Of a stretch of 64,000 nucleotides of DNA, positions 1 through 64,000 are shown in pieces. The DNA is taken from the NCBI GenBank assembly GCA_034440535.1, contig JAWXCD010000084.1, positions 5,353 through 69,352 on the forward strand, written 5' to 3'. The notes below the pieces were generated by a model that was not told where the DNA came from, did no database searches, and worked only from the letters and a program-made list of their open reading frames with translations. The DNA comes from Verrucomicrobiota bacterium (GTDB taxonomy: Bacteria; Verrucomicrobiota; Verrucomicrobiia; JAWXBN01; JAWXCD01). The translations under genes were made by a program, and so were the position numbers. Every line of letters begins with the position of its first letter. Position 1 is the first letter of the stretch.

Positions 1-343
1 CCCGAAACAATGATTTGGGGAGTAAACGAGCGACAATGATAAATCCTAACAGATAAGTGATCGACAATATCAAGGCGGCCCAAGCCGACAACCCTGAATG
101 AGCCATCCATCGGAGGTAAAATAATGTCGCACACACTTGGACGAGTGAATTACAGGAATACAATGTCGCAAAAAGATTCTCAGAATTCTCAAGCAACTCC
201 TCAAGAATTATCGCGCTTTTTTGGCGGCGTTTCACCCGCTCCTTGAGTCTGATTCGATCAAGCGTCAGCACCCCCGTTTCCAATCCAGTAAATAGAAAGG
301 AAAGCAACCAGCACACTATAATTCCAAAGACAGCTACACTCAC
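1..343 (-). CDS. CNNM/DUF21-family (CorB/TlyC-like) membrane protein, N-terminal part; the gene runs off the left edge
   Basis: Absent from the ORF track because it is edge-truncated. The minus-strand frame from GTG at 343 stays open to nt 1. It reads VSVAVFGIIVCWLLSFLFTGLETGVLTLDRIRLKERVKRRQKSAIILEELLENSENLFATL..., a DUF21-like opening paralogous to the upstream gene. GTGA start/stop overlap with 340..1638. Confidence 0.6.
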   Translation of the reverse strand, partial: MSVAVFGIIVCWLLSFLFTGLETGVLTLDRIRLKERVKRRQKSAIILEELLENSENLFATLYSCNSLVQVCATLFYLRWMAHSGLSAWAALILSITYLLGFIIVARLLPKSLFR

Positions 344-1638
344 GAGGTTTTCTCCTCGTTTTGGCGTTCCTCTTCGAGGGCTTCTTCCTGTTCGGCAGTA
401 AACACTAACTTTTCAACCATCACTTGCAATACCCGGTGCCGGGATATCTTCTGAACGATAAACCGCGCCCCGGGCAAATCGATCACCGACCCCACATGCG
501 CGTTATTTTCAAGTTTCACCTGAACGAGTCCGCCTACGGTATCAATGTCATCCTCAACCACATCAATGCCTGTGACTTCCTGTAACTCCTTGAGTTTGGT
601 TGATCCGTTCACAAAATATTTACCTTCGGCCAATTTTTCTATAAGCCACTCTTTTCTGTCGAAGTCACCTTCGACGTCACCAAAAATTTCTTCGCGTATA
701 TCGCCATCGGTCACAACTCCGGAAGAGCCCCCGAACTCATCAACCACAATGGCGACTCGTGCGTTTCTGGTGAGAAAGAACTTTAAAAGTGTGAGCGCTT
801 TCATCGTCTCGGGAACGTACAGAGGTGGTTCCATCATTTCGGATATGTCAGTTCCCATTTCCGTTAAAAACCGTTTGGTGCTGAGCACTCCAATAATCAA
901 GTCTGGCGTGGTATCAAACACGGGAATGGCCCGATGCCGAATGGGCCGAATCGTTTCTTCTATCCGCATAGTCGACCAATCGTTCCCCACTGCCACCATG
1001 TCAACCCGAGGAGTCATAACATCACGGACTGACTTGTCGCCAAGCTTTACGATGGACTGAATCATGGCACTCTCGGTTTCCTTCAGAAACCCTTCCTCTT
1101 CGCCTGTTTGAATGACTGTTTGAAATTCCGATTCGTTCAAGGTCGTCTTTAATTTGTATCGTAACGTGGCCCGGCGCACCACGGAAGACACAAGGTTCTC
1201 AAACAAATTCGACACTGGCCTAATCCGGTCCCGCACCACTTTAAATGGATGCACAATTTTTAACGAAATTTGTAACGGATTATGCACGGCAATCGTTTTG
1301 GGGATAATCTCAGTACCGATGAGAAGGAGAAGGAACACGATAAAACTAACCACAAAAAAGTGGAGCCCAGGGAACGAGTAATAAAACAAAGACCAAAAAA
1401 CCACTGTCGCCGCAAAGATGGATGCTGTGTGTCCGATAACGATGACATTGAGGACCTGTTCAGGTTTTTCCAAAAGTTCCGATAAAGGTTGGCCATACTT
1501 CGGGTTCTTTTCCCGCAGCCGTCTTACCTGCAAGGGCTTCAAGGAAAAAAAGGCTCCTTCCGCTAACGAAAAAAATGCGGCTGACACGACCAACCCCAAA
1601 AGCAATATACTGAGTCCAATAACCACCATGACTTCCAT
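340..1638 (-). CDS. CNNM/CorB-TlyC family protein (DUF21 TM domain + CBS pair + CorC_HlyC C-terminal domain)
   Basis: 432-aa ORF. Hydrophobic N-terminal third, a central CBS-like region ('VRDVMTPRVDMVAV', 'HRAIPVFD'), and a C-terminal 'DTVGGLV...RFIVQKISRHRVLQV' transporter-associated domain. Confidence 0.85.
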   Translation of the reverse strand: MEVMVVIGLSILLLGLVVSAAFFSLAEGAFFSLKPLQVRRLREKNPKYGQPLSELLEKPEQVLNVIVIGHTASIFAATVVFWSLFYYSFPGLHFFVVSFIVFLLLLIGTEIIPKTIAVHNPLQISLKIVHPFKVVRDRIRPVSNLFENLVSSVVRRATLRYKLKTTLNESEFQTVIQTGEEEGFLKETESAMIQSIVKLGDKSVRDVMTPRVDMVAVGNDWSTMRIEETIRPIRHRAIPVFDTTPDLIIGVLSTKRFLTEMGTDISEMMEPPLYVPETMKALTLLKFFLTRNARVAIVVDEFGGSSGVVTDGDIREEIFGDVEGDFDRKEWLIEKLAEGKYFVNGSTKLKELQEVTGIDVVEDDIDTVGGLVQVKLENNAHVGSVIDLPGARFIVQKISRHRVLQVMVEKLVFTAEQEEALEEERQNEEKTS

Positions 1639-1915
1639 CTTGCCCGAATCTTGTCCCGATTCCGCGCTTCCTGCAACAGATTTGAAATTCGACCCTCAGT
1701 AATCGTCTTGAGTTAGGTTTGCCTTATGTAGGTGCAAAACCCCTCCGTTGTGGGGCATGGCTCGGATCACATGCCAATAAAGTCCATCGTCTCATCCCTC
1801 CGATCGTGTACCGGAAGGACGGGTTAAGCATAAAATCGATGAAGATGACTCACTCTGGAGTCGTCTTAAGACTGCCTATTTATTGAGGCCGTAAAACCAC
1901 CCGTTTCAATGGGCG

Positions 1916-2941
1916 TTAATACGAAGCTTGAGCGCCTTTTATGTTGCGCTTTTCAATCCAGGGCATGAGTGAACGAAGGCGGGAACCGACTTTCTCAATG
2001 CTATGAGATTCGCCTTTTTTAAGAAGTTGATGATACTTCTTATACCCGGTCTCGTACTCACGAATCCAGCCCTTGGCGAACTTACCATTTTGAACTTCTG
2101 TAAGAGCGACTTTCATACGTTTTTTGACCGAGCTATCAATGATCTTTGGCCCCACGCTGATATCACCCCACTTGGCCGTTTCAGAAATCGAGAAACGCAT
2201 CCCGGCAATACCGGCTTCGTTGATAAGATCAACAATCAGTTTCAGTTCGTGGAGACACTCAAAATAAGCCATTTCAGGTTGGTACCCGGCCTCAATAAGC
2301 GTTTCGTACCCAGCCTGAATTAAAGCTGTCACGCCACCGCACAGGACCACTTGCTCACCGAAAAGATCAGTTTCAGTTTCTTCTTTAAAGGTCGTCTCAA
2401 GCACACCACCGCGCGTTCCGCCCACGCCTTTGGCCCATGCTAATGCCACTTGTTTGGCTTTCTTACTTGGATTCTGATAAATCGCGATCAAAGCAGGCAC
2501 CCCTTTGCCCTCGAGGAACTGGCGCCGCACAATGTGGCCAGGACCTTTAGGGGCAACCATGATAACGTCCACGTTCTTAGGTGGTACAATTGTTTTAAAA
2601 TGAATTGAGAAGCCGTGCGAAAATAAAAGAGTTTTTCCGGGAGTCAGATTAGGTTCGATGTCATTTTTGTACACCTTGGGCTGTTTAGTATCGGGAATAC
2701 CAATCATGATCACATCCCCACGGCGAACTGCTTCGCCTGTTTCATAAACCTTAAATCCCTTTTTCTTAGCCACTTCGACGGACTTACTGCCCTTGTAGAG
2801 ACCCACGATGACATTGATTCCACTTTCCTTCAGGTTCAACGCATGCGCGTGACCTTGGGACCCGAAACCAAGGACGGCCACGGTTTTGTTTTTCAAATAC
2901 TTAAGGTCTGCATCTTTTTCTGTGTATACTTTAGCTAGCAT
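1916..2941 (-). CDS. ilvC: ketol-acid reductoisomerase (class I)
   Basis: 341 aa. N-terminal '[23 protein letters not shown]' NADP-binding motif and full-length KARI-like sequence. Confidence 0.95.
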
Positions 2942-2983
2942 AATTATCCTGGTTGATTTTTAAATTTAAAAAGCGGTTCTTTT

Positions 2984-3457
2984 CTATCTCCGCGGCATCG
3001 CAACTTTGCCGGTACGCGTAATGTTCTCAAGGCCAAACGAACTCATCAGGCCCAGAAATTTCTCAATCTTACTTTCATCACCGGTGACCTCGATGGTCAG
3101 GTTGTGGGGTTGCACATCCACAATCTTAGCGCGAAAAATATCACAAATCTGCATCACTTCTGCGCGGGACTTCGAGTTGACGCTCACTTTTACAAGGACC
3201 AATTCCCGATCCACATACTCACCGTCTTTAAAATCATCTACCTTCAAAACGTCGACGAGCTTGTTTAATTGCTTGGTCACTTGCTCAAGAACGTTGTCAT
3301 CCCCGCGCACCACAATCGTCATGCGAGACGTTTTTGGATCATGGGTCGGCGCCACGTTCAGCGTGTCGATGTTATAGCCGCGTCCGCTGAATAGACCTGC
3401 GATGCGGACTAGCACACCGAATTTATTTTCTACTAAAACTGAAATCGTATGTCGCAT
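2984..3457 (-). CDS. ilvN: acetolactate synthase small (regulatory) subunit
   Basis: 157 aa. ACT-domain opening 'HTISVLVENKFGVLVRIAGLFSGRGYNIDTL'. Sits directly upstream of ilvC. Confidence 0.9.
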   Translation of the reverse strand: MRHTISVLVENKFGVLVRIAGLFSGRGYNIDTLNVAPTHDPKTSRMTIVVRGDDNVLEQVTKQLNKLVDVLKVDDFKDGEYVDRELVLVKVSVNSKSRAEVMQICDIFRAKIVDVQPHNLTIEVTGDESKIEKFLGLMSSFGLENITRTGKVAMPRR

Positions 3458-3525
3458 AAATGGGCATTTTGTATAAAGACTCTACTTTAGCTTGCCAAGC
3501 ACTATTTCTCCCGTTGTATCAAGGC

Positions 3526-4785
3526 ATGGCTCCGCATCACTCACCGTTTTCATCGCTTTTTTCGCGAGTGGTCATCCTGTTCCTTGTCGTGCGATGCCTG
3601 ACTTATGTGGCTGGCTGGACCATGGCCAGAGTCGATCCCGATTCTTTTGATCGGACGAACTATGAAACTCTCTTTTTCCATCGACCAGAAGACCCGCGCA
3701 TGCAGCCGGACGCGCAGATTCCCTTTAAAAGCCTATGGAATTATGGTGATAGCGAATGGTACCTTTCGATCGCTGAACACGGTTACCCTACACGTTCTGA
3801 GTTTGATTCGGTCAATCAGTCTGGCGGGGTCGTTCCAACGACAACTGATAATAGTAAGGTGCGATATGCCTTTTTCCCGTTGTTTCCCATGTGTATCCGA
3901 CTTTTTGCGGTGTTTTTACCCGTTGAATGGGCCGCGTTTTGCGTCATCCAACTCGTTTCTCTTGCAGGCATATTCGTGCTGACCAAACTGTGGAAGTTGT
4001 ATTTTCCAGATCAAGAAATCAAAGCGCTCTTCGCTTTTTCGCTCCTGTTCCTTTTCCCATTTTCAGTATTTTTTGCCTGTTATTATACCGAAAGCCTCTT
4101 TCTTCTATTGAGCGCGTGCTGTTTTCTATTCGTGAAACAGAAAAGATGGTTGCTCATGTTTGCTGCAGGGTTCCTCCTCTGCCTGACTCGGCCTAACGGT
4201 GTCTTTATCGTGTTCCCCTTGTTTTTAGCTCTGACTCAGGAAGACCTCTGTAAACGAAACATGCGAGGTTTTCTCTTCTCGAATCTGGTTCCGAAATTTT
4301 GCGTGGCTGCTATTCCCCTTGGACTCGCATCCTACTTTGTGGTGAATCATATTAAGACAGGAAATTGGAAAACCTTTTCAATCGTTCAAAAAGAATTTTG
4401 GAAATACGAGAACGCATCGATCCTCACGAATTTTTATAATAATGTTATCCAACATTCCTTAACTTTCTTCACCCGACCCTTACACGATTCCTCCGGGTCA
4501 CAAGTTGACTACCTCGTGATGATCTTTGTAGCGTGCACATTAATTTACATGCTCATTTCGCGATTCCCGCTCGAACTGACCTTGTGGACCGGGATGATCT
4601 GGGCCGTCCCCCTGCTCACTAAAGATCTCATGTCTTTTTCACGATACATGTCTATTTCATTCCCACTTTTTTTCATGATAGGCCTCAGAGCTTCCAAACA
4701 GTTGAATCGCTCAATGATTGTCTTGTTTTCGATCGGCTACTTCCTCGCCGTCTGGGGCATTGTTAATTATCGGTGGGTTGGATGA
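3526..4785 (+). CDS. polytopic membrane protein, GT-C-like glycosyltransferase (PIG-V/DUF2029-type motif)
   Basis: The ORF track gives 3460..4785. I prefer ATG 3526 because 3460 lies 2 nt from the divergent ilvN start. About 10 hydrophobic segments and a 'GDSEWYLSIAEHGY' loop motif typical of mannosyltransferase-like GT-C proteins. Confidence 0.5.
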   Translation: MAPHHSPFSSLFSRVVILFLVVRCLTYVAGWTMARVDPDSFDRTNYETLFFHRPEDPRMQPDAQIPFKSLWNYGDSEWYLSIAEHGYPTRSEFDSVNQSGGVVPTTTDNSKVRYAFFPLFPMCIRLFAVFLPVEWAAFCVIQLVSLAGIFVLTKLWKLYFPDQEIKALFAFSLLFLFPFSVFFACYYTESLFLLLSACCFLFVKQKRWLLMFAAGFLLCLTRPNGVFIVFPLFLALTQEDLCKRNMRGFLFSNLVPKFCVAAIPLGLASYFVVNHIKTGNWKTFSIVQKEFWKYENASILTNFYNNVIQHSLTFFTRPLHDSSGSQVDYLVMIFVACTLIYMLISRFPLELTLWTGMIWAVPLLTKDLMSFSRYMSISFPLFFMIGLRASKQLNRSMIVLFSIGYFLAVWGIVNYRWVG

Positions 4786-4827
4786 CATTTAACGTTGTCC
4801 CTTTTCGATTCCGAGTTTAGACTTTTC

Positions 4828-5196
4828 TACGAAGAGTACGTTATCGCGGTACTTCGAAAGAGGTGCTGAGGAAAGTCCGGACACCATAGGGCATCATGCC
4901 GTGGATAATACGCGGGCAGTTCAGGCTCAAGCTTGAATTGACAGACAGTGCCACAGAAAATAAACCGCCCCGCTTTTTCGAAAGAAAGACCGGTGGTAAG
5001 GGTGAAAAGGCGGGGTAAAAGCCCACCGCTCCATTGGCAACAATGGAGGCACGGAAAACCTCATGAGGTGCAAGACCAAATAGGGAGTCTCAAACGGCCC
5101 GTTCATCATGACTCCGGGTACTGGTCGCATAGACAAATGATAACGACCCCGTCTAAACAACGGGATACAGAATCCGGCTTATCGCCCTTCAGTTAT
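4828..5196 (+). ncRNA. rnpB: RNase P RNA, bacterial type A
   Basis: Universal P4 motif 'GAGGAAAGTCCGGAC' at 4868-4882. Also 'CAGTGCCACAGAAAATAAACCGCC', 'GGTAAGGGTGAAAAGGCGGGGTAAAAGCCCACCG', 'CAAGACCAAATAGGG' and the 3' 'ACAGAATCCGGCTTATCG'. Collinear with E. coli M1 RNA. Ends are approximate (+/-5 nt). Confidence 0.88.
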
Positions 5197-5238
5197 CGCC
5201 TTCCGCGCCTTAAAAAGGCCGGAAGGCGTTCCTTTTTT
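5197..5238 (+). terminator. intrinsic terminator after rnpB
   Basis: Hairpin CGCCTTCCG(c)GCC-ttaaaaa-GGCCGGAAGGCG followed by TTCCTTTTTT. Confidence 0.7.
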
Positions 5239-5347
5239 AAAGTTCGCCTTGGTTACAGCTGGTGTATTCTCATACCTATCTAGCCTTGATCAAGGACCTA
5301 TTGTATTTAAACTGGCACCTTCACTATCATCCGATAATGAACCTATT

Positions 5348-5833
5348 ATGAATCCCAGCCGCGTCTTCAACGTGTTAAACTCTCACCAAGTCAGCTACCT
5401 CTTGATTGGAGGTTTGAACTTTGCAATGAACTTCAGGCCGGAATATTTAACCTTCGACATAGACCTGTTTGTCCAAGACTCCCCCTCAAACCTCGCTTCT
5501 CTTAACAAAGCCCTGATTACACTGGAATCCTCATGGGGGCCTGACGATATATCGTGGCATGCCATACCAGACGATGACGGTAAATGGCTTACGAAACAGT
5601 CATGTTTTTGTCTTGTGACCGCCTCAGGACCAGTGGATGTTTTCAGGGCCGTGCAAGGATTGGAAAATCGCTATATAGAATGTTATGACGCTGGAAATGA
5701 CCGACAGACGCTCGATGGAATAACTTATCGCAGCCTCTCCGCACCTCACATGCTAGAATGTCAATTAGCGCTCGATGAAAAGGATCGCAAGCTTGACCGT
5801 GTTCGATTTCTGAGGGAAATTATGGAGAAATGA
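5348..5833 (+). CDS. minimal nucleotidyltransferase-fold protein (MNT/AbiEii/DUF6036-like), hypothetical
   Basis: 'VSYLLIGGLNFAMNFRPEYLTFDIDLFV' resembles the GG...G..R.T.DIDL NTase motif. The ORF-track start 5249 (TTG) abuts the rnpB terminator, so the in-frame ATG 5348 is preferred. Confidence 0.45.
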   Translation: MNPSRVFNVLNSHQVSYLLIGGLNFAMNFRPEYLTFDIDLFVQDSPSNLASLNKALITLESSWGPDDISWHAIPDDDGKWLTKQSCFCLVTASGPVDVFRAVQGLENRYIECYDAGNDRQTLDGITYRSLSAPHMLECQLALDEKDRKLDRVRFLREIMEK

Positions 5834-6069
5834 ACGATAGGGATGATACCAAATCCAAGGAAGAATCGAAACGCAATGCCATTCTTACCGAACGTCAGAA
5901 GGCAGAATTCTACGAAAAATACTTACAATGGGCGTTTGCAAATATTCCATCTGTAGCCGAAAGACTCACCCCTAAATATTGTAAACAAAAAGAGGCCCGC
6001 CTGCTTCAGGGACTGGCAAAGCACAACCGAAACAAGTCTGACTCAACACAAAAGTCAAATGTTCATTGA
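5830..6069 (+). CDS. small charged hypothetical protein, translationally coupled to the NTase-like gene
   Basis: 79 aa. ATGA overlap with 5348..5833. K/E-rich and predicted helical. No recognisable motif. Confidence 0.4.
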   Translation: MNDRDDTKSKEESKRNAILTERQKAEFYEKYLQWAFANIPSVAERLTPKYCKQKEARLLQGLAKHNRNKSDSTQKSNVH

Positions 6070-6162
6070 CCGGACTCGGTATCCATTTTGACCTTTGCGT
6101 GCGTGACGATCGAACGATCACTCCAAAAAGTCTAGGGGGTTCTCATTGGCGGATGTTTTTAA

Positions 6163-6246
6163 AGTCACTTAGGAGTCACTTAGGGGCAGACAAATTATTT
6201 TTCGCTGATCATAGCGTTCATATGAACTCAGATAGTTTGTCCGTCC
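6163..6246 (+). repeat. imperfect palindromic intergenic element, copy E1
   Basis: Tandem 'AGTCACTTAGG' x2, then 'GGCAGACAAATTAT'-32 nt-'GATAGTTTGTCCGTCC' (inverted arms) with an inner 'CGCTGATCATAGCG' palindrome. The 5' 55 nt are shared with E2. Confidence 0.7.
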
Positions 6247-6283
6247 ACGTTGGCACTCTACTCCTAGCAGGGGAAATACATCG

Positions 6284-6754
6284 TTATAAAAGGACGACCA
6301 GCCCTTCGGCCTCGACCAGTTTTTTCTGATTTGCATCAAAAGTAAGGAAGTGCGTTAACCGGAGGTGCTTGACTGTGGCTAAATGCAGGATGTCCATTGG
6401 GCGGTGGCCACCGGTCATGGTGTTTTTTGCAGAAAGCGACTCTGCTAGGCTATGAACATCCGGCCATTCCACCGATTCGAGCAACAAACCCCTTGCATCG
6501 AGATTCTTAGCAAGTGCTGAAATCATGTGATCAGCCTCCCGCTTTGAAAATCCCTTTGTCCGGTCCTTGCTGTGACGATAAACTTGAAAGCGAGCGGATT
6601 GCCGAAACTCCCAAAGCACCAATGAAGAAACGACCACGTTCCCAGTTAGCCCTGTCGCCATAAGTTCATCAGCCTCAGCCGAGTTATCCTGTTCCCTAAA
6701 TAAGGCGCAAAGGAACGAAGTATCGGTAAAACAACGCAAGCTACTCCTCCCCAT
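6284..6754 (-). CDS. vapC: PIN-domain toxin (VapC family)
   Basis: PIN acidic residues in context: 'FTDTSFL', 'LVLWEF', 'PMDILHLA', 'FLTFDANQ'. The ORF-track start 6832 overlaps the antitoxin by 92 nt, so ATG 6754 (14-nt overlap) is preferred. Confidence 0.8.
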   Translation of the reverse strand: MGRSSLRCFTDTSFLCALFREQDNSAEADELMATGLTGNVVVSSLVLWEFRQSARFQVYRHSKDRTKGFSKREADHMISALAKNLDARGLLLESVEWPDVHSLAESLSAKNTMTGGHRPMDILHLATVKHLRLTHFLTFDANQKKLVEAEGLVVLL

Positions 6755-6992
6755 CCAATTCGGCGGCCCGCATTTCTGCAACCTCTTTAGCGCTAAATTT
6801 GCGCCCCTTCCAAATGGCTTTACGCTGAGCACGAAAGTCGATCTTGGGCGTCAGGACAGGTTTAACCTCGATAGGGAGGAGCCGGGCATAAGGCTTGCCT
6901 CTTTTAAGGATTTCCACGGTTTCCCCATTGTCGAGCCATGCGGAAACCCGACGAAAGTGATTTCTCAAATCAGCAGTGGTGACAGTATTCAT
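6741..6992 (-). CDS. Phd/YefM-type antitoxin
   Basis: 'MNTVTTADLRNHFRRVSAWLDNGETVEILKRGKPYARLLPIE' is a typical Phd/YefM N-terminus. Sits immediately upstream of the PIN gene. Confidence 0.8.
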   Translation of the reverse strand: MNTVTTADLRNHFRRVSAWLDNGETVEILKRGKPYARLLPIEVKPVLTPKIDFRAQRKAIWKGRKFSAKEVAEMRAAELDGEE

Positions 6993-7048
6993 GATATAAA
7001 AATATATCATCGACTCCGGCCTGTCAAGTTTTGGGCCTTATAATCCAG

Positions 7049-7173
7049 AGTCACTTAGGGACCGACAAACTATAATCCTTCGATCATTGCGTCCAAAAAT
7101 CGATCAAATACCAGAAACGTAGAAAAGGGCTTTTTAAATGGCAAATCGTTTGTCCTACAAATATGTCCGTCCC
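7049..7173 (+). repeat. imperfect palindromic intergenic element, copy E2
   Basis: 'AGTCACTTAGGGACCGACAAACTATAATCCTTCGATCATTGCGTCC' matches the E1 5' half. The distal arm 'ATCGTTTGTCC...GTCCGTCCC' mirrors 'GGGACCGACAAAC'. Confidence 0.65.
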
Positions 7174-7211
7174 TTTTGCTACACTCGTTAGTAACCGCTG
7201 AAAAATCAGCG

Positions 7212-7649
7212 TTATATTGTCAGGGGGTTCCAGACTTCTTGAAAACCAAAACCTTGAAAATGCTTCACATTAGCTGTGGCAAAACGGGTCACTCGATGAT
7301 GACGAAGTGTAAAGGCGATCCGTGCGTCAATGATCTGCCTAAAACCCGCTTTCGTTTCCGTGGCCCAAGACCACAGCTTTTGTGAAATCATCGGATCGTA
7401 ATCAATGCACCGCCATACTGGATTTTGCTTCAATGCAAGACAATGCGATGTCGCTTCTTTAGCCGTGTAGGGCTTGGCAAATATGGCAGGATTACGAAGC
7501 TGCATATAAAGCTCCACTAGCACCAGTTCGCAAAGGACAAACTCTTCTCGGCCCTGACCCGCTTCGAGGAAAAAGTTCCGGGCTGGCTCATGATGAGGAG
7601 AATCGGGGTCTGCCGCATGGATCAGCAGGTTGGTATCGGTTGTCAGCAT
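7212..7649 (-). CDS. vapC: PIN-domain toxin (VapC family), second module
   Basis: 'MLTTDTNLLI', 'LVLVELY', 'IIDARIA', 'FATANVKHF' form a PIN signature. ATG 7649 lies 1 nt after the antitoxin stop. The ORF-track start 7760 is judged an overextension. Confidence 0.8.
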   Translation of the reverse strand: MLTTDTNLLIHAADPDSPHHEPARNFFLEAGQGREEFVLCELVLVELYMQLRNPAIFAKPYTAKEATSHCLALKQNPVWRCIDYDPMISQKLWSWATETKAGFRQIIDARIAFTLRHHRVTRFATANVKHFQGFGFQEVWNPLTI

Positions 7650-7650
7650 C

Positions 7651-7905
7651 TCAAAGCTTTGGAAAGCGGCGTTCGATGGCTTCAGCCTCGGCGGAAACCA
7701 TGGCGGGATCAAGCAAGTGTCCTCCACTTCCCCGCAGCAAAGGCATTGTCCACGGCGCACGGGTTTGAGATGTTTCAGGGCAGGTCTGGACGTATGCTTC
7801 CATGCCTCGGCGAATCAGTTCTGCTACAGACAAATCCCGCCTGAGCGCGATTTTTTTGATCTGCTGGAAAAGCGGTTCAGGCAGTTGAATTTGTGTTCTC
7901 GTCAT
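7651..7905 (-). CDS. vapB: ribbon-helix-helix (CopG/VapB-type) antitoxin
   Basis: 'MTRTQIQLPEPLFQQIKKIALRRDLSVAELIRRGMEAY' is an RHH fold pattern. Sits directly upstream of the PIN gene. Confidence 0.75.
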   Translation of the reverse strand: MTRTQIQLPEPLFQQIKKIALRRDLSVAELIRRGMEAYVQTCPETSQTRAPWTMPLLRGSGGHLLDPAMVSAEAEAIERRFPKL

Positions 7906-8037
7906 GCATACAATATAATGCATACATCAATCTAATGTCAACTGCACGGAGGCTACCTTGGATCAGCTGGGTGCTGTATCTCTCAATGTGGCATAGGCAA
8001 TCTTGTCTGTGCTTCGCAGATTTCATATTCTGCGATT

Positions 8038-8069
8038 CCCTTAAGCGAAACTCTAGCTTTGATGCGTCC
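8038..8069 (+). repeat. possible degenerate third copy (E3) of the intergenic element
   Basis: 'CCCTTAAGCGAAACTCTAGCTTTGATGCGTCC' aligns with gaps to the E2 core 'CACTTAGGGACCGACAAACTATAATCCTTCGATCATTGCGTCC'. Lies 9 nt from the trpG stop. Confidence 0.35.
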
Positions 8070-8078
8070 TTATTGGCC

Positions 8079-8654
8079 TTAGACGGAACACTTCAAAAAA
8101 TTGGCGAGGATTTTTTTGCCTTGTTGGGTCAGAATAGATTCCGGATGGAATTGGACACCGTAAATGGGGAATACCTTATGTTGAAGACCCATGATCTCTT
8201 GCTCAGCGGTTTCTGCCGTTATAACCAAATCTGAAGGAAACGTTTCCCTTTTGACGATGAGCGAATGATATCGGGTCGCGTCAAAGGGACTGGGAAGACC
8301 TTCAAAAAGACCCTCGCCCTTGTGAAGAATGGGGGACGTTTTCCCATGCATCAGCCGCTGAGCGCGAACCACTTCACCCCCAAACACGTAGCCGATACAC
8401 TGATGCCCGAGACAGACACCAAGTAGCGGCGTCGTCGGGCCAAATGTTGAAATGACCTCGTTGGAAATCCCGGCCTCCTTCGGGGTGCAAGGTCCTGGGG
8501 AGATGACAATCTTGTCTGGTTTGAGGTCAGCTATTTTCTCCAATGTGATTTGGTCATTCCTATAGACCATGGGGGCCACCCCCAATTCACCGAAGTATTG
8601 GACGAGGTTAAATGTGAAAGAATCGTAATTATCGATTATCAAGATCGATTGCAT
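8079..8654 (-). CDS. trpG: anthranilate synthase component II (glutamine amidotransferase; TrpG/PabA)
   Basis: 191 aa. '[17 protein letters not shown]', catalytic 'LGVCLGHQ' and 'GVQFHPES'. Confidence 0.93.
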
Positions 8655-8663
8655 AAAATAAAA

Positions 8664-10157
8664 TTAAGCTGATGAGATTTGTGCTGCCAGTCGCAAGGCC
8701 TTTAAACCCGCTTTCGCTTTGTTACAACTTTCGTGGTACTCGCCTAGGGCCGTGGAATCGGCTACCAACCCACCGCCCGCTTGCAAATAAGCTTTATCGT
8801 TTTTTAAAAGCAAGGTGCGAATGGCAATGCATGAGTCCAGGTTTCCAGAATACCCGAAGTATCCAACGGCCCCCGCATAAATCCCCCGACTCGTGGGTTC
8901 CTGTTCCGCGATGATCTGCATAGCCCGGATTTTGGGTGAACCACTCACGGTCCCCGCTGGGAAGGTCGCCCGCATCACATCGTACGCGTTGCTGTTACCA
9001 CTCAAAATTCCTTCCACATTGCTCACGATATGCATGACGTGTGAGTACCTTTCGATAATCATGAATTCAGTGACGCGCACAGAATTGTAATCGCACACTC
9101 GGCCCACATCGTTACGGGCGAGGTCCACAAGCATCACATGCTCAGCCCGCTCCTTGGGGTCTGCGAGTAATTCTGCCGCAAGTTGGTCATCTTCTTCTGG
9201 GGTTTTCCCGCGCACACGGGTGCCAGCGATCGGACGGATTTCGACCTTCCGATTTTCACAACGGACGTGCACCTCTGGGGATGTCCCCACCACAGCCATA
9301 TCAAGGAACTTCAAACAAAACATGTACGGCGAAGGATTTATCAATCTCAAGGCCCGGTACAAATCAATGGGGCGACCGGTAAATGGAACTTCAAATCGTT
9401 GCGAAGGAACCACCTGAAAAATGTCGCCGGCTTTAATATATTCCTGCATCGATTCTGTCATGCGCACATAATCGGCTTGGGTCATGTTGGCCTTGGGCAA
9501 CTCGGGTTCAGCTGGGTCTGGCTCAGAAAATTCAATCGGGAGTGAGACAGCCGGTTTCTTCAATTTCTGCACCACGGCATCTATCTTCCCTGCGGCTATA
9601 TCATAAGCCGAACCCGCGTCCCCTTCGACGTGCGCGTTGCACAGGACCTTGATCCGCCTTTGAACGTGATCAAATATCAGCACAGTGTCACTGATTACAA
9701 AAAGTGCATCGGGAACTTGCAGGTCGTCTTTCGCAGATTTAGGGACCGTCTTTTCAAAAAACCGAACGGTCTCATACGCAAGGTAACCAACGGCTCCCCC
9801 GTAAAAGATCGGGAGATCCGTGTGTTCAACGGGTTTAAAAACGGACATGATCTTTTGTAGTTCCGCCAAAGGATCAAGCTGACTCTTGTACCGTTCCTCT
9901 TTGCCATTACGCACAAGGCGCACCTCATCACCGCGCATTTCAAAAATCAGTTCCGGCGCAGATGCGATAAAGGAGTAACGCCCAAATCTTTCCGCACTTT
10001 CTGCAGACTCGAGTAAAAAGGAAATTTTATCAGGTTCATCCAACTTAAGGTACGCTGTCACCGGAGTTTCAGTGTCAGCCAACAACTCGCGGAAAACAGG
10101 GATGAGATTCCCGTCCTTAGCCAATTCAATAAATTTTTCCCGTGAAGGAGCAAGCAT
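8664..10157 (-). CDS. trpE: anthranilate synthase component I
   Basis: 497 aa. Chorismate-binding core motifs 'GDIFQVVPSQRF', 'NPSPYMF', 'GTVSGSPKIRAMQII' and 'RGIYAGAVGY'. Confidence 0.93.
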   Translation of the reverse strand: MLAPSREKFIELAKDGNLIPVFRELLADTETPVTAYLKLDEPDKISFLLESAESAERFGRYSFIASAPELIFEMRGDEVRLVRNGKEERYKSQLDPLAELQKIMSVFKPVEHTDLPIFYGGAVGYLAYETVRFFEKTVPKSAKDDLQVPDALFVISDTVLIFDHVQRRIKVLCNAHVEGDAGSAYDIAAGKIDAVVQKLKKPAVSLPIEFSEPDPAEPELPKANMTQADYVRMTESMQEYIKAGDIFQVVPSQRFEVPFTGRPIDLYRALRLINPSPYMFCLKFLDMAVVGTSPEVHVRCENRKVEIRPIAGTRVRGKTPEEDDQLAAELLADPKERAEHVMLVDLARNDVGRVCDYNSVRVTEFMIIERYSHVMHIVSNVEGILSGNSNAYDVMRATFPAGTVSGSPKIRAMQIIAEQEPTSRGIYAGAVGYFGYSGNLDSCIAIRTLLLKNDKAYLQAGGGLVADSTALGEYHESCNKAKAGLKALRLAAQISSA

Positions 10158-10160
10158 ATG

Positions 10161-10577
10161 TTACTCCCTTCGATAAGTGGCTTCCGGATCAAACACACGC
10201 ATTTCTTTTATAGTTTGAACGGCTCCATCCAGCTCAATGGGCTGGAAAAAGCACGATTCATAGCCAGCGTGGCATGCTCCGCCGATTTGTTCGACTTCAA
10301 AAAGCAGGGTGTCACCATCACAATCAATGGAAAATCTTTTGATCGTCTGAGTGTGACCGCTTGTCTCTCCCTTGACCCAATACTTCTTTCTGGATCGACT
10401 CCAGAAATTGGTCTTTCCGGTTTCGAGCGTGGCCACAAGGGAATCTGCATTCATCCAAGCCATCATCAAAACCCGTTTCGTTTTGGCATCTTGAATGATC
10501 GCCGCCACAAGTCCGTCACTGTTAAATTTTATTTTTTGTAAAAAATCACAATTTACGTTCATACAATCCTTTCGCAA
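10161..10577 (-). CDS. hisI: phosphoribosyl-AMP cyclohydrolase (monofunctional)
   Basis: 138 aa. 'DGLVAAIIQDAKTKRVLMMAWMNADSL', 'FWSRSRKKYWVKGETSGH' and 'DCDGDTLLFEVEQIGGACHAG'. Confidence 0.92.
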   Translation of the reverse strand: MRKDCMNVNCDFLQKIKFNSDGLVAAIIQDAKTKRVLMMAWMNADSLVATLETGKTNFWSRSRKKYWVKGETSGHTQTIKRFSIDCDGDTLLFEVEQIGGACHAGYESCFFQPIELDGAVQTIKEMRVFDPEATYRRE

Positions 10578-10582
10578 CCCGG

Positions 10583-11341
10583 CTACAGACGCACCGGGAT
10601 TCCCTTTAATTTTAAAAACTGTTTCACGTCATCTACCGTATGTTGATTATAATGGAAAATACTCGCAGCAAGCACCGCGTCCGCTTTTCCAGTCGTGAGC
10701 ACTTCGAACATATGCTGCATAGTACCAGCTCCGCCACTCGCAATTACAGGAACATTTACGACCTCGCTCACCGCGCGGGTTAACTCCATGTCATACCCTT
10801 TTTTGGTCCCGTCGGCATCCATACTCGTCAGCAGGATTTCCCCTGCCCCAAGCTCCACTCCTCGTTTGGCCCATTCAATCGCATCAAGTCCCGTTGGTTT
10901 TCTGCCTCCATGGGTAAAAACCTCCCACTTTCCCGGACCTACGTTCTTGGCATCAATCGCCAGCACAATGCATTGACTTCCAAAGGTATGCGCGCCCTCT
11001 CGAATGAGCGTAGGATTCTGAATCGCAGCAGTATTGACAGATATCTTGTCAGCGCCCGCATTTAGCATGAGGCGTATGTCTTCAACGGTTCGGATACCCC
11101 CGCCCACGGTCAATGGAATAAAAACTTGGTCAGCCGTACGCTCCACTAAGCTGACGAGAGTTCCCCTGTTTTCGTGAGAAGCGCGGATATCAAGAAAAAC
11201 GAGTTCGTCGGCGCCTTGAGCATCGTAGGCAAGCGCGGCCTCGACCGGGTCGCCGGCATCTTTGAGTTCGAGAAACTTAACGCCTTTAACAACCCGACCT
11301 TCCGCTACATCCAGACAGGGAATGATTCGTTTAGCCAGCAT
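10583..11341 (-). CDS. hisF: imidazole glycerol phosphate synthase, cyclase subunit
   Basis: 252 aa. '[14 protein letters not shown]', 'ADELVFLDI', 'PLTVGGGIR' and 'ASGGAG'. Confidence 0.95.
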
Positions 11342-11524
11342 TCGGAGCCATCAGTTAAACGCAAATTCGAAAAAGGCAAAGGGAAAATATGCTGCCCACA
11401 CCTCCACTCTCCCATAAAGCGCCTTATTAAAATACGATCTGTTTTACCCCCTTCTTAGGTCGGTGCTCCCATTTTATGATTTATTATGACTTTCAATTAG
11501 CGCCGATTTTTCCTATCGAACCCT

Positions 11525-12160
11525 ATGACGACAGGCTATTTTATAACTGGAACTGACACAGGAGTGGGGAAGACCTACATTACGTCGCTCCTGCTCAAGT
11601 CCCTCGTAAAGATGGGGAAACGCGCTTGTGGATTTAAACCCATTTGTTGCGGGGATCGCGATGATGTTTTTGCATTATTAAAGGCGGGGTCAACGGATCC
11701 TCAACTCACCCCAGAGGCCATCAACCCCATTTGGTTACGTCCACCTGCAGCACCTTATACAGCCTGCATCATAGAAGAACGCGTCGTTGATATTCCCTTT
11801 ATTCACGAACATTTACAGCGCCTGACATCGTTTGAATTCGTTTTAGTCGAAGGTGCCGGGGGTTGGCGAGTGCCTATCCGGCAGGACTATTTCATAAGTG
11901 ACCTTGCTAAAGAAATAGGTTTCCCGGTCATTATCGTGGCCCGACTTGGACTCGGAACGTTAAATCACACTTTGCTGACAGTTGATTCTATCCGAAGCAC
12001 AGGACTGCCCATTGCTGGAATTATTGTAAATGATGCTGAAGGAACCGCTGACCCAATTGCGGCTTCCACTAACCCCGCTCTTCTCGAGCAACTCACCGGA
12101 GAAAAAATTCTGGGCACTATCGGAAAAGGCGAAATGGAAATCGATTGGCCACTCGGCTGA
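11525..12160 (+). CDS. bioD: dethiobiotin synthetase
   Basis: 211 aa. P-loop 'GTDTGVGKT' and 'VLVEGAGGW'. Confidence 0.9.
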   Translation: MTTGYFITGTDTGVGKTYITSLLLKSLVKMGKRACGFKPICCGDRDDVFALLKAGSTDPQLTPEAINPIWLRPPAAPYTACIIEERVVDIPFIHEHLQRLTSFEFVLVEGAGGWRVPIRQDYFISDLAKEIGFPVIIVARLGLGTLNHTLLTVDSIRSTGLPIAGIIVNDAEGTADPIAASTNPALLEQLTGEKILGTIGKGEMEIDWPLG

Positions 12161-12781
12161 TTACGAGCGGTTAATAACCCCAGCCGCGACAAACATAACG
12201 CAGGCTATTCCCGCTGCTGACTGGAGAGCGATATAAATAATGGCCAAACGGTGATATTTAATTTTGTTACTCAGGATAGCGCCTACGACAAGAATCTGGC
12301 GTTTATACTCTTCGAGGGACATCGCACCAGTGAAGTTGTCACTCAGTCGGTCGACGCATTCCTGGGCTTCTTCATAGTTTTTTTCGCTATAAACGCAGAA
12401 CAAAGTAGTAACCCCTTTCAACAGGGGCGAACTCATAAACGGACCTCGCGTATTAGGAGTGCGCGCGACGAGGCTCATAAGTGCATTGATAAATGCTAGA
12501 AACCCGAACGCCACGCCGCCAAACCAGAAAAGTAGCATCAAACCTTTGTCCATCCGACCTTTCGGGAGCAAAGACGATTCCATAATCGCTTGCACAAACA
12601 TTATGCACACCGGAAAAAATAAAAGTGCAAAGGTCAGAAGTATCACCACGATCAACAAAAACCCCGTTTTCATATCCGTGAACCTGATGATATCCTGCAA
12701 GTTCACGTAACCTTGCCTCGCGTGCTTGAGACCGGCAATCGATGTGTCGCCTTGGGGTAACAAAGTTGATTCGGACGCCAT
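12161..12781 (-). CDS. membrane protein resembling DUF5706 / Pycsar-effector-type TM domain (recalled family pattern, unverified)
   Basis: 206 aa. 'IIRFTDMKTGFLLIV' (compare the 'aDtKa' opening), two TM hairpins, and 'SLEEYKRQILVVGAILSNKIKYHRLAIIYIAL' near the C-terminus. Its stop abuts the bioD stop with 0 nt between them. Confidence 0.35.
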   Translation of the reverse strand: MASESTLLPQGDTSIAGLKHARQGYVNLQDIIRFTDMKTGFLLIVVILLTFALLFFPVCIMFVQAIMESSLLPKGRMDKGLMLLFWFGGVAFGFLAFINALMSLVARTPNTRGPFMSSPLLKGVTTLFCVYSEKNYEEAQECVDRLSDNFTGAMSLEEYKRQILVVGAILSNKIKYHRLAIIYIALQSAAGIACVMFVAAGVINRS

Positions 12782-13108
12782 GAAGCTTTATCCTGCCAGA
12801 CACCAAGGAAAATCCAATGACATAATAGTCCCGGCTTATTCTTAATCTCCTGAATCCCCCATCTTCAAAAATTAAAACTTAGCCGCGAAAAAGCACAAAA
12901 ACCGCAAAATGGACTAACCGAAAACAACACTCGACCCCAATAAAAGCCAATGCCAGAGGGTTGATTCAAACTGTCGGCTGCCATTGTAGATTGAGCCGGA
13001 ATACTCTCGCCAATGCCAAGGGAAAAGTTTTATCACGGGCAAGTCTAAATTTACTTCTCCCCAATCCTCCGTGCCTCCGCACATCCGCGTGAAATTATCT
13101 CCCAATGT

Positions 13109-14059
13109 TCATTCTTGTTTTGGTGAACTCCCAACCACGACCTTACCCATTTTGACGACCTCAAGGTCGGAAGCTTTGACGCGTTTGAGGGTGTTCAGAT
13201 CCGCGTCGTTCCAGCGGTGGTCGGCAGCGCCGGAGATAAACCAATCGCCTCCGTTATCGGCGAGCAACATACCGTAGGTCTTGAGGGCCTGCAGGATGAC
13301 CTTGGCCTGTGGAGGATATTTCGAAAGAGGATAATCCGCCTTAAGTCTGACGCGCATACCCATGGGAGGGAGATTTACATGTGTGTCCTGACTCGCATAG
13401 TGTGAAGCAGGGGGCACGTAAGCTTTACGCGTTTTCGTCACAGTGAACCGGAAAGCGTGGTCAACATGGCCCCGTGCAATTTCGTCATACCGCACAAGCC
13501 CCGGGAGTATGGGAAGCCCTGCTGCATCGGCGGAGGTGTGACCCGCAGGGCGAGATGGATTTTTTTTGAGATCAAAAACGGCGCCCGACGCAGCACGCAC
13601 TTCCCGGCCTTTTACAAAAGTGTAAAACAGTTCGTACAACTTCATCTCTCCTCGGTGCAGGATGATGAGATGACGATCGCCCGTGTCCTCATCGCGCAAA
13701 GGAATATGAGTGGGCAACGGGTACATCACTTGATCACTTTCATCTGGGTAATCCGTAAACTCGACTTGGACCTTGGCCGTCTCCTCGTCTACGACGCAAT
13801 ATGAAAAACCGTGTGGTCCACCTCTCCAGTTTGCGCCAAAGTCCGGGTGGATATTTTTCTGGGCACCTATTTGACGAATAAGAATTTCCGAGCGTGGATC
13901 AACAGGCAGTTGGTCAACCTTCTGATTCCAAGGATTGTTTTTTGGGAAGAGTTGAATGGACTCCAGATCGACATTGATTCCGGTTTTTACCATGGGCTCT
14001 GCCATCGCGTGAAAGCACACGAGGAACAGACAACAACCTATTGCCCAGAACGATCTCAT
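13109..14059 (-). CDS. secreted conserved protein of unknown function
   Basis: The signal peptide 'MRSFWAIGCCLFLVCFHAMA' starts at ATG 14059, which forms an ATGA overlap with the upstream stop. The ORF-track start is 14122. Conserved-looking blocks are 'HTSADAAGLPILPGLVRYDE', 'HAFRFTV', 'LPPMGMRVRLK' and 'YGMLLADNGGDWFISG'. Confidence 0.6.
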   Translation of the reverse strand: MRSFWAIGCCLFLVCFHAMAEPMVKTGINVDLESIQLFPKNNPWNQKVDQLPVDPRSEILIRQIGAQKNIHPDFGANWRGGPHGFSYCVVDEETAKVQVEFTDYPDESDQVMYPLPTHIPLRDEDTGDRHLIILHRGEMKLYELFYTFVKGREVRAASGAVFDLKKNPSRPAGHTSADAAGLPILPGLVRYDEIARGHVDHAFRFTVTKTRKAYVPPASHYASQDTHVNLPPMGMRVRLKADYPLSKYPPQAKVILQALKTYGMLLADNGGDWFISGAADHRWNDADLNTLKRVKASDLEVVKMGKVVVGSSPKQE

Positions 14060-14976
14060 GTCATGCGGTTTAATGAGAGAAGAAGAGTACACGTCGCGGA
14101 TTCGTCGGCTAAGAGATGGCACATCTCATCGGGTCGAACTACAGGGTTTGGGCCGGTGGTCCATGGCTCGATGCACACCTGTTTTTCGTCAGTTGCTCGC
14201 GACCAGACAGCCACCCAGCTTAACAAGTGTGGGTTGCTCCACGATACGTTTACGGCATAACCCGAAGGCTCATCAACTAAACGAATTAGAGCCCCCTCGA
14301 CGTTCTTATAAAAAAAAGTCCCGCTCAGATCAGTGTCCGCCGCTAGACGTCCCTGCGGCTGTTTGATGGCACTATAATTCATCCAATCAGAATCCAACGG
14401 ACTTATGCGCTCACATTCAGGCACGTCCAGATAACACGCGCCCTTGGATGAAGCGGAGGAAAGGGGTGCGTTAAAATAGGGATGGAATCCGATCGCAAAC
14501 GGCATTGTCGCGTCTGACAGGTTGTGCACCATCGCAGAAATCTCAAGGGCTTGATTTTTCAAGCGGTAACATAAAGTGAACTTAAATTTAAACGGAAACG
14601 TTTTAAGCGTAGCGTCCGAATGTCCCAAGCTTAAGGTTACCTCAGTATCAGAAACGTTCTCGACCGTCCAAACACTTTTGCGTGCGAAACCGTGTTGTGG
14701 CAACACGAACGGGGATCCGTTAACCTTATAAACGTTGTCTTCGCCATTGGTGCGCACCCATGAGACAATGGGGAAAAGAATAGGGTTCCCGAAATGAATT
14801 CGGTCAGGCCATCCACGCAGTTTTTCCTCCCTGCAATCCAGGACATCGACGAGGCCATTGCCAAGGTCAACAGCGTATTTAACGACCATGCCCCCAAGTT
14901 CCGGACAAACCCAAGCTTCGACGCCCGGCGCACGGAGGATAAGTCGTGTGGCCTCAGGAGAATAAGGGGCAGACAT
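14056..14976 (-). CDS. aldose 1-epimerase (galactose mutarotase-like) family protein
   Basis: 306 aa. 'GNPILFPIVSW', 'LPQHGFAR' and 'FAIGFHPYF' are family motifs. Confidence 0.8.
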   Translation of the reverse strand: MSAPYSPEATRLILRAPGVEAWVCPELGGMVVKYAVDLGNGLVDVLDCREEKLRGWPDRIHFGNPILFPIVSWVRTNGEDNVYKVNGSPFVLPQHGFARKSVWTVENVSDTEVTLSLGHSDATLKTFPFKFKFTLCYRLKNQALEISAMVHNLSDATMPFAIGFHPYFNAPLSSASSKGACYLDVPECERISPLDSDWMNYSAIKQPQGRLAADTDLSGTFFYKNVEGALIRLVDEPSGYAVNVSWSNPHLLSWVAVWSRATDEKQVCIEPWTTGPNPVVRPDEMCHLLADESATCTLLLSLNRMT

Positions 14977-14979
14977 GCT

Positions 14980-15954
14980 TTATTCGTTTACTTCACCGAA
15001 CGCCCTGAACTTGTCATAGCGTTGTGTCATAAGCGTGTCGGGTTTAATCTTTCTCAAGTTGGCAATATTGGAGAGCACAGCTTTTTTGACCGCACTAAAT
15101 ACGACCTCAGGATTGCGATGAGCACCACCCGGAGGTTCATCGATAACCTCATCCACTAACTTAAATTGCATAAGATCGCGGGCAGCCATTTTAAGAGCAG
15201 CGGCCGCTTTCGGTGCGTGGCTCCGATCTTTCCAGAGAATCGCAGCACAACCTTCAGGCGAAATGACGGAATAATAAGCGTTTTCGAGTATCAATATCCT
15301 GTCCGCCACACCAATCCCCAAGGCCCCTCCGCTTCCCCCTTCGCCAATGACCACTCCAATAATGGGCACAGGTAATAAAAACATCTCACGCAAGTTGACG
15401 GCTATGGCCTCAGCGATATGTCGTTCTTCTGCACCCACACCAGGGTAAGCCCCCGGAGTGTCAATGAGGGAAATAATAGGTAAATTAAATTTTGCAGCCA
15501 TTTGCATCAAGCGCAGGGCTTTGCGGTATCCTTCTGGGTGGGCACTTCCGAAATTGCGTTTGAGTTTCTCCTTGGTATCCCGGCCTTTTTGATTGCCGAT
15601 GATCATGACAGGAACATCATCAATCCGGGCCAGCCCGCCGACCATGGCTTTGTCGTCACTAAATCGGCGGTCACCATGCAACTCGAAGTAATCGGTGCAC
15701 ATGGCATTAATGAAATCGAGAGCAAACGGGCGCTTCACGTGCCTAGCAATTTGAACACGTTGCCATGGGCTAAGATTCTGATAAATCTCGGCTTTAGTTT
15801 CATTGATCTTCCGTTCCAAGCTGACCACTTCATCAGTGAAATCTATTTTGTGTTCATCGGCTTGCGCCCTAAGTTCGGACAACTTCTTTTCCAGCTCAAT
15901 GATCGGCTTTTCAAATTCTAATGGAGCAATCTTCATAAAACACTCTTCTCGCAC
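14980..15954 (-). CDS. accA: acetyl-CoA carboxylase carboxyltransferase alpha subunit
   Basis: 'LEFEKPIIELEKKLSEL', 'RPFALDFI', 'DTPGAYPGVGAEERHIAEAIA' and 'GEGGSGGALG'. The start may be the internal ATG 15936 (MKIAPLEF). Confidence 0.93.
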   Translation of the reverse strand: MREECFMKIAPLEFEKPIIELEKKLSELRAQADEHKIDFTDEVVSLERKINETKAEIYQNLSPWQRVQIARHVKRPFALDFINAMCTDYFELHGDRRFSDDKAMVGGLARIDDVPVMIIGNQKGRDTKEKLKRNFGSAHPEGYRKALRLMQMAAKFNLPIISLIDTPGAYPGVGAEERHIAEAIAVNLREMFLLPVPIIGVVIGEGGSGGALGIGVADRILILENAYYSVISPEGCAAILWKDRSHAPKAAAALKMAARDLMQFKLVDEVIDEPPGGAHRNPEVVFSAVKKAVLSNIANLRKIKPDTLMTQRYDKFRAFGEVNE

Positions 15955-17121
15955 TTATGGATTAACCAATTTGGCAAAAACCGTTTTTCCACCTTCGAAC
16001 TTGAGCACCACTAACGGCTTCTGAGCATTGCGTTGGGCGTCGATCGTAATTTTCCCCGAAACTCCTGGAAAATCTTTAGTAGTCGCTAACGCATCACGAA
16101 TCTTGGATCCTTCCGTTGACCCAGCGCGTTTAATGGCATCCGCCATTATAAACATGGCATCGTACCCTAAAACAGCCATTGCATCGGGCACCTTGCCGTA
16201 CTTCTGTTTGTATTCATTCACAAAACTCTGAACTTCGGGACGGGGATCATCGGGAGAATAATGGTTGGTATAATACGAACCCTCGATCGCTTGGCCCCCA
16301 ATCTTGGCCGTTTCTTCCGAGTCCCATCCGTCGCCCCCGACCAAAGGAACCGTGATCCCCAATTCCCGAGCCTGACGTGCGATTTGTCCCACCTGAGTAT
16401 AATAACCCGGAACGACGATAACCTGAGGGTTGCGTCCTTTGATTTTAGTGAGCTGAGCTTTAAAATCAATATCCCCCGCCATGTACGATTCTTGGGTCAG
16501 GACCGTGCCACCCATGGCCGTGAACTTCGCAGTAAAGTTTTGCGCCAAGCCGAGACTGTAATCACTCTTTTGGTCGACTAACACCGCCACATTTTTGGAC
16601 TTCAGTTCTTCAGATACAAACTTGGCTATAATTTCGCCCTGAAAGCTGTCGGTAAAACAGGCTCTGAAAATATAATCCCCTACCTGAGTGACTTTTTCGT
16701 TAGTGGACGCCGGGCTGAGCATCGGAATCTTGGCCTGCTGGCATTTGGGTGCAGCGGCAAGGCTACGGGAACTAGCGACTTCCCCAATGATAGCATGAAC
16801 TTTGTTCTGATTGATCAGCTTCAAAACTGAACTGACCGCTTCGGATGTTTTCCCTTGGTTATCTTCCGAAATCACTTTTATCTTTTTGCCAAGCACTCCC
16901 CCACCTGCATTGAGTTTTTCGAGGGCCATCATGATGCCGTTATGCGTCGACACGCCAAAGGTTGCTGTATCCCCCGTCATCGATCCGTACTCCCCAATCC
17001 GAATCTCGTTATCATCAACGTTGGACGACGCTGCCTGGTTCCCACCTTGTTTGGCACAGCCACCTGCGAATGCAAACAACGCGACGATTAGACCGACAAA
17101 AATATTACGATTTAGTTTCAT
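15955..17121 (-). CDS. ABC-transporter substrate-binding lipoprotein, branched-chain amino acid (LivK/LivJ-type) family
   Basis: The lipobox 'FAGGCAK' follows ATG 17121 (ORF-track start 17166). A type I periplasmic binding fold is suggested by 'IRIGEYGSMTGDTATFG' and 'AIIGEVASSRSLAAAP'. Confidence 0.8.
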   Translation of the reverse strand: MKLNRNIFVGLIVALFAFAGGCAKQGGNQAASSNVDDNEIRIGEYGSMTGDTATFGVSTHNGIMMALEKLNAGGGVLGKKIKVISEDNQGKTSEAVSSVLKLINQNKVHAIIGEVASSRSLAAAPKCQQAKIPMLSPASTNEKVTQVGDYIFRACFTDSFQGEIIAKFVSEELKSKNVAVLVDQKSDYSLGLAQNFTAKFTAMGGTVLTQESYMAGDIDFKAQLTKIKGRNPQVIVVPGYYTQVGQIARQARELGITVPLVGGDGWDSEETAKIGGQAIEGSYYTNHYSPDDPRPEVQSFVNEYKQKYGKVPDAMAVLGYDAMFIMADAIKRAGSTEGSKIRDALATTKDFPGVSGKITIDAQRNAQKPLVVLKFEGGKTVFAKLVNP

Positions 17122-17218
17122 AGTGTAAGGAGCGGGATTATACGGGTTTATCATGAAATGATGCAAAAGGTAAATTCAGGTTTGCAGTTATTTCATCTGC
17201 TGTTAGAAAAGCACGCCT

Positions 17219-18532
17219 ATGTTCAAGCTCCAGCATACCCTTGGCAAAAAAGCGACTTTTTCAGGTCACGCCCTGCACACAGGTAATAAAGTCAATATCG
17301 CTTTCCTACCCGCACCGGAGAACCATGGGATCAAGTTTAAACGCATTGATCTGGCGGACCACCCTATTCTTGATGCGCATGTGGATTACGTAAAACAAGT
17401 CGAACGCTCCACAACCCTGGCCGATGGTGCCATCCGCATTCACACTGTCGAACACGCCATTTCAGCTCTTGCGGGCATGGGCGTTGATAACGCCATGATC
17501 GAGATGGACTCGAACGAACCCCCCATTGCGGACGGCAGCGGCATGCCTTTCATGAAGATGGTTCAGGAAGCCGGTGTGGTCGAACAGAAAGCTTCCCGCA
17601 AAATCTTCACCCTTCGCGATCCTATACAAATCGAAGGTAAAGGTGGCTCATTTATTGTGGCCATGCCCTCGGACGAACTCCGTATTTCTTGTACAAACGC
17701 AAATCATACGGGCTTTTTTACTCAATACAGAAGCGATGTTATTACTCCCGAATTTTATCAAAAAGAAATCGCCCCCGCTCGAACATTTTGTTTTTACGAA
17801 GAAGTCGCCCCGTTAATGGACCAGGGCTTGATCAAAGGGGGTAGCCTCGAAAATGCGGTCGTGATCCGGGGTAGCCAGGTTTTAAGCAAGGAAGCGCTAC
17901 GGTTTCCGGACGAATTCGTACGTCACAAAATGCTCGATATCATTGGCGACTTGACTCTCATTGGTGTGCCGATCAAAGCGCATATCATCGCCATGAAACC
18001 GAGTCACGGACTCAACGTCGAGTTGGCTAAGGCTTTATACAAACAGTACAAAAAGTATTTTGCGCTGAGCATCCCAAAAGAAAGCGACCTCATCTTAGAA
18101 GGGTCAATGGACATTCAGGATGTCATGAAGGTGTTGCCGCACCGTCCTCCGTTCCTCATGATTGACAGAGTCCTTAAATTTGACGGTGAAACCAAAGCGA
18201 TCGGGATGAAGAATGTCACGATGGGCGAACCTTATTTCGCAGGCCACTTCCCAAATTATCCGATCATGCCTGGTGTGTTACAGGTAGAAGCCATGGCACA
18301 GTTGGCGAGTATATTAATGCTTAAAGACCCAGCGAACCTCGGGAAAATAGGGTTCTTCATGAGCGCAGATAGCGTTAAGTTCCGGCGTCCTGTGTTCCCA
18401 GGGGATACTTTAATCATCGAAGTTGAGATGACTCGCTCACGCGGCAAAATTGGAAAAGCAAACGGTCGGTGCCTCGTTAATAAACAGGTCGTCTCAGAAG
18501 CCGAACTCATGTTTTCCATTACCGACGTGTAA
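17219..18532 (+). CDS. lpxC: bifunctional UDP-3-O-acyl-GlcNAc deacetylase / 3-hydroxyacyl-ACP dehydratase (LpxC-FabZ fusion)
   Basis: 437 aa. The N-terminal part is LpxC-like ('GHALHTG', 'HTVEHAISAL', 'EFVRHKMLDIIGDL'). The C-terminal part is FabZ-like ('LPHRPPFLMIDRV', 'GHFPNYPIMPGVLQVEAMAQ'). Confidence 0.92.
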   Translation: MFKLQHTLGKKATFSGHALHTGNKVNIAFLPAPENHGIKFKRIDLADHPILDAHVDYVKQVERSTTLADGAIRIHTVEHAISALAGMGVDNAMIEMDSNEPPIADGSGMPFMKMVQEAGVVEQKASRKIFTLRDPIQIEGKGGSFIVAMPSDELRISCTNANHTGFFTQYRSDVITPEFYQKEIAPARTFCFYEEVAPLMDQGLIKGGSLENAVVIRGSQVLSKEALRFPDEFVRHKMLDIIGDLTLIGVPIKAHIIAMKPSHGLNVELAKALYKQYKKYFALSIPKESDLILEGSMDIQDVMKVLPHRPPFLMIDRVLKFDGETKAIGMKNVTMGEPYFAGHFPNYPIMPGVLQVEAMAQLASILMLKDPANLGKIGFFMSADSVKFRRPVFPGDTLIIEVEMTRSRGKIGKANGRCLVNKQVVSEAELMFSITDV

Positions 18533-18537
18533 GCGCC

Positions 18538-19317
18538 ATGAATTCAAATTTTCATCCCACTGCTGTTATCAGTCCTGAAGCCCAGATCGGTGCGAATGTT
18601 CAAGTGGGGCCGTATTGCATCATCAATGCGGGTGTCACAATAGGAGATAATTGTAAGCTGCACTCTCATGTTGTGATCGATGGACCTACCCACATCGGGC
18701 GGGAAAACGAATTTTACCCTTTCTCGGCTATCGGTGGTCTGACCCAAGATAAAAAATATAAGGGCGAACCCACTTATTGCATCATCGGAGATCGAAACAT
18801 TTTCCGCGAATATATGACCGTCCATCGCGGCACGGGGCCGGAAGAAAAAACTGTTATTGGGTCCGACAACCTTTTTTTAGCTTACACGCATATCGCCCAC
18901 AATTGTATGCTCGGCAACTCGATCATCATGTCCAACTGCGGCACGCTGGCTGGTCATGTAGTTGTCGAAGATAAGGCGATCATCGGAGGCTTGGCTGCGG
19001 TTCACCAATTCTGTCGCATCGGGACTATGTCTATCATTGGAGGATGCTCCAAAGTGGTTCAAGATGTACCTCCTTACATGATGGCGGATGGGAATCCAGC
19101 GGAGGTTCGGACGATCAATAAAGTGGGTCTTGAACGAAATGGGTTTGCGGAAGAAAAAGTAAAAGCCATCCGAGAAGCTTTCAAACTCGTGTTTAAAAAT
19201 CGCGAGATTACGACGACTAAAGCTCTGGATCAGATGGAACAAGTTTTAGGTCACCACGAAGAAGTGCGACACCTCATTCAATTTTTCCGCACGTCAGAGC
19301 GCGGTATTTGCCGTTGA
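18538..19317 (+). CDS. lpxA: acyl-ACP--UDP-GlcNAc O-acyltransferase
   Basis: 259 aa. Hexapeptide-repeat LbH domain and a C-terminal helical domain ('INKVGLERNGF'). Follows lpxC/fabZ after a 5-nt gap. Confidence 0.92.
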   Translation: MNSNFHPTAVISPEAQIGANVQVGPYCIINAGVTIGDNCKLHSHVVIDGPTHIGRENEFYPFSAIGGLTQDKKYKGEPTYCIIGDRNIFREYMTVHRGTGPEEKTVIGSDNLFLAYTHIAHNCMLGNSIIMSNCGTLAGHVVVEDKAIIGGLAAVHQFCRIGTMSIIGGCSKVVQDVPPYMMADGNPAEVRTINKVGLERNGFAEEKVKAIREAFKLVFKNREITTTKALDQMEQVLGHHEEVRHLIQFFRTSERGICR

Positions 19318-20772
19318 GATATACGAAGGCTCTGGGATGGCGTACCGCTTAAGCACCCTTTGCGTGGCCTGATCTAATCCTGCTGCATCCAGCACAATCT
19401 TCTCGGGCACGCTCCCCGGCAAAAACTCAATGACATGAAACTCGCCTTGTGGAGACTGTAACGCTTTTTTCAAATCAATAAGGCTAGAAACCTTTACCCC
19501 GTTGACTTTATTCAACAGAAGGAATCGGTAGTCTTGGTACCCAAGGTTGTACATATCAGGAAGAACCATTGTCATCATCAACAGTGCCTTGTGGTCGGTC
19601 GCAGGACCTTGTTGATTATAATAAGCAAGGCGGAACGGTGCTTTTCCCATGTAATCAGCGCCCCAGCTTTTCAGGAAAGGTTCGGTAAGCGGTTGAAAAA
19701 CTAACCCCCCATAAATGGAATATTCAGGGGCCTGATCATAGAGATCTGACGGCACCAACCGCTGGGAATCGTCAGCGCGTGGTAGTATGTAATTCACATC
19801 AAGCTGTTTCCCCTCTCTCCAAACTTTCACCTTCAAGATCGTGTTTGCCCAACCTTGACGCGTGGCGAGATTTTCGAAGCTGAGATGCCCATAGACTGGG
19901 TCTTGATAATCCCCTTCGGCATCAATATCAAATCCGTCCACGTTCAAAATGATATCCTTCTCGAGAATCTCGGACTTTGAAGCTGTCTCTTTATGAATCT
20001 TGGTCACAACGACCCCCCGAGGTTCACCCTGCAGTTTTAAAGATGACGCAGAAGCAGGGTTCACATTTTCCTGCCATTTAAAATCAAAATAGCCAATGCC
20101 AGAATAGGTACCCTTGGCCACTGACTGAAAAATGGACCGTATAAAGGGACTTGGAATAACATTCAGGGTGCGTTTTTCTTGGGAACTCGTGATCCCTATT
20201 AGTTTATCATTATAAACCAAGGGCTCCGCCCAGCCTGCTCCTTCAATGTTTGATTCCGGTGCAAGGTGCAAGTACGGCGCGAAGGTCAGCTGTCCTGGCA
20301 TCACTGTCGGATGTTCTAAATACGCATTCTGAGTTTGGAAATTTCCATCTTTCCAGCGGATAAACGATGCCGATCCTTTCGTCGGAATCTTTTCAGCCAA
20401 CTCCGCAGGTTGCACCTGTTCCCAAAATTTATCATCCTGACAAGTGACCAACGCCAAGTTTGCGTGGTAATCTACCCAGGTCAATTTGCCGGTCCACCAT
20501 TTGCCGCGCCCGCCCTTTTGGATTCGAATAAGAGTTTGATTCGAGAAATGTTCCGCTGTTGTTAATATCCGCTTACCGTTCAGGACTACCCCGTTTTTTT
20601 CAACAGCGGCTAACCTCCGGCTCCATGGCTGAATATAATCGTATTGTTTGCGGGTCACTTCGATCATGACGATCGATTTTTCCCAATCCACAGCTTGTTT
20701 TTTAGGGGCGGCAATTATCCCGCCCTGAGCACCGAAGAATAGAGCGATGATTAATAAAAAAGGTCTCATCAT
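19294..20772 (-). CDS. secreted Deg/HtrA-like protein with PDZ-like C-terminal half, predicted catalytically inactive paralog
   Basis: 492 aa, collinear with the upstream protease. 'NLALV' replaces 'DLAIL' and 'EGAGWAEPLV' replaces 'GNSGGPV'. The shared C-terminal half includes 'YSIYGGLVFQPLT' and 'HVIEFLP'. ATGA overlap with the upstream gene. Confidence 0.75.
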   Translation of the reverse strand: MMRPFLLIIALFFGAQGGIIAAPKKQAVDWEKSIVMIEVTRKQYDYIQPWSRRLAAVEKNGVVLNGKRILTTAEHFSNQTLIRIQKGGRGKWWTGKLTWVDYHANLALVTCQDDKFWEQVQPAELAEKIPTKGSASFIRWKDGNFQTQNAYLEHPTVMPGQLTFAPYLHLAPESNIEGAGWAEPLVYNDKLIGITSSQEKRTLNVIPSPFIRSIFQSVAKGTYSGIGYFDFKWQENVNPASASSLKLQGEPRGVVVTKIHKETASKSEILEKDIILNVDGFDIDAEGDYQDPVYGHLSFENLATRQGWANTILKVKVWREGKQLDVNYILPRADDSQRLVPSDLYDQAPEYSIYGGLVFQPLTEPFLKSWGADYMGKAPFRLAYYNQQGPATDHKALLMMTMVLPDMYNLGYQDYRFLLLNKVNGVKVSSLIDLKKALQSPQGEFHVIEFLPGSVPEKIVLDAAGLDQATQRVLKRYAIPEPSYISTANTAL

Positions 20773-22289
20773 AAATTACCGTTCTTTGGGACCCCGTAAG
20801 TGCTTAAAATCTCGGCGTTAGCGTCATCGGACGCTTTGCGATCCAACGCTTCGAACACTTTGTTCGGAAGAAACTCGATGATGTGCTGGTCTTTTTTATT
20901 GGACTCAAACGCCTTCACAACATCTTCCAGACTGTTTATCCTGATTCCATTAATCTGATCCACCAATACGCCGCCCTTAATTTTAAAGTTCGCGTTGACC
21001 GCATGTGAAAGTATCGCCGAAAGCACCACCGGCTCGCCACGTCGTTTTGTGGGGTCTTCATGACGTTGATGCGTAAGCTCATAAAGGAGCTTGGCAAAAA
21101 ACTCGTCATTCAAATTCCTCCCCGTTGTTTTTAAATAATCAAAACTCAAAGGCGTGAAGACGAGCCCACCATAAATGTAATAGCGAGGCGTGAGATCATA
21201 CTGATTCCCCTCCGCCCGGTCGTCTTTGTAAAAATAACTGGGCAATTCGAGTTCGAGTTCCTTTTTATCCCGCCAGATTTTCAACTTCACGTTGTTCCCG
21301 TGCTGAATCTGATCAAATGCGGCTCCAGCATCGACTCGGTTTCCTTCAAGGAGGATGGACCCGTCATTCGCGACAGGGTAAGGCCCGACTTTCAATAAGA
21401 CATCGTCCTTTTTAATCACGCTTGTCGTGGAAGGTATGGGCAACATACCGTCAATCCGTGCGCCACTATCTTCATCAGGTAAAGCCAATAGTTTGCGGAA
21501 AGCTGGATTCTGTAATGGTACAATTTTTAATCCAACATCAGGAAACCCATCATATTTCCCGTCTTTAATGTCTTCGAGGAAGTGTTCAATTATAGGCGGT
21601 GGTATAAAGAAACCCGTATTCTCCAAACCCACCAATCCCTGAAACGCCACACCCACAACAAGGTCCTCCTGAATCACGGGTCCCCCACTGTTCCCGGGGT
21701 TAATCGCCGCGTCTGTCTGCACGGCAAGAAAACTTCGGTTAGAAATATGCGCATACTTTTGCATTTCTATCCGGGACACAACTCCGCGGGTGTACGATAT
21801 TTGCTCGCCCCCAGCCGGAAAGCCGTAGGTCAACACAGTTGACCGCACTTTGGGTAATGCGCCGAAGTTTAATGGCTCCATTCCCTTAAAAAAGCTCTCA
21901 TCTTCAACTTCCAAAATCGCTAAATCACAATCATGTGCAGCGAACAAAACCCGGCAACTGTACGGTTTGGGATCCTGATACCGTTTAACAAAAATCTGCT
22001 TGGCCCAACTGATCACGTGAGCGTTCGTCATGATCCGTTTACCTGAAATGACAAAACCGGTCCCCGAGCTGCGGCCCACCGTACTTTGCCGCCATGGCGC
22101 CGTCCAATCAGGGAACTGACTGAATGTCATGATCTGAACAACAGACTTTTCTGGCTCAGAAGCATTTAATATTGATGTGAATGGGAGGGAACTAACGAGA
22201 AGTATAAAGAATATCCGGAGCGACACGCCTTCACAATGAAAATGCCGCGCGGGAAAATCAAGGACAATTAATAATGCTCGTAAGATCAT
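20769..22289 (-). CDS. trypsin-fold serine protease (S1C, Deg/HtrA-like) with PDZ-like domains
   Basis: 506 aa. Catalytic triad contexts 'TNAHVI', 'DCDLAILEV' and 'NPGNSGGPV'. The true start may be a downstream GTG before the signal-like 'VSLRIFFILLVSSLPFTS'. Confidence 0.85.
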   Translation of the reverse strand: MILRALLIVLDFPARHFHCEGVSLRIFFILLVSSLPFTSILNASEPEKSVVQIMTFSQFPDWTAPWRQSTVGRSSGTGFVISGKRIMTNAHVISWAKQIFVKRYQDPKPYSCRVLFAAHDCDLAILEVEDESFFKGMEPLNFGALPKVRSTVLTYGFPAGGEQISYTRGVVSRIEMQKYAHISNRSFLAVQTDAAINPGNSGGPVIQEDLVVGVAFQGLVGLENTGFFIPPPIIEHFLEDIKDGKYDGFPDVGLKIVPLQNPAFRKLLALPDEDSGARIDGMLPIPSTTSVIKKDDVLLKVGPYPVANDGSILLEGNRVDAGAAFDQIQHGNNVKLKIWRDKKELELELPSYFYKDDRAEGNQYDLTPRYYIYGGLVFTPLSFDYLKTTGRNLNDEFFAKLLYELTHQRHEDPTKRRGEPVVLSAILSHAVNANFKIKGGVLVDQINGIRINSLEDVVKAFESNKKDQHIIEFLPNKVFEALDRKASDDANAEILSTYGVPKNGNL

Positions 22290-22382
22290 GCTGCTTGGAT
22301 GGAAAAGTAGGGGTTACCGTAAAAACACGTTTCCCTTATAAAAGTTTCAAACTTGTATGAGCGTAAAACCGAATCAAAAAAA

Positions 22383-22457
<75 letters not shown>

Positions 22458-22484
22458 ATGTGGAAGGACTGATATAATTACGAA

Positions 22485-22716
22485 ACCCGCGCCCCGTCCG
22501 CAAGTGATATTTTTCTCATTCTTCCATGGGGGTTGATCTTGCATCCCGTTGCCTCACCTTCACGTGGTGCTCAGACGATCCTTTGGTTCGCTCGATCGAG
22601 CGACTCCTGCGATCGTCTGGCCTGCCAGATTTGGCAGGCAGCCGCCCCGTCACAGGAGGTGTCTCTACAGACTAGTCCTTGTCAAAGTAAGAGTTTTCTT
22701 ACTTTGCCTTTTTTTT
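22485..22716 (+). ncRNA. candidate unclassified small RNA or structured spacer (weak call)
   Basis: Nested palindromes: GACGATC...GATCGTC enclosing GCTCGATCGAGC, then CTGCCAGATTTGGCAG and GACTAGTC. It ends in a 10-bp hairpin plus T8 (22683..22716) on the plus strand. A 'TGATATAAT' box sits at 22470-22478, but that box may belong to the divergent tRNA-Met promoter. Confidence 0.2.
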
Positions 22717-23937
22717 GCGGGTCTGGTGAACGCTGGCTTCCACCTTGAGACGAAGGCCGTTGAGGCGAATGAATCCGGTGGCGTCATCTTGGTTATACGC
22801 TTGGGTGGGGTCCGCTTCCATGGTGGCGATGTGCGGGTTGTACAGGCTCACGGGGCTTTTGCGACCAGCAGTGATAATATTCCCTTTATATAACTTGAGA
22901 CGCACGGTGCCGGTGACGTTCTTCTGCGATTCGGTAATCGCGGCTTGCAAGAATTGGCGTTCGGGAGCGTACCAATACCCGTAATAAACCATTTCACTAT
23001 ATTTAGGTACCAACGAGTCTCGCAGATGCATCACTTCGCGATCCATGGTCAACGTTTCAATTTGGCGATGACCAAAGTGGAGAATAGATCCACCTGGGGT
23101 TTCATAAACTCCGCGACTTTTCATCCCGACGTATCGGTTCTCGACAAGGTCAACTCGACCGATGCCGTGTTTGCCCCCGAGTTTATTGAGAGTGCGCATC
23201 ACTTCGAGCGGGGTCAGTTTCTTATCGTTTACCGCAACGCAGTTACCTTTTACAAAGTCAAGGGTCACATACTCTGGCTTGTTAGGTGCGTCTTCTGGAG
23301 AAACAGACAGCATATACATATCTTTGTATTTTGCCTCGGAGGCATCAAGCCATGGATCTTCCAGAATACCGGCTTCATAACTGATGTGCAAAAGGTTGCG
23401 ATCCATCGAGTAGGGTTTTTTGGCACTGGCCTGAATGGGTATGTTGTGCTTGGCCGCGTAGTTAATCATTTCAATCCGGCCGGGGAATTCTGATCGAAAC
23501 GCTTTATCTCTCCAAGGCGCTATGACCTTTAACTCAGGGGCAAGGGCAGATACAGTGAGTTCGAAGCGAACCTGGTCATTCCCTTTCCCTGTTGCACCGT
23601 GAGCTACGGCATCGGCCTTTTCTTTGCGAGCAATTTCGACCATTCGTTTAGCGATCAGAGGGCGCGCGATGGAAGTGCCCAAAAAGTATTGGCTCTCGTA
23701 AATTGCACCTGCTTGAACCATCGGATAAATAAAATCTGATGCGAATTCATCCTGTAAATCTTCGATAAAACACTTACTCGCTCCTGTTTTTCTCGCTTTC
23801 TCATCTAGCCCGTCCAGTTCTTCTTCCTGACCGACGTTAGCACAAAACGCGATGATTTCAGCGTTGTAACGCTCTTTTAACCAAGTTAAAATTACTGAGG
23901 TGTCTAATCCTCCGGAATAAGCCAAAACAATTTTCAT
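22699..23937 (-). CDS. argG: argininosuccinate synthase
   Basis: 412 aa. 'AYSGGLDTS' ATP-binding motif, '[14 protein letters not shown]' and '[14 protein letters not shown]'. Confidence 0.95.
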
Positions 23938-24008
23938 GGCCCTGTTTCTAACCTCACCTGCTGGCGACGCAATAAAATTTCATTTGTGAACGGAATCCCT
24001 TAGCTGGC

Positions 24009-24599
24009 ATGAAACATGATAAGTATATGCTTATGAAAATGTGGACCCTGTCTATCCTTGTCGTGTTGTGCCCGCTGTTGGTCATGGGTGATGACAAATC
24101 GAGATCAACTATCGTTAAAACAAATACAACGACTGTGACTGTGACGAATACAGCGACGGTATCCACAAATGCGAATGCATCGATCACAGGTGAACCGCGT
24201 ATTAGATTTCCTCAAATCGAAGATGTTTTTGAAACTTACCGGAGGTTTGGTGGCCCAGCGGCCATTGACAAAATGGTTCAAGGGGCTCCCCGTGATGTCG
24301 ATGGAGATGTTCGTACTGAGGTGACTCCAGCCTTTTCAGAACTTCAGAGCTCGTTTGGAAGTTTTACGGGATACGATGTCATGCGCGTCATGACCATTTC
24401 CAGCGACCATCATCGGCTCTTTCTTAAATTGAATTACGAACGCGGAACCGGGTATGCCATGATCGACCAAATTGCGAAAGCAAATGGGGTGGGTTATATA
24501 GCTAAAGCTTTGGTGAATCGTGATCCAGAACGGATCTTTCCACAAAATGTTGTTGAACGTATCAGCCCTCCGCCCCTCGATCAAACACCTGGGCGCTGA
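24009..24599 (+). CDS. secreted hypothetical protein
   Basis: 196 aa. N-terminal signal-like 'MWTLSILVVLCPLLVMG', then a T/N/V-rich linker. No recognisable motif. Confidence 0.5.
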   Translation: MKHDKYMLMKMWTLSILVVLCPLLVMGDDKSRSTIVKTNTTTVTVTNTATVSTNANASITGEPRIRFPQIEDVFETYRRFGGPAAIDKMVQGAPRDVDGDVRTEVTPAFSELQSSFGSFTGYDVMRVMTISSDHHRLFLKLNYERGTGYAMIDQIAKANGVGYIAKALVNRDPERIFPQNVVERISPPPLDQTPGR

Positions 24600-24621
24600 A
24601 CGATCTGCTCCTGCCACTATC

Positions 24622-26469
24622 TTAAGCTGTGGTGATTTGCTGGTCCCACAGTCGGGCAAAGACGCCTTTATTTTCGAGCAACTCAAGCAGGGTCCCCTGC
24701 TCTACAATTTTACCTTGTTCAAGGACTACAATAAGGCCCGCTTTTTGTATGGTCGAGAGCCGATGCGCAATCGAAATAACGGTTCGACCTTGAGAGACTT
24801 CGTCGAGGGCTTCCTGCACAAGTCTTTCCGACTCGGAATCAAGTGCAGAGGTGGCCTCGTCTAGAATCAGAATGGCTGGATCAGGTAAAATGGCTCGGGC
24901 AATCGACAGACGCTGGCGTTGGCCCCCAGATAGTTGAACACCCCTTTCTCCGATGTTTGAATCGTAACCCTCTGGCATTGCCGAAATAAAGTCGTGTGCA
25001 TGGGCAAGTTTGGCGGCGCGTACGATTTCTTCGCGAGTCGCTTCCGGTTTTCCATAGGCTATATTTGCCGCAATAGTCGTGTTAAAAAGGAAGGTTTCCT
25101 GTGTGACCATTCCAATCTGGCGTCGCAAAGATAATTGAGTGACCTCCCGCAAGTCCAAGCCGTCTAAAAGCACACGCCCTGAGGTGGGATCATAAAACCT
25201 GCACAATAGATTTATAATCGAAGTCTTTCCTCCGCCACTTGGGCCTACTAAAGCCACAAATGCCCCCCGAGGAATGACCAGTGAAAACTCCGAGATGACC
25301 GGATGCTTGTCGTAAGCAAAAGTGACGTTATCAAACTTAATTTCTCGCGCGAGCACAGGCAGGACGGCTGAACCCTTGGCATCGACAACGGTCTTTGGTT
25401 CATCTAACACCTCGAAGATACGTTCAGCGGAAGCAGCGGCCGCTTGAAGGGTTAAATGGAGTTTGCTGATAGATTTGACGGGATTATAAATGACAAACAT
25501 CGCCCCCATGAAAGCCACCACATGTGAGGGAGGCAGTTTATTAACATAGGCATACACCAAAACTAAGCTCCCGGCCACAGCACCGAAGACCTCAATCGTG
25601 GGGCTTAATATCGAGTTGGAGCGCACAACCCGCATCGTATGGAAAACAAGGGTGCCTGTGTTTTTCTGGAACTTTTTTATCTCGGCATCTTCTCGTCCAA
25701 AAGCTTTCACAACCCGGATACCAGAAAATGCCTCGTGCATGAGAGAAACCAACTGCCCGAGATTTTTCTGAGATTCCTTACTCGCCTTACGGACCTTACG
25801 CCCATAAAAGAAAATGGGCACCAAACAAAGCGGGATCATGATAAGAGCAAGCATCGAAAGGGTCGCATCGATTGTTACCAGCAGCGCAGCGGAAATAAGG
25901 AGCGTCAGAGGCTGTTTCACGGCATCTGCAATGACGTTGACGAGCGATTTCTGGACTTCGTTAGTGTCATGGCTAATTCGAGCCATTAAATCGCCTGTAC
26001 TACTCCGGTTAAAAAAACTGAGGGACAATTCCTGAACATGGACAAAAAGCCGGGTCCGAATGTCCATGGTAACGCGAACGCCAACCCAATTGAGCAGGTA
26101 AACATTGAGGAAGTTAAAAAATCCTTTCAGGAAAAAGACGAGAGGAATCAGAAGCGCAATGCAGAGCGTGACTTTGGGGCTAAGGTCACGCTGGGGTTCA
26201 GGAAACACTTTGTACAGTTTCGCACTCGCCCGGTCTTTTAAGGCTGCTAAACGCTTTTCCATCCCCCGAAATAAAACAAATTTTTTGGAATCAACTTTCT
26301 CAACGGAGGTGGTCTTAGTTTCAACGGGGAATATGTAATCGCCGGAAAATTTAATGGTTCCTATCAGCGCCGCGTTAGTGATGGCATAAAGGACTCCTGC
26401 GCATAGCCCGAGGATAAACCGGGTGCGATAGGGCGTGAGATATTGCAGAAGCCGACGGTACCATTGCAT
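24622..26469 (-). CDS. ABC exporter, fused TMD-NBD (MsbA/ABCB-like lipid or drug exporter)
   Basis: 615 aa. Six-TM N-terminal half, Walker A 'GPSGGGKTS', signature 'LSGGQRQRLSIARA', Walker B 'ILILDEATSALD'. Confidence 0.88.
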   Translation of the reverse strand: MQWYRRLLQYLTPYRTRFILGLCAGVLYAITNAALIGTIKFSGDYIFPVETKTTSVEKVDSKKFVLFRGMEKRLAALKDRASAKLYKVFPEPQRDLSPKVTLCIALLIPLVFFLKGFFNFLNVYLLNWVGVRVTMDIRTRLFVHVQELSLSFFNRSSTGDLMARISHDTNEVQKSLVNVIADAVKQPLTLLISAALLVTIDATLSMLALIMIPLCLVPIFFYGRKVRKASKESQKNLGQLVSLMHEAFSGIRVVKAFGREDAEIKKFQKNTGTLVFHTMRVVRSNSILSPTIEVFGAVAGSLVLVYAYVNKLPPSHVVAFMGAMFVIYNPVKSISKLHLTLQAAAASAERIFEVLDEPKTVVDAKGSAVLPVLAREIKFDNVTFAYDKHPVISEFSLVIPRGAFVALVGPSGGGKTSIINLLCRFYDPTSGRVLLDGLDLREVTQLSLRRQIGMVTQETFLFNTTIAANIAYGKPEATREEIVRAAKLAHAHDFISAMPEGYDSNIGERGVQLSGGQRQRLSIARAILPDPAILILDEATSALDSESERLVQEALDEVSQGRTVISIAHRLSTIQKAGLIVVLEQGKIVEQGTLLELLENKGVFARLWDQQITTA

Positions 26470-26598
26470 AAGTAATTGCGCACATTAGGTACAAGCGTTC
26501 CAAAGCGCAAGTATTGCGGCAAACCGGAAAAAGGCGGTATCGCAGCCCCCTGCTTGTTTCGCTGAGTTGGTTTAATCCCCACTTTGAGCGAGGTTTGT

Positions 26599-26772
26599 CC
26601 TGTTGTTGACTCATAAGTCATTACACCGGCAACCGTGGAGGATGTCGATGAGTCAACAGGTCCTCCTAATCTCCTTTTTTCAATGGTTGACGCTGGTGAG
26701 GCAAAAAGATACGGTGTGCGCCCGGCATTATAAAAAAATAGATACACCTCGCTGGGAGCGGGGTTTTTTTTT
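26599..26772 (+). promoter_or_regulatory. structured 5' leader with two terminator-like hairpins upstream of the NDK-like gene (candidate attenuator, riboswitch or sRNA)
   Basis: Long hairpin CCTGTTGTTGACTCAT-33 nt-ATGAGTCAACAGG (26599-26660). An alternative GGAGGA(26637)/TCCTCC(26661) pairing is followed by T6 (26675-80). A second hairpin CCTCGCT-GGG-AGCGGGG plus T11 lies at 26747-26772, 19 nt before ATG 26792. Confidence 0.35.
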
Positions 26773-26791
26773 AGTGCTGGGTATAGAACAC

Positions 26792-27970
26792 ATGCCTGAA
26801 GAACTTTCATACGTCATTATTAATCCTACAACGATTTTTAAGTCGCGCACGGGCGGGGTCATAAACCGCTTACTCACGCGGACTCACCTGGATCTTGTCG
26901 CTGCACGTATGTTTTCTCCCGGGCAAAAGTTGGTCGAAGAATATGCTGGTTTGCACACCGCCACCAAGGTGGGTGACGCTGGGCGGGTTCAAAAACTGAT
27001 TCACGATTACGTTCTTAAACATTTCGGACCTGATCCAAAGACGGGTGGAAGGAAACGTGTCCTGGTTCTTTTACTCAAAGGGGAAGACGCGATAGCCAAA
27101 GTTCGGGCAGTAGTAGGTTCTATCCGGCATCATAATGTAGGTGGGGAAACCATTCGCGACACCTACGGCGATTATGTGACGGATGACAGCGGGAACGTTA
27201 TCTATTTTGAGCCTGCGGTCCTTGCCCCAACCAGCGCAGAAGAGGCTTCTCAACATTTAGCGGTTTGGACCAAGTTTTCAGACACAGATGGCGGCATTCT
27301 CGATAATGTGGTAGTTCATCAGCCCGAACAGAAGGTCGAACGCACGCTGGTCCTTATTAAACCCGATAACTTCACTTTCCCGACGGGTCGTCCAGGGAAC
27401 ATTATTGATATGTTTTCCAGGACGGGCCTTTACATCGTCGCCTTTAAGGTTCTTCGGATGAGCGTGGCTCAGGCGGAGGATTTCTATGGCCCGGTTCAAC
27501 CGGTTTTACGGGAGAAATTACGCGAACCGGTGGCTCAGCGCGCACGGGCGGTTTTAGAAAATGAATTTGCCAATATTAAATTCTCAGAAGAAACGGTCAT
27601 CAAGCTGGGCGATGTTCTGGGTCCCGTTTGTGCCGATCACCAATTTGAAAATATTGTGGAGTTTATGTCGGGTCGGCGCCCTTCACAGTGTCCGGAGTTC
27701 CTTAAAACTCAGGCCGGGGCCAGTATGTGCATCGGAATCATGTACGAAGGCCCTGACGCAGTAAGTAAAATCCGTGAGGTTCTAGGGCCTACGGACCCCT
27801 CAAAAGCCCCTCCGGGTTCTATCCGACGGGAGTTCGGTTCGAGCATCATGATCAATGCGGCCCATGCCTCTGATTCCACAGAAAGTTCAATTCGTGAATT
27901 TAAAATCGTGCAACTCGGCGAAAACAACTTTAAAGAAGTAGTCGACTGCTTTTACAAGAGTAACACCTAA
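26792..27970 (+). CDS. two-domain nucleoside-diphosphate-kinase-like protein
   Basis: The second domain has 'ERTLVLIKPDNF' and the active-site context 'NAAHASDSTESSIREF'. The first domain ('SYVIINPTTIFKSRTGGVINRLL') lacks the HxSD motif. ATG 26792 is preferred over the ORF-track TTG 26603, which would translate the hairpin/T-run leader. Confidence 0.7.
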   Translation: MPEELSYVIINPTTIFKSRTGGVINRLLTRTHLDLVAARMFSPGQKLVEEYAGLHTATKVGDAGRVQKLIHDYVLKHFGPDPKTGGRKRVLVLLLKGEDAIAKVRAVVGSIRHHNVGGETIRDTYGDYVTDDSGNVIYFEPAVLAPTSAEEASQHLAVWTKFSDTDGGILDNVVVHQPEQKVERTLVLIKPDNFTFPTGRPGNIIDMFSRTGLYIVAFKVLRMSVAQAEDFYGPVQPVLREKLREPVAQRARAVLENEFANIKFSEETVIKLGDVLGPVCADHQFENIVEFMSGRRPSQCPEFLKTQAGASMCIGIMYEGPDAVSKIREVLGPTDPSKAPPGSIRREFGSSIMINAAHASDSTESSIREFKIVQLGENNFKEVVDCFYKSNT

Positions 27971-29158
27971 ATGAAAGAAACTATGAGTACGCCTGAAATC
28001 GCTCAACGAGCTAAAGTCCTAACCCCGTCCATGACCCTCGCTATTGATAGCAAAGCCAAGGCTATGAAAGCCGAAGGTTTGGAAGTGTTTGGATTCGGAG
28101 CAGGAGAACCTGATTTCGATACGCCGCAACATATCAAAGATGCTGCTATTGAAGCTCTGAAAAACGGATTTACAAAATATACGCCTTCAAGTGGTATACC
28201 TGAATTACGCACTGCGCTTTCCGAAAAGCTAAAGACTGACAATGGTCTGGACTATAAACCATCCCAGATCATCGTAAACTGCGGCGCTAAACATTCTTGC
28301 TACAACGCGATCATCGCTACTATCCAAGAAGGCGACGAGGTCATTATCCCAGCTCCCTATTGGCTCTCCTATCCTGAAATGGTCAAGCTCGCTGGTGGTG
28401 AAGCTTACATTGTTTCGACTAAGGAAAAAAACGGTTTCAAACTGACTCCTGACGAATTGCGCGAAGCTATTTCGCCTAAGAGCAAAATGGTCATCCTCAA
28501 TAGCCCAGGCAATCCCACAGGCACTGTCTATACTCGCGATGAACTGGAAGCGCTTGTCGAAGTCGCTCTCGAAGACGACCTCATTATTCTGTCTGACGAG
28601 ATTTATGAGAAACTCGTTTATGATGACGCTAAACACGTCAGCATCGCTGGGCTGAGCAAGGCTGCTTACGATAACACCATCACGATTAATGGTTTTAGCA
28701 AATCATATGCAATGACTGGCTGGCGCATCGGTTACACTGCGGCGCCTGAGTCCATTGCCAAAAGCATCGACTCTATCCAGAGCCACAGCACCTCAAACCC
28801 AACTTCATTTGCTCAAAAGGGTGCTTTTGCCGCACTTAAAGGGCCTCAAGACTTTTTGGGTCAAATGGTTCTGGAATTCAAAAAGCGCCGGCATTATATG
28901 TACGAACGCCTTATCGCTATTGAAGGCGTTTCAGTTTTTAAACCTATGGGCGCCTTTTATATGATGGTTAACATCTCCAAATTCGGCCTTACTTCCAGTG
29001 AGTTCGCTTCCCGTCTCCTTGAGAGTCAAAAGGTCGCAGTTGTTCCGGGTATCGCATTTGGTGACGATAAGTATGTTCGCCTTTCCTATGCAATCGACAT
29101 GGACACTATCCAGAATGGTCTGGAAAAGTTTGATGAGTTTATTACGGCTCAACGATAA
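27971..29158 (+). CDS. pyridoxal-phosphate aminotransferase, class I (aspartate aminotransferase-like)
   Basis: 395 aa. 'GAGEPDFDTP', 'PAPYWLSYPEM', 'NSPGNPTG', and PLP-lysine context 'NGFSKSYAMTGWRIGY'. Confidence 0.88.
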   Translation: MKETMSTPEIAQRAKVLTPSMTLAIDSKAKAMKAEGLEVFGFGAGEPDFDTPQHIKDAAIEALKNGFTKYTPSSGIPELRTALSEKLKTDNGLDYKPSQIIVNCGAKHSCYNAIIATIQEGDEVIIPAPYWLSYPEMVKLAGGEAYIVSTKEKNGFKLTPDELREAISPKSKMVILNSPGNPTGTVYTRDELEALVEVALEDDLIILSDEIYEKLVYDDAKHVSIAGLSKAAYDNTITINGFSKSYAMTGWRIGYTAAPESIAKSIDSIQSHSTSNPTSFAQKGAFAALKGPQDFLGQMVLEFKKRRHYMYERLIAIEGVSVFKPMGAFYMMVNISKFGLTSSEFASRLLESQKVAVVPGIAFGDDKYVRLSYAIDMDTIQNGLEKFDEFITAQR

Positions 29159-29180
29159 AACATCGGGAATTTAAAACTAA

Positions 29181-29210
29181 AAAGGCCTCATGAAAATGGG
29201 GCCTTTTTTT
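29181..29210 (+). terminator. intrinsic terminator after the aminotransferase gene
   Basis: AAAGGCC-12 nt-GGCCTTT stem followed by a T-run (29204-29210). Confidence 0.65.
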
Positions 29211-29270
29211 CTGCCCTCAAAAGAAGGAGTCCTGCAAATTTTCTTAAAGGACATCTCCGCAAATGCTCTG

Positions 29271-29700
29271 TTATTTCAGGCCTTGTTCAGCAGCTTGGAG
29301 AGTTCGAGTTTCCAGTTGGCGGTTAAGTTTCCGCACCTCTTCTTCCAGTGCTCGCCGGTTGGTCACATCATGACACACCAACAAGGGATTTCACAAATCC
29401 TCGCGACTCAAGAATACAATCGCCCTGACTCCTGAGGTGACGTTTACCCGCATTATCCTGAATCCCCAAGACCATATGAAAGTCGCCGAACTGATGAAGA
29501 ACAGATTGCAAGTTATTGGCAAATCCATCCCGCTGAACTTCAGAAAACTTCTTAAATAATGCGGCGGGCTCCGCTTGAGGACCTAGATCAAAAAGACGAG
29601 CAAAAGAGGCATTCCACCACAAAGTTTCATCGTTGGAATACCGCCATAATCCTACGCCGGAAGATTCAAAGTATTGGCCAATATCTTTCCCGCAACCATG
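29271..29700 (-). pseudogene. remnant of a PAS-domain sensor gene (no ATG, 1-nt frameshift, no output domain)
   Basis: Frame 1 (29700..29368) reads ...FESSGVGLWRYSNDETLWWNASFARLFDL...SLVGVS*. Frame 2 (29369..29271) continues DVTNRRALEEEVRKLNRQLETRTLQAAEQGLK*. Joined, they give the classic PAS-end 'VGVS(x)DVT.R' to coiled-coil junction. Nothing kinase-like follows. Confidence 0.5.
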
Positions 29701-29805
29701 TTATCCGGGAACAATCCACCTGTTTTTAATCCCATTCGCGTATAATGCTAAATGATTCGTTATTGTGCAACATCGGGCTGGCTGCTTAAGCATAAATTAT
29801 TATCA

Positions 29806-30915
29806 TTAATCCAATCCACGGAGCTGGTTTAATTTGCGAAGAGCTAAGCCGGAATCTAAGGACTCTTCGGCCTTCATGATAGCTTCCTCCAACGTTCCTC
29901 CTCCTGCCGCTCCAGTCACTAACAATGCGGCTGCTGCGTTTATCACTACGACATCGCGCATGGGTCCTTTCAGTTCATTCTTCAGAAGCGACTCAATAAT
30001 CTCCGCATTTGTCCGAGCATCCCCTCCTCGCAAATCCTCTAAGTGCGCTTTTTTAAACCCATACCGTTCAGGTTCAATCAGCGTCGTCTTGATTTCATTG
30101 CCGTCGACTTCAACAACTTCAGTTGGCCCCATAATGGATATTTCATCCATTCCAGCCGACTTCTCTGCATCGACGTAGCCGTGGACAAGCCAGGCCCGTT
30201 TCCGTCCTAAATGTCGTAGCACTTCAGCATATTTACGCATCATGGCACTGTCAGCTAAGCCTATCACTTGATGGGTTAATGGAGCAGGATTCAGCAATGG
30301 CCCCAGATAATTAAAAATGGTGCGTTTCCCCAAAGCCCCCAGTTCTTTTCTGAGCGGTGCGATCGCTCGAAACGCGGGGTGGTACAATGGAGCAAATAAG
30401 AAGCCTAACCCCACCTCCTCGACCTGACGCTTTAAGGTATCAGTTGTCACATCAATTTTCATTCCCATTGCTTCAAGGACGTCCGCGCCACCACAGAGAG
30501 AAGTGATGCTTCTATTCCCATGCTTGGCCACCTTGACACCAGCTCCGGCTACCACAAACATGGAGGTTGTAGAGATGTTAAACGTATGGGTCCGGTCGGC
30601 TCCTGTTCCGCATACGTCTATGAGTATTCCTCCGCACTTCTTCAAATCAATTTGGGGATTTATTGCCTTTTCTCTCAGCACTTCCACAAATATAGCCATT
30701 TCAAGGGCTGTTTCACCTTTTTCGGCTAGAAGGGATAGGAAAGCGATTTTCAAGTCGTGATCCTCCTCTTCTTGGAGTAGGAAATTCAATCCTGTTTTTA
30801 TTTCCGCTGGGGTTAAATCCTGATGTACTTTGAGTTTTTCAACCAATTCTTTCACTCCATTAATAGACCTGAACGCTGGTGTGATTGCCAATGTTAATTT
30901 TCCAAGTGAGTTCAT
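29806..30915 (-). CDS. trpD: anthranilate phosphoribosyltransferase
   Basis: 369 aa. 'DVCGTGADRTHTFNISTTSMFVVAGAGVKVAKHGNRS' and 'GPLLNPA'. Confidence 0.92.
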   Translation of the reverse strand: MNSLGKLTLAITPAFRSINGVKELVEKLKVHQDLTPAEIKTGLNFLLQEEEDHDLKIAFLSLLAEKGETALEMAIFVEVLREKAINPQIDLKKCGGILIDVCGTGADRTHTFNISTTSMFVVAGAGVKVAKHGNRSITSLCGGADVLEAMGMKIDVTTDTLKRQVEEVGLGFLFAPLYHPAFRAIAPLRKELGALGKRTIFNYLGPLLNPAPLTHQVIGLADSAMMRKYAEVLRHLGRKRAWLVHGYVDAEKSAGMDEISIMGPTEVVEVDGNEIKTTLIEPERYGFKKAHLEDLRGGDARTNAEIIESLLKNELKGPMRDVVVINAAAALLVTGAAGGGTLEEAIMKAEESLDSGLALRKLNQLRGLD

Positions 30916-30940
30916 TTTGGATTTAGGCTATACAAACACC

Positions 30941-31531
30941 ATGACATTCCGTCTTTCCATCCTCCTGACTTTAATTTTCTGCTTAATTCAGGCAGGCCTT
31001 ACGGCTGATCCCACTCCTCCGGTTTCAACGGGGGCACCTGCGAGCACCCATGCCGCGACGGGCCTCACTTTTCCTGCGGAAATCGCGGGGATGAAATTTG
31101 AGGTGGAAACAAACGATGAAGCGAAAACCCCTGGACTTGGTATCCGTTATTCATATCGGGCGGAATCAATCAAAGCAGATATTTACCTCTATACGGGGGG
31201 GCATTCCACTATTCTTGCCGGGCCTAAATCCGCCGTGATCCAACAGTACTTCGACCAAGCTGTGGGGGACGTGGAAACGATGGGGCAACTTGGTCATTTT
31301 AAGAATGTCTCAGTGAAAACCCGCGATCAAGTAACCTATGGTGTACCTTTCCTTCGCGCGATTCTCCACTACACCCAAGAAACTCCGCGTATATCTCACC
31401 TATATTTAACAGGCTACAAAAATCACGTGCTCAAGGTTCGCCTGACGCACTTAGAATCCGAATCAGCCAACGTAGACTCCCAGATAAACGCCTTCTGGGA
31501 GTTTTTAGGTTCCGCTTTAAAAGCAAAGTAA
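30941..31531 (+). CDS. secreted hypothetical protein
   Basis: ATG 30941 gives the signal peptide 'MTFRLSILLTLIFCLIQAGLTA'. The ORF-track start 30830 would overlap trpD. No recognisable motif. Confidence 0.5.
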   Translation: MTFRLSILLTLIFCLIQAGLTADPTPPVSTGAPASTHAATGLTFPAEIAGMKFEVETNDEAKTPGLGIRYSYRAESIKADIYLYTGGHSTILAGPKSAVIQQYFDQAVGDVETMGQLGHFKNVSVKTRDQVTYGVPFLRAILHYTQETPRISHLYLTGYKNHVLKVRLTHLESESANVDSQINAFWEFLGSALKAK

Positions 31532-31576
31532 GCACGTTGATTGACATCACCTTCTTGGTTGTCCACACTGCGCTCC

Positions 31577-32386
31577 ATGGCAAATCCTCTCTTTGCTCTC
31601 GCCGATTATCATATGCACACTCCTCTGTGCAAACATTGTACGGGCGCCCCTTGGGAATACGTCAAACAAGCTATCGAACGCGGTCTTGGTGAGATCGGCT
31701 TTTCAGATCATTGTCCCATGCCCGAATGGTACGACCCCGATTTCCGAATGGGCCGAAAAGATATGCCGACATACCTGCAGATTGTGCAAGACGCCCGGAA
31801 AAGGTATCCCGATTATCCTATTAAATTCGGGCTGGAGGCTGATTTTCATCCAGGGACAGAACCTTACGTCAGGCAATTGCTCACCGAATGGAAATTTGAT
31901 TACGTCCTAGGCTCGGTGCATTACCTGAATGACTGGGGGTTTGATAACCCCGAACTGGTCGATCGTTTTAATGACCGCTCTATCGAGAGCATTTGGGAAC
32001 AGTACTTTGCCACTTGGGAGGACGCCATTGTTTCCGGAATGTTTGATATCATGGCCCATCCTGATCTTGTTAAAAAATTCGGTCATCGTCCTTCGGGGCC
32101 TTTAAGACGGTTTTATGAAAAAGCGTTGTTTCAATGTATGAAACATGATGTCGCTATCGAGGTAAGCACGGCGGGATTGCGCAAACCAGTTAATGAAATC
32201 TACCCTTCGCTGGATTTCCTACAATTGGCCTTTGAATACCACATTCCGATCGTCATCTCCTCAGACGCGCATCAACCTTCCGAGGTGGGAATTAATTTTG
32301 AAGAAGCGTTAGAAATGGTCAAGCGGGTTGGTTACACCCAAGTAGCTCGTTTCGAAAATCGCAGGCGATACTTCGTGGACCTGTAA
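31577..32386 (+). CDS. histidinol-phosphatase, PHP family (HisK-type)
   Basis: 'DYHMHTPLCKH', 'GFSDHCPMP', 'LGSVHYL', 'AHPDLVKKF' and 'SSDAH' are PHP metal ligands. ATG 31577 is preferred over TTG 31541. Confidence 0.85.
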   Translation: MANPLFALADYHMHTPLCKHCTGAPWEYVKQAIERGLGEIGFSDHCPMPEWYDPDFRMGRKDMPTYLQIVQDARKRYPDYPIKFGLEADFHPGTEPYVRQLLTEWKFDYVLGSVHYLNDWGFDNPELVDRFNDRSIESIWEQYFATWEDAIVSGMFDIMAHPDLVKKFGHRPSGPLRRFYEKALFQCMKHDVAIEVSTAGLRKPVNEIYPSLDFLQLAFEYHIPIVISSDAHQPSEVGINFEEALEMVKRVGYTQVARFENRRRYFVDL

Positions 32387-32457
32387 CAAATTTTTTTGTA
32401 GGGATTTGATTTTTATTGAATTCCTTCTAAAGTATGGCGTCGAACAACTACATTTTT

Positions 32458-33054
32458 ATGAATAAAACTCCACTCCTTATCGTTTGCAGCGGCCTTTTCA
32501 TTGCTGGCTGCGCTACTTCAAACAAACCTAATGTCCGTTACGTTGACCCTCAAGCACAGGGTTCAGTTGCCGGAACGGGCATTGAATCGCAAGATTTAAT
32601 CCAAGTGACCGACAAGATGGCCCGGGCGATCTCGGCCACACCAAAAATTGCTTATGCCGACAGGGCGCCGACCATAGTGCTATTGCCAGTTGAAAACACC
32701 ACTCGATTCCCCATTGATAAAGATATATTTATTAAGCGAATTAAAGCCCAACTTGCGACAAAACTGGATGGAAAAGTCGTATTCGTGGCGAGGGACCGAA
32801 TAGAAGCCGTTCAGACCGAGCGGGAGTTAAAGGCCGATGGTAAAGTCACTTCCTCCGGTTCAAATAGAAAGATGACAGGAGCCGATTATTTTCTCACGGG
32901 TGAGTTAAGCGGACTCAGCCAAGCGAACTCGCGGGGGAATTCTGATTACGTCCTTTACACCTTCCGTCTGATCGACGCTGTCACGAGCAATCAAGTTTGG
33001 GAAGATTTTGTCGAAATAAAAAAAGAGGGTCAGGATAGCGGTGTTTACCGTTAA
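32458..33054 (+). CDS. LpoB-like (COG3417-type) lipoprotein
   Basis: Lipobox 'LFIAGCATS'. 'TIVLLPVENTTRFPIDKDIFIKRIKAQL' and 'ADYFLTGELSGL...YTFRLIDAVTSNQVWE' resemble the LpoB fold pattern. The ORF-track start is 32434. Confidence 0.55.
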   Translation: MNKTPLLIVCSGLFIAGCATSNKPNVRYVDPQAQGSVAGTGIESQDLIQVTDKMARAISATPKIAYADRAPTIVLLPVENTTRFPIDKDIFIKRIKAQLATKLDGKVVFVARDRIEAVQTERELKADGKVTSSGSNRKMTGADYFLTGELSGLSQANSRGNSDYVLYTFRLIDAVTSNQVWEDFVEIKKEGQDSGVYR

Positions 33055-33088
33055 GCCACTGAATACCCCATACGCCCACCACCACTCA

Positions 33089-34279
33089 ATGCGACTTATT
33101 TCAGCAGGAGCCTTGTGTGCAACAATTCTGCTTTCTTCGTGCGCGTCCACTTCGACAAACCCTTCTTCCAATGATTGGAAGGCCGCTCAAGCACGTGTGG
33201 CTGGAGAAGGTATACCTGAACCGTTGCGCATGTCGTACTCGGTCCTTTATGCCGACGAAGCCCGAAACCGTACGCTTAACTGGATGCGTCTCGGCACTGA
33301 GGCGCTTAAGGCCGGTCAATACAGCCACGCCAAACGTGCGTTCACTGAGTCCATTATCTTCATTGATAGTCTTCAGGCAGGTAACCGGGAAGCGGAACAA
33401 GCCAAAAGTAAATTTAAAGGTGAGGATTCAAAACCATTTAAGGGTGAGCCTTATGAACGTGTGATGGCGTATTTTTATCGGGCTCTCCTGTATTATCAGG
33501 ATGGCGAGTTTGATAACGCTATTGCGGCAGCTAAAAGTGGATTCCTTCAAGATAGTTCTAGCGAGGGTGAAAAATACCAAGCCGATTTCGTAGGATTAGA
33601 ATTCCTGACATGCCTTTCATTTCAGCAACTTGGACGTCAAAGCGATGCCGCCGATGCTTGGTCCCGAGCCCAAAAAATTAATCCTCAGTTACCTAAAGAA
33701 ATGCCCTCCATAAAATCTAATGTTTTAGTGGTGGCCAACTATGGAGACGCCCCAATCAAAGAAGGTTTCGGTGAGTACGGAGAAAAACTAAGGTTTTTCG
33801 AAGGCCATCGTACGGCTGAAGCTCTGGGTGTGCCTAAAGGTTGGGTGGCTTCCTCCGATATCTTGACTTATCAGGCAACCACACGCGGCGGTCGGAAAAT
33901 GGATCATGTTCTAGCAGGTAAAGCAGTCTTTAAAAAAGGCACTGACACAGCGGGTGATGTTTTAGTTGTTGGTGGAGCGGTTGCGGCCGTCCACGGGCTA
34001 GATAGCGGTAACGACGCCACAGCCATTGCGGGGGGCGCAGCAGTACTGGCTGGGATTATATCTAAAGCCATTTCTGCAGCCACGATTGCAAAGGCCGATA
34101 CTCGTTCATGGAACAATTTGCCAGCAGCAATCTTCCTTTCAACGGGGCCTATTCCTCCTGGGGCGAAGGGTACTGATATTGAATTCTTGAATAAAAATGA
34201 GTCTGTTGTCATCAAAGAGTCCATAAATCTTAATTCACCAAACACGAACAAACCAAATGTCATTTGGATCTGGAAATAA
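33089..34279 (+). CDS. lipoprotein with TPR-like helical region and a Gly/Ala-rich C-terminal segment
   Basis: ATG 33089 gives the lipobox 'LLSSCAST' (the ORF-track GTG 33041 overlaps the upstream gene). 'YERVMAYFYRALLYYQDGEFDNAIAAAKSG' is TPR-like. 'GGAVAAVHGL...AIAGGAAVLAGII' is a hydrophobic G/A stretch. Confidence 0.55.
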   Translation: MRLISAGALCATILLSSCASTSTNPSSNDWKAAQARVAGEGIPEPLRMSYSVLYADEARNRTLNWMRLGTEALKAGQYSHAKRAFTESIIFIDSLQAGNREAEQAKSKFKGEDSKPFKGEPYERVMAYFYRALLYYQDGEFDNAIAAAKSGFLQDSSSEGEKYQADFVGLEFLTCLSFQQLGRQSDAADAWSRAQKINPQLPKEMPSIKSNVLVVANYGDAPIKEGFGEYGEKLRFFEGHRTAEALGVPKGWVASSDILTYQATTRGGRKMDHVLAGKAVFKKGTDTAGDVLVVGGAVAAVHGLDSGNDATAIAGGAAVLAGIISKAISAATIAKADTRSWNNLPAAIFLSTGPIPPGAKGTDIEFLNKNESVVIKESINLNSPNTNKPNVIWIWK

Positions 34280-34282
34280 TAT

Positions 34283-34714
34283 ATGAAAAAATCATTACAC
34301 CTCCTTCTCTGCGCCGCTGGGATTATTGGATTAACCGCTTGCGCGACAAGCAACGATCAACCGAAGTACGTCGCACGCGGCACCAGCGCTCAAGATCGTC
34401 CTATTCGCACTATTTTCCTTGATGACAATTTGGGTGGAAGTTTGGCTGTGGATCGGGTCACGTTACAACGTGACCGCGACAATCGTCTCACCGTAAAGGC
34501 CGCCATTCGCAACTTAACGTCAAAAGATTACACTGTTCAGGCTCAAGCCATTTTCCGAAACCAGGACGGGTCTCTCGATACAACAGCATGGGAAGCGGTG
34601 ACACTCACTGACCATCAAGAAACTTATTTCACAACTAAATCAATGACCCCCCGCGTCGAAGACACTGTGACCGTTCAGTTCCGCGCTATGGCGCGCCGCG
34701 GTGCTCTGCGCTAA
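34283..34714 (+). CDS. YcfL-like (DUF1425-type) small lipoprotein
   Basis: Lipobox 'GLTACATS'. A beta-rich 'LTVKAAIRNLTSKDYTVQAQAIFRNQDG' pattern. Starts 3 nt after the preceding gene. Confidence 0.45.
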   Translation: MKKSLHLLLCAAGIIGLTACATSNDQPKYVARGTSAQDRPIRTIFLDDNLGGSLAVDRVTLQRDRDNRLTVKAAIRNLTSKDYTVQAQAIFRNQDGSLDTTAWEAVTLTDHQETYFTTKSMTPRVEDTVTVQFRAMARRGALR

Positions 34715-34747
34715 CGCTTTAGAAATAACTTCCAAAGATCCTCCCAT

Positions 34748-37501
34748 TTACTCCACAAACTCGCGGGTGAATGGGAATGTGTGACCTTTCGGCCCACCGC
34801 CTATTGGGAGATGACTAAAGCTAAGTGCTAATGTCATTATTTGGTGGGGCTTTAAGGTCAGCACTTGGTCAATTGATGTCGTTAACTCCTGGACCACTGT
34901 TTCATCCAAATTAAGCAACTGCACCGCCTGAGGTTCCTGACCCAGTTGCAGTTTTGTTTCAATTAAATCATGCGTGGGGTTTATAAGCCGAACGACAATG
35001 GAATCATTGGCAACAGCTTTTTTAACCGTCGTCACCATAATCCGCGCGTCACTCAAGGTCACCAAACTCCAGTGAGGATTCCTTAACCCTGCTAAAGCCT
35101 TAGTTGGAAAAATCTCCGAATAGATCGGCACATTAAATTCATCAGCTTCCCTAAAAATACCGGCAGAAATCCAGTCGCCTTGGTGCATGACCAATGCGTA
35201 TTCGTGGCTGTACTCACCCCTGCCGAAAGTGTCGATGTCCGCGCCTTCCATCCCCCACAGAGGACCAAAAACAGCCTGAGTGGCCCTGAGCAAGGTAATG
35301 CCAATTTCTTTTCGTGGCCCGTTTTGAACATGATACTCGGCGGCGGTTCGATTCAGTATGGCCACACCTGATTTTTTATCTGATACATCTACAAACGATT
35401 TAAGATTCCAACATCCGCTGTGATAAATCTGGTCTGCTGGCAAAGCTATAGCGCGTTCTGTGACATCAAATGCTGACTCCGCACAATGAGAAGTTGCATT
35501 GTGTAAATCCGTGGGGAACATCACTCGCAGGCGATGATCGTCCACCTGAGATTCGATAGTGGTTTTAAATTCCAACCGCCTAGACCCTGAGCTCAACGAA
35601 ATAAGAGTCGTTATTTTAATTGCGGATGTATGAACGGATCGCGAATCGCCATCCAGGCACACAGGGACCGGCAGTTCCATTTCGACCTTGTAACACGCGA
35701 AAACAGGGCCATTCACGAGCAAAGTAATCCTTGCTGGGATTCCAATGCTTCGAACCAACACATCCCGTTTTGGTTCCAGATAGTCGTAACTCTGCCCGGC
35801 ATCGCCCCCATCCTCAAAATAATGAGTTCCTAAAATCGAGCGCCCGGAAATCTTATCGGTTACATCTAGCGTACCGTCGTTTTTAAATACGGCCCGAATA
35901 AGGTCATTTTCAAGGACGTGAGGCTCATGAGAAATGAGTGACTCTTTAAGAGGCCGTGGGTCCATGGGTGGAGCACCAATCCCCTTGGGCGCGTCTATAG
36001 GCGCATATTGCCATGCAAGGACTTCGTGGCCCAAAGGGGGAAGATTCAGATTTTCAAGGACGATGTCAAACTCCACGGCTTTGCGTTGGTCCGGTAAATG
36101 AAGCGGTGCGGTACGCCGTTTAACCCCATCTCGACGTCGGATCACTTGATAACGAACCTTGACACCTTGCGAATCAACCAGACGGAATGGCTCAAAGGTT
36201 CGGGATTCGTCTGAGGAACCTATTCTGTTTGGAGGCTCCACGTGCCCTACGAACTGGGTTGTCGGGTAAAGTATCGTTAAACGCAAGCTCCCAGAACGCG
36301 CTTGGATAGAGGGGTTGAAAAGGACAACAGCCTTCTCGCTCACAGGTAAAAGCGAACCATTGATTCCGCGAACTGTGTTTTGCAGACCCTTCAAAATCAG
36401 GTTTCTTGCAATATCATCAGAGGCATCAAAACGCGCCATCATGTCTTTGTGGACCTGGTTAATTGAGCATCCGCAAATGGAATCATGGGGGTGGTTTTGG
36501 AGAAGTGAACGCCAAGCTTTCCAGAGGAAATCTTCATCGTACGTTCCCCCGTTTATCCAACCGAAAACCGAAATAGGCTCCGCCCCACGTTCAAGGAAAA
36601 CCTGCGAGCGGTAGTTGCGCGCTTTAATTTCGACATGCGCACTGAAGGTTCCTTGCACCAAAGTCGCTTCCTTTTCTTCGCGAAGTTCACCTTTATATAC
36701 CTTCAAATCGGACGGGAGATTTTCCCGAACGCTATTGATAAATTCAAGGAGAGTACTGTGCCTCACTTCGAGCTCACCGTTTAGTGCTTGGTTAATGTCT
36801 TTAAAAATACGGCTCAGATAAGGTCTTGCAAACAGATGGTCACACCCGTCCATGCCAAGATAATGGGGCACACTCGCAAATTGACCCATTTGTGCAGAAA
36901 TTTGTTTAGCGTAAGTGACTGCCTTTTCAGAATCGTCCGGAAAACTATAAGCGCTGTTGTACCAGCACGCCATCAGATGAGTGAAGACCTTTGATCCATC
37001 GGCGCCTTCCCAAATAAATTCGCTTTTTCCATTAAGACTAGAGGGAGTCACACCACGACCAAGGACGGCGTTATCGAGGCCGAATCCATTGAGAATTTGC
37101 GGTATTTGAGAATGGTGCCCAAAGTTGTCTGCCACATAGCCAACTTGCATGGGTTCAACTCCAAATTCCCGGCAAATCTTGTGGCCAAGAAGTAGGTTTC
37201 GTATGATCGCTTCGCCGCTGACAAGCCATTGATCGTTCAACAGATAAAAAGGCCCAATGATTAAACGGCCTGATTGAATATGCTTTTGGAGTCGCGCACG
37301 GTTACCGGGTCGGATTTCAAGGTAATCTTCGATCACAACTGTTTGAGCATCGAGATGGAAAGCCCGGAAATCTGGATCACTTTCGAGTAGGTCCATGGTA
37401 CGATCAATGTTATCAACTAACATCATCCGATAAGATTGGAACGGTAGATACCACTCACGATCCCAATGGGTATGGGACACAACATGCAAGACAGGGGTCA
37501 T
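34748..37501 (-). CDS. glycoside hydrolase family 38 alpha-mannosidase (no signal peptide)
   Basis: 917 aa. N-terminal 'HVVSHTHWDREWYLPF' and 'NHPHDSICGCS' are GH38 hallmarks. Confidence 0.88.
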   Translation of the reverse strand: MTPVLHVVSHTHWDREWYLPFQSYRMMLVDNIDRTMDLLESDPDFRAFHLDAQTVVIEDYLEIRPGNRARLQKHIQSGRLIIGPFYLLNDQWLVSGEAIIRNLLLGHKICREFGVEPMQVGYVADNFGHHSQIPQILNGFGLDNAVLGRGVTPSSLNGKSEFIWEGADGSKVFTHLMACWYNSAYSFPDDSEKAVTYAKQISAQMGQFASVPHYLGMDGCDHLFARPYLSRIFKDINQALNGELEVRHSTLLEFINSVRENLPSDLKVYKGELREEKEATLVQGTFSAHVEIKARNYRSQVFLERGAEPISVFGWINGGTYDEDFLWKAWRSLLQNHPHDSICGCSINQVHKDMMARFDASDDIARNLILKGLQNTVRGINGSLLPVSEKAVVLFNPSIQARSGSLRLTILYPTTQFVGHVEPPNRIGSSDESRTFEPFRLVDSQGVKVRYQVIRRRDGVKRRTAPLHLPDQRKAVEFDIVLENLNLPPLGHEVLAWQYAPIDAPKGIGAPPMDPRPLKESLISHEPHVLENDLIRAVFKNDGTLDVTDKISGRSILGTHYFEDGGDAGQSYDYLEPKRDVLVRSIGIPARITLLVNGPVFACYKVEMELPVPVCLDGDSRSVHTSAIKITTLISLSSGSRRLEFKTTIESQVDDHRLRVMFPTDLHNATSHCAESAFDVTERAIALPADQIYHSGCWNLKSFVDVSDKKSGVAILNRTAAEYHVQNGPRKEIGITLLRATQAVFGPLWGMEGADIDTFGRGEYSHEYALVMHQGDWISAGIFREADEFNVPIYSEIFPTKALAGLRNPHWSLVTLSDARIMVTTVKKAVANDSIVVRLINPTHDLIETKLQLGQEPQAVQLLNLDETVVQELTTSIDQVLTLKPHQIMTLALSFSHLPIGGGPKGHTFPFTREFVE

Positions 37502-37553
37502 TCCGTGGTCATAAGGATAAAACAGAGAATGGCAATCAGGTTTTGAAATATGC

Positions 37554-38387
37554 TCACTCGTGACTCTCTCGCACCTGTCTGAAAAGTTGGTTTAATTCCT
37601 CAAGACTATATTCATCCCAAGTCTTCCCTTTTTCCTTAATGTGCGTTTCCAAGAGTCGAAACCGCTTTTCAAATTTACGAACCGCTTTTCTCATTACATC
37701 TTCCGCATCCAGTTTTTCGAATTTCAAAACGTTAACAAATGTAAAGAGCACATCACCCATTTCATCCTCATAGGCCTCTTTATTTCCGGGTTGCACAGCT
37801 TTGAGTTCTCCAAGTTCTTCATATAATTTTTTCTGTGCCTCCTCCACATTTCTCCAAGCGAACCCGACCTTTGCCGCTTTTTTAAGGATCTTTTGAGCGT
37901 ACTGCAAAGCCGGCAGCGATTGAGGAACACCGTCCAATACTGATTCTCTTTTCTCCTTCTTTAGGGAATTCGCTTGTTCCTGCTGTTTGATTGCCTCCCA
38001 TTGTTTTAAAACCCCTTCCGTGTCGTCGAGCTCGATATCTTCAAAGACGTGAGGATGACGCCTGATGAGTTTATTTGAAATTTCATCAACGACCGCGTTA
38101 AAATCAAATCGCGCTGTCTCAGTAGCAATCTGCGAATGAAAAACAACTTGAAGCAACAGGTCGCCCAGTTCCTCCTTTAATGCGGAGTCATCCTGTGAAT
38201 CTATCGCTTCAATGACTTCATAGGTTTCTTCGAGTAAATCCGATTTTACTGACGCATGGGTCTGCTCCCTGTCCCATGGGCACCCCCCCGGAGCACGCAA
38301 TATCGCCACGATTGAGAGTAGCTTTTCGATCCCTTGAAGGGCTGCAAGTTGGGACTGATGTTTGGTCATTGATGAGAATAAAACCAC
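37554..38387 (-). CDS. mazG: nucleoside triphosphate pyrophosphohydrolase MazG
   Basis: 277 aa. 'GGCPWDREQTH' and duplicated 'EE.GD.LF' MazG motifs ('EELGDLLLQVVF', 'DEMGDVLFTFVN'). Confidence 0.9.
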   Translation of the reverse strand: MVLFSSMTKHQSQLAALQGIEKLLSIVAILRAPGGCPWDREQTHASVKSDLLEETYEVIEAIDSQDDSALKEELGDLLLQVVFHSQIATETARFDFNAVVDEISNKLIRRHPHVFEDIELDDTEGVLKQWEAIKQQEQANSLKKEKRESVLDGVPQSLPALQYAQKILKKAAKVGFAWRNVEEAQKKLYEELGELKAVQPGNKEAYEDEMGDVLFTFVNVLKFEKLDAEDVMRKAVRKFEKRFRLLETHIKEKGKTWDEYSLEELNQLFRQVRESHE

Positions 38388-38491
38388 TTTGGAATCATGG
38401 ACAACGTCAAAGTAGAACGGTTCAAGGTCAATATTTTACTTTACGGGTGGAAAAACTTAAGTATTATCCGTTAGATTAAGACTTTATAGAC

Positions 38492-39139
38492 ATGGACAGC
38501 GAATATCTTGACATCAATTCCTGTACGGCAGGACAGCTTCATGAATTTACGGGTATTTCTCCTGACTTGGCGAAAGACATCGTTGATTACCGAGAACAAA
38601 AAGGCGCTTTTTATCATCTGAGCGAGTTGCTTGAAGTCCCTAAAGTTGATTCAAATACTTTTCAAGCTATCTCTGGATGCGAAGTGGGTAAACTCGATGG
38701 GTACTTAACGCGTCATAACATCAAGCGCATTATTAAAAACAAAGAGTGCTCAGCCTTTTCGTTTAAAGATATTGTCGCCCTCATCACAAAAATCCCAACA
38801 ATTAACGGTGCCATAGTGTGTTCAGACGATGGTTTACCCATTGCCATTGACGTTAAAGCCGGGGTGCCCTCCGACAAAATTGCAGCAGCTGTTTCAATGT
38901 GCTATAAACAGTTTTCCGAGAGCGTGAAGGTCATGAATCAGTCATCACTTAAAATGATGACCATGGATATTGAAAATTATACCATTTCCGTATTCCAACA
39001 GCAGAAAATCTTCCTCTTGGTATTGCATAAACCGAGTCAATACTCCACCAAAGCAAACGACATTTGTTCTCAGATTTTGGAAGAAGTCAGCGCAACAGCT
39101 GATACCCAAAAAATTCTTGTTGCCAAATTTCCGAGATAG
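38492..39139 (+). CDS. ComEA-like helix-hairpin-helix domain fused to a Roadblock/LC7 (MglB-like) domain
   Basis: 215 aa with no signal peptide. The N-terminal 'INSCTAGQLHEFTGISPDLAKDIVDYREQKGAFYHLSELLEVPKVDSNTF' is an HhH motif. The C-terminal 'INGAIVCSDDGLPIAIDV...KMMTMDIENYTISVFQQQKIFLLVL' is a Roadblock pattern. Confidence 0.6.
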   Translation: MDSEYLDINSCTAGQLHEFTGISPDLAKDIVDYREQKGAFYHLSELLEVPKVDSNTFQAISGCEVGKLDGYLTRHNIKRIIKNKECSAFSFKDIVALITKIPTINGAIVCSDDGLPIAIDVKAGVPSDKIAAAVSMCYKQFSESVKVMNQSSLKMMTMDIENYTISVFQQQKIFLLVLHKPSQYSTKANDICSQILEEVSATADTQKILVAKFPR

Positions 39140-39327
39140 TTTGTTTTTCAAAAACGCCTTGTGAGTGTGATGTCAAGGATTTTTTACCCAAAAAAATTTA
39201 TAATATAGAGTAAAATTGCTTTCGCAGAGATTATATGCGAACATACATAAAATCGTTGGAAACTGCTCTGCATTTTGGGGTTATAACTTTTTCTTGACCT
39301 CGATGCAACTACGCTTATGAAGGGTAC

Positions 39328-41004
39328 ATGCATCTCGACCAATTACCTCGCCTTGATCTTAGACCTAAGATTTTGGTTCCTTTTATTCTGTCTTTTGTGG
39401 GCGTCATTGTTGTCGCTTTTTTGGCAAAATTGAGCGGTATTCTTGGAAAGCATTTAGAGCTTTCGACAAATAAGCTTTTAGCGAGATTAGCTGAAACTTT
39501 CATCTATTTCGACGAATTGTTCCTCCACCGTGAGTGGGTTCCTTACGCCACCAATCTTATTTTCTTTTTTGGAATGTTCATCCTCATCGTAAAAAATAGA
39601 AATGCCACTCGCCAAAATAAATATGAATGGAAGGGCATTATTCCCCGTAACTTCCACTTCATTTCCCCTCCTCAAGCCGGCGAAGAAGAGATGACTCGCC
39701 ATAAACAAGAAATTGAAAAATTAATCGCAAACATCATGAATAGCGTGGACATCACCAAAATGATGGTCCCAAACCGTATGTGCCGTATCTTGGCTTTCTG
39801 GCAAATCCTACCACACGGAGAACGAGCCATCCATTTCGCAGAAGAAGCTTCCCATCACGATCAACAAATGAACGAGGAGGGTTATATTCTGCCAAAAGCC
39901 CTCATTTGGGCGGTTCCTATCATGGGTTTGTTGGGCACGGTGTACGGGATCAGTCTTGCTATTACAGATTTCAATAAAGTTCTTCAGGCGGCTGAAGACA
40001 TGAGCAAAATTAAAGAATCAATCGGCGGCGTTCTTTTAGGTCTTGGCGTGGCGTTCGACGTCACCCTTCTAGCCTTGTCTGAAGCTACTGTTATCACGTT
40101 GCTCATGGCTTTCTACCGCAGGGACGATGACTCGATGATCCGTGAGACTGACGCCGCCATGCAAGATGAACTTCTTTGTCGTCTCCCTCAGGGTGAAGCA
40201 CATGGCGCGGGTCTTAGCACACCAGACATGAAAGAGGCTATCGAAGGAGCTGTTGCGAAATATTTCCCGAAACCAGAAGATTACGCTCAGGCCTTTGCCC
40301 ATGCTTTTGAACAAGCGGGCACCCATTTAAATGCACAAGTCGACCAAATTCGGGTCAACCTTGGTCATCATTTAGAAGTCCTTGAGAAACAATGGCAACA
40401 GCAAGCGGCGGCTTATGGGCAACAAACTCAGGAGCAAACGAACCAAATGATGGGCACATTGAATGATGGGTTTAGTCGTTTGAATGAAAATTTTAGTTCA
40501 GAAAGCACAAAAGTCGTCGATAACATGGCACAAAATTGGGCAAGGGCTAGTTCCAATCTTTATGACGACATGCAACAAGTCGTAAAACAACTTGTTGAAA
40601 CTGTCGGCAAAGTGGAAATCTCTGCTCAAGAAAATTATTCCCGCATGGTTAAGGAATTAACGGAGGACTTCGCAGAACTTCAACTTGGCAGTTCCACAAA
40701 CGTGGCGGCCATGGAAAAATTGTATACAGAAGTAAACAGGATTTTAGAAGGTCAGAAAGCTTCATTGGAAACAATTACGAGCAAGACAGACGCTCTCAGT
40801 CAGCATACTGACAGATTTGCGGAACTCATTGGTTCCCAAAAAGTGCTTGAGGCTAATCTTGCAGAGATACAAAAAGCGGTCTCGCTTAAAGAAAGCCTTG
40901 ATGCGTTCCGAGCAACACAGGAAGAACTCAAACCGCTTATCAGACAACTCGCTAAACCTCGAAAGATTTTGCTCACTGAAGAAGATTTGCAAAATAGTTT
41001 GTAG
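39328..41004 (+). CDS. MotA/TolQ/ExbB-family channel protein with a C-terminal coiled-coil tail of about 270 aa
   Basis: 558 aa. Four hydrophobic segments. TM3/TM4 carry 'AVPIMGLLGTVYGISLAI' and 'GLGVAFDVTLLALSEATVITLL' (compare ExbB 'GLLGTVWGI'). Residues ~290-558 are Q/E/K/L-rich helical repeats with no TM. Confidence 0.7.
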   Translation: MHLDQLPRLDLRPKILVPFILSFVGVIVVAFLAKLSGILGKHLELSTNKLLARLAETFIYFDELFLHREWVPYATNLIFFFGMFILIVKNRNATRQNKYEWKGIIPRNFHFISPPQAGEEEMTRHKQEIEKLIANIMNSVDITKMMVPNRMCRILAFWQILPHGERAIHFAEEASHHDQQMNEEGYILPKALIWAVPIMGLLGTVYGISLAITDFNKVLQAAEDMSKIKESIGGVLLGLGVAFDVTLLALSEATVITLLMAFYRRDDDSMIRETDAAMQDELLCRLPQGEAHGAGLSTPDMKEAIEGAVAKYFPKPEDYAQAFAHAFEQAGTHLNAQVDQIRVNLGHHLEVLEKQWQQQAAAYGQQTQEQTNQMMGTLNDGFSRLNENFSSESTKVVDNMAQNWARASSNLYDDMQQVVKQLVETVGKVEISAQENYSRMVKELTEDFAELQLGSSTNVAAMEKLYTEVNRILEGQKASLETITSKTDALSQHTDRFAELIGSQKVLEANLAEIQKAVSLKESLDAFRATQEELKPLIRQLAKPRKILLTEEDLQNSL

Positions 41005-41019
41005 CCCAATGATTGTCCA

Positions 41020-41634
41020 ATGATTAGAACCAAGAAAAAGGCAGTTAATAAGTCATTCGGATCTTCCATCCAATTCTTTGTTTTTCTCGACCCCCTTGCA
41101 GCCACTGTGGGGTGTCTCTCCTTTATTTTACTTATTCTAACTCTCACCATAAAACCAAAGGCAACTCCTGTCATTTTAAGCCAGGAACAAATCGCCGGTC
41201 TGGAAATTGACCCAGCCACCATTTTTATCGAAGCTAAACCTGATTCAATTGTTATTCATCCCGACCAATTGGAAATTCCATTGGATCATATCTTCTACGA
41301 TTCTGACGCTTTGAGCCCACTTAATTCGAAGATTGAAGCCATGTACGATCAGACAAAAAAACCCGTTCCCATGATGGTTTACATGCGAAACAACAGCCTT
41401 TCAACTTACAATCAGTTTCGCAATTCGATCGACATCCCTAAAGTCAACTTGACCTACGAACAATTGCCAGATTCGGTGAAGGTATTATCCGCATTACTTC
41501 CAGACGAAAGCATAGCTGCCAAGGAAAAGAAAATAAAAGAACTGATACAAGAGGGTATCGATTTTAGGAAAACAAATAAACCAGCGGTCGTCCCGCCCAA
41601 AAAAATGGAAGAACCTAATATTGCCCCTGAATAA
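41020..41634 (+). CDS. ExbD/TolR-like bitopic protein (N-terminal TM with Asp), divergent C-terminal domain
   Basis: 204 aa. A basic N-terminus, then 'IQFFVFLDPLAATVGCLSFILLILTL' (compare ExbD/TolR 'P.iDv..vLLifF'). Starts 15 nt after the MotA-like gene. Confidence 0.5.
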   Translation: MIRTKKKAVNKSFGSSIQFFVFLDPLAATVGCLSFILLILTLTIKPKATPVILSQEQIAGLEIDPATIFIEAKPDSIVIHPDQLEIPLDHIFYDSDALSPLNSKIEAMYDQTKKPVPMMVYMRNNSLSTYNQFRNSIDIPKVNLTYEQLPDSVKVLSALLPDESIAAKEKKIKELIQEGIDFRKTNKPAVVPPKKMEEPNIAPE

Positions 41635-41640
41635 TCCAAT

Positions 41641-42321
41641 ATGAGTGCGTCAGAAGGAGGAAAAGATGAAATAGAGGATTATTTCCAGACGTTTGTGGAC
41701 GTATTCTGCAACATCGTCGGTGTCCTCGTTTTCATTATTCTTTTTATTTCATTAATGATCAGTCAAACAACAGTGGCTGTAGTCGCGCCTCGAAATGTAC
41801 CTAGGAAAGCCCCCCCATCTGCCTACCTCGAATGTGATAACCAAAAAACCTATTTTATAGATGTCGCTTTCATTATGGAGGCTATTCAACAAGTGAATGT
41901 GAAAGTGAGCACACTTGCCCCCAACCTTCCCCCAGAGGAACTTTTATTCGAGGCGGACAATGCGATTCACCAAGCTGAATTTGACACTCTAAGCTACAGT
42001 GTGGATAAATCTAAAATACAATTAGCTATCATCGAAGTGAGGAGAAAGGATGTGGCCCACCCAGTCCCGATCATGGACCATTTGAACCCTGCACTAGTGG
42101 AAAAAACTAAAGAGTTTGATGCCTTTATGGCGGCCCTCGATAAAGTCAAAAAAGAAAACGGGTATTTATATTTTATAGTTCGACCAAAATCCTTGGACTA
42201 CTTCAATATACTACGCGACAAATTACAGGCTGACGGGTATCTTGTGGGATGGGAATTGAGACAAAAGGAAGATACACCTATTCGAATATCTTCTTCAAGA
42301 TCAGTAAAGGCAAATAAATGA
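41641..42321 (+). CDS. second ExbD/TolR-like bitopic protein, divergent C-terminal domain
   Basis: 226 aa. 'YFQTFVDVFCNIVGVLVFIILFISLM' is a TM segment with Asp at its N-terminal end. 6-nt gap to the preceding gene. Confidence 0.5.
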   Translation: MSASEGGKDEIEDYFQTFVDVFCNIVGVLVFIILFISLMISQTTVAVVAPRNVPRKAPPSAYLECDNQKTYFIDVAFIMEAIQQVNVKVSTLAPNLPPEELLFEADNAIHQAEFDTLSYSVDKSKIQLAIIEVRRKDVAHPVPIMDHLNPALVEKTKEFDAFMAALDKVKKENGYLYFIVRPKSLDYFNILRDKLQADGYLVGWELRQKEDTPIRISSSRSVKANK

Positions 42322-43430
42322 ACCAACCTGCTGCACCTCCATCCAGTATGGTTCTAAAGATTTCTATCGCTGGGGCAGCTCTCCTTCTTCTCTGCCTTGG
42401 GGGTTACTTTGGCTATAAATGGATCGAAAAATACCGTGGTGTCGTAAGTACGGTTAACACAGTGAAAGGAGTTTCAACCCCAACGACTGGCAAAATCGAC
42501 GTCCCTTTTGATCCCAAACTTTTGAAACTAGTTCTAGGTGATGACGAACTTGCCGAAGCGGTACTGTCGCTCATTGATAAGTACAGTCGAGAAGGCAAAA
42601 ATTTGTTATCCGAGGAAGGCGTCGCCGTGGTTGTCATGATGCTCCCAGGCAAAAGGGAGTCCATTACGATGAGTATTTTGGGCGCTGAGAGCATCTATAC
42701 CGAAAAAGTTCTTGCAAAAGGGTATTTTGAGGAAAGTTTACCGCCGAACATATTTGAACGGGTTAAAGATGCCTCCAACTTGTTTGGCCGAGAAATGAAT
42801 TTCCACAGTCTCGACCCCAAAGAAAAAGCTGAGTTGGAGCAAATATATTTGCAAGCTAAAGAAGGCAACATGGACCCCACAGCTAAATTTTTTGAAGCCC
42901 CGCATAAGTTTGGAGTTATTTTGCCGAACCCAAAGTCCGTTGTGAAAGGGAGCTTGGGAAATGATCTTGAAACTCTCGCTGGCTCGGGCTTAATTTCATA
43001 CAGGCAACCGACCACATTTTCCCTTCGTGCGGTCTGTACTGACGAGGACGCCAGTCGAAGAGTGGCAGACTTCGCCGACACAGTCAAAAAGTTAGCGCTC
43101 ATCAAACTTGGTGATGGAGCGAATCAGGACTCACGAGTTAACAATCTTTATACTCAGTTTAATAGTTCCGAGATCTCCACTAAGGGTCGTGTCTTTCAAA
43201 TAAAGGGGGTGCTCCCCCCTGAAATTACAAGTAGGGGTATTGCCAGTGTACCCAAATTTACCGACCGCCTTTCAAAAGCTCAGAAAGGGCTCGAGGTTCG
43301 GGACGCATCAAATATGGTATCCCCTCGCAAGACTTCAGCAGGACATTTGATCATTGATGGAGCAAAAGACTCTGGAACCAATGCTATTGATGACGGTATA
43401 CCTATTCCATCAACTCAAACGACGCCTTGA
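42318..43430 (+). CDS. bitopic membrane protein of unknown function (last gene of the MotA-like operon)
   Basis: 370 aa. ATGA overlap with the preceding gene. One TM segment, 'ISIAGAALLLLCLGGYFGY'. No Pro-rich spacer, TonB C-terminal motif or OmpA-like motif seen. Confidence 0.5.
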   Translation: MNQPAAPPSSMVLKISIAGAALLLLCLGGYFGYKWIEKYRGVVSTVNTVKGVSTPTTGKIDVPFDPKLLKLVLGDDELAEAVLSLIDKYSREGKNLLSEEGVAVVVMMLPGKRESITMSILGAESIYTEKVLAKGYFEESLPPNIFERVKDASNLFGREMNFHSLDPKEKAELEQIYLQAKEGNMDPTAKFFEAPHKFGVILPNPKSVVKGSLGNDLETLAGSGLISYRQPTTFSLRAVCTDEDASRRVADFADTVKKLALIKLGDGANQDSRVNNLYTQFNSSEISTKGRVFQIKGVLPPEITSRGIASVPKFTDRLSKAQKGLEVRDASNMVSPRKTSAGHLIIDGAKDSGTNAIDDGIPIPSTQTTP

Positions 43431-43457
43431 TTTATCCACAATAACCTAACTCCAGAG

Positions 43458-46400
43458 CTAACGCCGTGGGGTTACTTTAGCTGGTGGCGGTGGAGTCGAG
43501 GGATTGGGTGTGGTTTTTTCCCCTCCCTTCAGAATCTCTTGGAACCTTGAAAAGGCACGTATGTTATTAAATCGCCCATCACTGGCAGCTTGTTGTGCAA
43601 AAGGCAGTCCTCCAATACTGATCGCTCGTTCCAAGGCATCCAACGCCTTTTCCCCATTTAACATGGCGCTATGAATAACTGCCAGATTGTACCACACGCC
43701 GGGATTTTTCGGATCCCTCTTGGTTAAAGCGTTCAAGATTTCAAAGACCATGGTAATATTCCGCATTTCTTCGTATTGTTTGGCGAGTTCAAGATAACTT
43801 TGCAATGGAAAATCAGACCTTCCAATAAGGTCTCTTATAGTGGCGTCCATTAAATCCACACGGCCACGCTGGTAATAAATCCCAACCAACTCTCTATAAG
43901 AATTCCAATCACTTTTATTGTTTTCGATAGCCTTCAAAAGCTCGCCTTGCCTTTGAGCTAATTGGGATTGTCTAATCGTCATCGCTATATTTTCATCAAT
44001 TTTACGATTTTCGGGATCGTGCTTTTTGGTTTCTTGCAACACCTGAATAGCAAGTTGAAATTTTTCCTGCTTCGTGAGCATGTCGCAATAACGAAAGGCG
44101 GATTCGGTACTAAAAGGGCACAACTCCAACGACTGGCGGTATGCGTAATCTGCCTCCTTATACATCTTTCGATATTGATAAAGCCCAGCGATGGAAACCC
44201 TGAGTTTCGAAAAAGCTTTTTTAGCGACTTCATCCCTTTGAAATAATGGATCTCCGAGCAATTTATTGGTGTACTCATTCCAATAGTTCATATCACGCTC
44301 CACCATTTCGGGGGTAATTTCCTTTAACGGGTCTTTATTAATTTTCATACAAAGACCGAAGGGTTCAAGGTATGGGTACATCCACCCCAAAGGAAAACTT
44401 TCTTCAACGTAAAAAGAATGTGAATGTTTATTCTTTTCCCAAATCCACTGGGCCAATATCCCATTAATGGCAAAAACGCCCTCAATCCCGACAATCGAAA
44501 CTCGCCCATCCGGGCTTACGATGATCCCTGGCGCCATCGCTGGGTTTTGCTGATACAACTGAACATAAGATTTGAACGCCTCCTCGCCATCTTTGGCTTC
44601 AGGAATCCAAATTGGTTTTTTAGGGTACATCTTATCGCGTCCCAATAATTTTTGAAGAGGCCTGTCATTGGCAGGACGCTGATAGCCATAATGGTCCCTG
44701 ATGTAACTCATGTAAGTATCATCTGCCAATGCGTTTTGAGTAATAATATAAAGGTCTCTCCGGTCGAATTCCTTTTCCCTTGGATTTCTCGCAATCTTAT
44801 CCATTTTCCATTTTGGATTTTGGAAGCTTTCCGAAAAAATCATATAGGTGGGAACAAATCGTCCAGGGTCAGTTCCCCCATAAAAGACCGCATCTTTATC
44901 GCAATTAATCAGCATGTCGTAACCATATTGCCAACCAAAATCGTGCCCTTTTTGCTCTGCGGTACTCCAGTTATAATAAGCCGGTAATGCCGCGAGAGAT
45001 ACGGCTAGTGCGGGATGAATAAATTCTAACTCATTCACCAAGATAAGGTAGAAGGCGTACATTAACCCATACCCAATAAACATCCCGAAAATACAATGAC
45101 TTTGAAGGAAAAATACCTTGTTAACCCATATTGTTTGGCGATCAGTATCCCCTCCCAACATGGCCATGAGCACAAAGCTCAATAGAGCAAAGTTAAAAAT
45201 GAGAAAAACAAGCCAATACATGCCTTTTCTATCTACTTTAAATATGAAAAAGAGTGGAACAACAGCAAAGAGGCAAAGAAGAAAGGAAAAGTTTTTTGTT
45301 AAATCCCTCAAATACAAACCCACTCGCAAGGAAAACTCGTTGAGCTTCTGGATGCTCGTATTTTTTTTCGCTATAGGATTGGCCGGACTCTTTGTAAAAG
45401 TTGTCCACCCCGCTACGCCTTTGATCGTATTAGCTAAATTGTTCTCGTACTGACCGCGGTTGATGGCGTGAAAAAAACCTTTTTGAATACTCCCATATCC
45501 CCAGTTCATTGGGGGATTTGTGGCGGAAGAGTAATGGATGTACCCGTATACGAGTAAACCAAGCCAACCCGAAATAAATAAAGTGGCCACCACATGGTGT
45601 TTCCGGTCTTTTAACGCATAAAGACCAAGGGATACAGCCACCAAGAATCCAATAATCCACAGAGCAACCGTTGTTTTGAATTTTAAGGCCGCCTCGATGA
45701 GCCCTTGAAACTCCGGGGAGTTCATGGGAGGTGAGCTAAATCGAAGGGTGAGATCAAACTTATTAACGTAAGTCACATGTAAGAGAAAGAGGGCCAGTGA
45801 CCCTACAATGATTGCAAAATATACGGGATCAAAAATAAATGGCGTAGATTTCGTTTCTACTTTTTCAGGAGTCAGTGGCGGGAGAGTCGTTTCTTCATCC
45901 AGCATGTCCGCAAAAAAACCTTCAAAAAATCTCAGGGCAATCAACACGCCAATAAGCATCAGCAAAGCAAGAAAGAGGAGTGCAAAGCAGATTGTTAAAA
46001 GAACCCAGTCTGAAGAGTAATAACAAAAAACAACCAGACCTGAGGCCGATATCAGAACTGAAAAAAGGAAAAAATAGGGGAAAAACTTTCTGTCGACGAG
46101 GAACACGGCCACTAAAATGGCAGGGAACGCGAAAAGTATGGTCTGATGGTTAGTCAATCCCAAGCCAAAACAAAAAGCCAACGCGTATAAAAAATAATAT
46201 TTTTCAGGGTGTTGAGTCCATTTATATAAAAAATAAAGCATTAACGCCAGAAACAGAGCGTTGAGCGTGTACACCTCAGCGATCACAGCTTGCGACCACA
46301 TGACATCTGTAAACGCGAGAATAAGTCCTGCCGCAATGGACGAATATCGAATGGCTGTGGCCATAAAAAGCCGCCCTTTAGCATCAAGTTTATGAAGAAC

Positions 46401-46769
46401 CCTTGATAAAACGACACGACCAGAGGAAAAGGTTACTGTAGATAGTATTCCGATCGCCAACGCCCCATAGACGGCCGAACTTAAATTGATTCGCCAAGCT
46501 ATGTTTCCATAGGGTATGTGACTAAAAAACCACCCAAAAATGGTCCAACTGGGGTACCCCGGAGGGTGTGGCACCCCAAGATAATGAGCTGCCGTAATAA
46601 ACTCCCCGGAGTCTTCCAACGTAACACTGGGTGCTAGTGTGATTAAATAGACTAGAAACGAGATAAGCGTTGTGACCGTAAAAACAAACCAAGGTGTATG
46701 ATAAAACCGAAGCCAATGGTGGGATAGATTTGTCAAAATAGAGGGAGGAGGGTTTGAATGGCTGTTCAT
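43458..46769 (-). CDS. DUF2723-family GT-C glycosyltransferase (TMEM260-like) with C-terminal TPR repeats
   Basis: 1103 aa. Family signature 'TLEDSGEFITAAHYLGVPHPPGYPSW'. More than 12 TM segments. The C-terminal ~300 aa are TPR-like ('EADYAYRQSLELCP', 'WYNLAVIHSAMLNGEKALDALERAI'). Confidence 0.75.
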   Translation of the reverse strand: MNSHSNPPPSILTNLSHHWLRFYHTPWFVFTVTTLISFLVYLITLAPSVTLEDSGEFITAAHYLGVPHPPGYPSWTIFGWFFSHIPYGNIAWRINLSSAVYGALAIGILSTVTFSSGRVVLSRVLHKLDAKGRLFMATAIRYSSIAAGLILAFTDVMWSQAVIAEVYTLNALFLALMLYFLYKWTQHPEKYYFLYALAFCFGLGLTNHQTILFAFPAILVAVFLVDRKFFPYFFLFSVLISASGLVVFCYYSSDWVLLTICFALLFLALLMLIGVLIALRFFEGFFADMLDEETTLPPLTPEKVETKSTPFIFDPVYFAIIVGSLALFLLHVTYVNKFDLTLRFSSPPMNSPEFQGLIEAALKFKTTVALWIIGFLVAVSLGLYALKDRKHHVVATLFISGWLGLLVYGYIHYSSATNPPMNWGYGSIQKGFFHAINRGQYENNLANTIKGVAGWTTFTKSPANPIAKKNTSIQKLNEFSLRVGLYLRDLTKNFSFLLCLFAVVPLFFIFKVDRKGMYWLVFLIFNFALLSFVLMAMLGGDTDRQTIWVNKVFFLQSHCIFGMFIGYGLMYAFYLILVNELEFIHPALAVSLAALPAYYNWSTAEQKGHDFGWQYGYDMLINCDKDAVFYGGTDPGRFVPTYMIFSESFQNPKWKMDKIARNPREKEFDRRDLYIITQNALADDTYMSYIRDHYGYQRPANDRPLQKLLGRDKMYPKKPIWIPEAKDGEEAFKSYVQLYQQNPAMAPGIIVSPDGRVSIVGIEGVFAINGILAQWIWEKNKHSHSFYVEESFPLGWMYPYLEPFGLCMKINKDPLKEITPEMVERDMNYWNEYTNKLLGDPLFQRDEVAKKAFSKLRVSIAGLYQYRKMYKEADYAYRQSLELCPFSTESAFRYCDMLTKQEKFQLAIQVLQETKKHDPENRKIDENIAMTIRQSQLAQRQGELLKAIENNKSDWNSYRELVGIYYQRGRVDLMDATIRDLIGRSDFPLQSYLELAKQYEEMRNITMVFEILNALTKRDPKNPGVWYNLAVIHSAMLNGEKALDALERAISIGGLPFAQQAASDGRFNNIRAFSRFQEILKGGEKTTPNPSTPPPPAKVTPRR

Positions 46770-46815
46770 GAGAGAGTCAAAGGTAAAAAAGCCTGCTTAT
46801 CCCGTCAAGCACCGC

Positions 46816-47553
46816 TTAATCACGCCTTTCGGGTGGGTTTCGTCGAAACCTGTTTTGTGCTGCGAGTTTCCAAACCATCCACATCGCTTCACGGGCAATG
46901 TCCCCAGACATCTTTGAAGTTCCGGAATGGCGGTCCTCAAAAATGATGGGGATTTCATCAATACGAAACCCAGCCAACCATGCCATAAACGTCACTTCAA
47001 TTTGAAAGGAATATCCGTTTGATTTAACGCCATCAAGATCGATTCGTTTAAACACTTTCCTGCGGAAACATTTAAAACCGCCGGTCGGATCCGTATACGG
47101 CATTCCTGTAATAGTCTTCACATATTGCGCCGCAGACAAACTTAATATCAGGCGGGCAATAGGCCAATTGAGCACTCGAACCCCCTCAAGATATCGTGAT
47201 CCCAATACAACATCCGCCCCTGAATCAATTCGTTGCACAAACGCAGGCAGTGCCGCTGGGTTGTGAGAAAAGTCTGCGTCCATCTGAAAAATCAGATCGT
47301 AATCACGTGCTAAAGCCCATTTAAACCCCGCAACGTATGCTGTACCTAGTCCAAGCTTTTTTTCCCTCTCAATGATATAAAGACTTTTCTCGAAATGCTC
47401 TTCCTGTCGCACCCATTCCTCAGTCCCATCCTTCGACCCATCGTCAACTACAAGTATATGCGCCTCCGGTAAGTTCTTACGAATAGCCACAAGCAGCAGT
47501 GGAAGGTTTTCCCGCTCGTTAAGGGTTGGTATGATGACTAATGGCTGGTGCAT
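46816..47553 (-). CDS. polyprenol-phosphate mannose/sugar synthase (GT2, Dpm1/Ppm1-like)
   Basis: 245 aa. 'VIIPTLNERENLPLLL', 'VVDDGSKDGT' and 'MDADFSHNP'. Confidence 0.85.
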   Translation of the reverse strand: MHQPLVIIPTLNERENLPLLLVAIRKNLPEAHILVVDDGSKDGTEEWVRQEEHFEKSLYIIEREKKLGLGTAYVAGFKWALARDYDLIFQMDADFSHNPAALPAFVQRIDSGADVVLGSRYLEGVRVLNWPIARLILSLSAAQYVKTITGMPYTDPTGGFKCFRRKVFKRIDLDGVKSNGYSFQIEVTFMAWLAGFRIDEIPIIFEDRHSGTSKMSGDIAREAMWMVWKLAAQNRFRRNPPERRD

Positions 47554-48654
47554 TTATTTTAACCGTAACTTTTGAAAGGCATTTACAACATCCATTTCAG
47601 CCAAATCCGTGATACAAGAAAAGTCTATTCCTTCTTTGCATGAAAGTGGCCTCCGTGAATAATTAAAACACGGTTGGCAGGGAAGTCCACGCCTCACTAC
47701 TTCATGACTCACATCCCAAGGATGAACAAAATCAGGGTTTGTCGGACCAAAAATTGCAACAATGGGTACCTTCATGTATGCCGCCAAATGCATGAGCCCG
47801 GAGTCGTTGGAAATAAAATAACCACATCGACGAATTAAACCGGCACACACTAAAATTGATCGGGGTTCAATAACCTCAAAACTTGTTGGCTCCAAGTGTG
47901 GCACAAGTTGGCTTGTCAACGCCCTGTCTGCATCACCCGAGAAAATAGCGAAAAAAACATCCGGATTTTTTTTCTGAATAGCATTCAAAACTCTGGCAAA
48001 TTTTTCAGGGGGATAACATCGGCGGTGTTGATTTTTCAATGTATTACACCCGGCGTGAATTCCAACAATGGTACGCCCAATCCACTTTTGAAAAAAGGCA
48101 CCTGCTTCTTGGTCGTCCGTTTCAGGAATTGTAATGGCATTCCTTTGAGAAAGATCATGCGTTTCAGTGTTCAACAATCCCCCTGCAACCAATAAATCAC
48201 GATTTTCCTCAACAGAATGTTTAGTGGAAACTTGTCTTATAATAACATGATTAAGGTCTGTAAAGCTGGCATAGGGATCCAGTTGATATCGGTGCCCCAT
48301 TCTTTTTTGTGCTCCGCATAAAAAGGAGGCCACGTTGTATTCAATTCGATTGGATGCGTAAGGGAGAATTCCATAATCGAAGTGTCTTCCCCTTAACCCC
48401 ATAAAAAAAAAGAGATTCTTCAAAAATGAACTGGATAAAATAGGATGATACAATACTTCGTCCACCAGAGGGCTGGCCGTCAAAAGATCCCTACATGATT
48501 TTAACATTGTCATAGAAACAACGCGAAGTTCTGGAAGTTGCGCTTTAAGCAGGGATAAGGCAGGAAGAAAAAGCAATGTATCCCCTAACCCTGATAAGTT
48601 AAAAACGAGAGCCGTCTGTTGTTTCTGTACTGAATCTTTATTCGTTTTTTTCAA
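47554..48654 (-). CDS. glycosyltransferase family 9 (heptosyltransferase-like)
   Basis: 366 aa. 'LSGLGDTLLFLPAL', 'ISNDSGLMHLAAYMKVPIVAIFGPTNP'. Confidence 0.8.
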   Translation of the reverse strand: MKKTNKDSVQKQQTALVFNLSGLGDTLLFLPALSLLKAQLPELRVVSMTMLKSCRDLLTASPLVDEVLYHPILSSSFLKNLFFFMGLRGRHFDYGILPYASNRIEYNVASFLCGAQKRMGHRYQLDPYASFTDLNHVIIRQVSTKHSVEENRDLLVAGGLLNTETHDLSQRNAITIPETDDQEAGAFFQKWIGRTIVGIHAGCNTLKNQHRRCYPPEKFARVLNAIQKKNPDVFFAIFSGDADRALTSQLVPHLEPTSFEVIEPRSILVCAGLIRRCGYFISNDSGLMHLAAYMKVPIVAIFGPTNPDFVHPWDVSHEVVRRGLPCQPCFNYSRRPLSCKEGIDFSCITDLAEMDVVNAFQKLRLK

Positions 48655-51029
48655 TTGGTTTTTTGAGCTGATCTAGTGACAAAGATGGCCAGAGCCGAGG
48701 CGAGAAAGGCGACTAGACTCATAATTGATAAAATATTCAACACCCTGTCCTTAAATTCAAAAGTTACTTTGGCATGACCCGCCGCAATTTTAACCGCACG
48801 AAAGGCATGATTGGCTGAAATGATCTTTTCCTCCTTTCCATTGATATAAACCTTCCATCGAGGATGAAGACAGTCTGCCACAACTAAATATCCATCCGTG
48901 GGAGTTTCAACATCGACCTCAAGTGTATCACTACCGTACTGCCATTTTAATTTTGCATGAGCACCCATGCCAAGCGCCACAGGGGAAGTCCTGGAAAGGG
49001 GTTTATCCAAAATAACCTCGCGGCGCGGATCAAACTCAGGAGAAGTGAGGTACGCCATCCTAGAGGAAGAGGTCATAAATGAAATCGCATTAGTTACAAA
49101 GGAAACACGAGGTAACACTTTTGGATTTTTCCACAAACTAATCCCTCTAGCCGGATCTATCCCCACCCTATCCCAGCCCTGTATGGCAGCGTTCGCAGGG
49201 GCAATTATAAACTTCACGTTTAAGAAATCACGAAGCGCACTGTCTCCCATAACATTCTGCATGATATCCAAGTACGAGGATTGAATCGTCGCTTGATAAC
49301 CTGAAATGGTTTCAATATTAAAAAGCATGCCTTTATTAGGAAGCCAAATTTTGAAGTTTGACTCTACCAAAGAGAGAACGCGAAACTCGGGACCCTTTTT
49401 ACTTTCCGCTTCCAATATTTGCGTGATTGGATCAGCCACGTAAAACTCGTTATTTATCGGGATTGTTTTAATATAACCGGCAGAAATAATGGAGATTTCA
49501 AGAACAAAAAAAATGGCAAGAATACCTAGAGGATGGCGTAGGGAGATAGATTCAGCGGTTCGGGTGGTCGCTTTCCATATACAAACCAGAGCGGCGATCG
49601 AAAAAATAATCGTGTAAAACGAAGCTTTAAACCAATAGTCGATTATTTCACCCAGACCTTGAAACTTAACGAATGGCGAATTTTGAATCATGGGAGCCCA
49701 ATCCGGTGGCATCACTTTGAGCAGGCCCGGGACATTGAACCCGCTCTCGAGCTGGGCCGGCAAAAAGAACCCACTCATCACTCCTATGATAAAAATAGTC
49801 GCAAGCGCGAGAAGTCCGATGGGGAGTGCGACTAGATATTTCCTAATCCTTTTCAATTCCTCCGGCGTCGAACGCAGGAGACTTTCAAAACCATGCGCTG
49901 CCACAATCGCAAGGAGAAATGCTGAAGGATATATAAACCGGTATGGAGCACGGAAAAAACTAAACCCCGGGATGAGTTTATAAGCCAGAAAGTAAGTAAA
50001 AAAGTGTGCCCCTAAAAAGAGGGTGACAAAGAGAAGAAGAATCAAGGACCAAGGCAACGTTCCGGGTGTTTTTTTTCGAAAAAGAATGGCGGCCAATGCG
50101 AGTATCAAAGCAATCATTCCTACATGATCAATATTGAGTCTAATGGCCATGCGCCCCCAATAATAGGGGGTAGACGAATTAATTTTTGGGAAAAAATTGC
50201 GGCCGTTTGTCCAGTCTCCAAAAGCCGCAGGTATATAAAAAGCGAACATCTCCTCCTGAGGCAGTGATCCCCATGATGATTCCTCGTAGGACATCGCTTG
50301 GCCACGTGTAGTGCTTTCTTTCATTTCAAGTACTCGATATAACTGAGGGCCAGCCATGACGAGCATGATGATCAACGCAAGAACCATAGGGCGGATGATC
50401 AATTTTAATTTTGTTTGAAGGGTTCTTATTCGGATCACGGCATAGAAAAGCGCTAGAAAAAAGAAATAGAAAACGAGTTGATAATGGAGTTGAGTCAACA
50501 TGAGCCCCGCGACGACCCCAAAAATCAAGGACCCGAATAAGAAACGTCCTGAAAGTGCTATCTCAAGTCCTAAAAAGATCCAAGGTGCCAATGCCATTAT
50601 GAAAATAAAGGGAAATTGACCCACTGACCCAATGAATACCGACCCGCAACTATAGGAAGCGGCAGCTATAAAACACGCCCAAGGGGATAAGCCATATCTT
50701 TTTAGGAAAAGATAGGTCCCACCTGCCGCTAGAAAAAAATGCAGCACGATCAGTATCGCTAATCCGAGAGTAGGCCCTAGGGCTTTGCATAATAAAATGG
50801 GGGGATAAGAAAATGGAACGTTAAACACGTCGTACGGAAATCCACCCAAAACCAAAGGGCACCAATGCGCGGAGGTCTCGTAATAAAACTTCAACATCGG
50901 GTAAGAAAGAGATATTGAATCGTCCCCGGATATCATTTGCCCGGGAATAAATAACCTCCCAAAGAAAACAATGGCTAAAAATACAAATAAACCTGCAAAA
51001 ATAAGTTCTGAGTTTTTTTCTTTGGTCAT
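48651..51029 (-). CDS. YfhO-like polytopic GT-C membrane protein
   Basis: 792 aa. About 14 TM segments, a large C-terminal extracytoplasmic domain and a final TM anchor. 4-nt overlap with the GT9 gene. The family call rests on architecture only. Confidence 0.5.
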   Translation of the reverse strand: MTKEKNSELIFAGLFVFLAIVFFGRLFIPGQMISGDDSISLSYPMLKFYYETSAHWCPLVLGGFPYDVFNVPFSYPPILLCKALGPTLGLAILIVLHFFLAAGGTYLFLKRYGLSPWACFIAAASYSCGSVFIGSVGQFPFIFIMALAPWIFLGLEIALSGRFLFGSLIFGVVAGLMLTQLHYQLVFYFFFLALFYAVIRIRTLQTKLKLIIRPMVLALIIMLVMAGPQLYRVLEMKESTTRGQAMSYEESSWGSLPQEEMFAFYIPAAFGDWTNGRNFFPKINSSTPYYWGRMAIRLNIDHVGMIALILALAAILFRKKTPGTLPWSLILLLFVTLFLGAHFFTYFLAYKLIPGFSFFRAPYRFIYPSAFLLAIVAAHGFESLLRSTPEELKRIRKYLVALPIGLLALATIFIIGVMSGFFLPAQLESGFNVPGLLKVMPPDWAPMIQNSPFVKFQGLGEIIDYWFKASFYTIIFSIAALVCIWKATTRTAESISLRHPLGILAIFFVLEISIISAGYIKTIPINNEFYVADPITQILEAESKKGPEFRVLSLVESNFKIWLPNKGMLFNIETISGYQATIQSSYLDIMQNVMGDSALRDFLNVKFIIAPANAAIQGWDRVGIDPARGISLWKNPKVLPRVSFVTNAISFMTSSSRMAYLTSPEFDPRREVILDKPLSRTSPVALGMGAHAKLKWQYGSDTLEVDVETPTDGYLVVADCLHPRWKVYINGKEEKIISANHAFRAVKIAAGHAKVTFEFKDRVLNILSIMSLVAFLASALAIFVTRSAQKTN

Positions 51030-51127
51030 GGGAAGAATGGATGAGTTTCCCCTTTTTATTCTTCAATGAAAGCAAAAAATCTGCACAACGATTGCATGAT
51101 TCCCCCTTTTTCGGTATTTAACAGATA

Positions 51128-51589
51128 ATGCGGATTTCAAAAAAAAGTGAGTATGCTTTAAGGGCAATGATCAATATCGGGATGAATGAATCCCGCAATA
51201 TTTTTAATGTGGCTCAGATCTCCAAAGAAGAGAACATTCCCGAAAAGTTCTTGGAGCAGATTCTTCTATTATTGAAAAAAGCAGGATTTCTTAATAGCAA
51301 ACGCGGGGTCGGCGGTGGATATTTGCTCGTTAAACCATTAAAGGAAATACGGGTGGGTCAAATTATCCGATTAATGGACGGTCCACTTGCTCCTATTACG
51401 TGTGTAAGCCAGACCGCCTATGGTCGTTGTTCATGCCCGGATGAAAAAACATGTGGACTCAGATTAGTTATGCTGGATGTCCGCAACTCCCTCTCAGCTT
51501 TGCTCGATAACTTTACAATTGCCGATATCGTGTATTCTGTGGGTAAAAAAAATATGGAAACGATCACAGGATTAAGTTTCGATATTTAG
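51128..51589 (+). CDS. Rrf2-family transcriptional regulator (Cys-containing, IscR/NsrR-like)
   Basis: 153 aa. 'MRISKKSEYALRAM', wHTH 'SKRGVGGGYLL', and Cys cluster 'CVSQTAYGRCSCPDEKTC'. Confidence 0.88.
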   Translation: MRISKKSEYALRAMINIGMNESRNIFNVAQISKEENIPEKFLEQILLLLKKAGFLNSKRGVGGGYLLVKPLKEIRVGQIIRLMDGPLAPITCVSQTAYGRCSCPDEKTCGLRLVMLDVRNSLSALLDNFTIADIVYSVGKKNMETITGLSFDI

Positions 51590-51642
51590 CCCCAATTACT
51601 GACCTCATGGCTCTAGCAAAAATGAGGTACAAGGCCTACCCA

Positions 51643-54054
51643 TCACAGCGTCTCATCCCAGAACCGTGAAAAGGCGCGGCTCCAGGTTCTATCCTCAACA
51701 GACCGACGGCACTGCCTTTTCATTTCCTCAAGTTTACCCACCCCAGTTAAAAACTTTTCCATGGCTTCAGCGAAGGACACGGGATCCATCGAACGCGTCA
51801 CATACCCCGTTTCCCCTTCCACGACAAGTTCCCTAGGTCCTCCCGTATCAGACACAATGGTGGGGAGCCCGGCCGCATGAGCTTCCAAGACCACATTTCC
51901 AAATGTGTCAGTCGTGCTCGGGAACACAAAAACATCAGCCGATGCATAGGCCGTCCACAAAGGATTTCCTCTTAAATACCCTGTGAAAGTGACTTCCGGG
52001 TATTTGTGCTTCAACTCCTTAAGATAGGGGCCATCTCCCACAACCACCATTTTAGCATTTGGAAAATTGGGTTCGACTCTTTCAAAGGCCTCCATCACGA
52101 CATCTATATTCTTTTCCTTCGATACACGGCCAACGTACAGGAATATAATTTCGTCCCCCTTCAACCCATACGTATTCCAGAACTGACGATCATTTCGGTT
52201 CGGATTGAATGATTCCGTGTCAATCCCTCGAGGCAAGATTTTGATTTTATTGGCTGGAATCCCCCGTTCAACCCAGAGATCCATATAATATTGCGAATTG
52301 ACGTAAACAAGGTCCATCTGTTGGTAAAACCAAAACATGTATTTCCAACAGAGTGTTTCGAGCATGTCGTCATCAATCAGAATTTTCACATACTGCGGGA
52401 AGTCCGTATGGTAAATCGCGACTGTCTTGAGCCCTAACAACTTCGCCGCCAATAACGCGGAAACTCCAACAGGGCCAGGAGTGCTGATGATGAGTTCTGA
52501 AAATTTTTCTCTCTCACAATACTCCACTATATTTAAAAGGGGTGGAAAACTGAGTTTCTGCAATTCATACTCGGGAATTTCGAACTCTCCCACAGGCGCG
52601 AAGTTTTTGATTGGAATATCAGAAAACGCAAGAGACGCCCTAGAAGTGACCACCTGTAAATCCTTATTTTGAATTTGGGCTTGCTGCACCATGGTTCTAA
52701 TAGTGGTCGCCACCCCGTTAACATCCTCAATTGTATCTGTAAACCAAGCGCGTTTTGTATTTTGCAAGGATTCAGGAACCGATCCTAAAAATCTTTTGGC
52801 TGCCTCTCCAAGCAGGTGTCGATCTTTGTGCACTTCGTAAAAGCCTTTTACATAAGGAAAGACCATAAGAAAAAGAGGCGCCATGGCCGTGACTGCCTGC
52901 CAACTTTCAAGTAGTTTCCCTTCCCCCACCCTTTGCACAAACTTGTTGAAAAAAACATAGGCAAGCCTGTTAGTCAAATGGGTAGCCGTAATAAAAGATT
53001 TGCGAGGAAGTGATGTTTCAACACTGAGTTCTTCTTCAAGAATCTTTTGAAATTTCTTTTCTTCGAAAATTTCAGCGAGTTCCCGAGCCATCGTAATAGT
53101 CTGCAAGGACTGCCCTTTCCCCGTGATCGTCTGGGCAAACCACTCCACTCCAAACCCCATCTTCTCCTGGAAAGAAAATGATGTCGGATTTTTCCCTGCT
53201 AGAAATTTGGATAACATGTTCGAAACGAGCGTGGAGGCAGACGCAGCTTTTAAACCAGGTGATTTTGCAATGGTATGCTGAAAAAAATAATAAACGGTCG
53301 CATACAACCGGTGTGAAAAGCTGAGAGCTGACCCAGACTCACCTTCCATCAATGCCGTACCCTTGACCAATTCATTCAAAAACTCTTCCACAGATCCGCC
53401 GTGAGGGACTTTTGTGTAGCACCGCGCAATGTGGAGACTTGAATAATCGTCAGACGAACCAAAAAATGACTTTTTCCAAGGTTCTTTGCAAAGAGCCTTG
53501 AAACCATGTTTCCTTTCGAGTTCCTCAATTTTCTGGGGCGTTAAGGCCGACAAACATTGTACCAATGTCTCGTTAACCAACTTATCGCATTGCCCATTTA
53601 ACCCTTCGAAAACAGTGCATAAAAGAACGATTTTTTCAAAATGATCGATTGAAAACCTTCGATCGGCTGTAAAAAAAGGATGCGACACTCCGTGAACAAT
53701 GTTTTGCCCTTGCATCCATTCAACGAGTTTAAATATATCGCGTCTTAACTTCTGAATCTGCTCGTGTTGTGCAGGGGTGATATTCCAAGCTAAAAGATGG
53801 GTTTTAACCCCGTCAGGAAAGTAGGCCGTAATCTCTTGACTGATAAAAAAGCCAGGCTTCCCAATCAACTTAAGGCAGCCCTCGATGGAGTTGCGATCCG
53901 TAATGGTGACAAAATCCATCCCTGCTTTAATCAGAGAATCGTAGAGAAACTCGGGCTCCGAGAAGCTCTCAGGAACTCCTAGTCGTCGCAATATCCATTC
54001 AGGAGGCCGTCTCGAAAACCGGGAATGAACTTGTAGATCTGCCTTTGTTCCCAT
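51643..54054 (-). CDS. PHP-domain / GT4 (GT-B) glycosyltransferase fusion protein
   Basis: 803 aa. The N-terminal 'ADLQVHSRFSRRP...DFVTITDRNSIEG' is PHP-like. The C-terminal 'VGRVSKEKN', 'FVFPSTTDTFGNVVLEAHAAGLPTIVSD.GGPRELV' is the GT4 EX7E region. Confidence 0.75.
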   Translation of the reverse strand: MGTKADLQVHSRFSRRPPEWILRRLGVPESFSEPEFLYDSLIKAGMDFVTITDRNSIEGCLKLIGKPGFFISQEITAYFPDGVKTHLLAWNITPAQHEQIQKLRRDIFKLVEWMQGQNIVHGVSHPFFTADRRFSIDHFEKIVLLCTVFEGLNGQCDKLVNETLVQCLSALTPQKIEELERKHGFKALCKEPWKKSFFGSSDDYSSLHIARCYTKVPHGGSVEEFLNELVKGTALMEGESGSALSFSHRLYATVYYFFQHTIAKSPGLKAASASTLVSNMLSKFLAGKNPTSFSFQEKMGFGVEWFAQTITGKGQSLQTITMARELAEIFEEKKFQKILEEELSVETSLPRKSFITATHLTNRLAYVFFNKFVQRVGEGKLLESWQAVTAMAPLFLMVFPYVKGFYEVHKDRHLLGEAAKRFLGSVPESLQNTKRAWFTDTIEDVNGVATTIRTMVQQAQIQNKDLQVVTSRASLAFSDIPIKNFAPVGEFEIPEYELQKLSFPPLLNIVEYCEREKFSELIISTPGPVGVSALLAAKLLGLKTVAIYHTDFPQYVKILIDDDMLETLCWKYMFWFYQQMDLVYVNSQYYMDLWVERGIPANKIKILPRGIDTESFNPNRNDRQFWNTYGLKGDEIIFLYVGRVSKEKNIDVVMEAFERVEPNFPNAKMVVVGDGPYLKELKHKYPEVTFTGYLRGNPLWTAYASADVFVFPSTTDTFGNVVLEAHAAGLPTIVSDTGGPRELVVEGETGYVTRSMDPVSFAEAMEKFLTGVGKLEEMKRQCRRSVEDRTWSRAFSRFWDETL

Positions 54055-54063
54055 AAATTAAAA

Positions 54064-55797
54064 GTGTTGTACTCATTCACACCATTTTGGCAACAGTTAT
54101 CCATTCACCTTTTTTTGGGGTTAGTTTTTTTCTTTCCATCAACAGCTTCTGGCCAATCGGTTGTCGCATCATTACCAGGCCCTAAACAGATGTCCGTCGT
54201 TGAAATGAAACAGATAAAAGATACGGTCTCAGCTATATCAACAGGCGATGCAAAAACATTAAGCCACGATATCTATGTGTGGCTTGATGCGCATTATACC
54301 GCAGACGCCGTACTCACCCAAAATTGGCAGCAAATGTGGATTTATTACCAACTCATTGAGTTTAAATCGTACTTGGGCACTTTTCCAAATGAACTGTGGA
54401 CTTACTGTATTGATCACCCTGAATTCGCTCTCGATCTGTGCGAATCAATTAAGGATGAAGACAAAGTAAATCTGGTTTTGGAGCACCTTAATACTCTACT
54501 GACGCATGACCCAGTCGCATTTAAAGAATTTTACCGCGTTGCCATTGCTTTTAGTCTCGTTTGGGACCAGCCACCCCCTCTTCAAATTCACTTTCAAACG
54601 GGTACCGGTCGCATACCAGAGGATTCCTCAACGGTTATCTCACGTTTCGATTTTTATTGCTCAAAAAACAAAACGACAGCGTTGCGATATGATTTAAGAA
54701 AACTAACGGTTGATCAATTGATCTTCATCATCGATTCCGCTGTAGCCCTTTCGGAACTCGAATGGGCGTTAAAAAACGCTAAAACTTCGAGAAGTGATTT
54801 CGACAGTTTGTTTACTAGGATTCAATATGATTCCAAACGCCTAGACGAAGAGCGGTATCACTGGGACAAACCAAATTACACCCTGACCGAAATTGAAACG
54901 CACGGCGGAATTTGTGTCGACCAAGCCTATTTTGCATGCATTGCTGGGAAAGCCATGGGCATTCCTACCGTATTCTTCACTGGAACGGGCCAAAATGGTG
55001 GACATGCTTGGGTGGGCTTCATGAAATCACTTGGTAAATGGGATATGGAAGTGGGCCGTTACCAAAGCGGGCGTTATGTGACTGGGCACGCCCTCAACCC
55101 CCAAACGGGAAAGCTTATTTCTGATCATGATCTTGATTTGCTGACGAAAGGATTCCGTCAACTGCCAATGTATGAAAAGGCAACTTGGAATTATAAAGCC
55201 GGACGACTTTTTCAAAGTGCGAACAAGTCAAAATCTCTGAGTTGCGCAATGGCAGCCATCGGGATTTATCCACGCCATATTGAATCATGGGAACTTAAGA
55301 CCACCTTGGTTGAGTCAGATCCAAAGGCCCTGGAACCTCACCTGGAGAAAATGATACAAACATTCCAGTCTTACCAAGACATTAAGTTTGCGACGCAATT
55401 TAAGCTTATCCGTCTTTACGAAAAGTTAGGGCAAAAAGACAAAGTTAAAATGCTGAGTGGGAGTATGATCCGAAGAAGCGAGGACCGCCCAGACTTAGGA
55501 TTACAAATTGTGCGTCTCAATATTATTAATGCGTTACAAGAGGGCCAGGATCAAAAAGCATTGAACGAATTAAAAGGTGCAGCCCGTCGATTTCCATTGG
55601 AGTCTGGGCTAATGGTCAATCTACTGGAAGATTTTGTGGTGGTATGTGCCGAGTCAGGCAAATTAGATCTTGCCGAAAAAGGGATTTCTTACACAAAGGA
55701 AACCATTACGCGCAACTCATTAGTGGACAGGCAGTTGGAAGGGATAGAAGAAAAATGGCGGAGCCTACGGGGCTCGAACCCGCAACCTCTGCCGTGA
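54064..55797 (+). CDS. secreted transglutaminase-like cysteine protease-fold protein with C-terminal TPR-like helices
   Basis: 577 aa with a GTG start and signal-like 'LFLGLVFFFPSTASG'. Core 'GGICVDQAYFACIAGKAMGIPTVFF...GGHAWVGF' gives the Cys/His context. The last 42 nt are antisense to tRNA-Asp. Confidence 0.65.
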   Translation: MLYSFTPFWQQLSIHLFLGLVFFFPSTASGQSVVASLPGPKQMSVVEMKQIKDTVSAISTGDAKTLSHDIYVWLDAHYTADAVLTQNWQQMWIYYQLIEFKSYLGTFPNELWTYCIDHPEFALDLCESIKDEDKVNLVLEHLNTLLTHDPVAFKEFYRVAIAFSLVWDQPPPLQIHFQTGTGRIPEDSSTVISRFDFYCSKNKTTALRYDLRKLTVDQLIFIIDSAVALSELEWALKNAKTSRSDFDSLFTRIQYDSKRLDEERYHWDKPNYTLTEIETHGGICVDQAYFACIAGKAMGIPTVFFTGTGQNGGHAWVGFMKSLGKWDMEVGRYQSGRYVTGHALNPQTGKLISDHDLDLLTKGFRQLPMYEKATWNYKAGRLFQSANKSKSLSCAMAAIGIYPRHIESWELKTTLVESDPKALEPHLEKMIQTFQSYQDIKFATQFKLIRLYEKLGQKDKVKMLSGSMIRRSEDRPDLGLQIVRLNIINALQEGQDQKALNELKGAARRFPLESGLMVNLLEDFVVVCAESGKLDLAEKGISYTKETITRNSLVDRQLEGIEEKWRSLRGSNPQPLP

Positions 55798-55832
55798 CAG
55801 GGCAGCGCTCTAACCAATTGAGCTAAGGCTCC
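55756..55832 (-). tRNA. tRNA-Asp (anticodon GTC)
   Basis: The reverse complement is GGAGCCTTAGCTCAATTGGTTAGAGCGCTGCCCTGTCACGGCAGAGGTTGCGGGTTCGAGCCCCGTAGGCTCCGCCA. It folds as a cloverleaf with a CTGTCAC anticodon loop, a GTTCGAGC T-loop and an encoded CCA. Confidence 0.92.
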
Positions 55833-55897
55833 TCAAAAATTGAGAGTGGACACGCTAGGTTATAGTCCAATTTACGTCAATCCTTTTTAAAAAAGTA

Positions 55898-56443
55898 TTA
55901 TTTAGCCCAACTGCGAGGCACTCTTTTTACCTCTTTAACAGCTGTGTTCGTGTTCATCCAAACAGCAACTGAAGCATTATTCGTGATATTAAAGGGACCG
56001 GGAACAATAATTTTTCCGTCTCCATCTTGGTCAAGCATGACTCGATATCGATAGTCGCCAGAAGCGGTCGCAGAATAAAATGTATCAACAAAAGTCCCTG
56101 AAGCATCGAGGGCATTATTACGGGTTGGAAAATTTAAGAATTTTTGGCCTCTAGGATTATCCACATGGTTTGTTACAGGAGCAATGATGTCCTTAAAATT
56201 ATCATCCACGTAGAACACCTCAGCAGTATTTGTGGGCCAATACTGATATTCATTGTAAAAAAGATTTAATGCTGTCGCTAGTTGCGTCACCTCCACTGAA
56301 GCTTGCGCAATCTTTGCTTGTTTTTTGGCGCTTAAAACTGCGGGAAACAGAAGCCCCGCAAGAATTCCTATTATCGCGATGACTACCAACAATTCAATAA
56401 GCGTAAATCCTCTTTTACGGTTCAATTTAAAGGCAATCTTCAT
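55898..56443 (-). CDS. prepilin-type N-terminal cleavage/methylation domain protein (pseudopilin)
   Basis: 181 aa. 'RKRGFTLIELLVVIAIIGILAGLLFPA' is a class III signal peptide. Confidence 0.85.
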   Translation of the reverse strand: MKIAFKLNRKRGFTLIELLVVIAIIGILAGLLFPAVLSAKKQAKIAQASVEVTQLATALNLFYNEYQYWPTNTAEVFYVDDNFKDIIAPVTNHVDNPRGQKFLNFPTRNNALDASGTFVDTFYSATASGDYRYRVMLDQDGDGKIIVPGPFNITNNASVAVWMNTNTAVKEVKRVPRSWAK

Positions 56444-56477
56444 AACTAATTATACCTCATTCTCATTTGAATTGATA

Positions 56478-56789
56478 TCAAGGTTTTGTCTCTTCTTCCA
56501 ATCTTTCACTCAGCCATTGTTTAATCATGCTCTGATAATTTAAATACCGCTGGCGCGCTATACGTTTTATCCGGGCTAACATCCTCGGATCTATGCGTAA
56601 AGAGATCGTAGTTGATTCCGTGGTATCCGATGTGACTAATGCTGTTTGCAATAAATTGGGATTCATGGAATGAACCATCCAAAACCTTGCTTCGTCCTCG
56701 TCGGAGGAGAATTCGGGAATACTTTCCCATGCTTCGAGAACTTTTATTTCAGTTTGGTCTGGGTTTCGAGGATTAAAGGCAGATGCCAT
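56478..56789 (-). CDS. brnA: BrnA-type (CopG/RHH-like) antitoxin
   Basis: 103 aa. The C-terminal 'ISLRIDPRMLARIKRIARQRYLNYQSMIKQWLSERL' matches the BrnA pattern. 1-nt TAATG overlap with the upstream toxin gene. Confidence 0.65.
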   Translation of the reverse strand: MASAFNPRNPDQTEIKVLEAWESIPEFSSDEDEARFWMVHSMNPNLLQTALVTSDTTESTTISLRIDPRMLARIKRIARQRYLNYQSMIKQWLSERLEEETKP

Positions 56790-57076
56790 TATGAATTTAA
56801 AGCCTGTTGGGCTTTCCTTTCATAAAAATACTGTTCGGCTTCAGTCATAATTCTACATATCAGAACTCTCATCAATTTCCCATTAGACCTATATACACTA
56901 AAAAAGTGCTTACCGTTAAGGGACTTACCTAAGCAAAGGTACCTTCCTTGCCGTGCAAATCGAGGGGAATCAGGAAGTATCCTTAAACTAAATGGATCCT
57001 CAAAGCTCTCCTCAACTTGGCGAGGATTCACAATTTCATCAAATTCGAAGGATGGATTTAACCAATCAAATTCCAT
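56789..57076 (-). CDS. brnT: BrnT-type (DUF497) toxin
   Basis: 95 aa. 'VEESFEDPFSLRILPDSP...GRYLCLGKSLNGKHFFSVYRSNGKLMRVLICRIMTEAEQYFYE' follows the DUF497 pattern. Toxin-first gene order, as in brnTA. Confidence 0.6.
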   Translation of the reverse strand: MEFDWLNPSFEFDEIVNPRQVEESFEDPFSLRILPDSPRFARQGRYLCLGKSLNGKHFFSVYRSNGKLMRVLICRIMTEAEQYFYERKAQQALNS

Positions 57077-57083
57077 GCTTCCT

Positions 57084-57620
57084 TTATTGCCAGTTGGTGA
57101 CCCAATCCTGAATGTTACTAGAATTTCCTACTGTACTTTGTAAATACGCGGTTAAATTTCCTGAATTCAAGGCGCTCCCCTTGGTGACAGGTGACCATAA
57201 ATCAAAACCCGTAAGATTGTGATTTGTGCCCGGGTAGGCATAACCATAAGGATTTTTTAATGGATCTAACAAAGCCCCACTGGTAGAAGACGAAAACATT
57301 GTTTCTCGAGGGGTGAAATAGATTTTTGTGGAAGTTTTGTTATTGAACCCGTTTGAAGAAGTACATAACAGGTAATAAAGTTCATTCCGTGATGTAAAGG
57401 TGTTTGTTGGGTAATCTCCTTCGTTATCCCGGTAAGCATCAAGGGCCTTGGAAACTTCTTGTAGCTCTACCCGGGCTCGTTCCGTAATTGCTTTCTGATT
57501 TGCAATTTGACTTAACCCAAAAGTAATAGCTGCCAATACCCCAATGATCGCAATTACAACAAGCATTTCTACCAAGGAGAAACCCCTCTGCTTGCCTTGA
57601 TTTAAATTTTGAGGTTTCAT
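57084..57620 (-). CDS. gspG: type II secretion major pseudopilin-like protein (GspG family)
   Basis: 178 aa. 'QRGFSLVEMLVVIAIIGVLAAI' followed by 'ERARVELQEVSKALDAYRDNEGDYP', a GspG-type helix. Confidence 0.75.
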   Translation of the reverse strand: MKPQNLNQGKQRGFSLVEMLVVIAIIGVLAAITFGLSQIANQKAITERARVELQEVSKALDAYRDNEGDYPTNTFTSRNELYYLLCTSSNGFNNKTSTKIYFTPRETMFSSSTSGALLDPLKNPYGYAYPGTNHNLTGFDLWSPVTKGSALNSGNLTAYLQSTVGNSSNIQDWVTNWQ

Positions 57621-57626
57621 TATATT

Positions 57627-58928
57627 TTAACCGGCTTGAAGTTCCTTAATGATCGAAAGGAGAGGTAGAAACAAGGCGATGACAATTGTCCCGACGATAA
57701 CAGCAAGAAAAACAATCATGATGGGCTCCAACAATGAGGTAAGAGCCGCCACTGCATTGTCGACTTCCTCGTCATAATTATCCGCAATTTTCATGAGCAT
57801 TTCGGGTAATTGTCCTGTTTCCTCGCCCACATCAATCATACTGATCACCATCGGTGGAAATACACCACTTGCTTCCAACGGTTGTACGACAGACTCACCT
57901 TCTTTAACACTGTCATGAACCTTTCCAATGGCATTGGACAAAACAATATTGCCCGCAGTTTCGCGAGTAATATTTAAGGCTTGCAGAATGGGAACACCAC
58001 TCGTCACGAGGGTGCCTAATGTACGCGTAAACCGAGAAATGGCTGTTTTGCTTACCAAATCGCCCACCACCGGCATTTTGAGTTGGAGCCTATCCAATGT
58101 TTCACGGCCACTGGCGGTAGCAGAAAACATTTTGAATCCGAAAATCAGCCCAATGACTGTCACCACTAATCCTGCTAAAAAAGGCAAACTTTTGAAGACG
58201 TTACTCACCCCTATAACCCCCTGGGTTAAGAGAGGAAGTTTCGAACCGGGGGGCAACAGCTCCGTGAAAATAAGCTGAAACTTCGGCACGATAAAAAGCA
58301 TCAAAAATGCAAGAATAAGGAGTGCAATGGTGAGCACCACAATCGGATAAACCATTGCAGAGATGACTTTACCCTTGATCTTTTGAGACTTCTCTTGGAA
58401 GTCAGCAAGTCGTGTTAGGACAACTTCTAAAACACCACCAAGCTCGCCAGCTTTAACCATGTTCACGTACAGTTTATTAAATACACTGGGATGTTGTGCT
58501 ATGGTCTCTGAAAATGTATTTCCGCCCTCGACGGATTCCCCTAGCTTTTTGAGGATGATTTTTAATCCGGGGCTACGCTCCTGTTTTTGGAGTACCTTAA
58601 GACTCCTAAGGAGTGGGAGTCCCGCAGAAATAAGCGTGGCCAATTGGCGTGTAAAAATAGAAAGGTTCTTCGATTTTACTTTTACGCCACCACCACCAAA
58701 CCCCGGTATGGCAAAAGATTTGCGTTCACTTCCAGACGACTGAACCATCGTAGCAGCAGACTTATTTAATACTCCAGATTTGCCATTCTTCCCGGATTCC
58801 GCCACCGCTGTTGGGAAAAAACCCTGTTGTTTAAGGGAGTTCAGGGCATTGGTTTCACTATCGGATTCCATGCTTCCCTTGACTTCCTTGCCTAGGGAAT
58901 CCATTGCTGTGTATGTGTATGTCGGCAT
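57627..58928 (-). CDS. gspF: type II secretion / type IV pilus platform protein (GspF/PilC family)
   Basis: 433 aa. 'MPTYTYTAMDSLGKEVKG' start, two T2SSF repeats and three TM segments. Confidence 0.88.
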   Translation of the reverse strand: MPTYTYTAMDSLGKEVKGSMESDSETNALNSLKQQGFFPTAVAESGKNGKSGVLNKSAATMVQSSGSERKSFAIPGFGGGGVKVKSKNLSIFTRQLATLISAGLPLLRSLKVLQKQERSPGLKIILKKLGESVEGGNTFSETIAQHPSVFNKLYVNMVKAGELGGVLEVVLTRLADFQEKSQKIKGKVISAMVYPIVVLTIALLILAFLMLFIVPKFQLIFTELLPPGSKLPLLTQGVIGVSNVFKSLPFLAGLVVTVIGLIFGFKMFSATASGRETLDRLQLKMPVVGDLVSKTAISRFTRTLGTLVTSGVPILQALNITRETAGNIVLSNAIGKVHDSVKEGESVVQPLEASGVFPPMVISMIDVGEETGQLPEMLMKIADNYDEEVDNAVAALTSLLEPIMIVFLAVIVGTIVIALFLPLLSIIKELQAG

Positions 58929-59018
58929 TGCCTAGTCGTTAGTAATATGAAAATGGCAAACGCAACTGTTTGCAACTTTATTAAACTTAACGCACCTTTG
59001 AATTAAATCGAGATGCAC

Positions 59019-62000
59019 CTATCTCACGGTTTTTTTCAGCTTTTTTTTCAGCTTCGCGTCTTCATCTTGCGTTTGAAATACTAAACTATTCGCAAAATCT
59101 TCGTCGGCTGAAATATCGAAACTTGAGTATGACGCCAGCACCATTTGCTGTTTGCCTTGGCCAATAAGTCCTGAACTTGAGCCGGAAATCCCGTAGTATG
59201 AAAGCCCACTCCCAATTGCCAACCCCGGAGTCATCTCAAGCTGACTTTCATCCTTCGGCTGCAGGTACGAAAATGTTGTATTAACCGAATCACCAATCCG
59301 CAAGGCTTGAATGATCGGATCGATTGAAACTGTAAACACCGATGACGATGTAGTCGTACTTGTATTACCACCGGAACCACCACCAGAAACTATCGCAGGC
59401 CCACCCCCACCACCTGGAACCACCGCAGCAAGGCCAGTGATATCCACAGTCGCACTTTGAGGCGCGGGTAAAGTTTGCGCCACGCCGTTAACCGATACCG
59501 CACTGAATTGATTACCAGCGTTGTTCAGGATAAAGAAATTTCCCGCCCCTGAAGTTAAGGAAGTAGCGCCAAACACCGTCATGGCCCCCGTTTGCGTAAA
59601 ATCTCCTGCTAAAGCTGAACTCGTAGCGCTCAGAGCTCCAGCAATAGTTGATGCCCCGAAGTCTAGGTCATCCACATCCTGAACTGACACGTCATAAGCC
59701 GCGGTAACTGCCAATGTTCCAAAATCGTTGGCTGGGTTCGCCAAAGTAACGTTATACCCTGGAGCATTTACTGTGATGATGTTTGGAACAGTGAGCACTC
59801 CTGACTGCGTGATAGACCCCGTGGTGTTTATCGTAAGATTTTGCGCCACAGTTGAGGCTCCAAGGTCTATGGCATTTGAATCAGTGAATGAAGCACTATC
59901 CGCAGAAGTAACAATAACGGTGCTGAAATTGTTACCTGCGTTATTTAAAACAATGCTATTAGCCGCTCCTGCGTTAAATGTCGAAGTCCCTGTTACCGCG
60001 GCTACCCCCGTTTGAGTGACTGCACCATTGGCCGTTAAATCAAAAGCCCCAGCAATAGCCGAGGTCCCAAGAACCACATCGTCGGCATCAACAACTGTCA
60101 CCGCATTTCCTGTGAGAGCCAAAGTGCCGAAATCATTGGCGGCATCATCTACGGTTATGTTGTTTGCTCCGGCATTGAGTGTAGTCGTTCCCGCAACGTT
60201 TAAAGTGCCACTATCCGTTATTGCCCCACCTGAAAGGATAGTAAGGTTGCCCGTCACCGTTAAACCAGTCAGATCTACAGCTGTTGTATCTGTTATAGAG
60301 ACATTCGCTAATCCCGCAGGTCCTATGTTCAGAACCCCTGTAAATGTGTTTCCGACCGTATCTAATACAATGGACCCGCCCGCAGTACCCGTAAGAGTTG
60401 TCGTCCCCGTTACAATTTGAATTCCACTATCCGTCATTGAACCGGCAGTAATATTCAAATTTCCAGCAATTGTGGATGCGGCCAAATTGATATTATTGGC
60501 GACATTGTTAATGGTCACGTTATTAGCCGAGACAATACCTAACCCCGCTATGTTATTCCCAAAATCCAGTATAACGTCATTGACTCCTGCTGTGAAAGTG
60601 GCCGTTCCTCCGACTGTTAGCATCGCGGAGTCAGTAACACCTGCCGCCGTCACTGCCAGATTTCCTGTAATGGTCATCCCTGTCAGATCAATCGCTGTGG
60701 TATCAACTAAGGTGACATCTGATAACCCAACAGGACTCACTGTGACTGTTCCGGTAAATGTGTTACCAGCGGAATTGAGCGATACACTTGATCCCGCAAA
60801 GCCTGTGATAGATGTGTTTCCCGCAACAAGCAGGTTACCAGAATCAGTAATAGCTCCCCCGGCGGTTATTGTGAGGTTTCCACTCACTGTTGAACCACCC
60901 AAGTCTAAGGCATTGGAGTCAACCAGAATCACATTGTTACCTGTAACGATAGAAACAGCACCTCCAAAATTGTTACCAGCATTCGAAAGAGTAATGTTAT
61001 TACCTACACCAGCAGTAATTGATGTAGCACCCGTTACCGTTAGTGCTGCAGTTTGTGTCACAGCGCCGTTATCGACGAGAGCCAAACTACCGAAACTTGA
61101 AGCCCCGGTAAAGGCAGTAGGACCGTTGTTATTAATAAAAGCGTCGCCCGAAATAGCACTCGCCCCAATATTATTTACTAAAATGTTAACATTGTTTGCA
61201 AGTGTTCCGACAGTCGTAGCTGACCCAAAAGAAATCGTCCCTAAAGCACCACCCACCTGCATATCTAAGCTGGAGGCTCCTGGGGAAGTAATAGCTCCTC
61301 CCGTTGAAACACTTAATGTCTTATTATCGTTTAGCGTCAGAGATGTTCCAGCCGCAAAATTAAACGTGAGCGCACTTGTTCCGCCTTCGAGTGTTAAATG
61401 ATAATTTTCAGCAAATAAATTTATGGCCCCCACAGAACCTAAGCTCATGGTTCCCGAACCATCAGTGCGACCGATTGTTACGGTTCCGGTTGATGCCAGA
61501 ATTTGAAGTTCAGCAGCAGTGAGACTGAATGTTCCTGTCGCATCATTTAAAGCCAACGTTGTCGTCGTGGTAAATGGTTGAAGCGTAATTCCTCCGTTAC
61601 CCGTGATGACGCCACCCAAAGCAATCGTATCTGAGGTAACTTTGACCTGCGCAGTTCCTGCATTCACCGTTCCTGCAGCGGTATTAGAAAAGTCATTTCC
61701 TTGCGCGCTGATATTGATGTTATTATTACCACTACTCACGGCTCCAACCACTGCCAATGATCGACTGTCTTGAAGATTGATTTGACCTGTGGTGGTCGAA
61801 GTTCCCAGACGGGCCACTGAAAGGGTTAATGGGTCCGTAGTTGTTCCCACACTTGTCGCAGAAGTAAGGCGAACCGTTCCTAACGTTCCACCAATGGTGA
61901 TATCCGTTGCTCCTCCGGGGGAGGTAATGGCTCCACCATTGGCGAAAGTAAATGTTCTATCATTTGAAAGAGTTAAAGCGCCTCTCATTTCGACAGGACT

Positions 62001-64000
62001 TGATAAACCTCTCAAAGTTAAGTTGTAACTCTCGGCTGACAAGTCCGCAGATCCCACGAAAATGCTGCCCGTGCCGTCAGCGCGACCTATTATGACCGTT
62101 CCAGTTGATGAAACAAAAGAAGTGAGTTCATCACTTGTTACATTGAATATGGAAGAGGTATCGTTGATTCCAATAGTGGATGTAGGGGCATAAGGTTGAA
62201 GTATAATATTGCCGTTTGCTGTTAGAGGCTGATTTAAAACAAGATCAGGGCCGGTCAGGCTTATACTCGCAGAACCAACATTAAGGGCGGAATTAATCAA
62301 AATAGATCCTGCCGCTGTCGTGAGGTTTATATCGCCGTTCGAGGTAGTTATCCCCGACACCGAACCAACGGTTCCTACTGAAAACCCATCAGCATCTGAA
62401 AACGTAAATGGCACGCCACTGTTGAGAGATGAACCCGCAATTGTGTCGACATCATGAAGGTTATCCATGGTGACACCTTTAAATGCGGTTAGAAGCAGAC
62501 TACTCACGGTTAATACGGCTCCATCTGCGTCGGTAATTGTATCTCCAGAAATAACTTCTAGGGCGTTAAAATTGGCAGGTGTTACGGTTGAATCGAAACT
62601 TGTCGCTCCATTTCCATTATAACCTAATATTAATCGGTCGGCAAATACATGATCCATTTCAGCCTGAGTTACTCCCATAGCAGCAACCGTATCATCGGCA
62701 CCGATAAGGAGGGGTCTCCCAGTACTAATGTCAAAAGGATTAACATGTGCAGTAGCTCTTGAACCCCCTACTCCCGGATCTGAAAAAGTAACTATTGGAG
62801 GAGATGTGTAACCTTCCCCCCCACTACCTATTGATATTGAGCTCACTAAGAAAAAAGATCCAAATGGTGATACACCGATTCCAAGGGTAAATCCAGTGCC
62901 GGTCCCATGAGCAATTGACGCGCCTATTATTGGTGTTGAATAAACACCACTTGAATCTAATACTATTGCGAGAATTACGCCTCCTGGAGTTTTATTTCTT
63001 AAAGTTACTGTCCCAGTTGACCCAGTATTTTGGGCCATTAAATCCCCCAATAGCGCCAAAGCATCGGCCTTTATGAGAATCGAATCGTCTCCTTTAACAA
63101 TGGATCCAGCACTTATACTAACGATATCGGATGAAATAGTGATACCCGCATTTCCTTGTATTTTTGCGTTAGGAGCTAGTGTTACGGTCCCGCCAGCAAC
63201 AGAAGTATCAAGGGAAATAGTACTATTATTAGCGTCCAAGTCATAAACTCGAGATGTGTCAGAAATCGTTAAATTCCCCATCGTTTCACTAATAGAAAGA
63301 GAACCTGTCGTGCTAATACCCTCTATTCCAGCGACCGTACCTATTGTTAAGCCCGATGCCATAGCGTTACCAACAGAAATGCCGTCAGAACTGGCCGAAC
63401 GGACCGCAAGATTACTTACTTTAGTTAGCGGGGAGATAGCATCCCCAAGTGTGACTTGGGTTGCAGCATCTATAGCCAAACTCTCTACTGTTAGCGTTTC
63501 GTCTCCCACCTGTCGCGAAAAGTTTCCACCCGAGACAATTTTTAAAACATCGACTTTTGCATTATTGAAAACAAGGTCATCCTGAAGCTGCACCCTCGTT
63601 GTGCTACTATCGCCGATGGTAAGTAGATTGTTTGCTGTTACAAAGTCCAACTCCGTCTGACTAATAGAATAACGTCCACTCCCTGCGGCAATAGAGCCAA
63701 GATCTAAAGCGACCCCATTTGCAGTTTGTAAAGTCACGTCTCCCGTTGTCGTCACAGCGGCAAGAATATTGATATCGTCTGAAGCAAGAGTGATGGACGA
63801 CCCCATTGAGCCAGTAATAGCGTCTGTTATGGTTAACAATCCGAGGGATGTGCCTACCCGAATATCTACCAGACCACCGTTTTGCATGGCAATACCAACT
63901 AGGCCTGCCGCTAGACCTTGGGAAGCTCCGTCAATATTATTAATGTTTAAATTGGCGCTAGGAGAACTTAAATATAAACCACCACTCTGGGCACGAGCAC
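59019..64000 (-). CDS. giant T/G/N/A-rich beta-helix-type repeat protein (adhesin/exoprotein-like), 5' end beyond the window
   Basis: The ORF track gives 59019..63887 (1622 aa). The frame stays open upstream of that Met to nt 64000 (...ARAQSGGLYLSSPSANLNINNIDGASQGLAAGLVGIA-MQNGG), so the gene is N-terminally truncated here. It contains ~190-aa and ~75-aa tandem repeats, a GGGGP/S-T linker, and a ~170-aa non-repeat C-terminal domain ending KLKKKLKKTVR. Confidence 0.8.
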   Translation of the reverse strand, partial: ARAQSGGLYLSSPSANLNINNIDGASQGLAAGLVGIAMQNGGLVDIRVGTSLGLLTITDAITGSMGSSITLASDDINILAAVTTTGDVTLQTANGVALDLGSIAAGSGRYSISQTELDFVTANNLLTIGDSSTTRVQLQDDLVFNNAKVDVLKIVSGGNFSRQVGDETLTVESLAIDAATQVTLGDAISPLTKVSNLAVRSASSDGISVGNAMASGLTIGTVAGIEGISTTGSLSISETMGNLTISDTSRVYDLDANNSTISLDTSVAGGTVTLAPNAKIQGNAGITISSDIVSISAGSIVKGDDSILIKADALALLGDLMAQNTGSTGTVTLRNKTPGGVILAIVLDSSGVYSTPIIGASIAHGTGTGFTLGIGVSPFGSFFLVSSISIGSGGEGYTSPPIVTFSDPGVGGSRATAHVNPFDISTGRPLLIGADDTVAAMGVTQAEMDHVFADRLILGYNGNGATSFDSTVTPANFNALEVISGDTITDADGAVLTVSSLLLTAFKGVTMDNLHDVDTIAGSSLNSGVPFTFSDADGFSVGTVGSVSGITTSNGDINLTTAAGSILINSALNVGSASISLTGPDLVLNQPLTANGNIILQPYAPTSTIGINDTSSIFNVTSDELTSFVSSTGTVIIGRADGTGSIFVGSADLSAESYNLTLRGLSSPVEMRGALTLSNDRTFTFANGGAITSPGGATDITIGGTLGTVRLTSATSVGTTTDPLTLSVARLGTSTTTGQINLQDSRSLAVVGAVSSGNNNINISAQGNDFSNTAAGTVNAGTAQVKVTSDTIALGGVITGNGGITLQPFTTTTTLALNDATGTFSLTAAELQILASTGTVTIGRTDGSGTMSLGSVGAINLFAENYHLTLEGGTSALTFNFAAGTSLTLNDNKTLSVSTGGAITSPGASSLDMQVGGALGTISFGSATTVGTLANNVNILVNNIGASAISGDAFINNNGPTAFTGASSFGSLALVDNGAVTQTAALTVTGATSITAGVGNNITLSNAGNNFGGAVSIVTGNNVILVDSNALDLGGSTVSGNLTITAGGAITDSGNLLVAGNTSITGFAGSSVSLNSAGNTFTGTVTVSPVGLSDVTLVDTTAIDLTGMTITGNLAVTAAGVTDSAMLTVGGTATFTAGVNDVILDFGNNIAGLGIVSANNVTINNVANNINLAASTIAGNLNITAGSMTDSGIQIVTGTTTLTGTAGGSIVLDTVGNTFTGVLNIGPAGLANVSITDTTAVDLTGLTVTGNLTILSGGAITDSGTLNVAGTTTLNAGANNITVDDAANDFGTLALTGNAVTVVDADDVVLGTSAIAGAFDLTANGAVTQTGVAAVTGTSTFNAGAANSIVLNNAGNNFSTVIVTSADSASFTDSNAIDLGASTVAQNLTINTTGSITQSGVLTVPNIITVNAPGYNVTLANPANDFGTLAVTAAYDVSVQDVDDLDFGASTIAGALSATSSALAGDFTQTGAMTVFGATSLTSGAGNFFILNNAGNQFSAVSVNGVAQTLPAPQSATVDITGLAAVVPGGGGGPAIVSGGGSGGNTSTTTSSSVFTVSIDPIIQALRIGDSVNTTFSYLQPKDESQLEMTPGLAIGSGLSYYGISGSSSGLIGQGKQQMVLASYSSFDISADEDFANSLVFQTQDEDAKLKKKLKKTVR

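Follow-up and report, generated by a model that had tools for sequence, protein, structure and literature searches.

A conserved module of a MotA/ExbB/TolQ-type subunit and two paralogous single-pass proteins as a candidate 5:2-type ion motor

Ion-driven motors of the 5:2 type include characterised ones with a homodimeric axle. AglRQS of Myxococcus xanthus combines one TolQ-like with two non-identical TolR-like subunits that are encoded together, and its AglQ and AglS are ordinary ExbD-family proteins. In GldL-GldM, the 5:2-type pair of type IX secretion and gliding, GldL uses a Glu and GldM an Arg for ion coupling. Clusters described from PVC bacteria combine a tolQ-like gene with a pair of differing tolR-like genes and a gene for a vWA 'force transducer' (PMC12204202, section 8). 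Here we describe a locus in a 64,000-nucleotide stretch of Verrucomicrobiota DNA (the window) that we consider likely to encode a 5:2-type proton or ion motor of a new, uncurated family, with a heterodimeric axle and probably serving the envelope.

Four plus-strand open reading frames, A, B1, B2 and C, occupy positions 39328-43430 with intergenic gaps of 15, 6 and -4 nt (Table 1). A re-check of the reading frames bore out this layout as given in an earlier note on the same DNA, and all the peptide strings cited there were found in the translations. Upstream, on the same strand as A and separated from it by 188 nt, lies a gene whose product matches Pfam HHH_3 (58 bits) and Robl_LC7 (25 bits vs a cut-off of 23). 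This gene is also found on near-identical contigs, but was not found ahead of the A ortholog of locus L004, which is 51% identical, and its membership of the A-B1-B2-C unit is doubtful. The genes that flank the module are housekeeping genes, both in the window and in L043 and L045; a scan of the 19 larger flanking ORFs showed no TonB-dependent receptor gene, and the window ORFs scanned include no Pal or TolB gene.

Table 1. Genes of the locus and the gene upstream, with positions in the window
Feature	Position	Strand	Length	Description
HHH_3 + Roadblock/LC7 protein	38492..39139	+	215 aa	Pfam matches; upstream of A
A subunit	39328..41004	+	558 aa	4-TM MotA/ExbB/TolQ-type core, then helical cytoplasmic tail
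B1 subunit	41020..41634	+	204 aa	Basic N-terminus, one TM helix, periplasmic domain
B2 subunit	41641..42321	+	226 aa	One TM helix, periplasmic alpha/beta domain
C	42318..43430	+	370 aa	One N-terminal hydrophobic segment; orphan

A is a protein of the MotA/ExbB/TolQ superfamily. It has four hydrophobic segments (TM at about 16-37, 70-90, 187-210 and 230-255); a signature in the last pair had led to this assignment from the sequence, and it was borne out by a Pfam MotA_ExbB match (PF01618; residues 171-265, E 6.5e-6, 26.4 bits vs a cut-off of 22.9) and by fold comparison. Four TM helices are the arrangement of MotA. The signature residues are G203-T204-V205 and A242-F243-x-T246, and in an alignment of 50 homologs the invariant columns include G203, T204, V205, G207, A242, F243 and T246. 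When the AF2 model of A (pLDDT 73.6) was searched with Foldseek, the top PDB matches were TolQ, ExbB, ZorA and MotA (probability about 1, TMt 0.45-0.59), and nearly all of the best 40 fold matches in the PDB are chains of these four proteins. The sequence itself is very distant from those of solved motors, with E 0.58 for a core-only profile against TolQ. An N-terminal zinc ribbon, found in 99 of 151 A-family representatives, is absent from the window's A.

Past TM4, A continues for about 290 residues (about 269-558; A 11%, L 10.7%, E 10.3%, Q 9.7%) with no further TM segment, and AlphaFold predicts long helices there at 316-391, 396-500 and 507-541. The hydrophobic periodicity of this tail is 3.6-3.67 residues (z 8-11 vs shuffles), while the heptad value of 3.5 scores z about 0 vs shuffles; therefore, the 'coiled coil' of the earlier note is right only in a non-heptad sense, although the helical character stands and the tip is conserved. 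Indeed, identity to the nearest ortholog is 70% in the tail tip vs 64.5% in the TM core, a sign that the tail is under constraint. Its periodicity fits a right-handed or straight helical bundle, and the tail of ZorA is reported as a right-handed bundle (PMC11946911). Across the A family the tail ranges from 55 to 767 aa, with almost none in some members. It is real and ZorA-like in periodicity, yet not a family constant, and the proposal that the output of the motor is an intracellular tail is weakened; the partners that do stay constant are the B subunits.

B1 and B2 are paralogous single-pass proteins, matched to each other by hhalign (E 4.9e-5) and placed in one BLAST cluster. Each has one N-terminal TM helix, in which D24 of B1 aligns with D20 of B2, and these helices are the best-conserved part of each protein. 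In particular, D20 of B2 is invariant over 65 homologs and polar positions such as T21 and N24 are near-invariant; the helix combines D20 with N24 and G27, and B2 also has a 'P-x-P-R' motif. The periplasmic alpha/beta domain of B2 (AF2 model, pLDDT 73.1) ends in 'YLYFIVRPKSLDYF...GYLVGW', and the HMM of the family B2 C-terminal domain matches residues 50-211 of the window's B2 (30 bits, E 1.6e-10). The corresponding B1 model matches residues 55-135 of the window's B1 (14.7 bits; i-E 6e-6 with five proteins searched), and its periplasmic domain (about 55-135) is orthologous to the C-terminal domain of family B1 proteins. The window's B1 is 64% identical to the partial B1 of L004. These two share an Asp at the B1 position, where 29 other loci have Ser, while the B2 position is Asp in 25 of 25 other family members. 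Most of the family have one Asp per presumed B1-B2 axle, which differs from the characterised homodimeric 5:2 motors.

Outside the TM helix the two proteins are difficult to place, as neither matches any Pfam, NCBIfam or PADLOC model. In agreement with the earlier note, which recognised no OmpA/MotB or TolR motif in their C-terminal parts, the models gave no ExbD, TolR, OmpA, ZorB or peptidoglycan-binding match to the periplasmic domains. Comparison with ExbD/TolR by HMM, profile-profile alignment and Foldseek gave nothing significant (hhalign probabilities below 7%; best Foldseek E 0.41). A weak collinear hhalign match of B2 to ExbD (probability 6.8%) covers the TM-Asp, 'V.LP' and hairpin region, and B1 gives a weak collinear profile alignment as well; a likeness of the periplasmic domains to ExbD is suggested by the order of secondary-structure elements only. 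The description of B1 and B2 as ExbD/TolR-like holds for a TM helix with an Asp, but not for the periplasmic domains. In most B1/B2 homologs, both subunits extend into the periplasm with a coiled-coil stalk about 100-140 aa long, and most B2 homologs have a Pro-rich C-tail, whereas the window's copies have neither; the B2 N-terminus is acidic in the window vs basic in homologs.

The stator had been called an orphan, but the module recurs. Relatives of A form 539 clusters at E<=1e-30. Closely spaced genes in the order A-B1-B2 are present in about 25 loci from Planctomycetota and Verrucomicrobiota, in a Myxococcales MAG and on a 6.2-Mb contig, and Myxococcota-type MAGs are among the carriers of the module. 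Loci of the Gimesia type differ in that B2 is not the adjacent gene. A check of gene neighbourhood and of nearby TonB-dependent receptors, as the earlier note had proposed, gave no recurring neighbour family in 35 loci and no such receptor among the flanking ORFs scanned in the window; in one relative (L025) a TPR protein is encoded upstream. No description of A-B1-B2 was found in curated family libraries or in the papers located. A typical member has stalks on B1 and B2, the Pro-rich B2 C-tail, Ser in B1 and the zinc ribbon, which is cytoplasmic, on A. The window copy differs from most of the family: it lacks the stalks and the zinc ribbon, has an Asp in each of its B subunits and is followed by the extra gene C. 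The module is conserved and widespread, and this copy of it is compact and divergent.

C had been counted in the gene set, but it is a lineage-specific extra gene outside the conserved module. It is absent downstream of B2 in other loci, and the only homologs detected fall within its own 90% cluster. The 4-nt overlap between its start and the stop of B2 makes co-translation probable. As described from the sequence, C is bitopic, with one hydrophobic segment, and no long Pro-rich spacer was seen in its translation. No Pfam model matches at E <= 1, so no TonB C-terminal domain is shown, and neither an NCBIfam or PADLOC match nor a PDB sequence match was obtained. Neither a His nor an SHLS-type motif is present in the TM segment, and C lacks a vWA domain. 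The positive charges lie after the TM segment and not before it, and by the positive-inside rule the bulk of C may be cytoplasmic.

For the motor reading set out at the start, the analysis shows to which family A belongs and what fold it has, that B1 and B2 are paralogs with a conserved Asp, that synteny is conserved, and that Ton, Zorya and flagellar partners are absent; we infer 5:2 assembly, rotation, a B1-B2 heterodimer and, from context, an envelope role. The view that the gene set matches none of Ton, Tol, flagellar or Zorya systems agrees with the lack of any TonB_C, ExbD, OmpA or ZorB-G match. Five copies of A, a stoichiometry taken from the superfamily, would form a ring, and a single B1 would pair with a single B2 at its centre to make the axle via their strongly conserved TM helices. 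The ion path would involve the Asp residues D20 of B2 and, in this copy, D24 of B1, together with the conserved Thr pair T204 and T246 of A, and ion flow would turn the A ring relative to the B1-B2 axle. On the periplasmic side, the alpha/beta heads of the two B subunits would hold or pull on an envelope component. The A ring would bear a cytoplasmic helical bundle with a conserved tip, made of the tails, and the tail probably contacts a cytoplasmic partner or regulator.

A motility or secretion motor of the AglRQS/GldLM type, with A held by cytoplasmic parts and B1-B2 as a rotating periplasmic shaft, is rather unlikely. The module has, like AglR-AglQ-AglS, one TolQ-like and two different TolR-like genes, a likeness of layout; the family is present in Myxococcota-type MAGs, and a Roadblock/MglB-type domain protein is encoded just upstream in the window. 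Stalks of the length seen in most family B subunits could span the periplasm, like the long periplasmic structure of GldL-GldM. However, the window's B1 and B2 have no stalks, the Roadblock gene is not kept upstream of the nearest A ortholog, and no Glt, Gld, Spr or T9SS genes recur beside the module, with no Glt genes nearby. Unlike AglQ and AglS, B1 and B2 match no ExbD model and are not ordinary ExbD-family proteins, and A has an extra tail. With GldL-GldM no sequence or model match was seen, and the ion-coupling residues in A/B1/B2 are different.

It is unlikely that the locus is a divergent Ton/Tol system, with A as ExbB/TolQ, B1/B2 as ExbD/TolR and C as a TonB/TolA-like transducer to the outer membrane. 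TolQ-TolR and ExbB-ExbD (PDB 9ddm, 9kpz, 6tyi, 5sv0) provide the best fold matches of A, whose last two TM helices bear, as theirs do, the Gly-Thr-Val-x-Gly and Thr-containing signatures; the partner genes lie directly downstream of A, and the partners are small bitopic proteins whose TM helix has an Asp close to its cytoplasmic end. The layout with a bitopic gene recalls exbB-exbD-exbD-tonB and, by description only, the PVC clusters noted above, with which the Planctomycetes/Verrucomicrobia distribution overlaps; the collinear alignments of B1 and B2 with ExbD, weak as they are, point the same way. In contrast to TolQ/ExbB, A has four TM helices and a tail of about 290 aa, with E only 0.58 to TolQ, and the two B subunits differ from each other, where Tol and Ton have a homodimer, and have periplasmic domains with no match to the ExbD/TolR family. 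ExbD, TonB_C, TolA and vWA models do not match B1, B2 or C, and the window module is accompanied by no TonB, TolA, Pal, TolB or TonB-dependent receptor among the ORFs scanned. C lacks a long Pro-rich linker, homologs and a place in the conserved module, and its bulk may, judging by its charges, be cytoplasmic. Canonical ExbB/ExbD/ExbD/TonB linked to TonB-dependent receptors, which the earlier note would have taken for an ordinary Ton system, is not what was found. The module also differs from the PVC clusters, because a vWA domain, an SHLS motif and a His are all lacking in C and no vWA or TPR gene recurs beside it in 35 loci.

Quite improbable is a non-motor role, with A as a degenerate MotA/ExbB-fold scaffold or channel and the downstream bitopic proteins as unrelated partners. 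The marginal Pfam match of A, its extreme sequence distance to all solved motors, the unclassifiable B domains and the single Asp per B pair in most family members would suit such a role, but the A Gly-Thr-Val and Ala-Phe-x-Thr residues and the B2 Asp are invariant over dozens of distant homologs, the TM helices are the best-conserved parts of the B proteins, and tight gene coupling is maintained across phyla.

A Zorya-like anti-phage sensor, in which A5B2 senses envelope damage and the rotating tail activates C or remote effectors, is very improbable. As in ZorA-ZorB (PDB 8qyd, 8vvn), a MotA-type subunit is followed by a long helical cytoplasmic tail, here with a conserved tip and a periodicity compatible with the ZorA right-handed bundle (PMC11946911); type I ZorA is among the fold matches of A, weak matches to PADLOC ZorA3 (9e-10), ZorA1 tail (1.2e-5) and NCBIfam ZorA_4 (1e-10) span both core and tail, and the family-A profile reaches the tail of the solved ZorA 8qyd_A with E 8e-7. 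Since apolipoproteins give higher scores, composition may account for the tail matches. All the ZorA matches are far under the family cut-offs (e.g. 41 bits vs 500), and the PADLOC Zorya models proposed for use by the earlier note gave no ZorB, ZorC-G or other PADLOC match on the five proteins scanned. Unlike Zorya, the module has two B genes without a ZorB-type peptidoglycan-binding domain, no conserved effector neighbour in 35 loci, a housekeeping neighbourhood and a spread over several phyla, and the tail (55-767 aa in the family) is short or missing in some members.

All in all, because of its genomic setting and distribution, the module points to a housekeeping function in the cell envelope rather than to phage defence or TonB-type import. 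In the motor reading that we favour, the four genes would be related, though very distantly, to those for the proton-driven motors behind flagella and outer-membrane transport.

The A gene, the first of four successive same-strand genes (A, B1, B2 and C) separated by 15, 6 and -4 nt, encodes a member of the MotA/ExbB/TolQ superfamily, both by family match and by fold. Indeed, Pfam PF01618 (MotA_ExbB) matches residues 171-265 with 26.4 bits against a gathering score of 22.9 (E 6.5e-6), and the AlphaFold2 model, built on 50 homologs (pLDDT 73.6 on average, about 90 for the membrane core), has as its best Foldseek matches in the PDB TolQ of E. coli and A. baumannii, ExbB, type I ZorA and MotA, with probabilities of 0.9-1.0 and target-normalised TM-scores of 0.45-0.59. 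The earlier note, made from the sequence alone, had identified A as a stator subunit of this type, and the assignment thus holds; the four open reading frames are also as it described them, in coordinates, strand and gaps, and every motif that it quoted is found. In sequence the relationship is very remote, as a core-only profile of A reaches TolQ at just E 0.58, and the full-length profile is dominated in the PDB by apolipoprotein and coiled-coil matches to the tail. Residues G203, T204, V205, G207, A242, F243 and T246 are invariant among the 50 homologs and all lie in the last two TM helices. In ExbB, TolQ and MotA the corresponding helices hold the Thr residues of the ion path, and the conserved Thr pair of A is presumably equivalent to T148/T181 of ExbB and T145/T178 of TolQ. 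A has four hydrophobic segments with basic residues after TM2 and TM4, and most of its homologs carry at their N-terminus a zinc ribbon, which is a domain of cytoplasmic type; on these grounds the N-terminus and the tail of A are probably both cytoplasmic.

The two partners, B1 and B2, each have one N-terminal TM helix, which is the best-conserved part of either protein, polar residues included, and D24 of B1 aligns with D20 of B2. In particular, D20 is invariant among 65 sequences, and Asp is found at the B2 position in 25 of 25 loci; at the B1 position 29 loci have Ser, and the window and its nearest relative alone have Asp. Related loci have directly behind A a gene for a protein of about 265 aa with the TM motif 'SLFPFLSILACVIG', and the gene following B1 encodes one of about 370 aa with 'LDSLLDTMTNVVG'. 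HMMs of the C-terminal domains of these families pick residues 55-135 of window B1 (14.7 bits) and residues 50-211 of window B2 (30 bits, E 1.6e-10), in agreement with the family alignments, for which B1 was aligned by domain alone, full-length MAFFT misplacing the window B1 domain relative to stalk-bearing homologs. The B1 and B2 families are paralogs: their domains align in hhalign with E 4.9e-5 and a probability of 68% and fall in one shared BLAST cluster. In most homologs of both proteins an inserted coiled coil of about 100-140 aa separates the TM helix from the globular domain, and most B2 homologs (loci L005-L038) have near the C-terminus about 20-50 Pro-rich residues, which might serve as a built-in spacer, and after them a conserved terminal 'x-I-D'. 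Neither window protein has the coiled-coil insert, and window B2 has no Pro-rich C-tail. The N-terminus of window B2 (41641-41700) is net acidic (MSASEGGKDEIEDY) where those of its homologs are strongly basic (MARRRK...), which is odd for an N-in bitopic protein.

B1 and B2 had also been described as ExbD/TolR-like, a likeness that stands for the TM helix with its Asp; for the rest of the two proteins, Pfam and profile searches of PDB sequences give no match to that family. Window B1 and B2 match no Pfam, NCBIfam or PADLOC model, including ExbD (PF02472) and the peptidoglycan-binding domain of OmpA/MotB type, and the C-terminal domains of B1 searched alone against Pfam give no ExbD or OmpA match at E values up to 10. 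Neither ExbD nor OmpA is among the 25 most frequent Pfam families listed for 16 full-length B2 and 17 full-length B1 homologs. Searches of PDB sequences with B1 and B2 profiles find no ExbD or TolR chain, and the full-length family profiles return coiled-coil noise only from the PDB and Pfam. Likewise, phmmer with E. coli ExbD and TolR finds no match among all six-frame open reading frames of the window and the related loci, and hhalign of the B1 and B2 domains with these two proteins gives probabilities below 1%. Against a profile of 10 ExbD/TolR sequences (annotated plasmid genes plus two PDB-verified sequences) the hhalign alignments are collinear, with probabilities of just 0.6-6.8%; these low-probability alignments pair D20 of B2 with the ExbD Asp, its 'RLPdPRpaP' with the post-TM 'V.LP' motif and hairpin with hairpin, and 'VIFLVR.DgV.TY' of B1 with 'v.i.AD...y'. 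ExbD and TolR have their elements in the order hairpin, helix, strand, helix, strand, and this order recurs with an insertion in the AlphaFold model of B2 (pLDDT 73.1): a hairpin (59-73) and a helix are followed by the insertion and then by helix 157-171, strand 175-180, helix 182-197 and strand 202-206. The Foldseek comparison of this model with the PDB is not significant (best E 0.41, to a protein that is neither ExbD nor TolR).

The earlier note had taken the four genes for an orphan system. Window A is instead a divergent outlier of a widespread family, about 20-29% identical to the other members, with a single close relative in public data, the ortholog P0002. A word-index homology search with A finds 3 proteins only, so that an exhaustive profile search is needed; among 50%-identity representatives this yields 3606 proteins at E<=1e-3, of which 539 reach E<=1e-30. 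When one genome is taken for each species, a scan gives 34 loci, in Planctomycetota (Planctomycetaceae, Pirellulales, Gimesia, Kolteria novifilia Pan216, Maioricimonas, Mariniblastus, Gemmataceae, Thermoguttaceae and Phycisphaeraceae) and in Verrucomicrobiota (Opitutae, Methylacidiphilum and Roseibacillus), and the order A-B1-B2 of the window is that of about 25 loci. Homologs of B2, none with a Pfam domain, also occur in Myxococcota-type and 'Deltaproteobacteria' MAGs, in two loci of which the same order is kept among housekeeping genes, with neighbours that include a class-I aminoacyl-tRNA synthetase, inositol-1-phosphate synthase and a UvrD-type helicase. When the open reading frames of 35 loci are clustered, the A and B proteins are the sole recurrent families, apart from overlapping antisense frames that recur as artefacts, and no conserved accessory gene is found beside the module in these loci. 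B1 and B2 are conserved and coupled as genes. In five Gimesia/Planctomycetaceae loci (L008, L011, L013, L020 and L027) A and B1 are adjacent with no B2 next to them, and B2 of the Gimesia clade may be encoded elsewhere or lost; in L011 the gene after B1 is a 436-aa frame on the opposite strand. The window copy is without four typical accessories, namely the zinc ribbon of A, the Ser of B1, the stalks of B1 and B2 and the Pro-rich C-tail of B2. A compact locus of a Gemmataceae MAG (L025, 4764-12390), with A of 431, B1 of 157 and B2 of 220 aa, is stalk-less like the window copy and likewise has no Pro-rich C-tail on B2; an 896-aa TPR protein is encoded upstream of it and, downstream, a 729-aa protein that has a zinc ribbon at its N-terminus. 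For typical members, NCBIfam (June 2026) contains no model of A, B1 or B2, and no description of the A-B1-B2 module was found in the literature. The module is an uncharacterised family of which the window copy is a compact and divergent member, and the likeness of its partners to ExbD is, as far as significant matches go, limited to a TM helix with an Asp.

The tail of A comprises about 290 residues after TM4, rich in Ala, Leu, Glu and Gln, for which AlphaFold predicts long helices at 316-391, 396-500 and 507-541 with low-confidence breaks between them. Its hydrophobic periodicity of 3.6-3.67 residues (z 8-11 against shuffles), rather than 3.5, indicates that the tail is not a classical heptad coiled coil; it is compatible with a right-handed or straight bundle, the arrangement reported for the pentameric tail of ZorA (PMC11946911), or with amphipathic helices of apolipoprotein kind, and apolipoproteins are the top sequence matches of the tail. 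Compared with P0002, to which A is 51% identical as a whole, identity amounts to 70% over the last 52 residues, 64.5% in the TM core and 21% in the first tail helix. The tip of the tail is thus constrained, and the tail is more than low-complexity filler, an option that the earlier note had raised. The same note had seen in the tail the output of the motor, a reading that is weakened by the tail length of 55-767 aa (median 235) among 137 representatives of the family and by complete modules in which A is almost tail-less (363 aa in L045, 346 aa in Opitutae). The tail is therefore a family accessory and not a hallmark.

A long helical cytoplasmic tail is also what window A shares with Zorya, so that the genes could be read as a Zorya-like defence system. 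The best NCBIfam match of A, to ZorA_4, has 41 bits where the cut-off is 500, and its PADLOC ZorA matches are partial, at 16-36 bits. PADLOC finds no match of any kind on B1, B2, C or the upstream gene, neither to ZorB, which has a peptidoglycan-binding domain, nor to ZorC/D or ZorE, F and G. With ZorA scores far below cut-off and no ZorB or effector match on the proteins scanned, canonical Zorya is rejected and the defence reading weakened.

In another reading the genes are a divergent Ton or Tol system in which C would act as the transducer. The start of C overlaps the stop of B2, which suggests co-expression of the two. C gives no match to Pfam or any other family model, nor to PDB sequences, and its TM helix has no His or SHLS motif; a long Pro-rich region is also absent from its sequence, and no TonB_C domain is matched. 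The positive charges of C come after the helix and not before it, so that its orientation is uncertain. A search of 5.8 billion clusters gives no homolog of C outside the 90% cluster to which it belongs, and C is not found after B2 in other loci. The Ton/Tol reading is thereby weakened, and canonical Ton, Tol and flagellar stator systems are rejected. The claim that the motor is unlike Ton, Tol, flagellar or Zorya systems is borne out, as the partner genes of all four are absent.

Surveys of 5:2 motors, built of five A-type and two B-type subunits, list MotAB, ExbBD, TolQR, AglRQS, GldLM and ZorAB together with unclassified 'generic ion transporters' (PMC9389320, PMC12505986). A shaft motor like AglRQS or GldLM, for which the coiled-coil inserts of most B1 and B2 homologs might speak, is weakened as well, and the stalk-less window copy has no such insert. 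The tolQ-like/tolR-like genes of Tichowtungia (PMC12204202) have a similar layout, and L025 also has a TPR gene upstream; vWA or TPR genes are not recurrent beside the A-B1-B2 module in the 35 loci.

The setting of the four genes in the window (see the table) is that of glycosyltransferases, a TMEM260-like protein, YfhO, MazG, a GH38 mannosidase and LpoB, with no TonB-dependent receptor or defence gene among the flanking frames scanned. GC content across the four-gene stretch is 0.42-0.44, close to that of the downstream neighbours, and base composition shows no sharp island boundary around it; a scan for promoters and terminators gives no more sites than shuffled sequence. The fusion of HHH_3 and Roadblock/LC7 domains lies 188 nt upstream of the motor genes and is kept in near-identical contigs. 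It is rejected as a conserved part of the unit because it is missing upstream of the 51%-identical ortholog of A. Elsewhere in the window, the three nucleoside diphosphate kinase domain stretches in one protein form an unusual multi-NDK architecture, the DUF5649-repeat gene adjoins a T2SSF gene (type II secretion/type IV pilus platform), and the 143-aa frame in the run with the LpoB-like lipoprotein has no Pfam match and an N-terminus that resembles a lipoprotein signal.

Features of the window, with position (nt), strand and length or score
Feature	Position	Strand	Length or score
A, MotA/ExbB/TolQ-type	39328-41004	+	558 aa
B1, single-pass partner	41020-41634	+	204 aa
B2, single-pass partner	41641-42321	+	226 aa
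C, bitopic	42318-43430	+	370 aa
HHH_3 (ComEA-type helix-hairpin-helix) and Roadblock/LC7 (MglB-type) fusion	38492-39139	+	HHH_3 58 bits; Roadblock/LC7 25 bits (cut-off 23)
Multi-NDK protein	26603-27970	+	455 aa
Three-gene run: LpoB-like lipoprotein, TPR protein, open reading frame	32434-34714	+	TPR protein 412 aa; open reading frame 143 aa
DUF5649-repeat protein	57627-63887	-	1622 aa; 8 stretches, 275 bits
Class A bacterial RNase P RNA	4829-5197	+	223 bits
tRNA gene	22386-22457	-	
tRNA gene	55759-55832	-	

The module is most simply read as an ion-driven motor of 5:2 type that constitutes a new family, and its assembly, stoichiometry, rotation and envelope role are what we infer. The core idea of the earlier note, a stator-type motor that differs from Ton, Tol, flagellar and Zorya systems, is right. 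In such a motor A would form a five-fold ring around a B1-B2 heterodimer as the axle, ions would pass along the Asp of the B subunits and the Thr of A, the heads of the B subunits would engage the envelope, and the lineage-variable cytoplasmic tail of A would provide a second interface. A non-motor scaffold, for which the remote sequence of A might speak, is an alternative weakened by the invariant residues in the last two TM helices of A. Starting from the ion-driven motor, a wider proposal is tentative and, in our estimate, rather unlikely: A-B1-B2 would be a distinct rotary 5:2 class across several phyla, with an obligate heterodimeric axle bearing mostly one protonatable Asp, that couples ion flow to a periplasm-spanning coiled-coil shaft and a cytoplasmic tail in a core envelope process of Planctomycetota and Verrucomicrobiota (e.g., remodelling of the wall or outer membrane in their unusual division or uptake), and the window copy would be a minimal two-Asp, stalk-less variant with a new fourth subunit.

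To our knowledge, the characterised families of 5:2 ion-driven motors are a handful (MotAB, ExbBD, TolQR, AglRQS, GldLM and ZorAB). Each of them revealed a new route from membrane potential to mechanical work. The module is widespread, with its 539 clusters of A, yet no model of Pfam, NCBIfam or PADLOC covers its B subunits, and two of its features bear on motor mechanism in general, namely a heterodimeric axle that has Asp and Ser in most members (Asp and Asp here) and the pairing of periplasmic and cytoplasmic extensions. Since the cultured strain Kolteria novifilia Pan216 (L010), whose genome is complete, also carries the module, the question is open to experiment. If the wider proposal is true, the minimal variant of the window would be useful to dissect the core mechanism, and the envelope process served by A-B1-B2 would be one for which none of the known Tol, Ton, flagellar, gliding or Zorya systems accounts. 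Common as it is in Planctomycetota and Verrucomicrobiota, the module could mark an unrecognised envelope machine.
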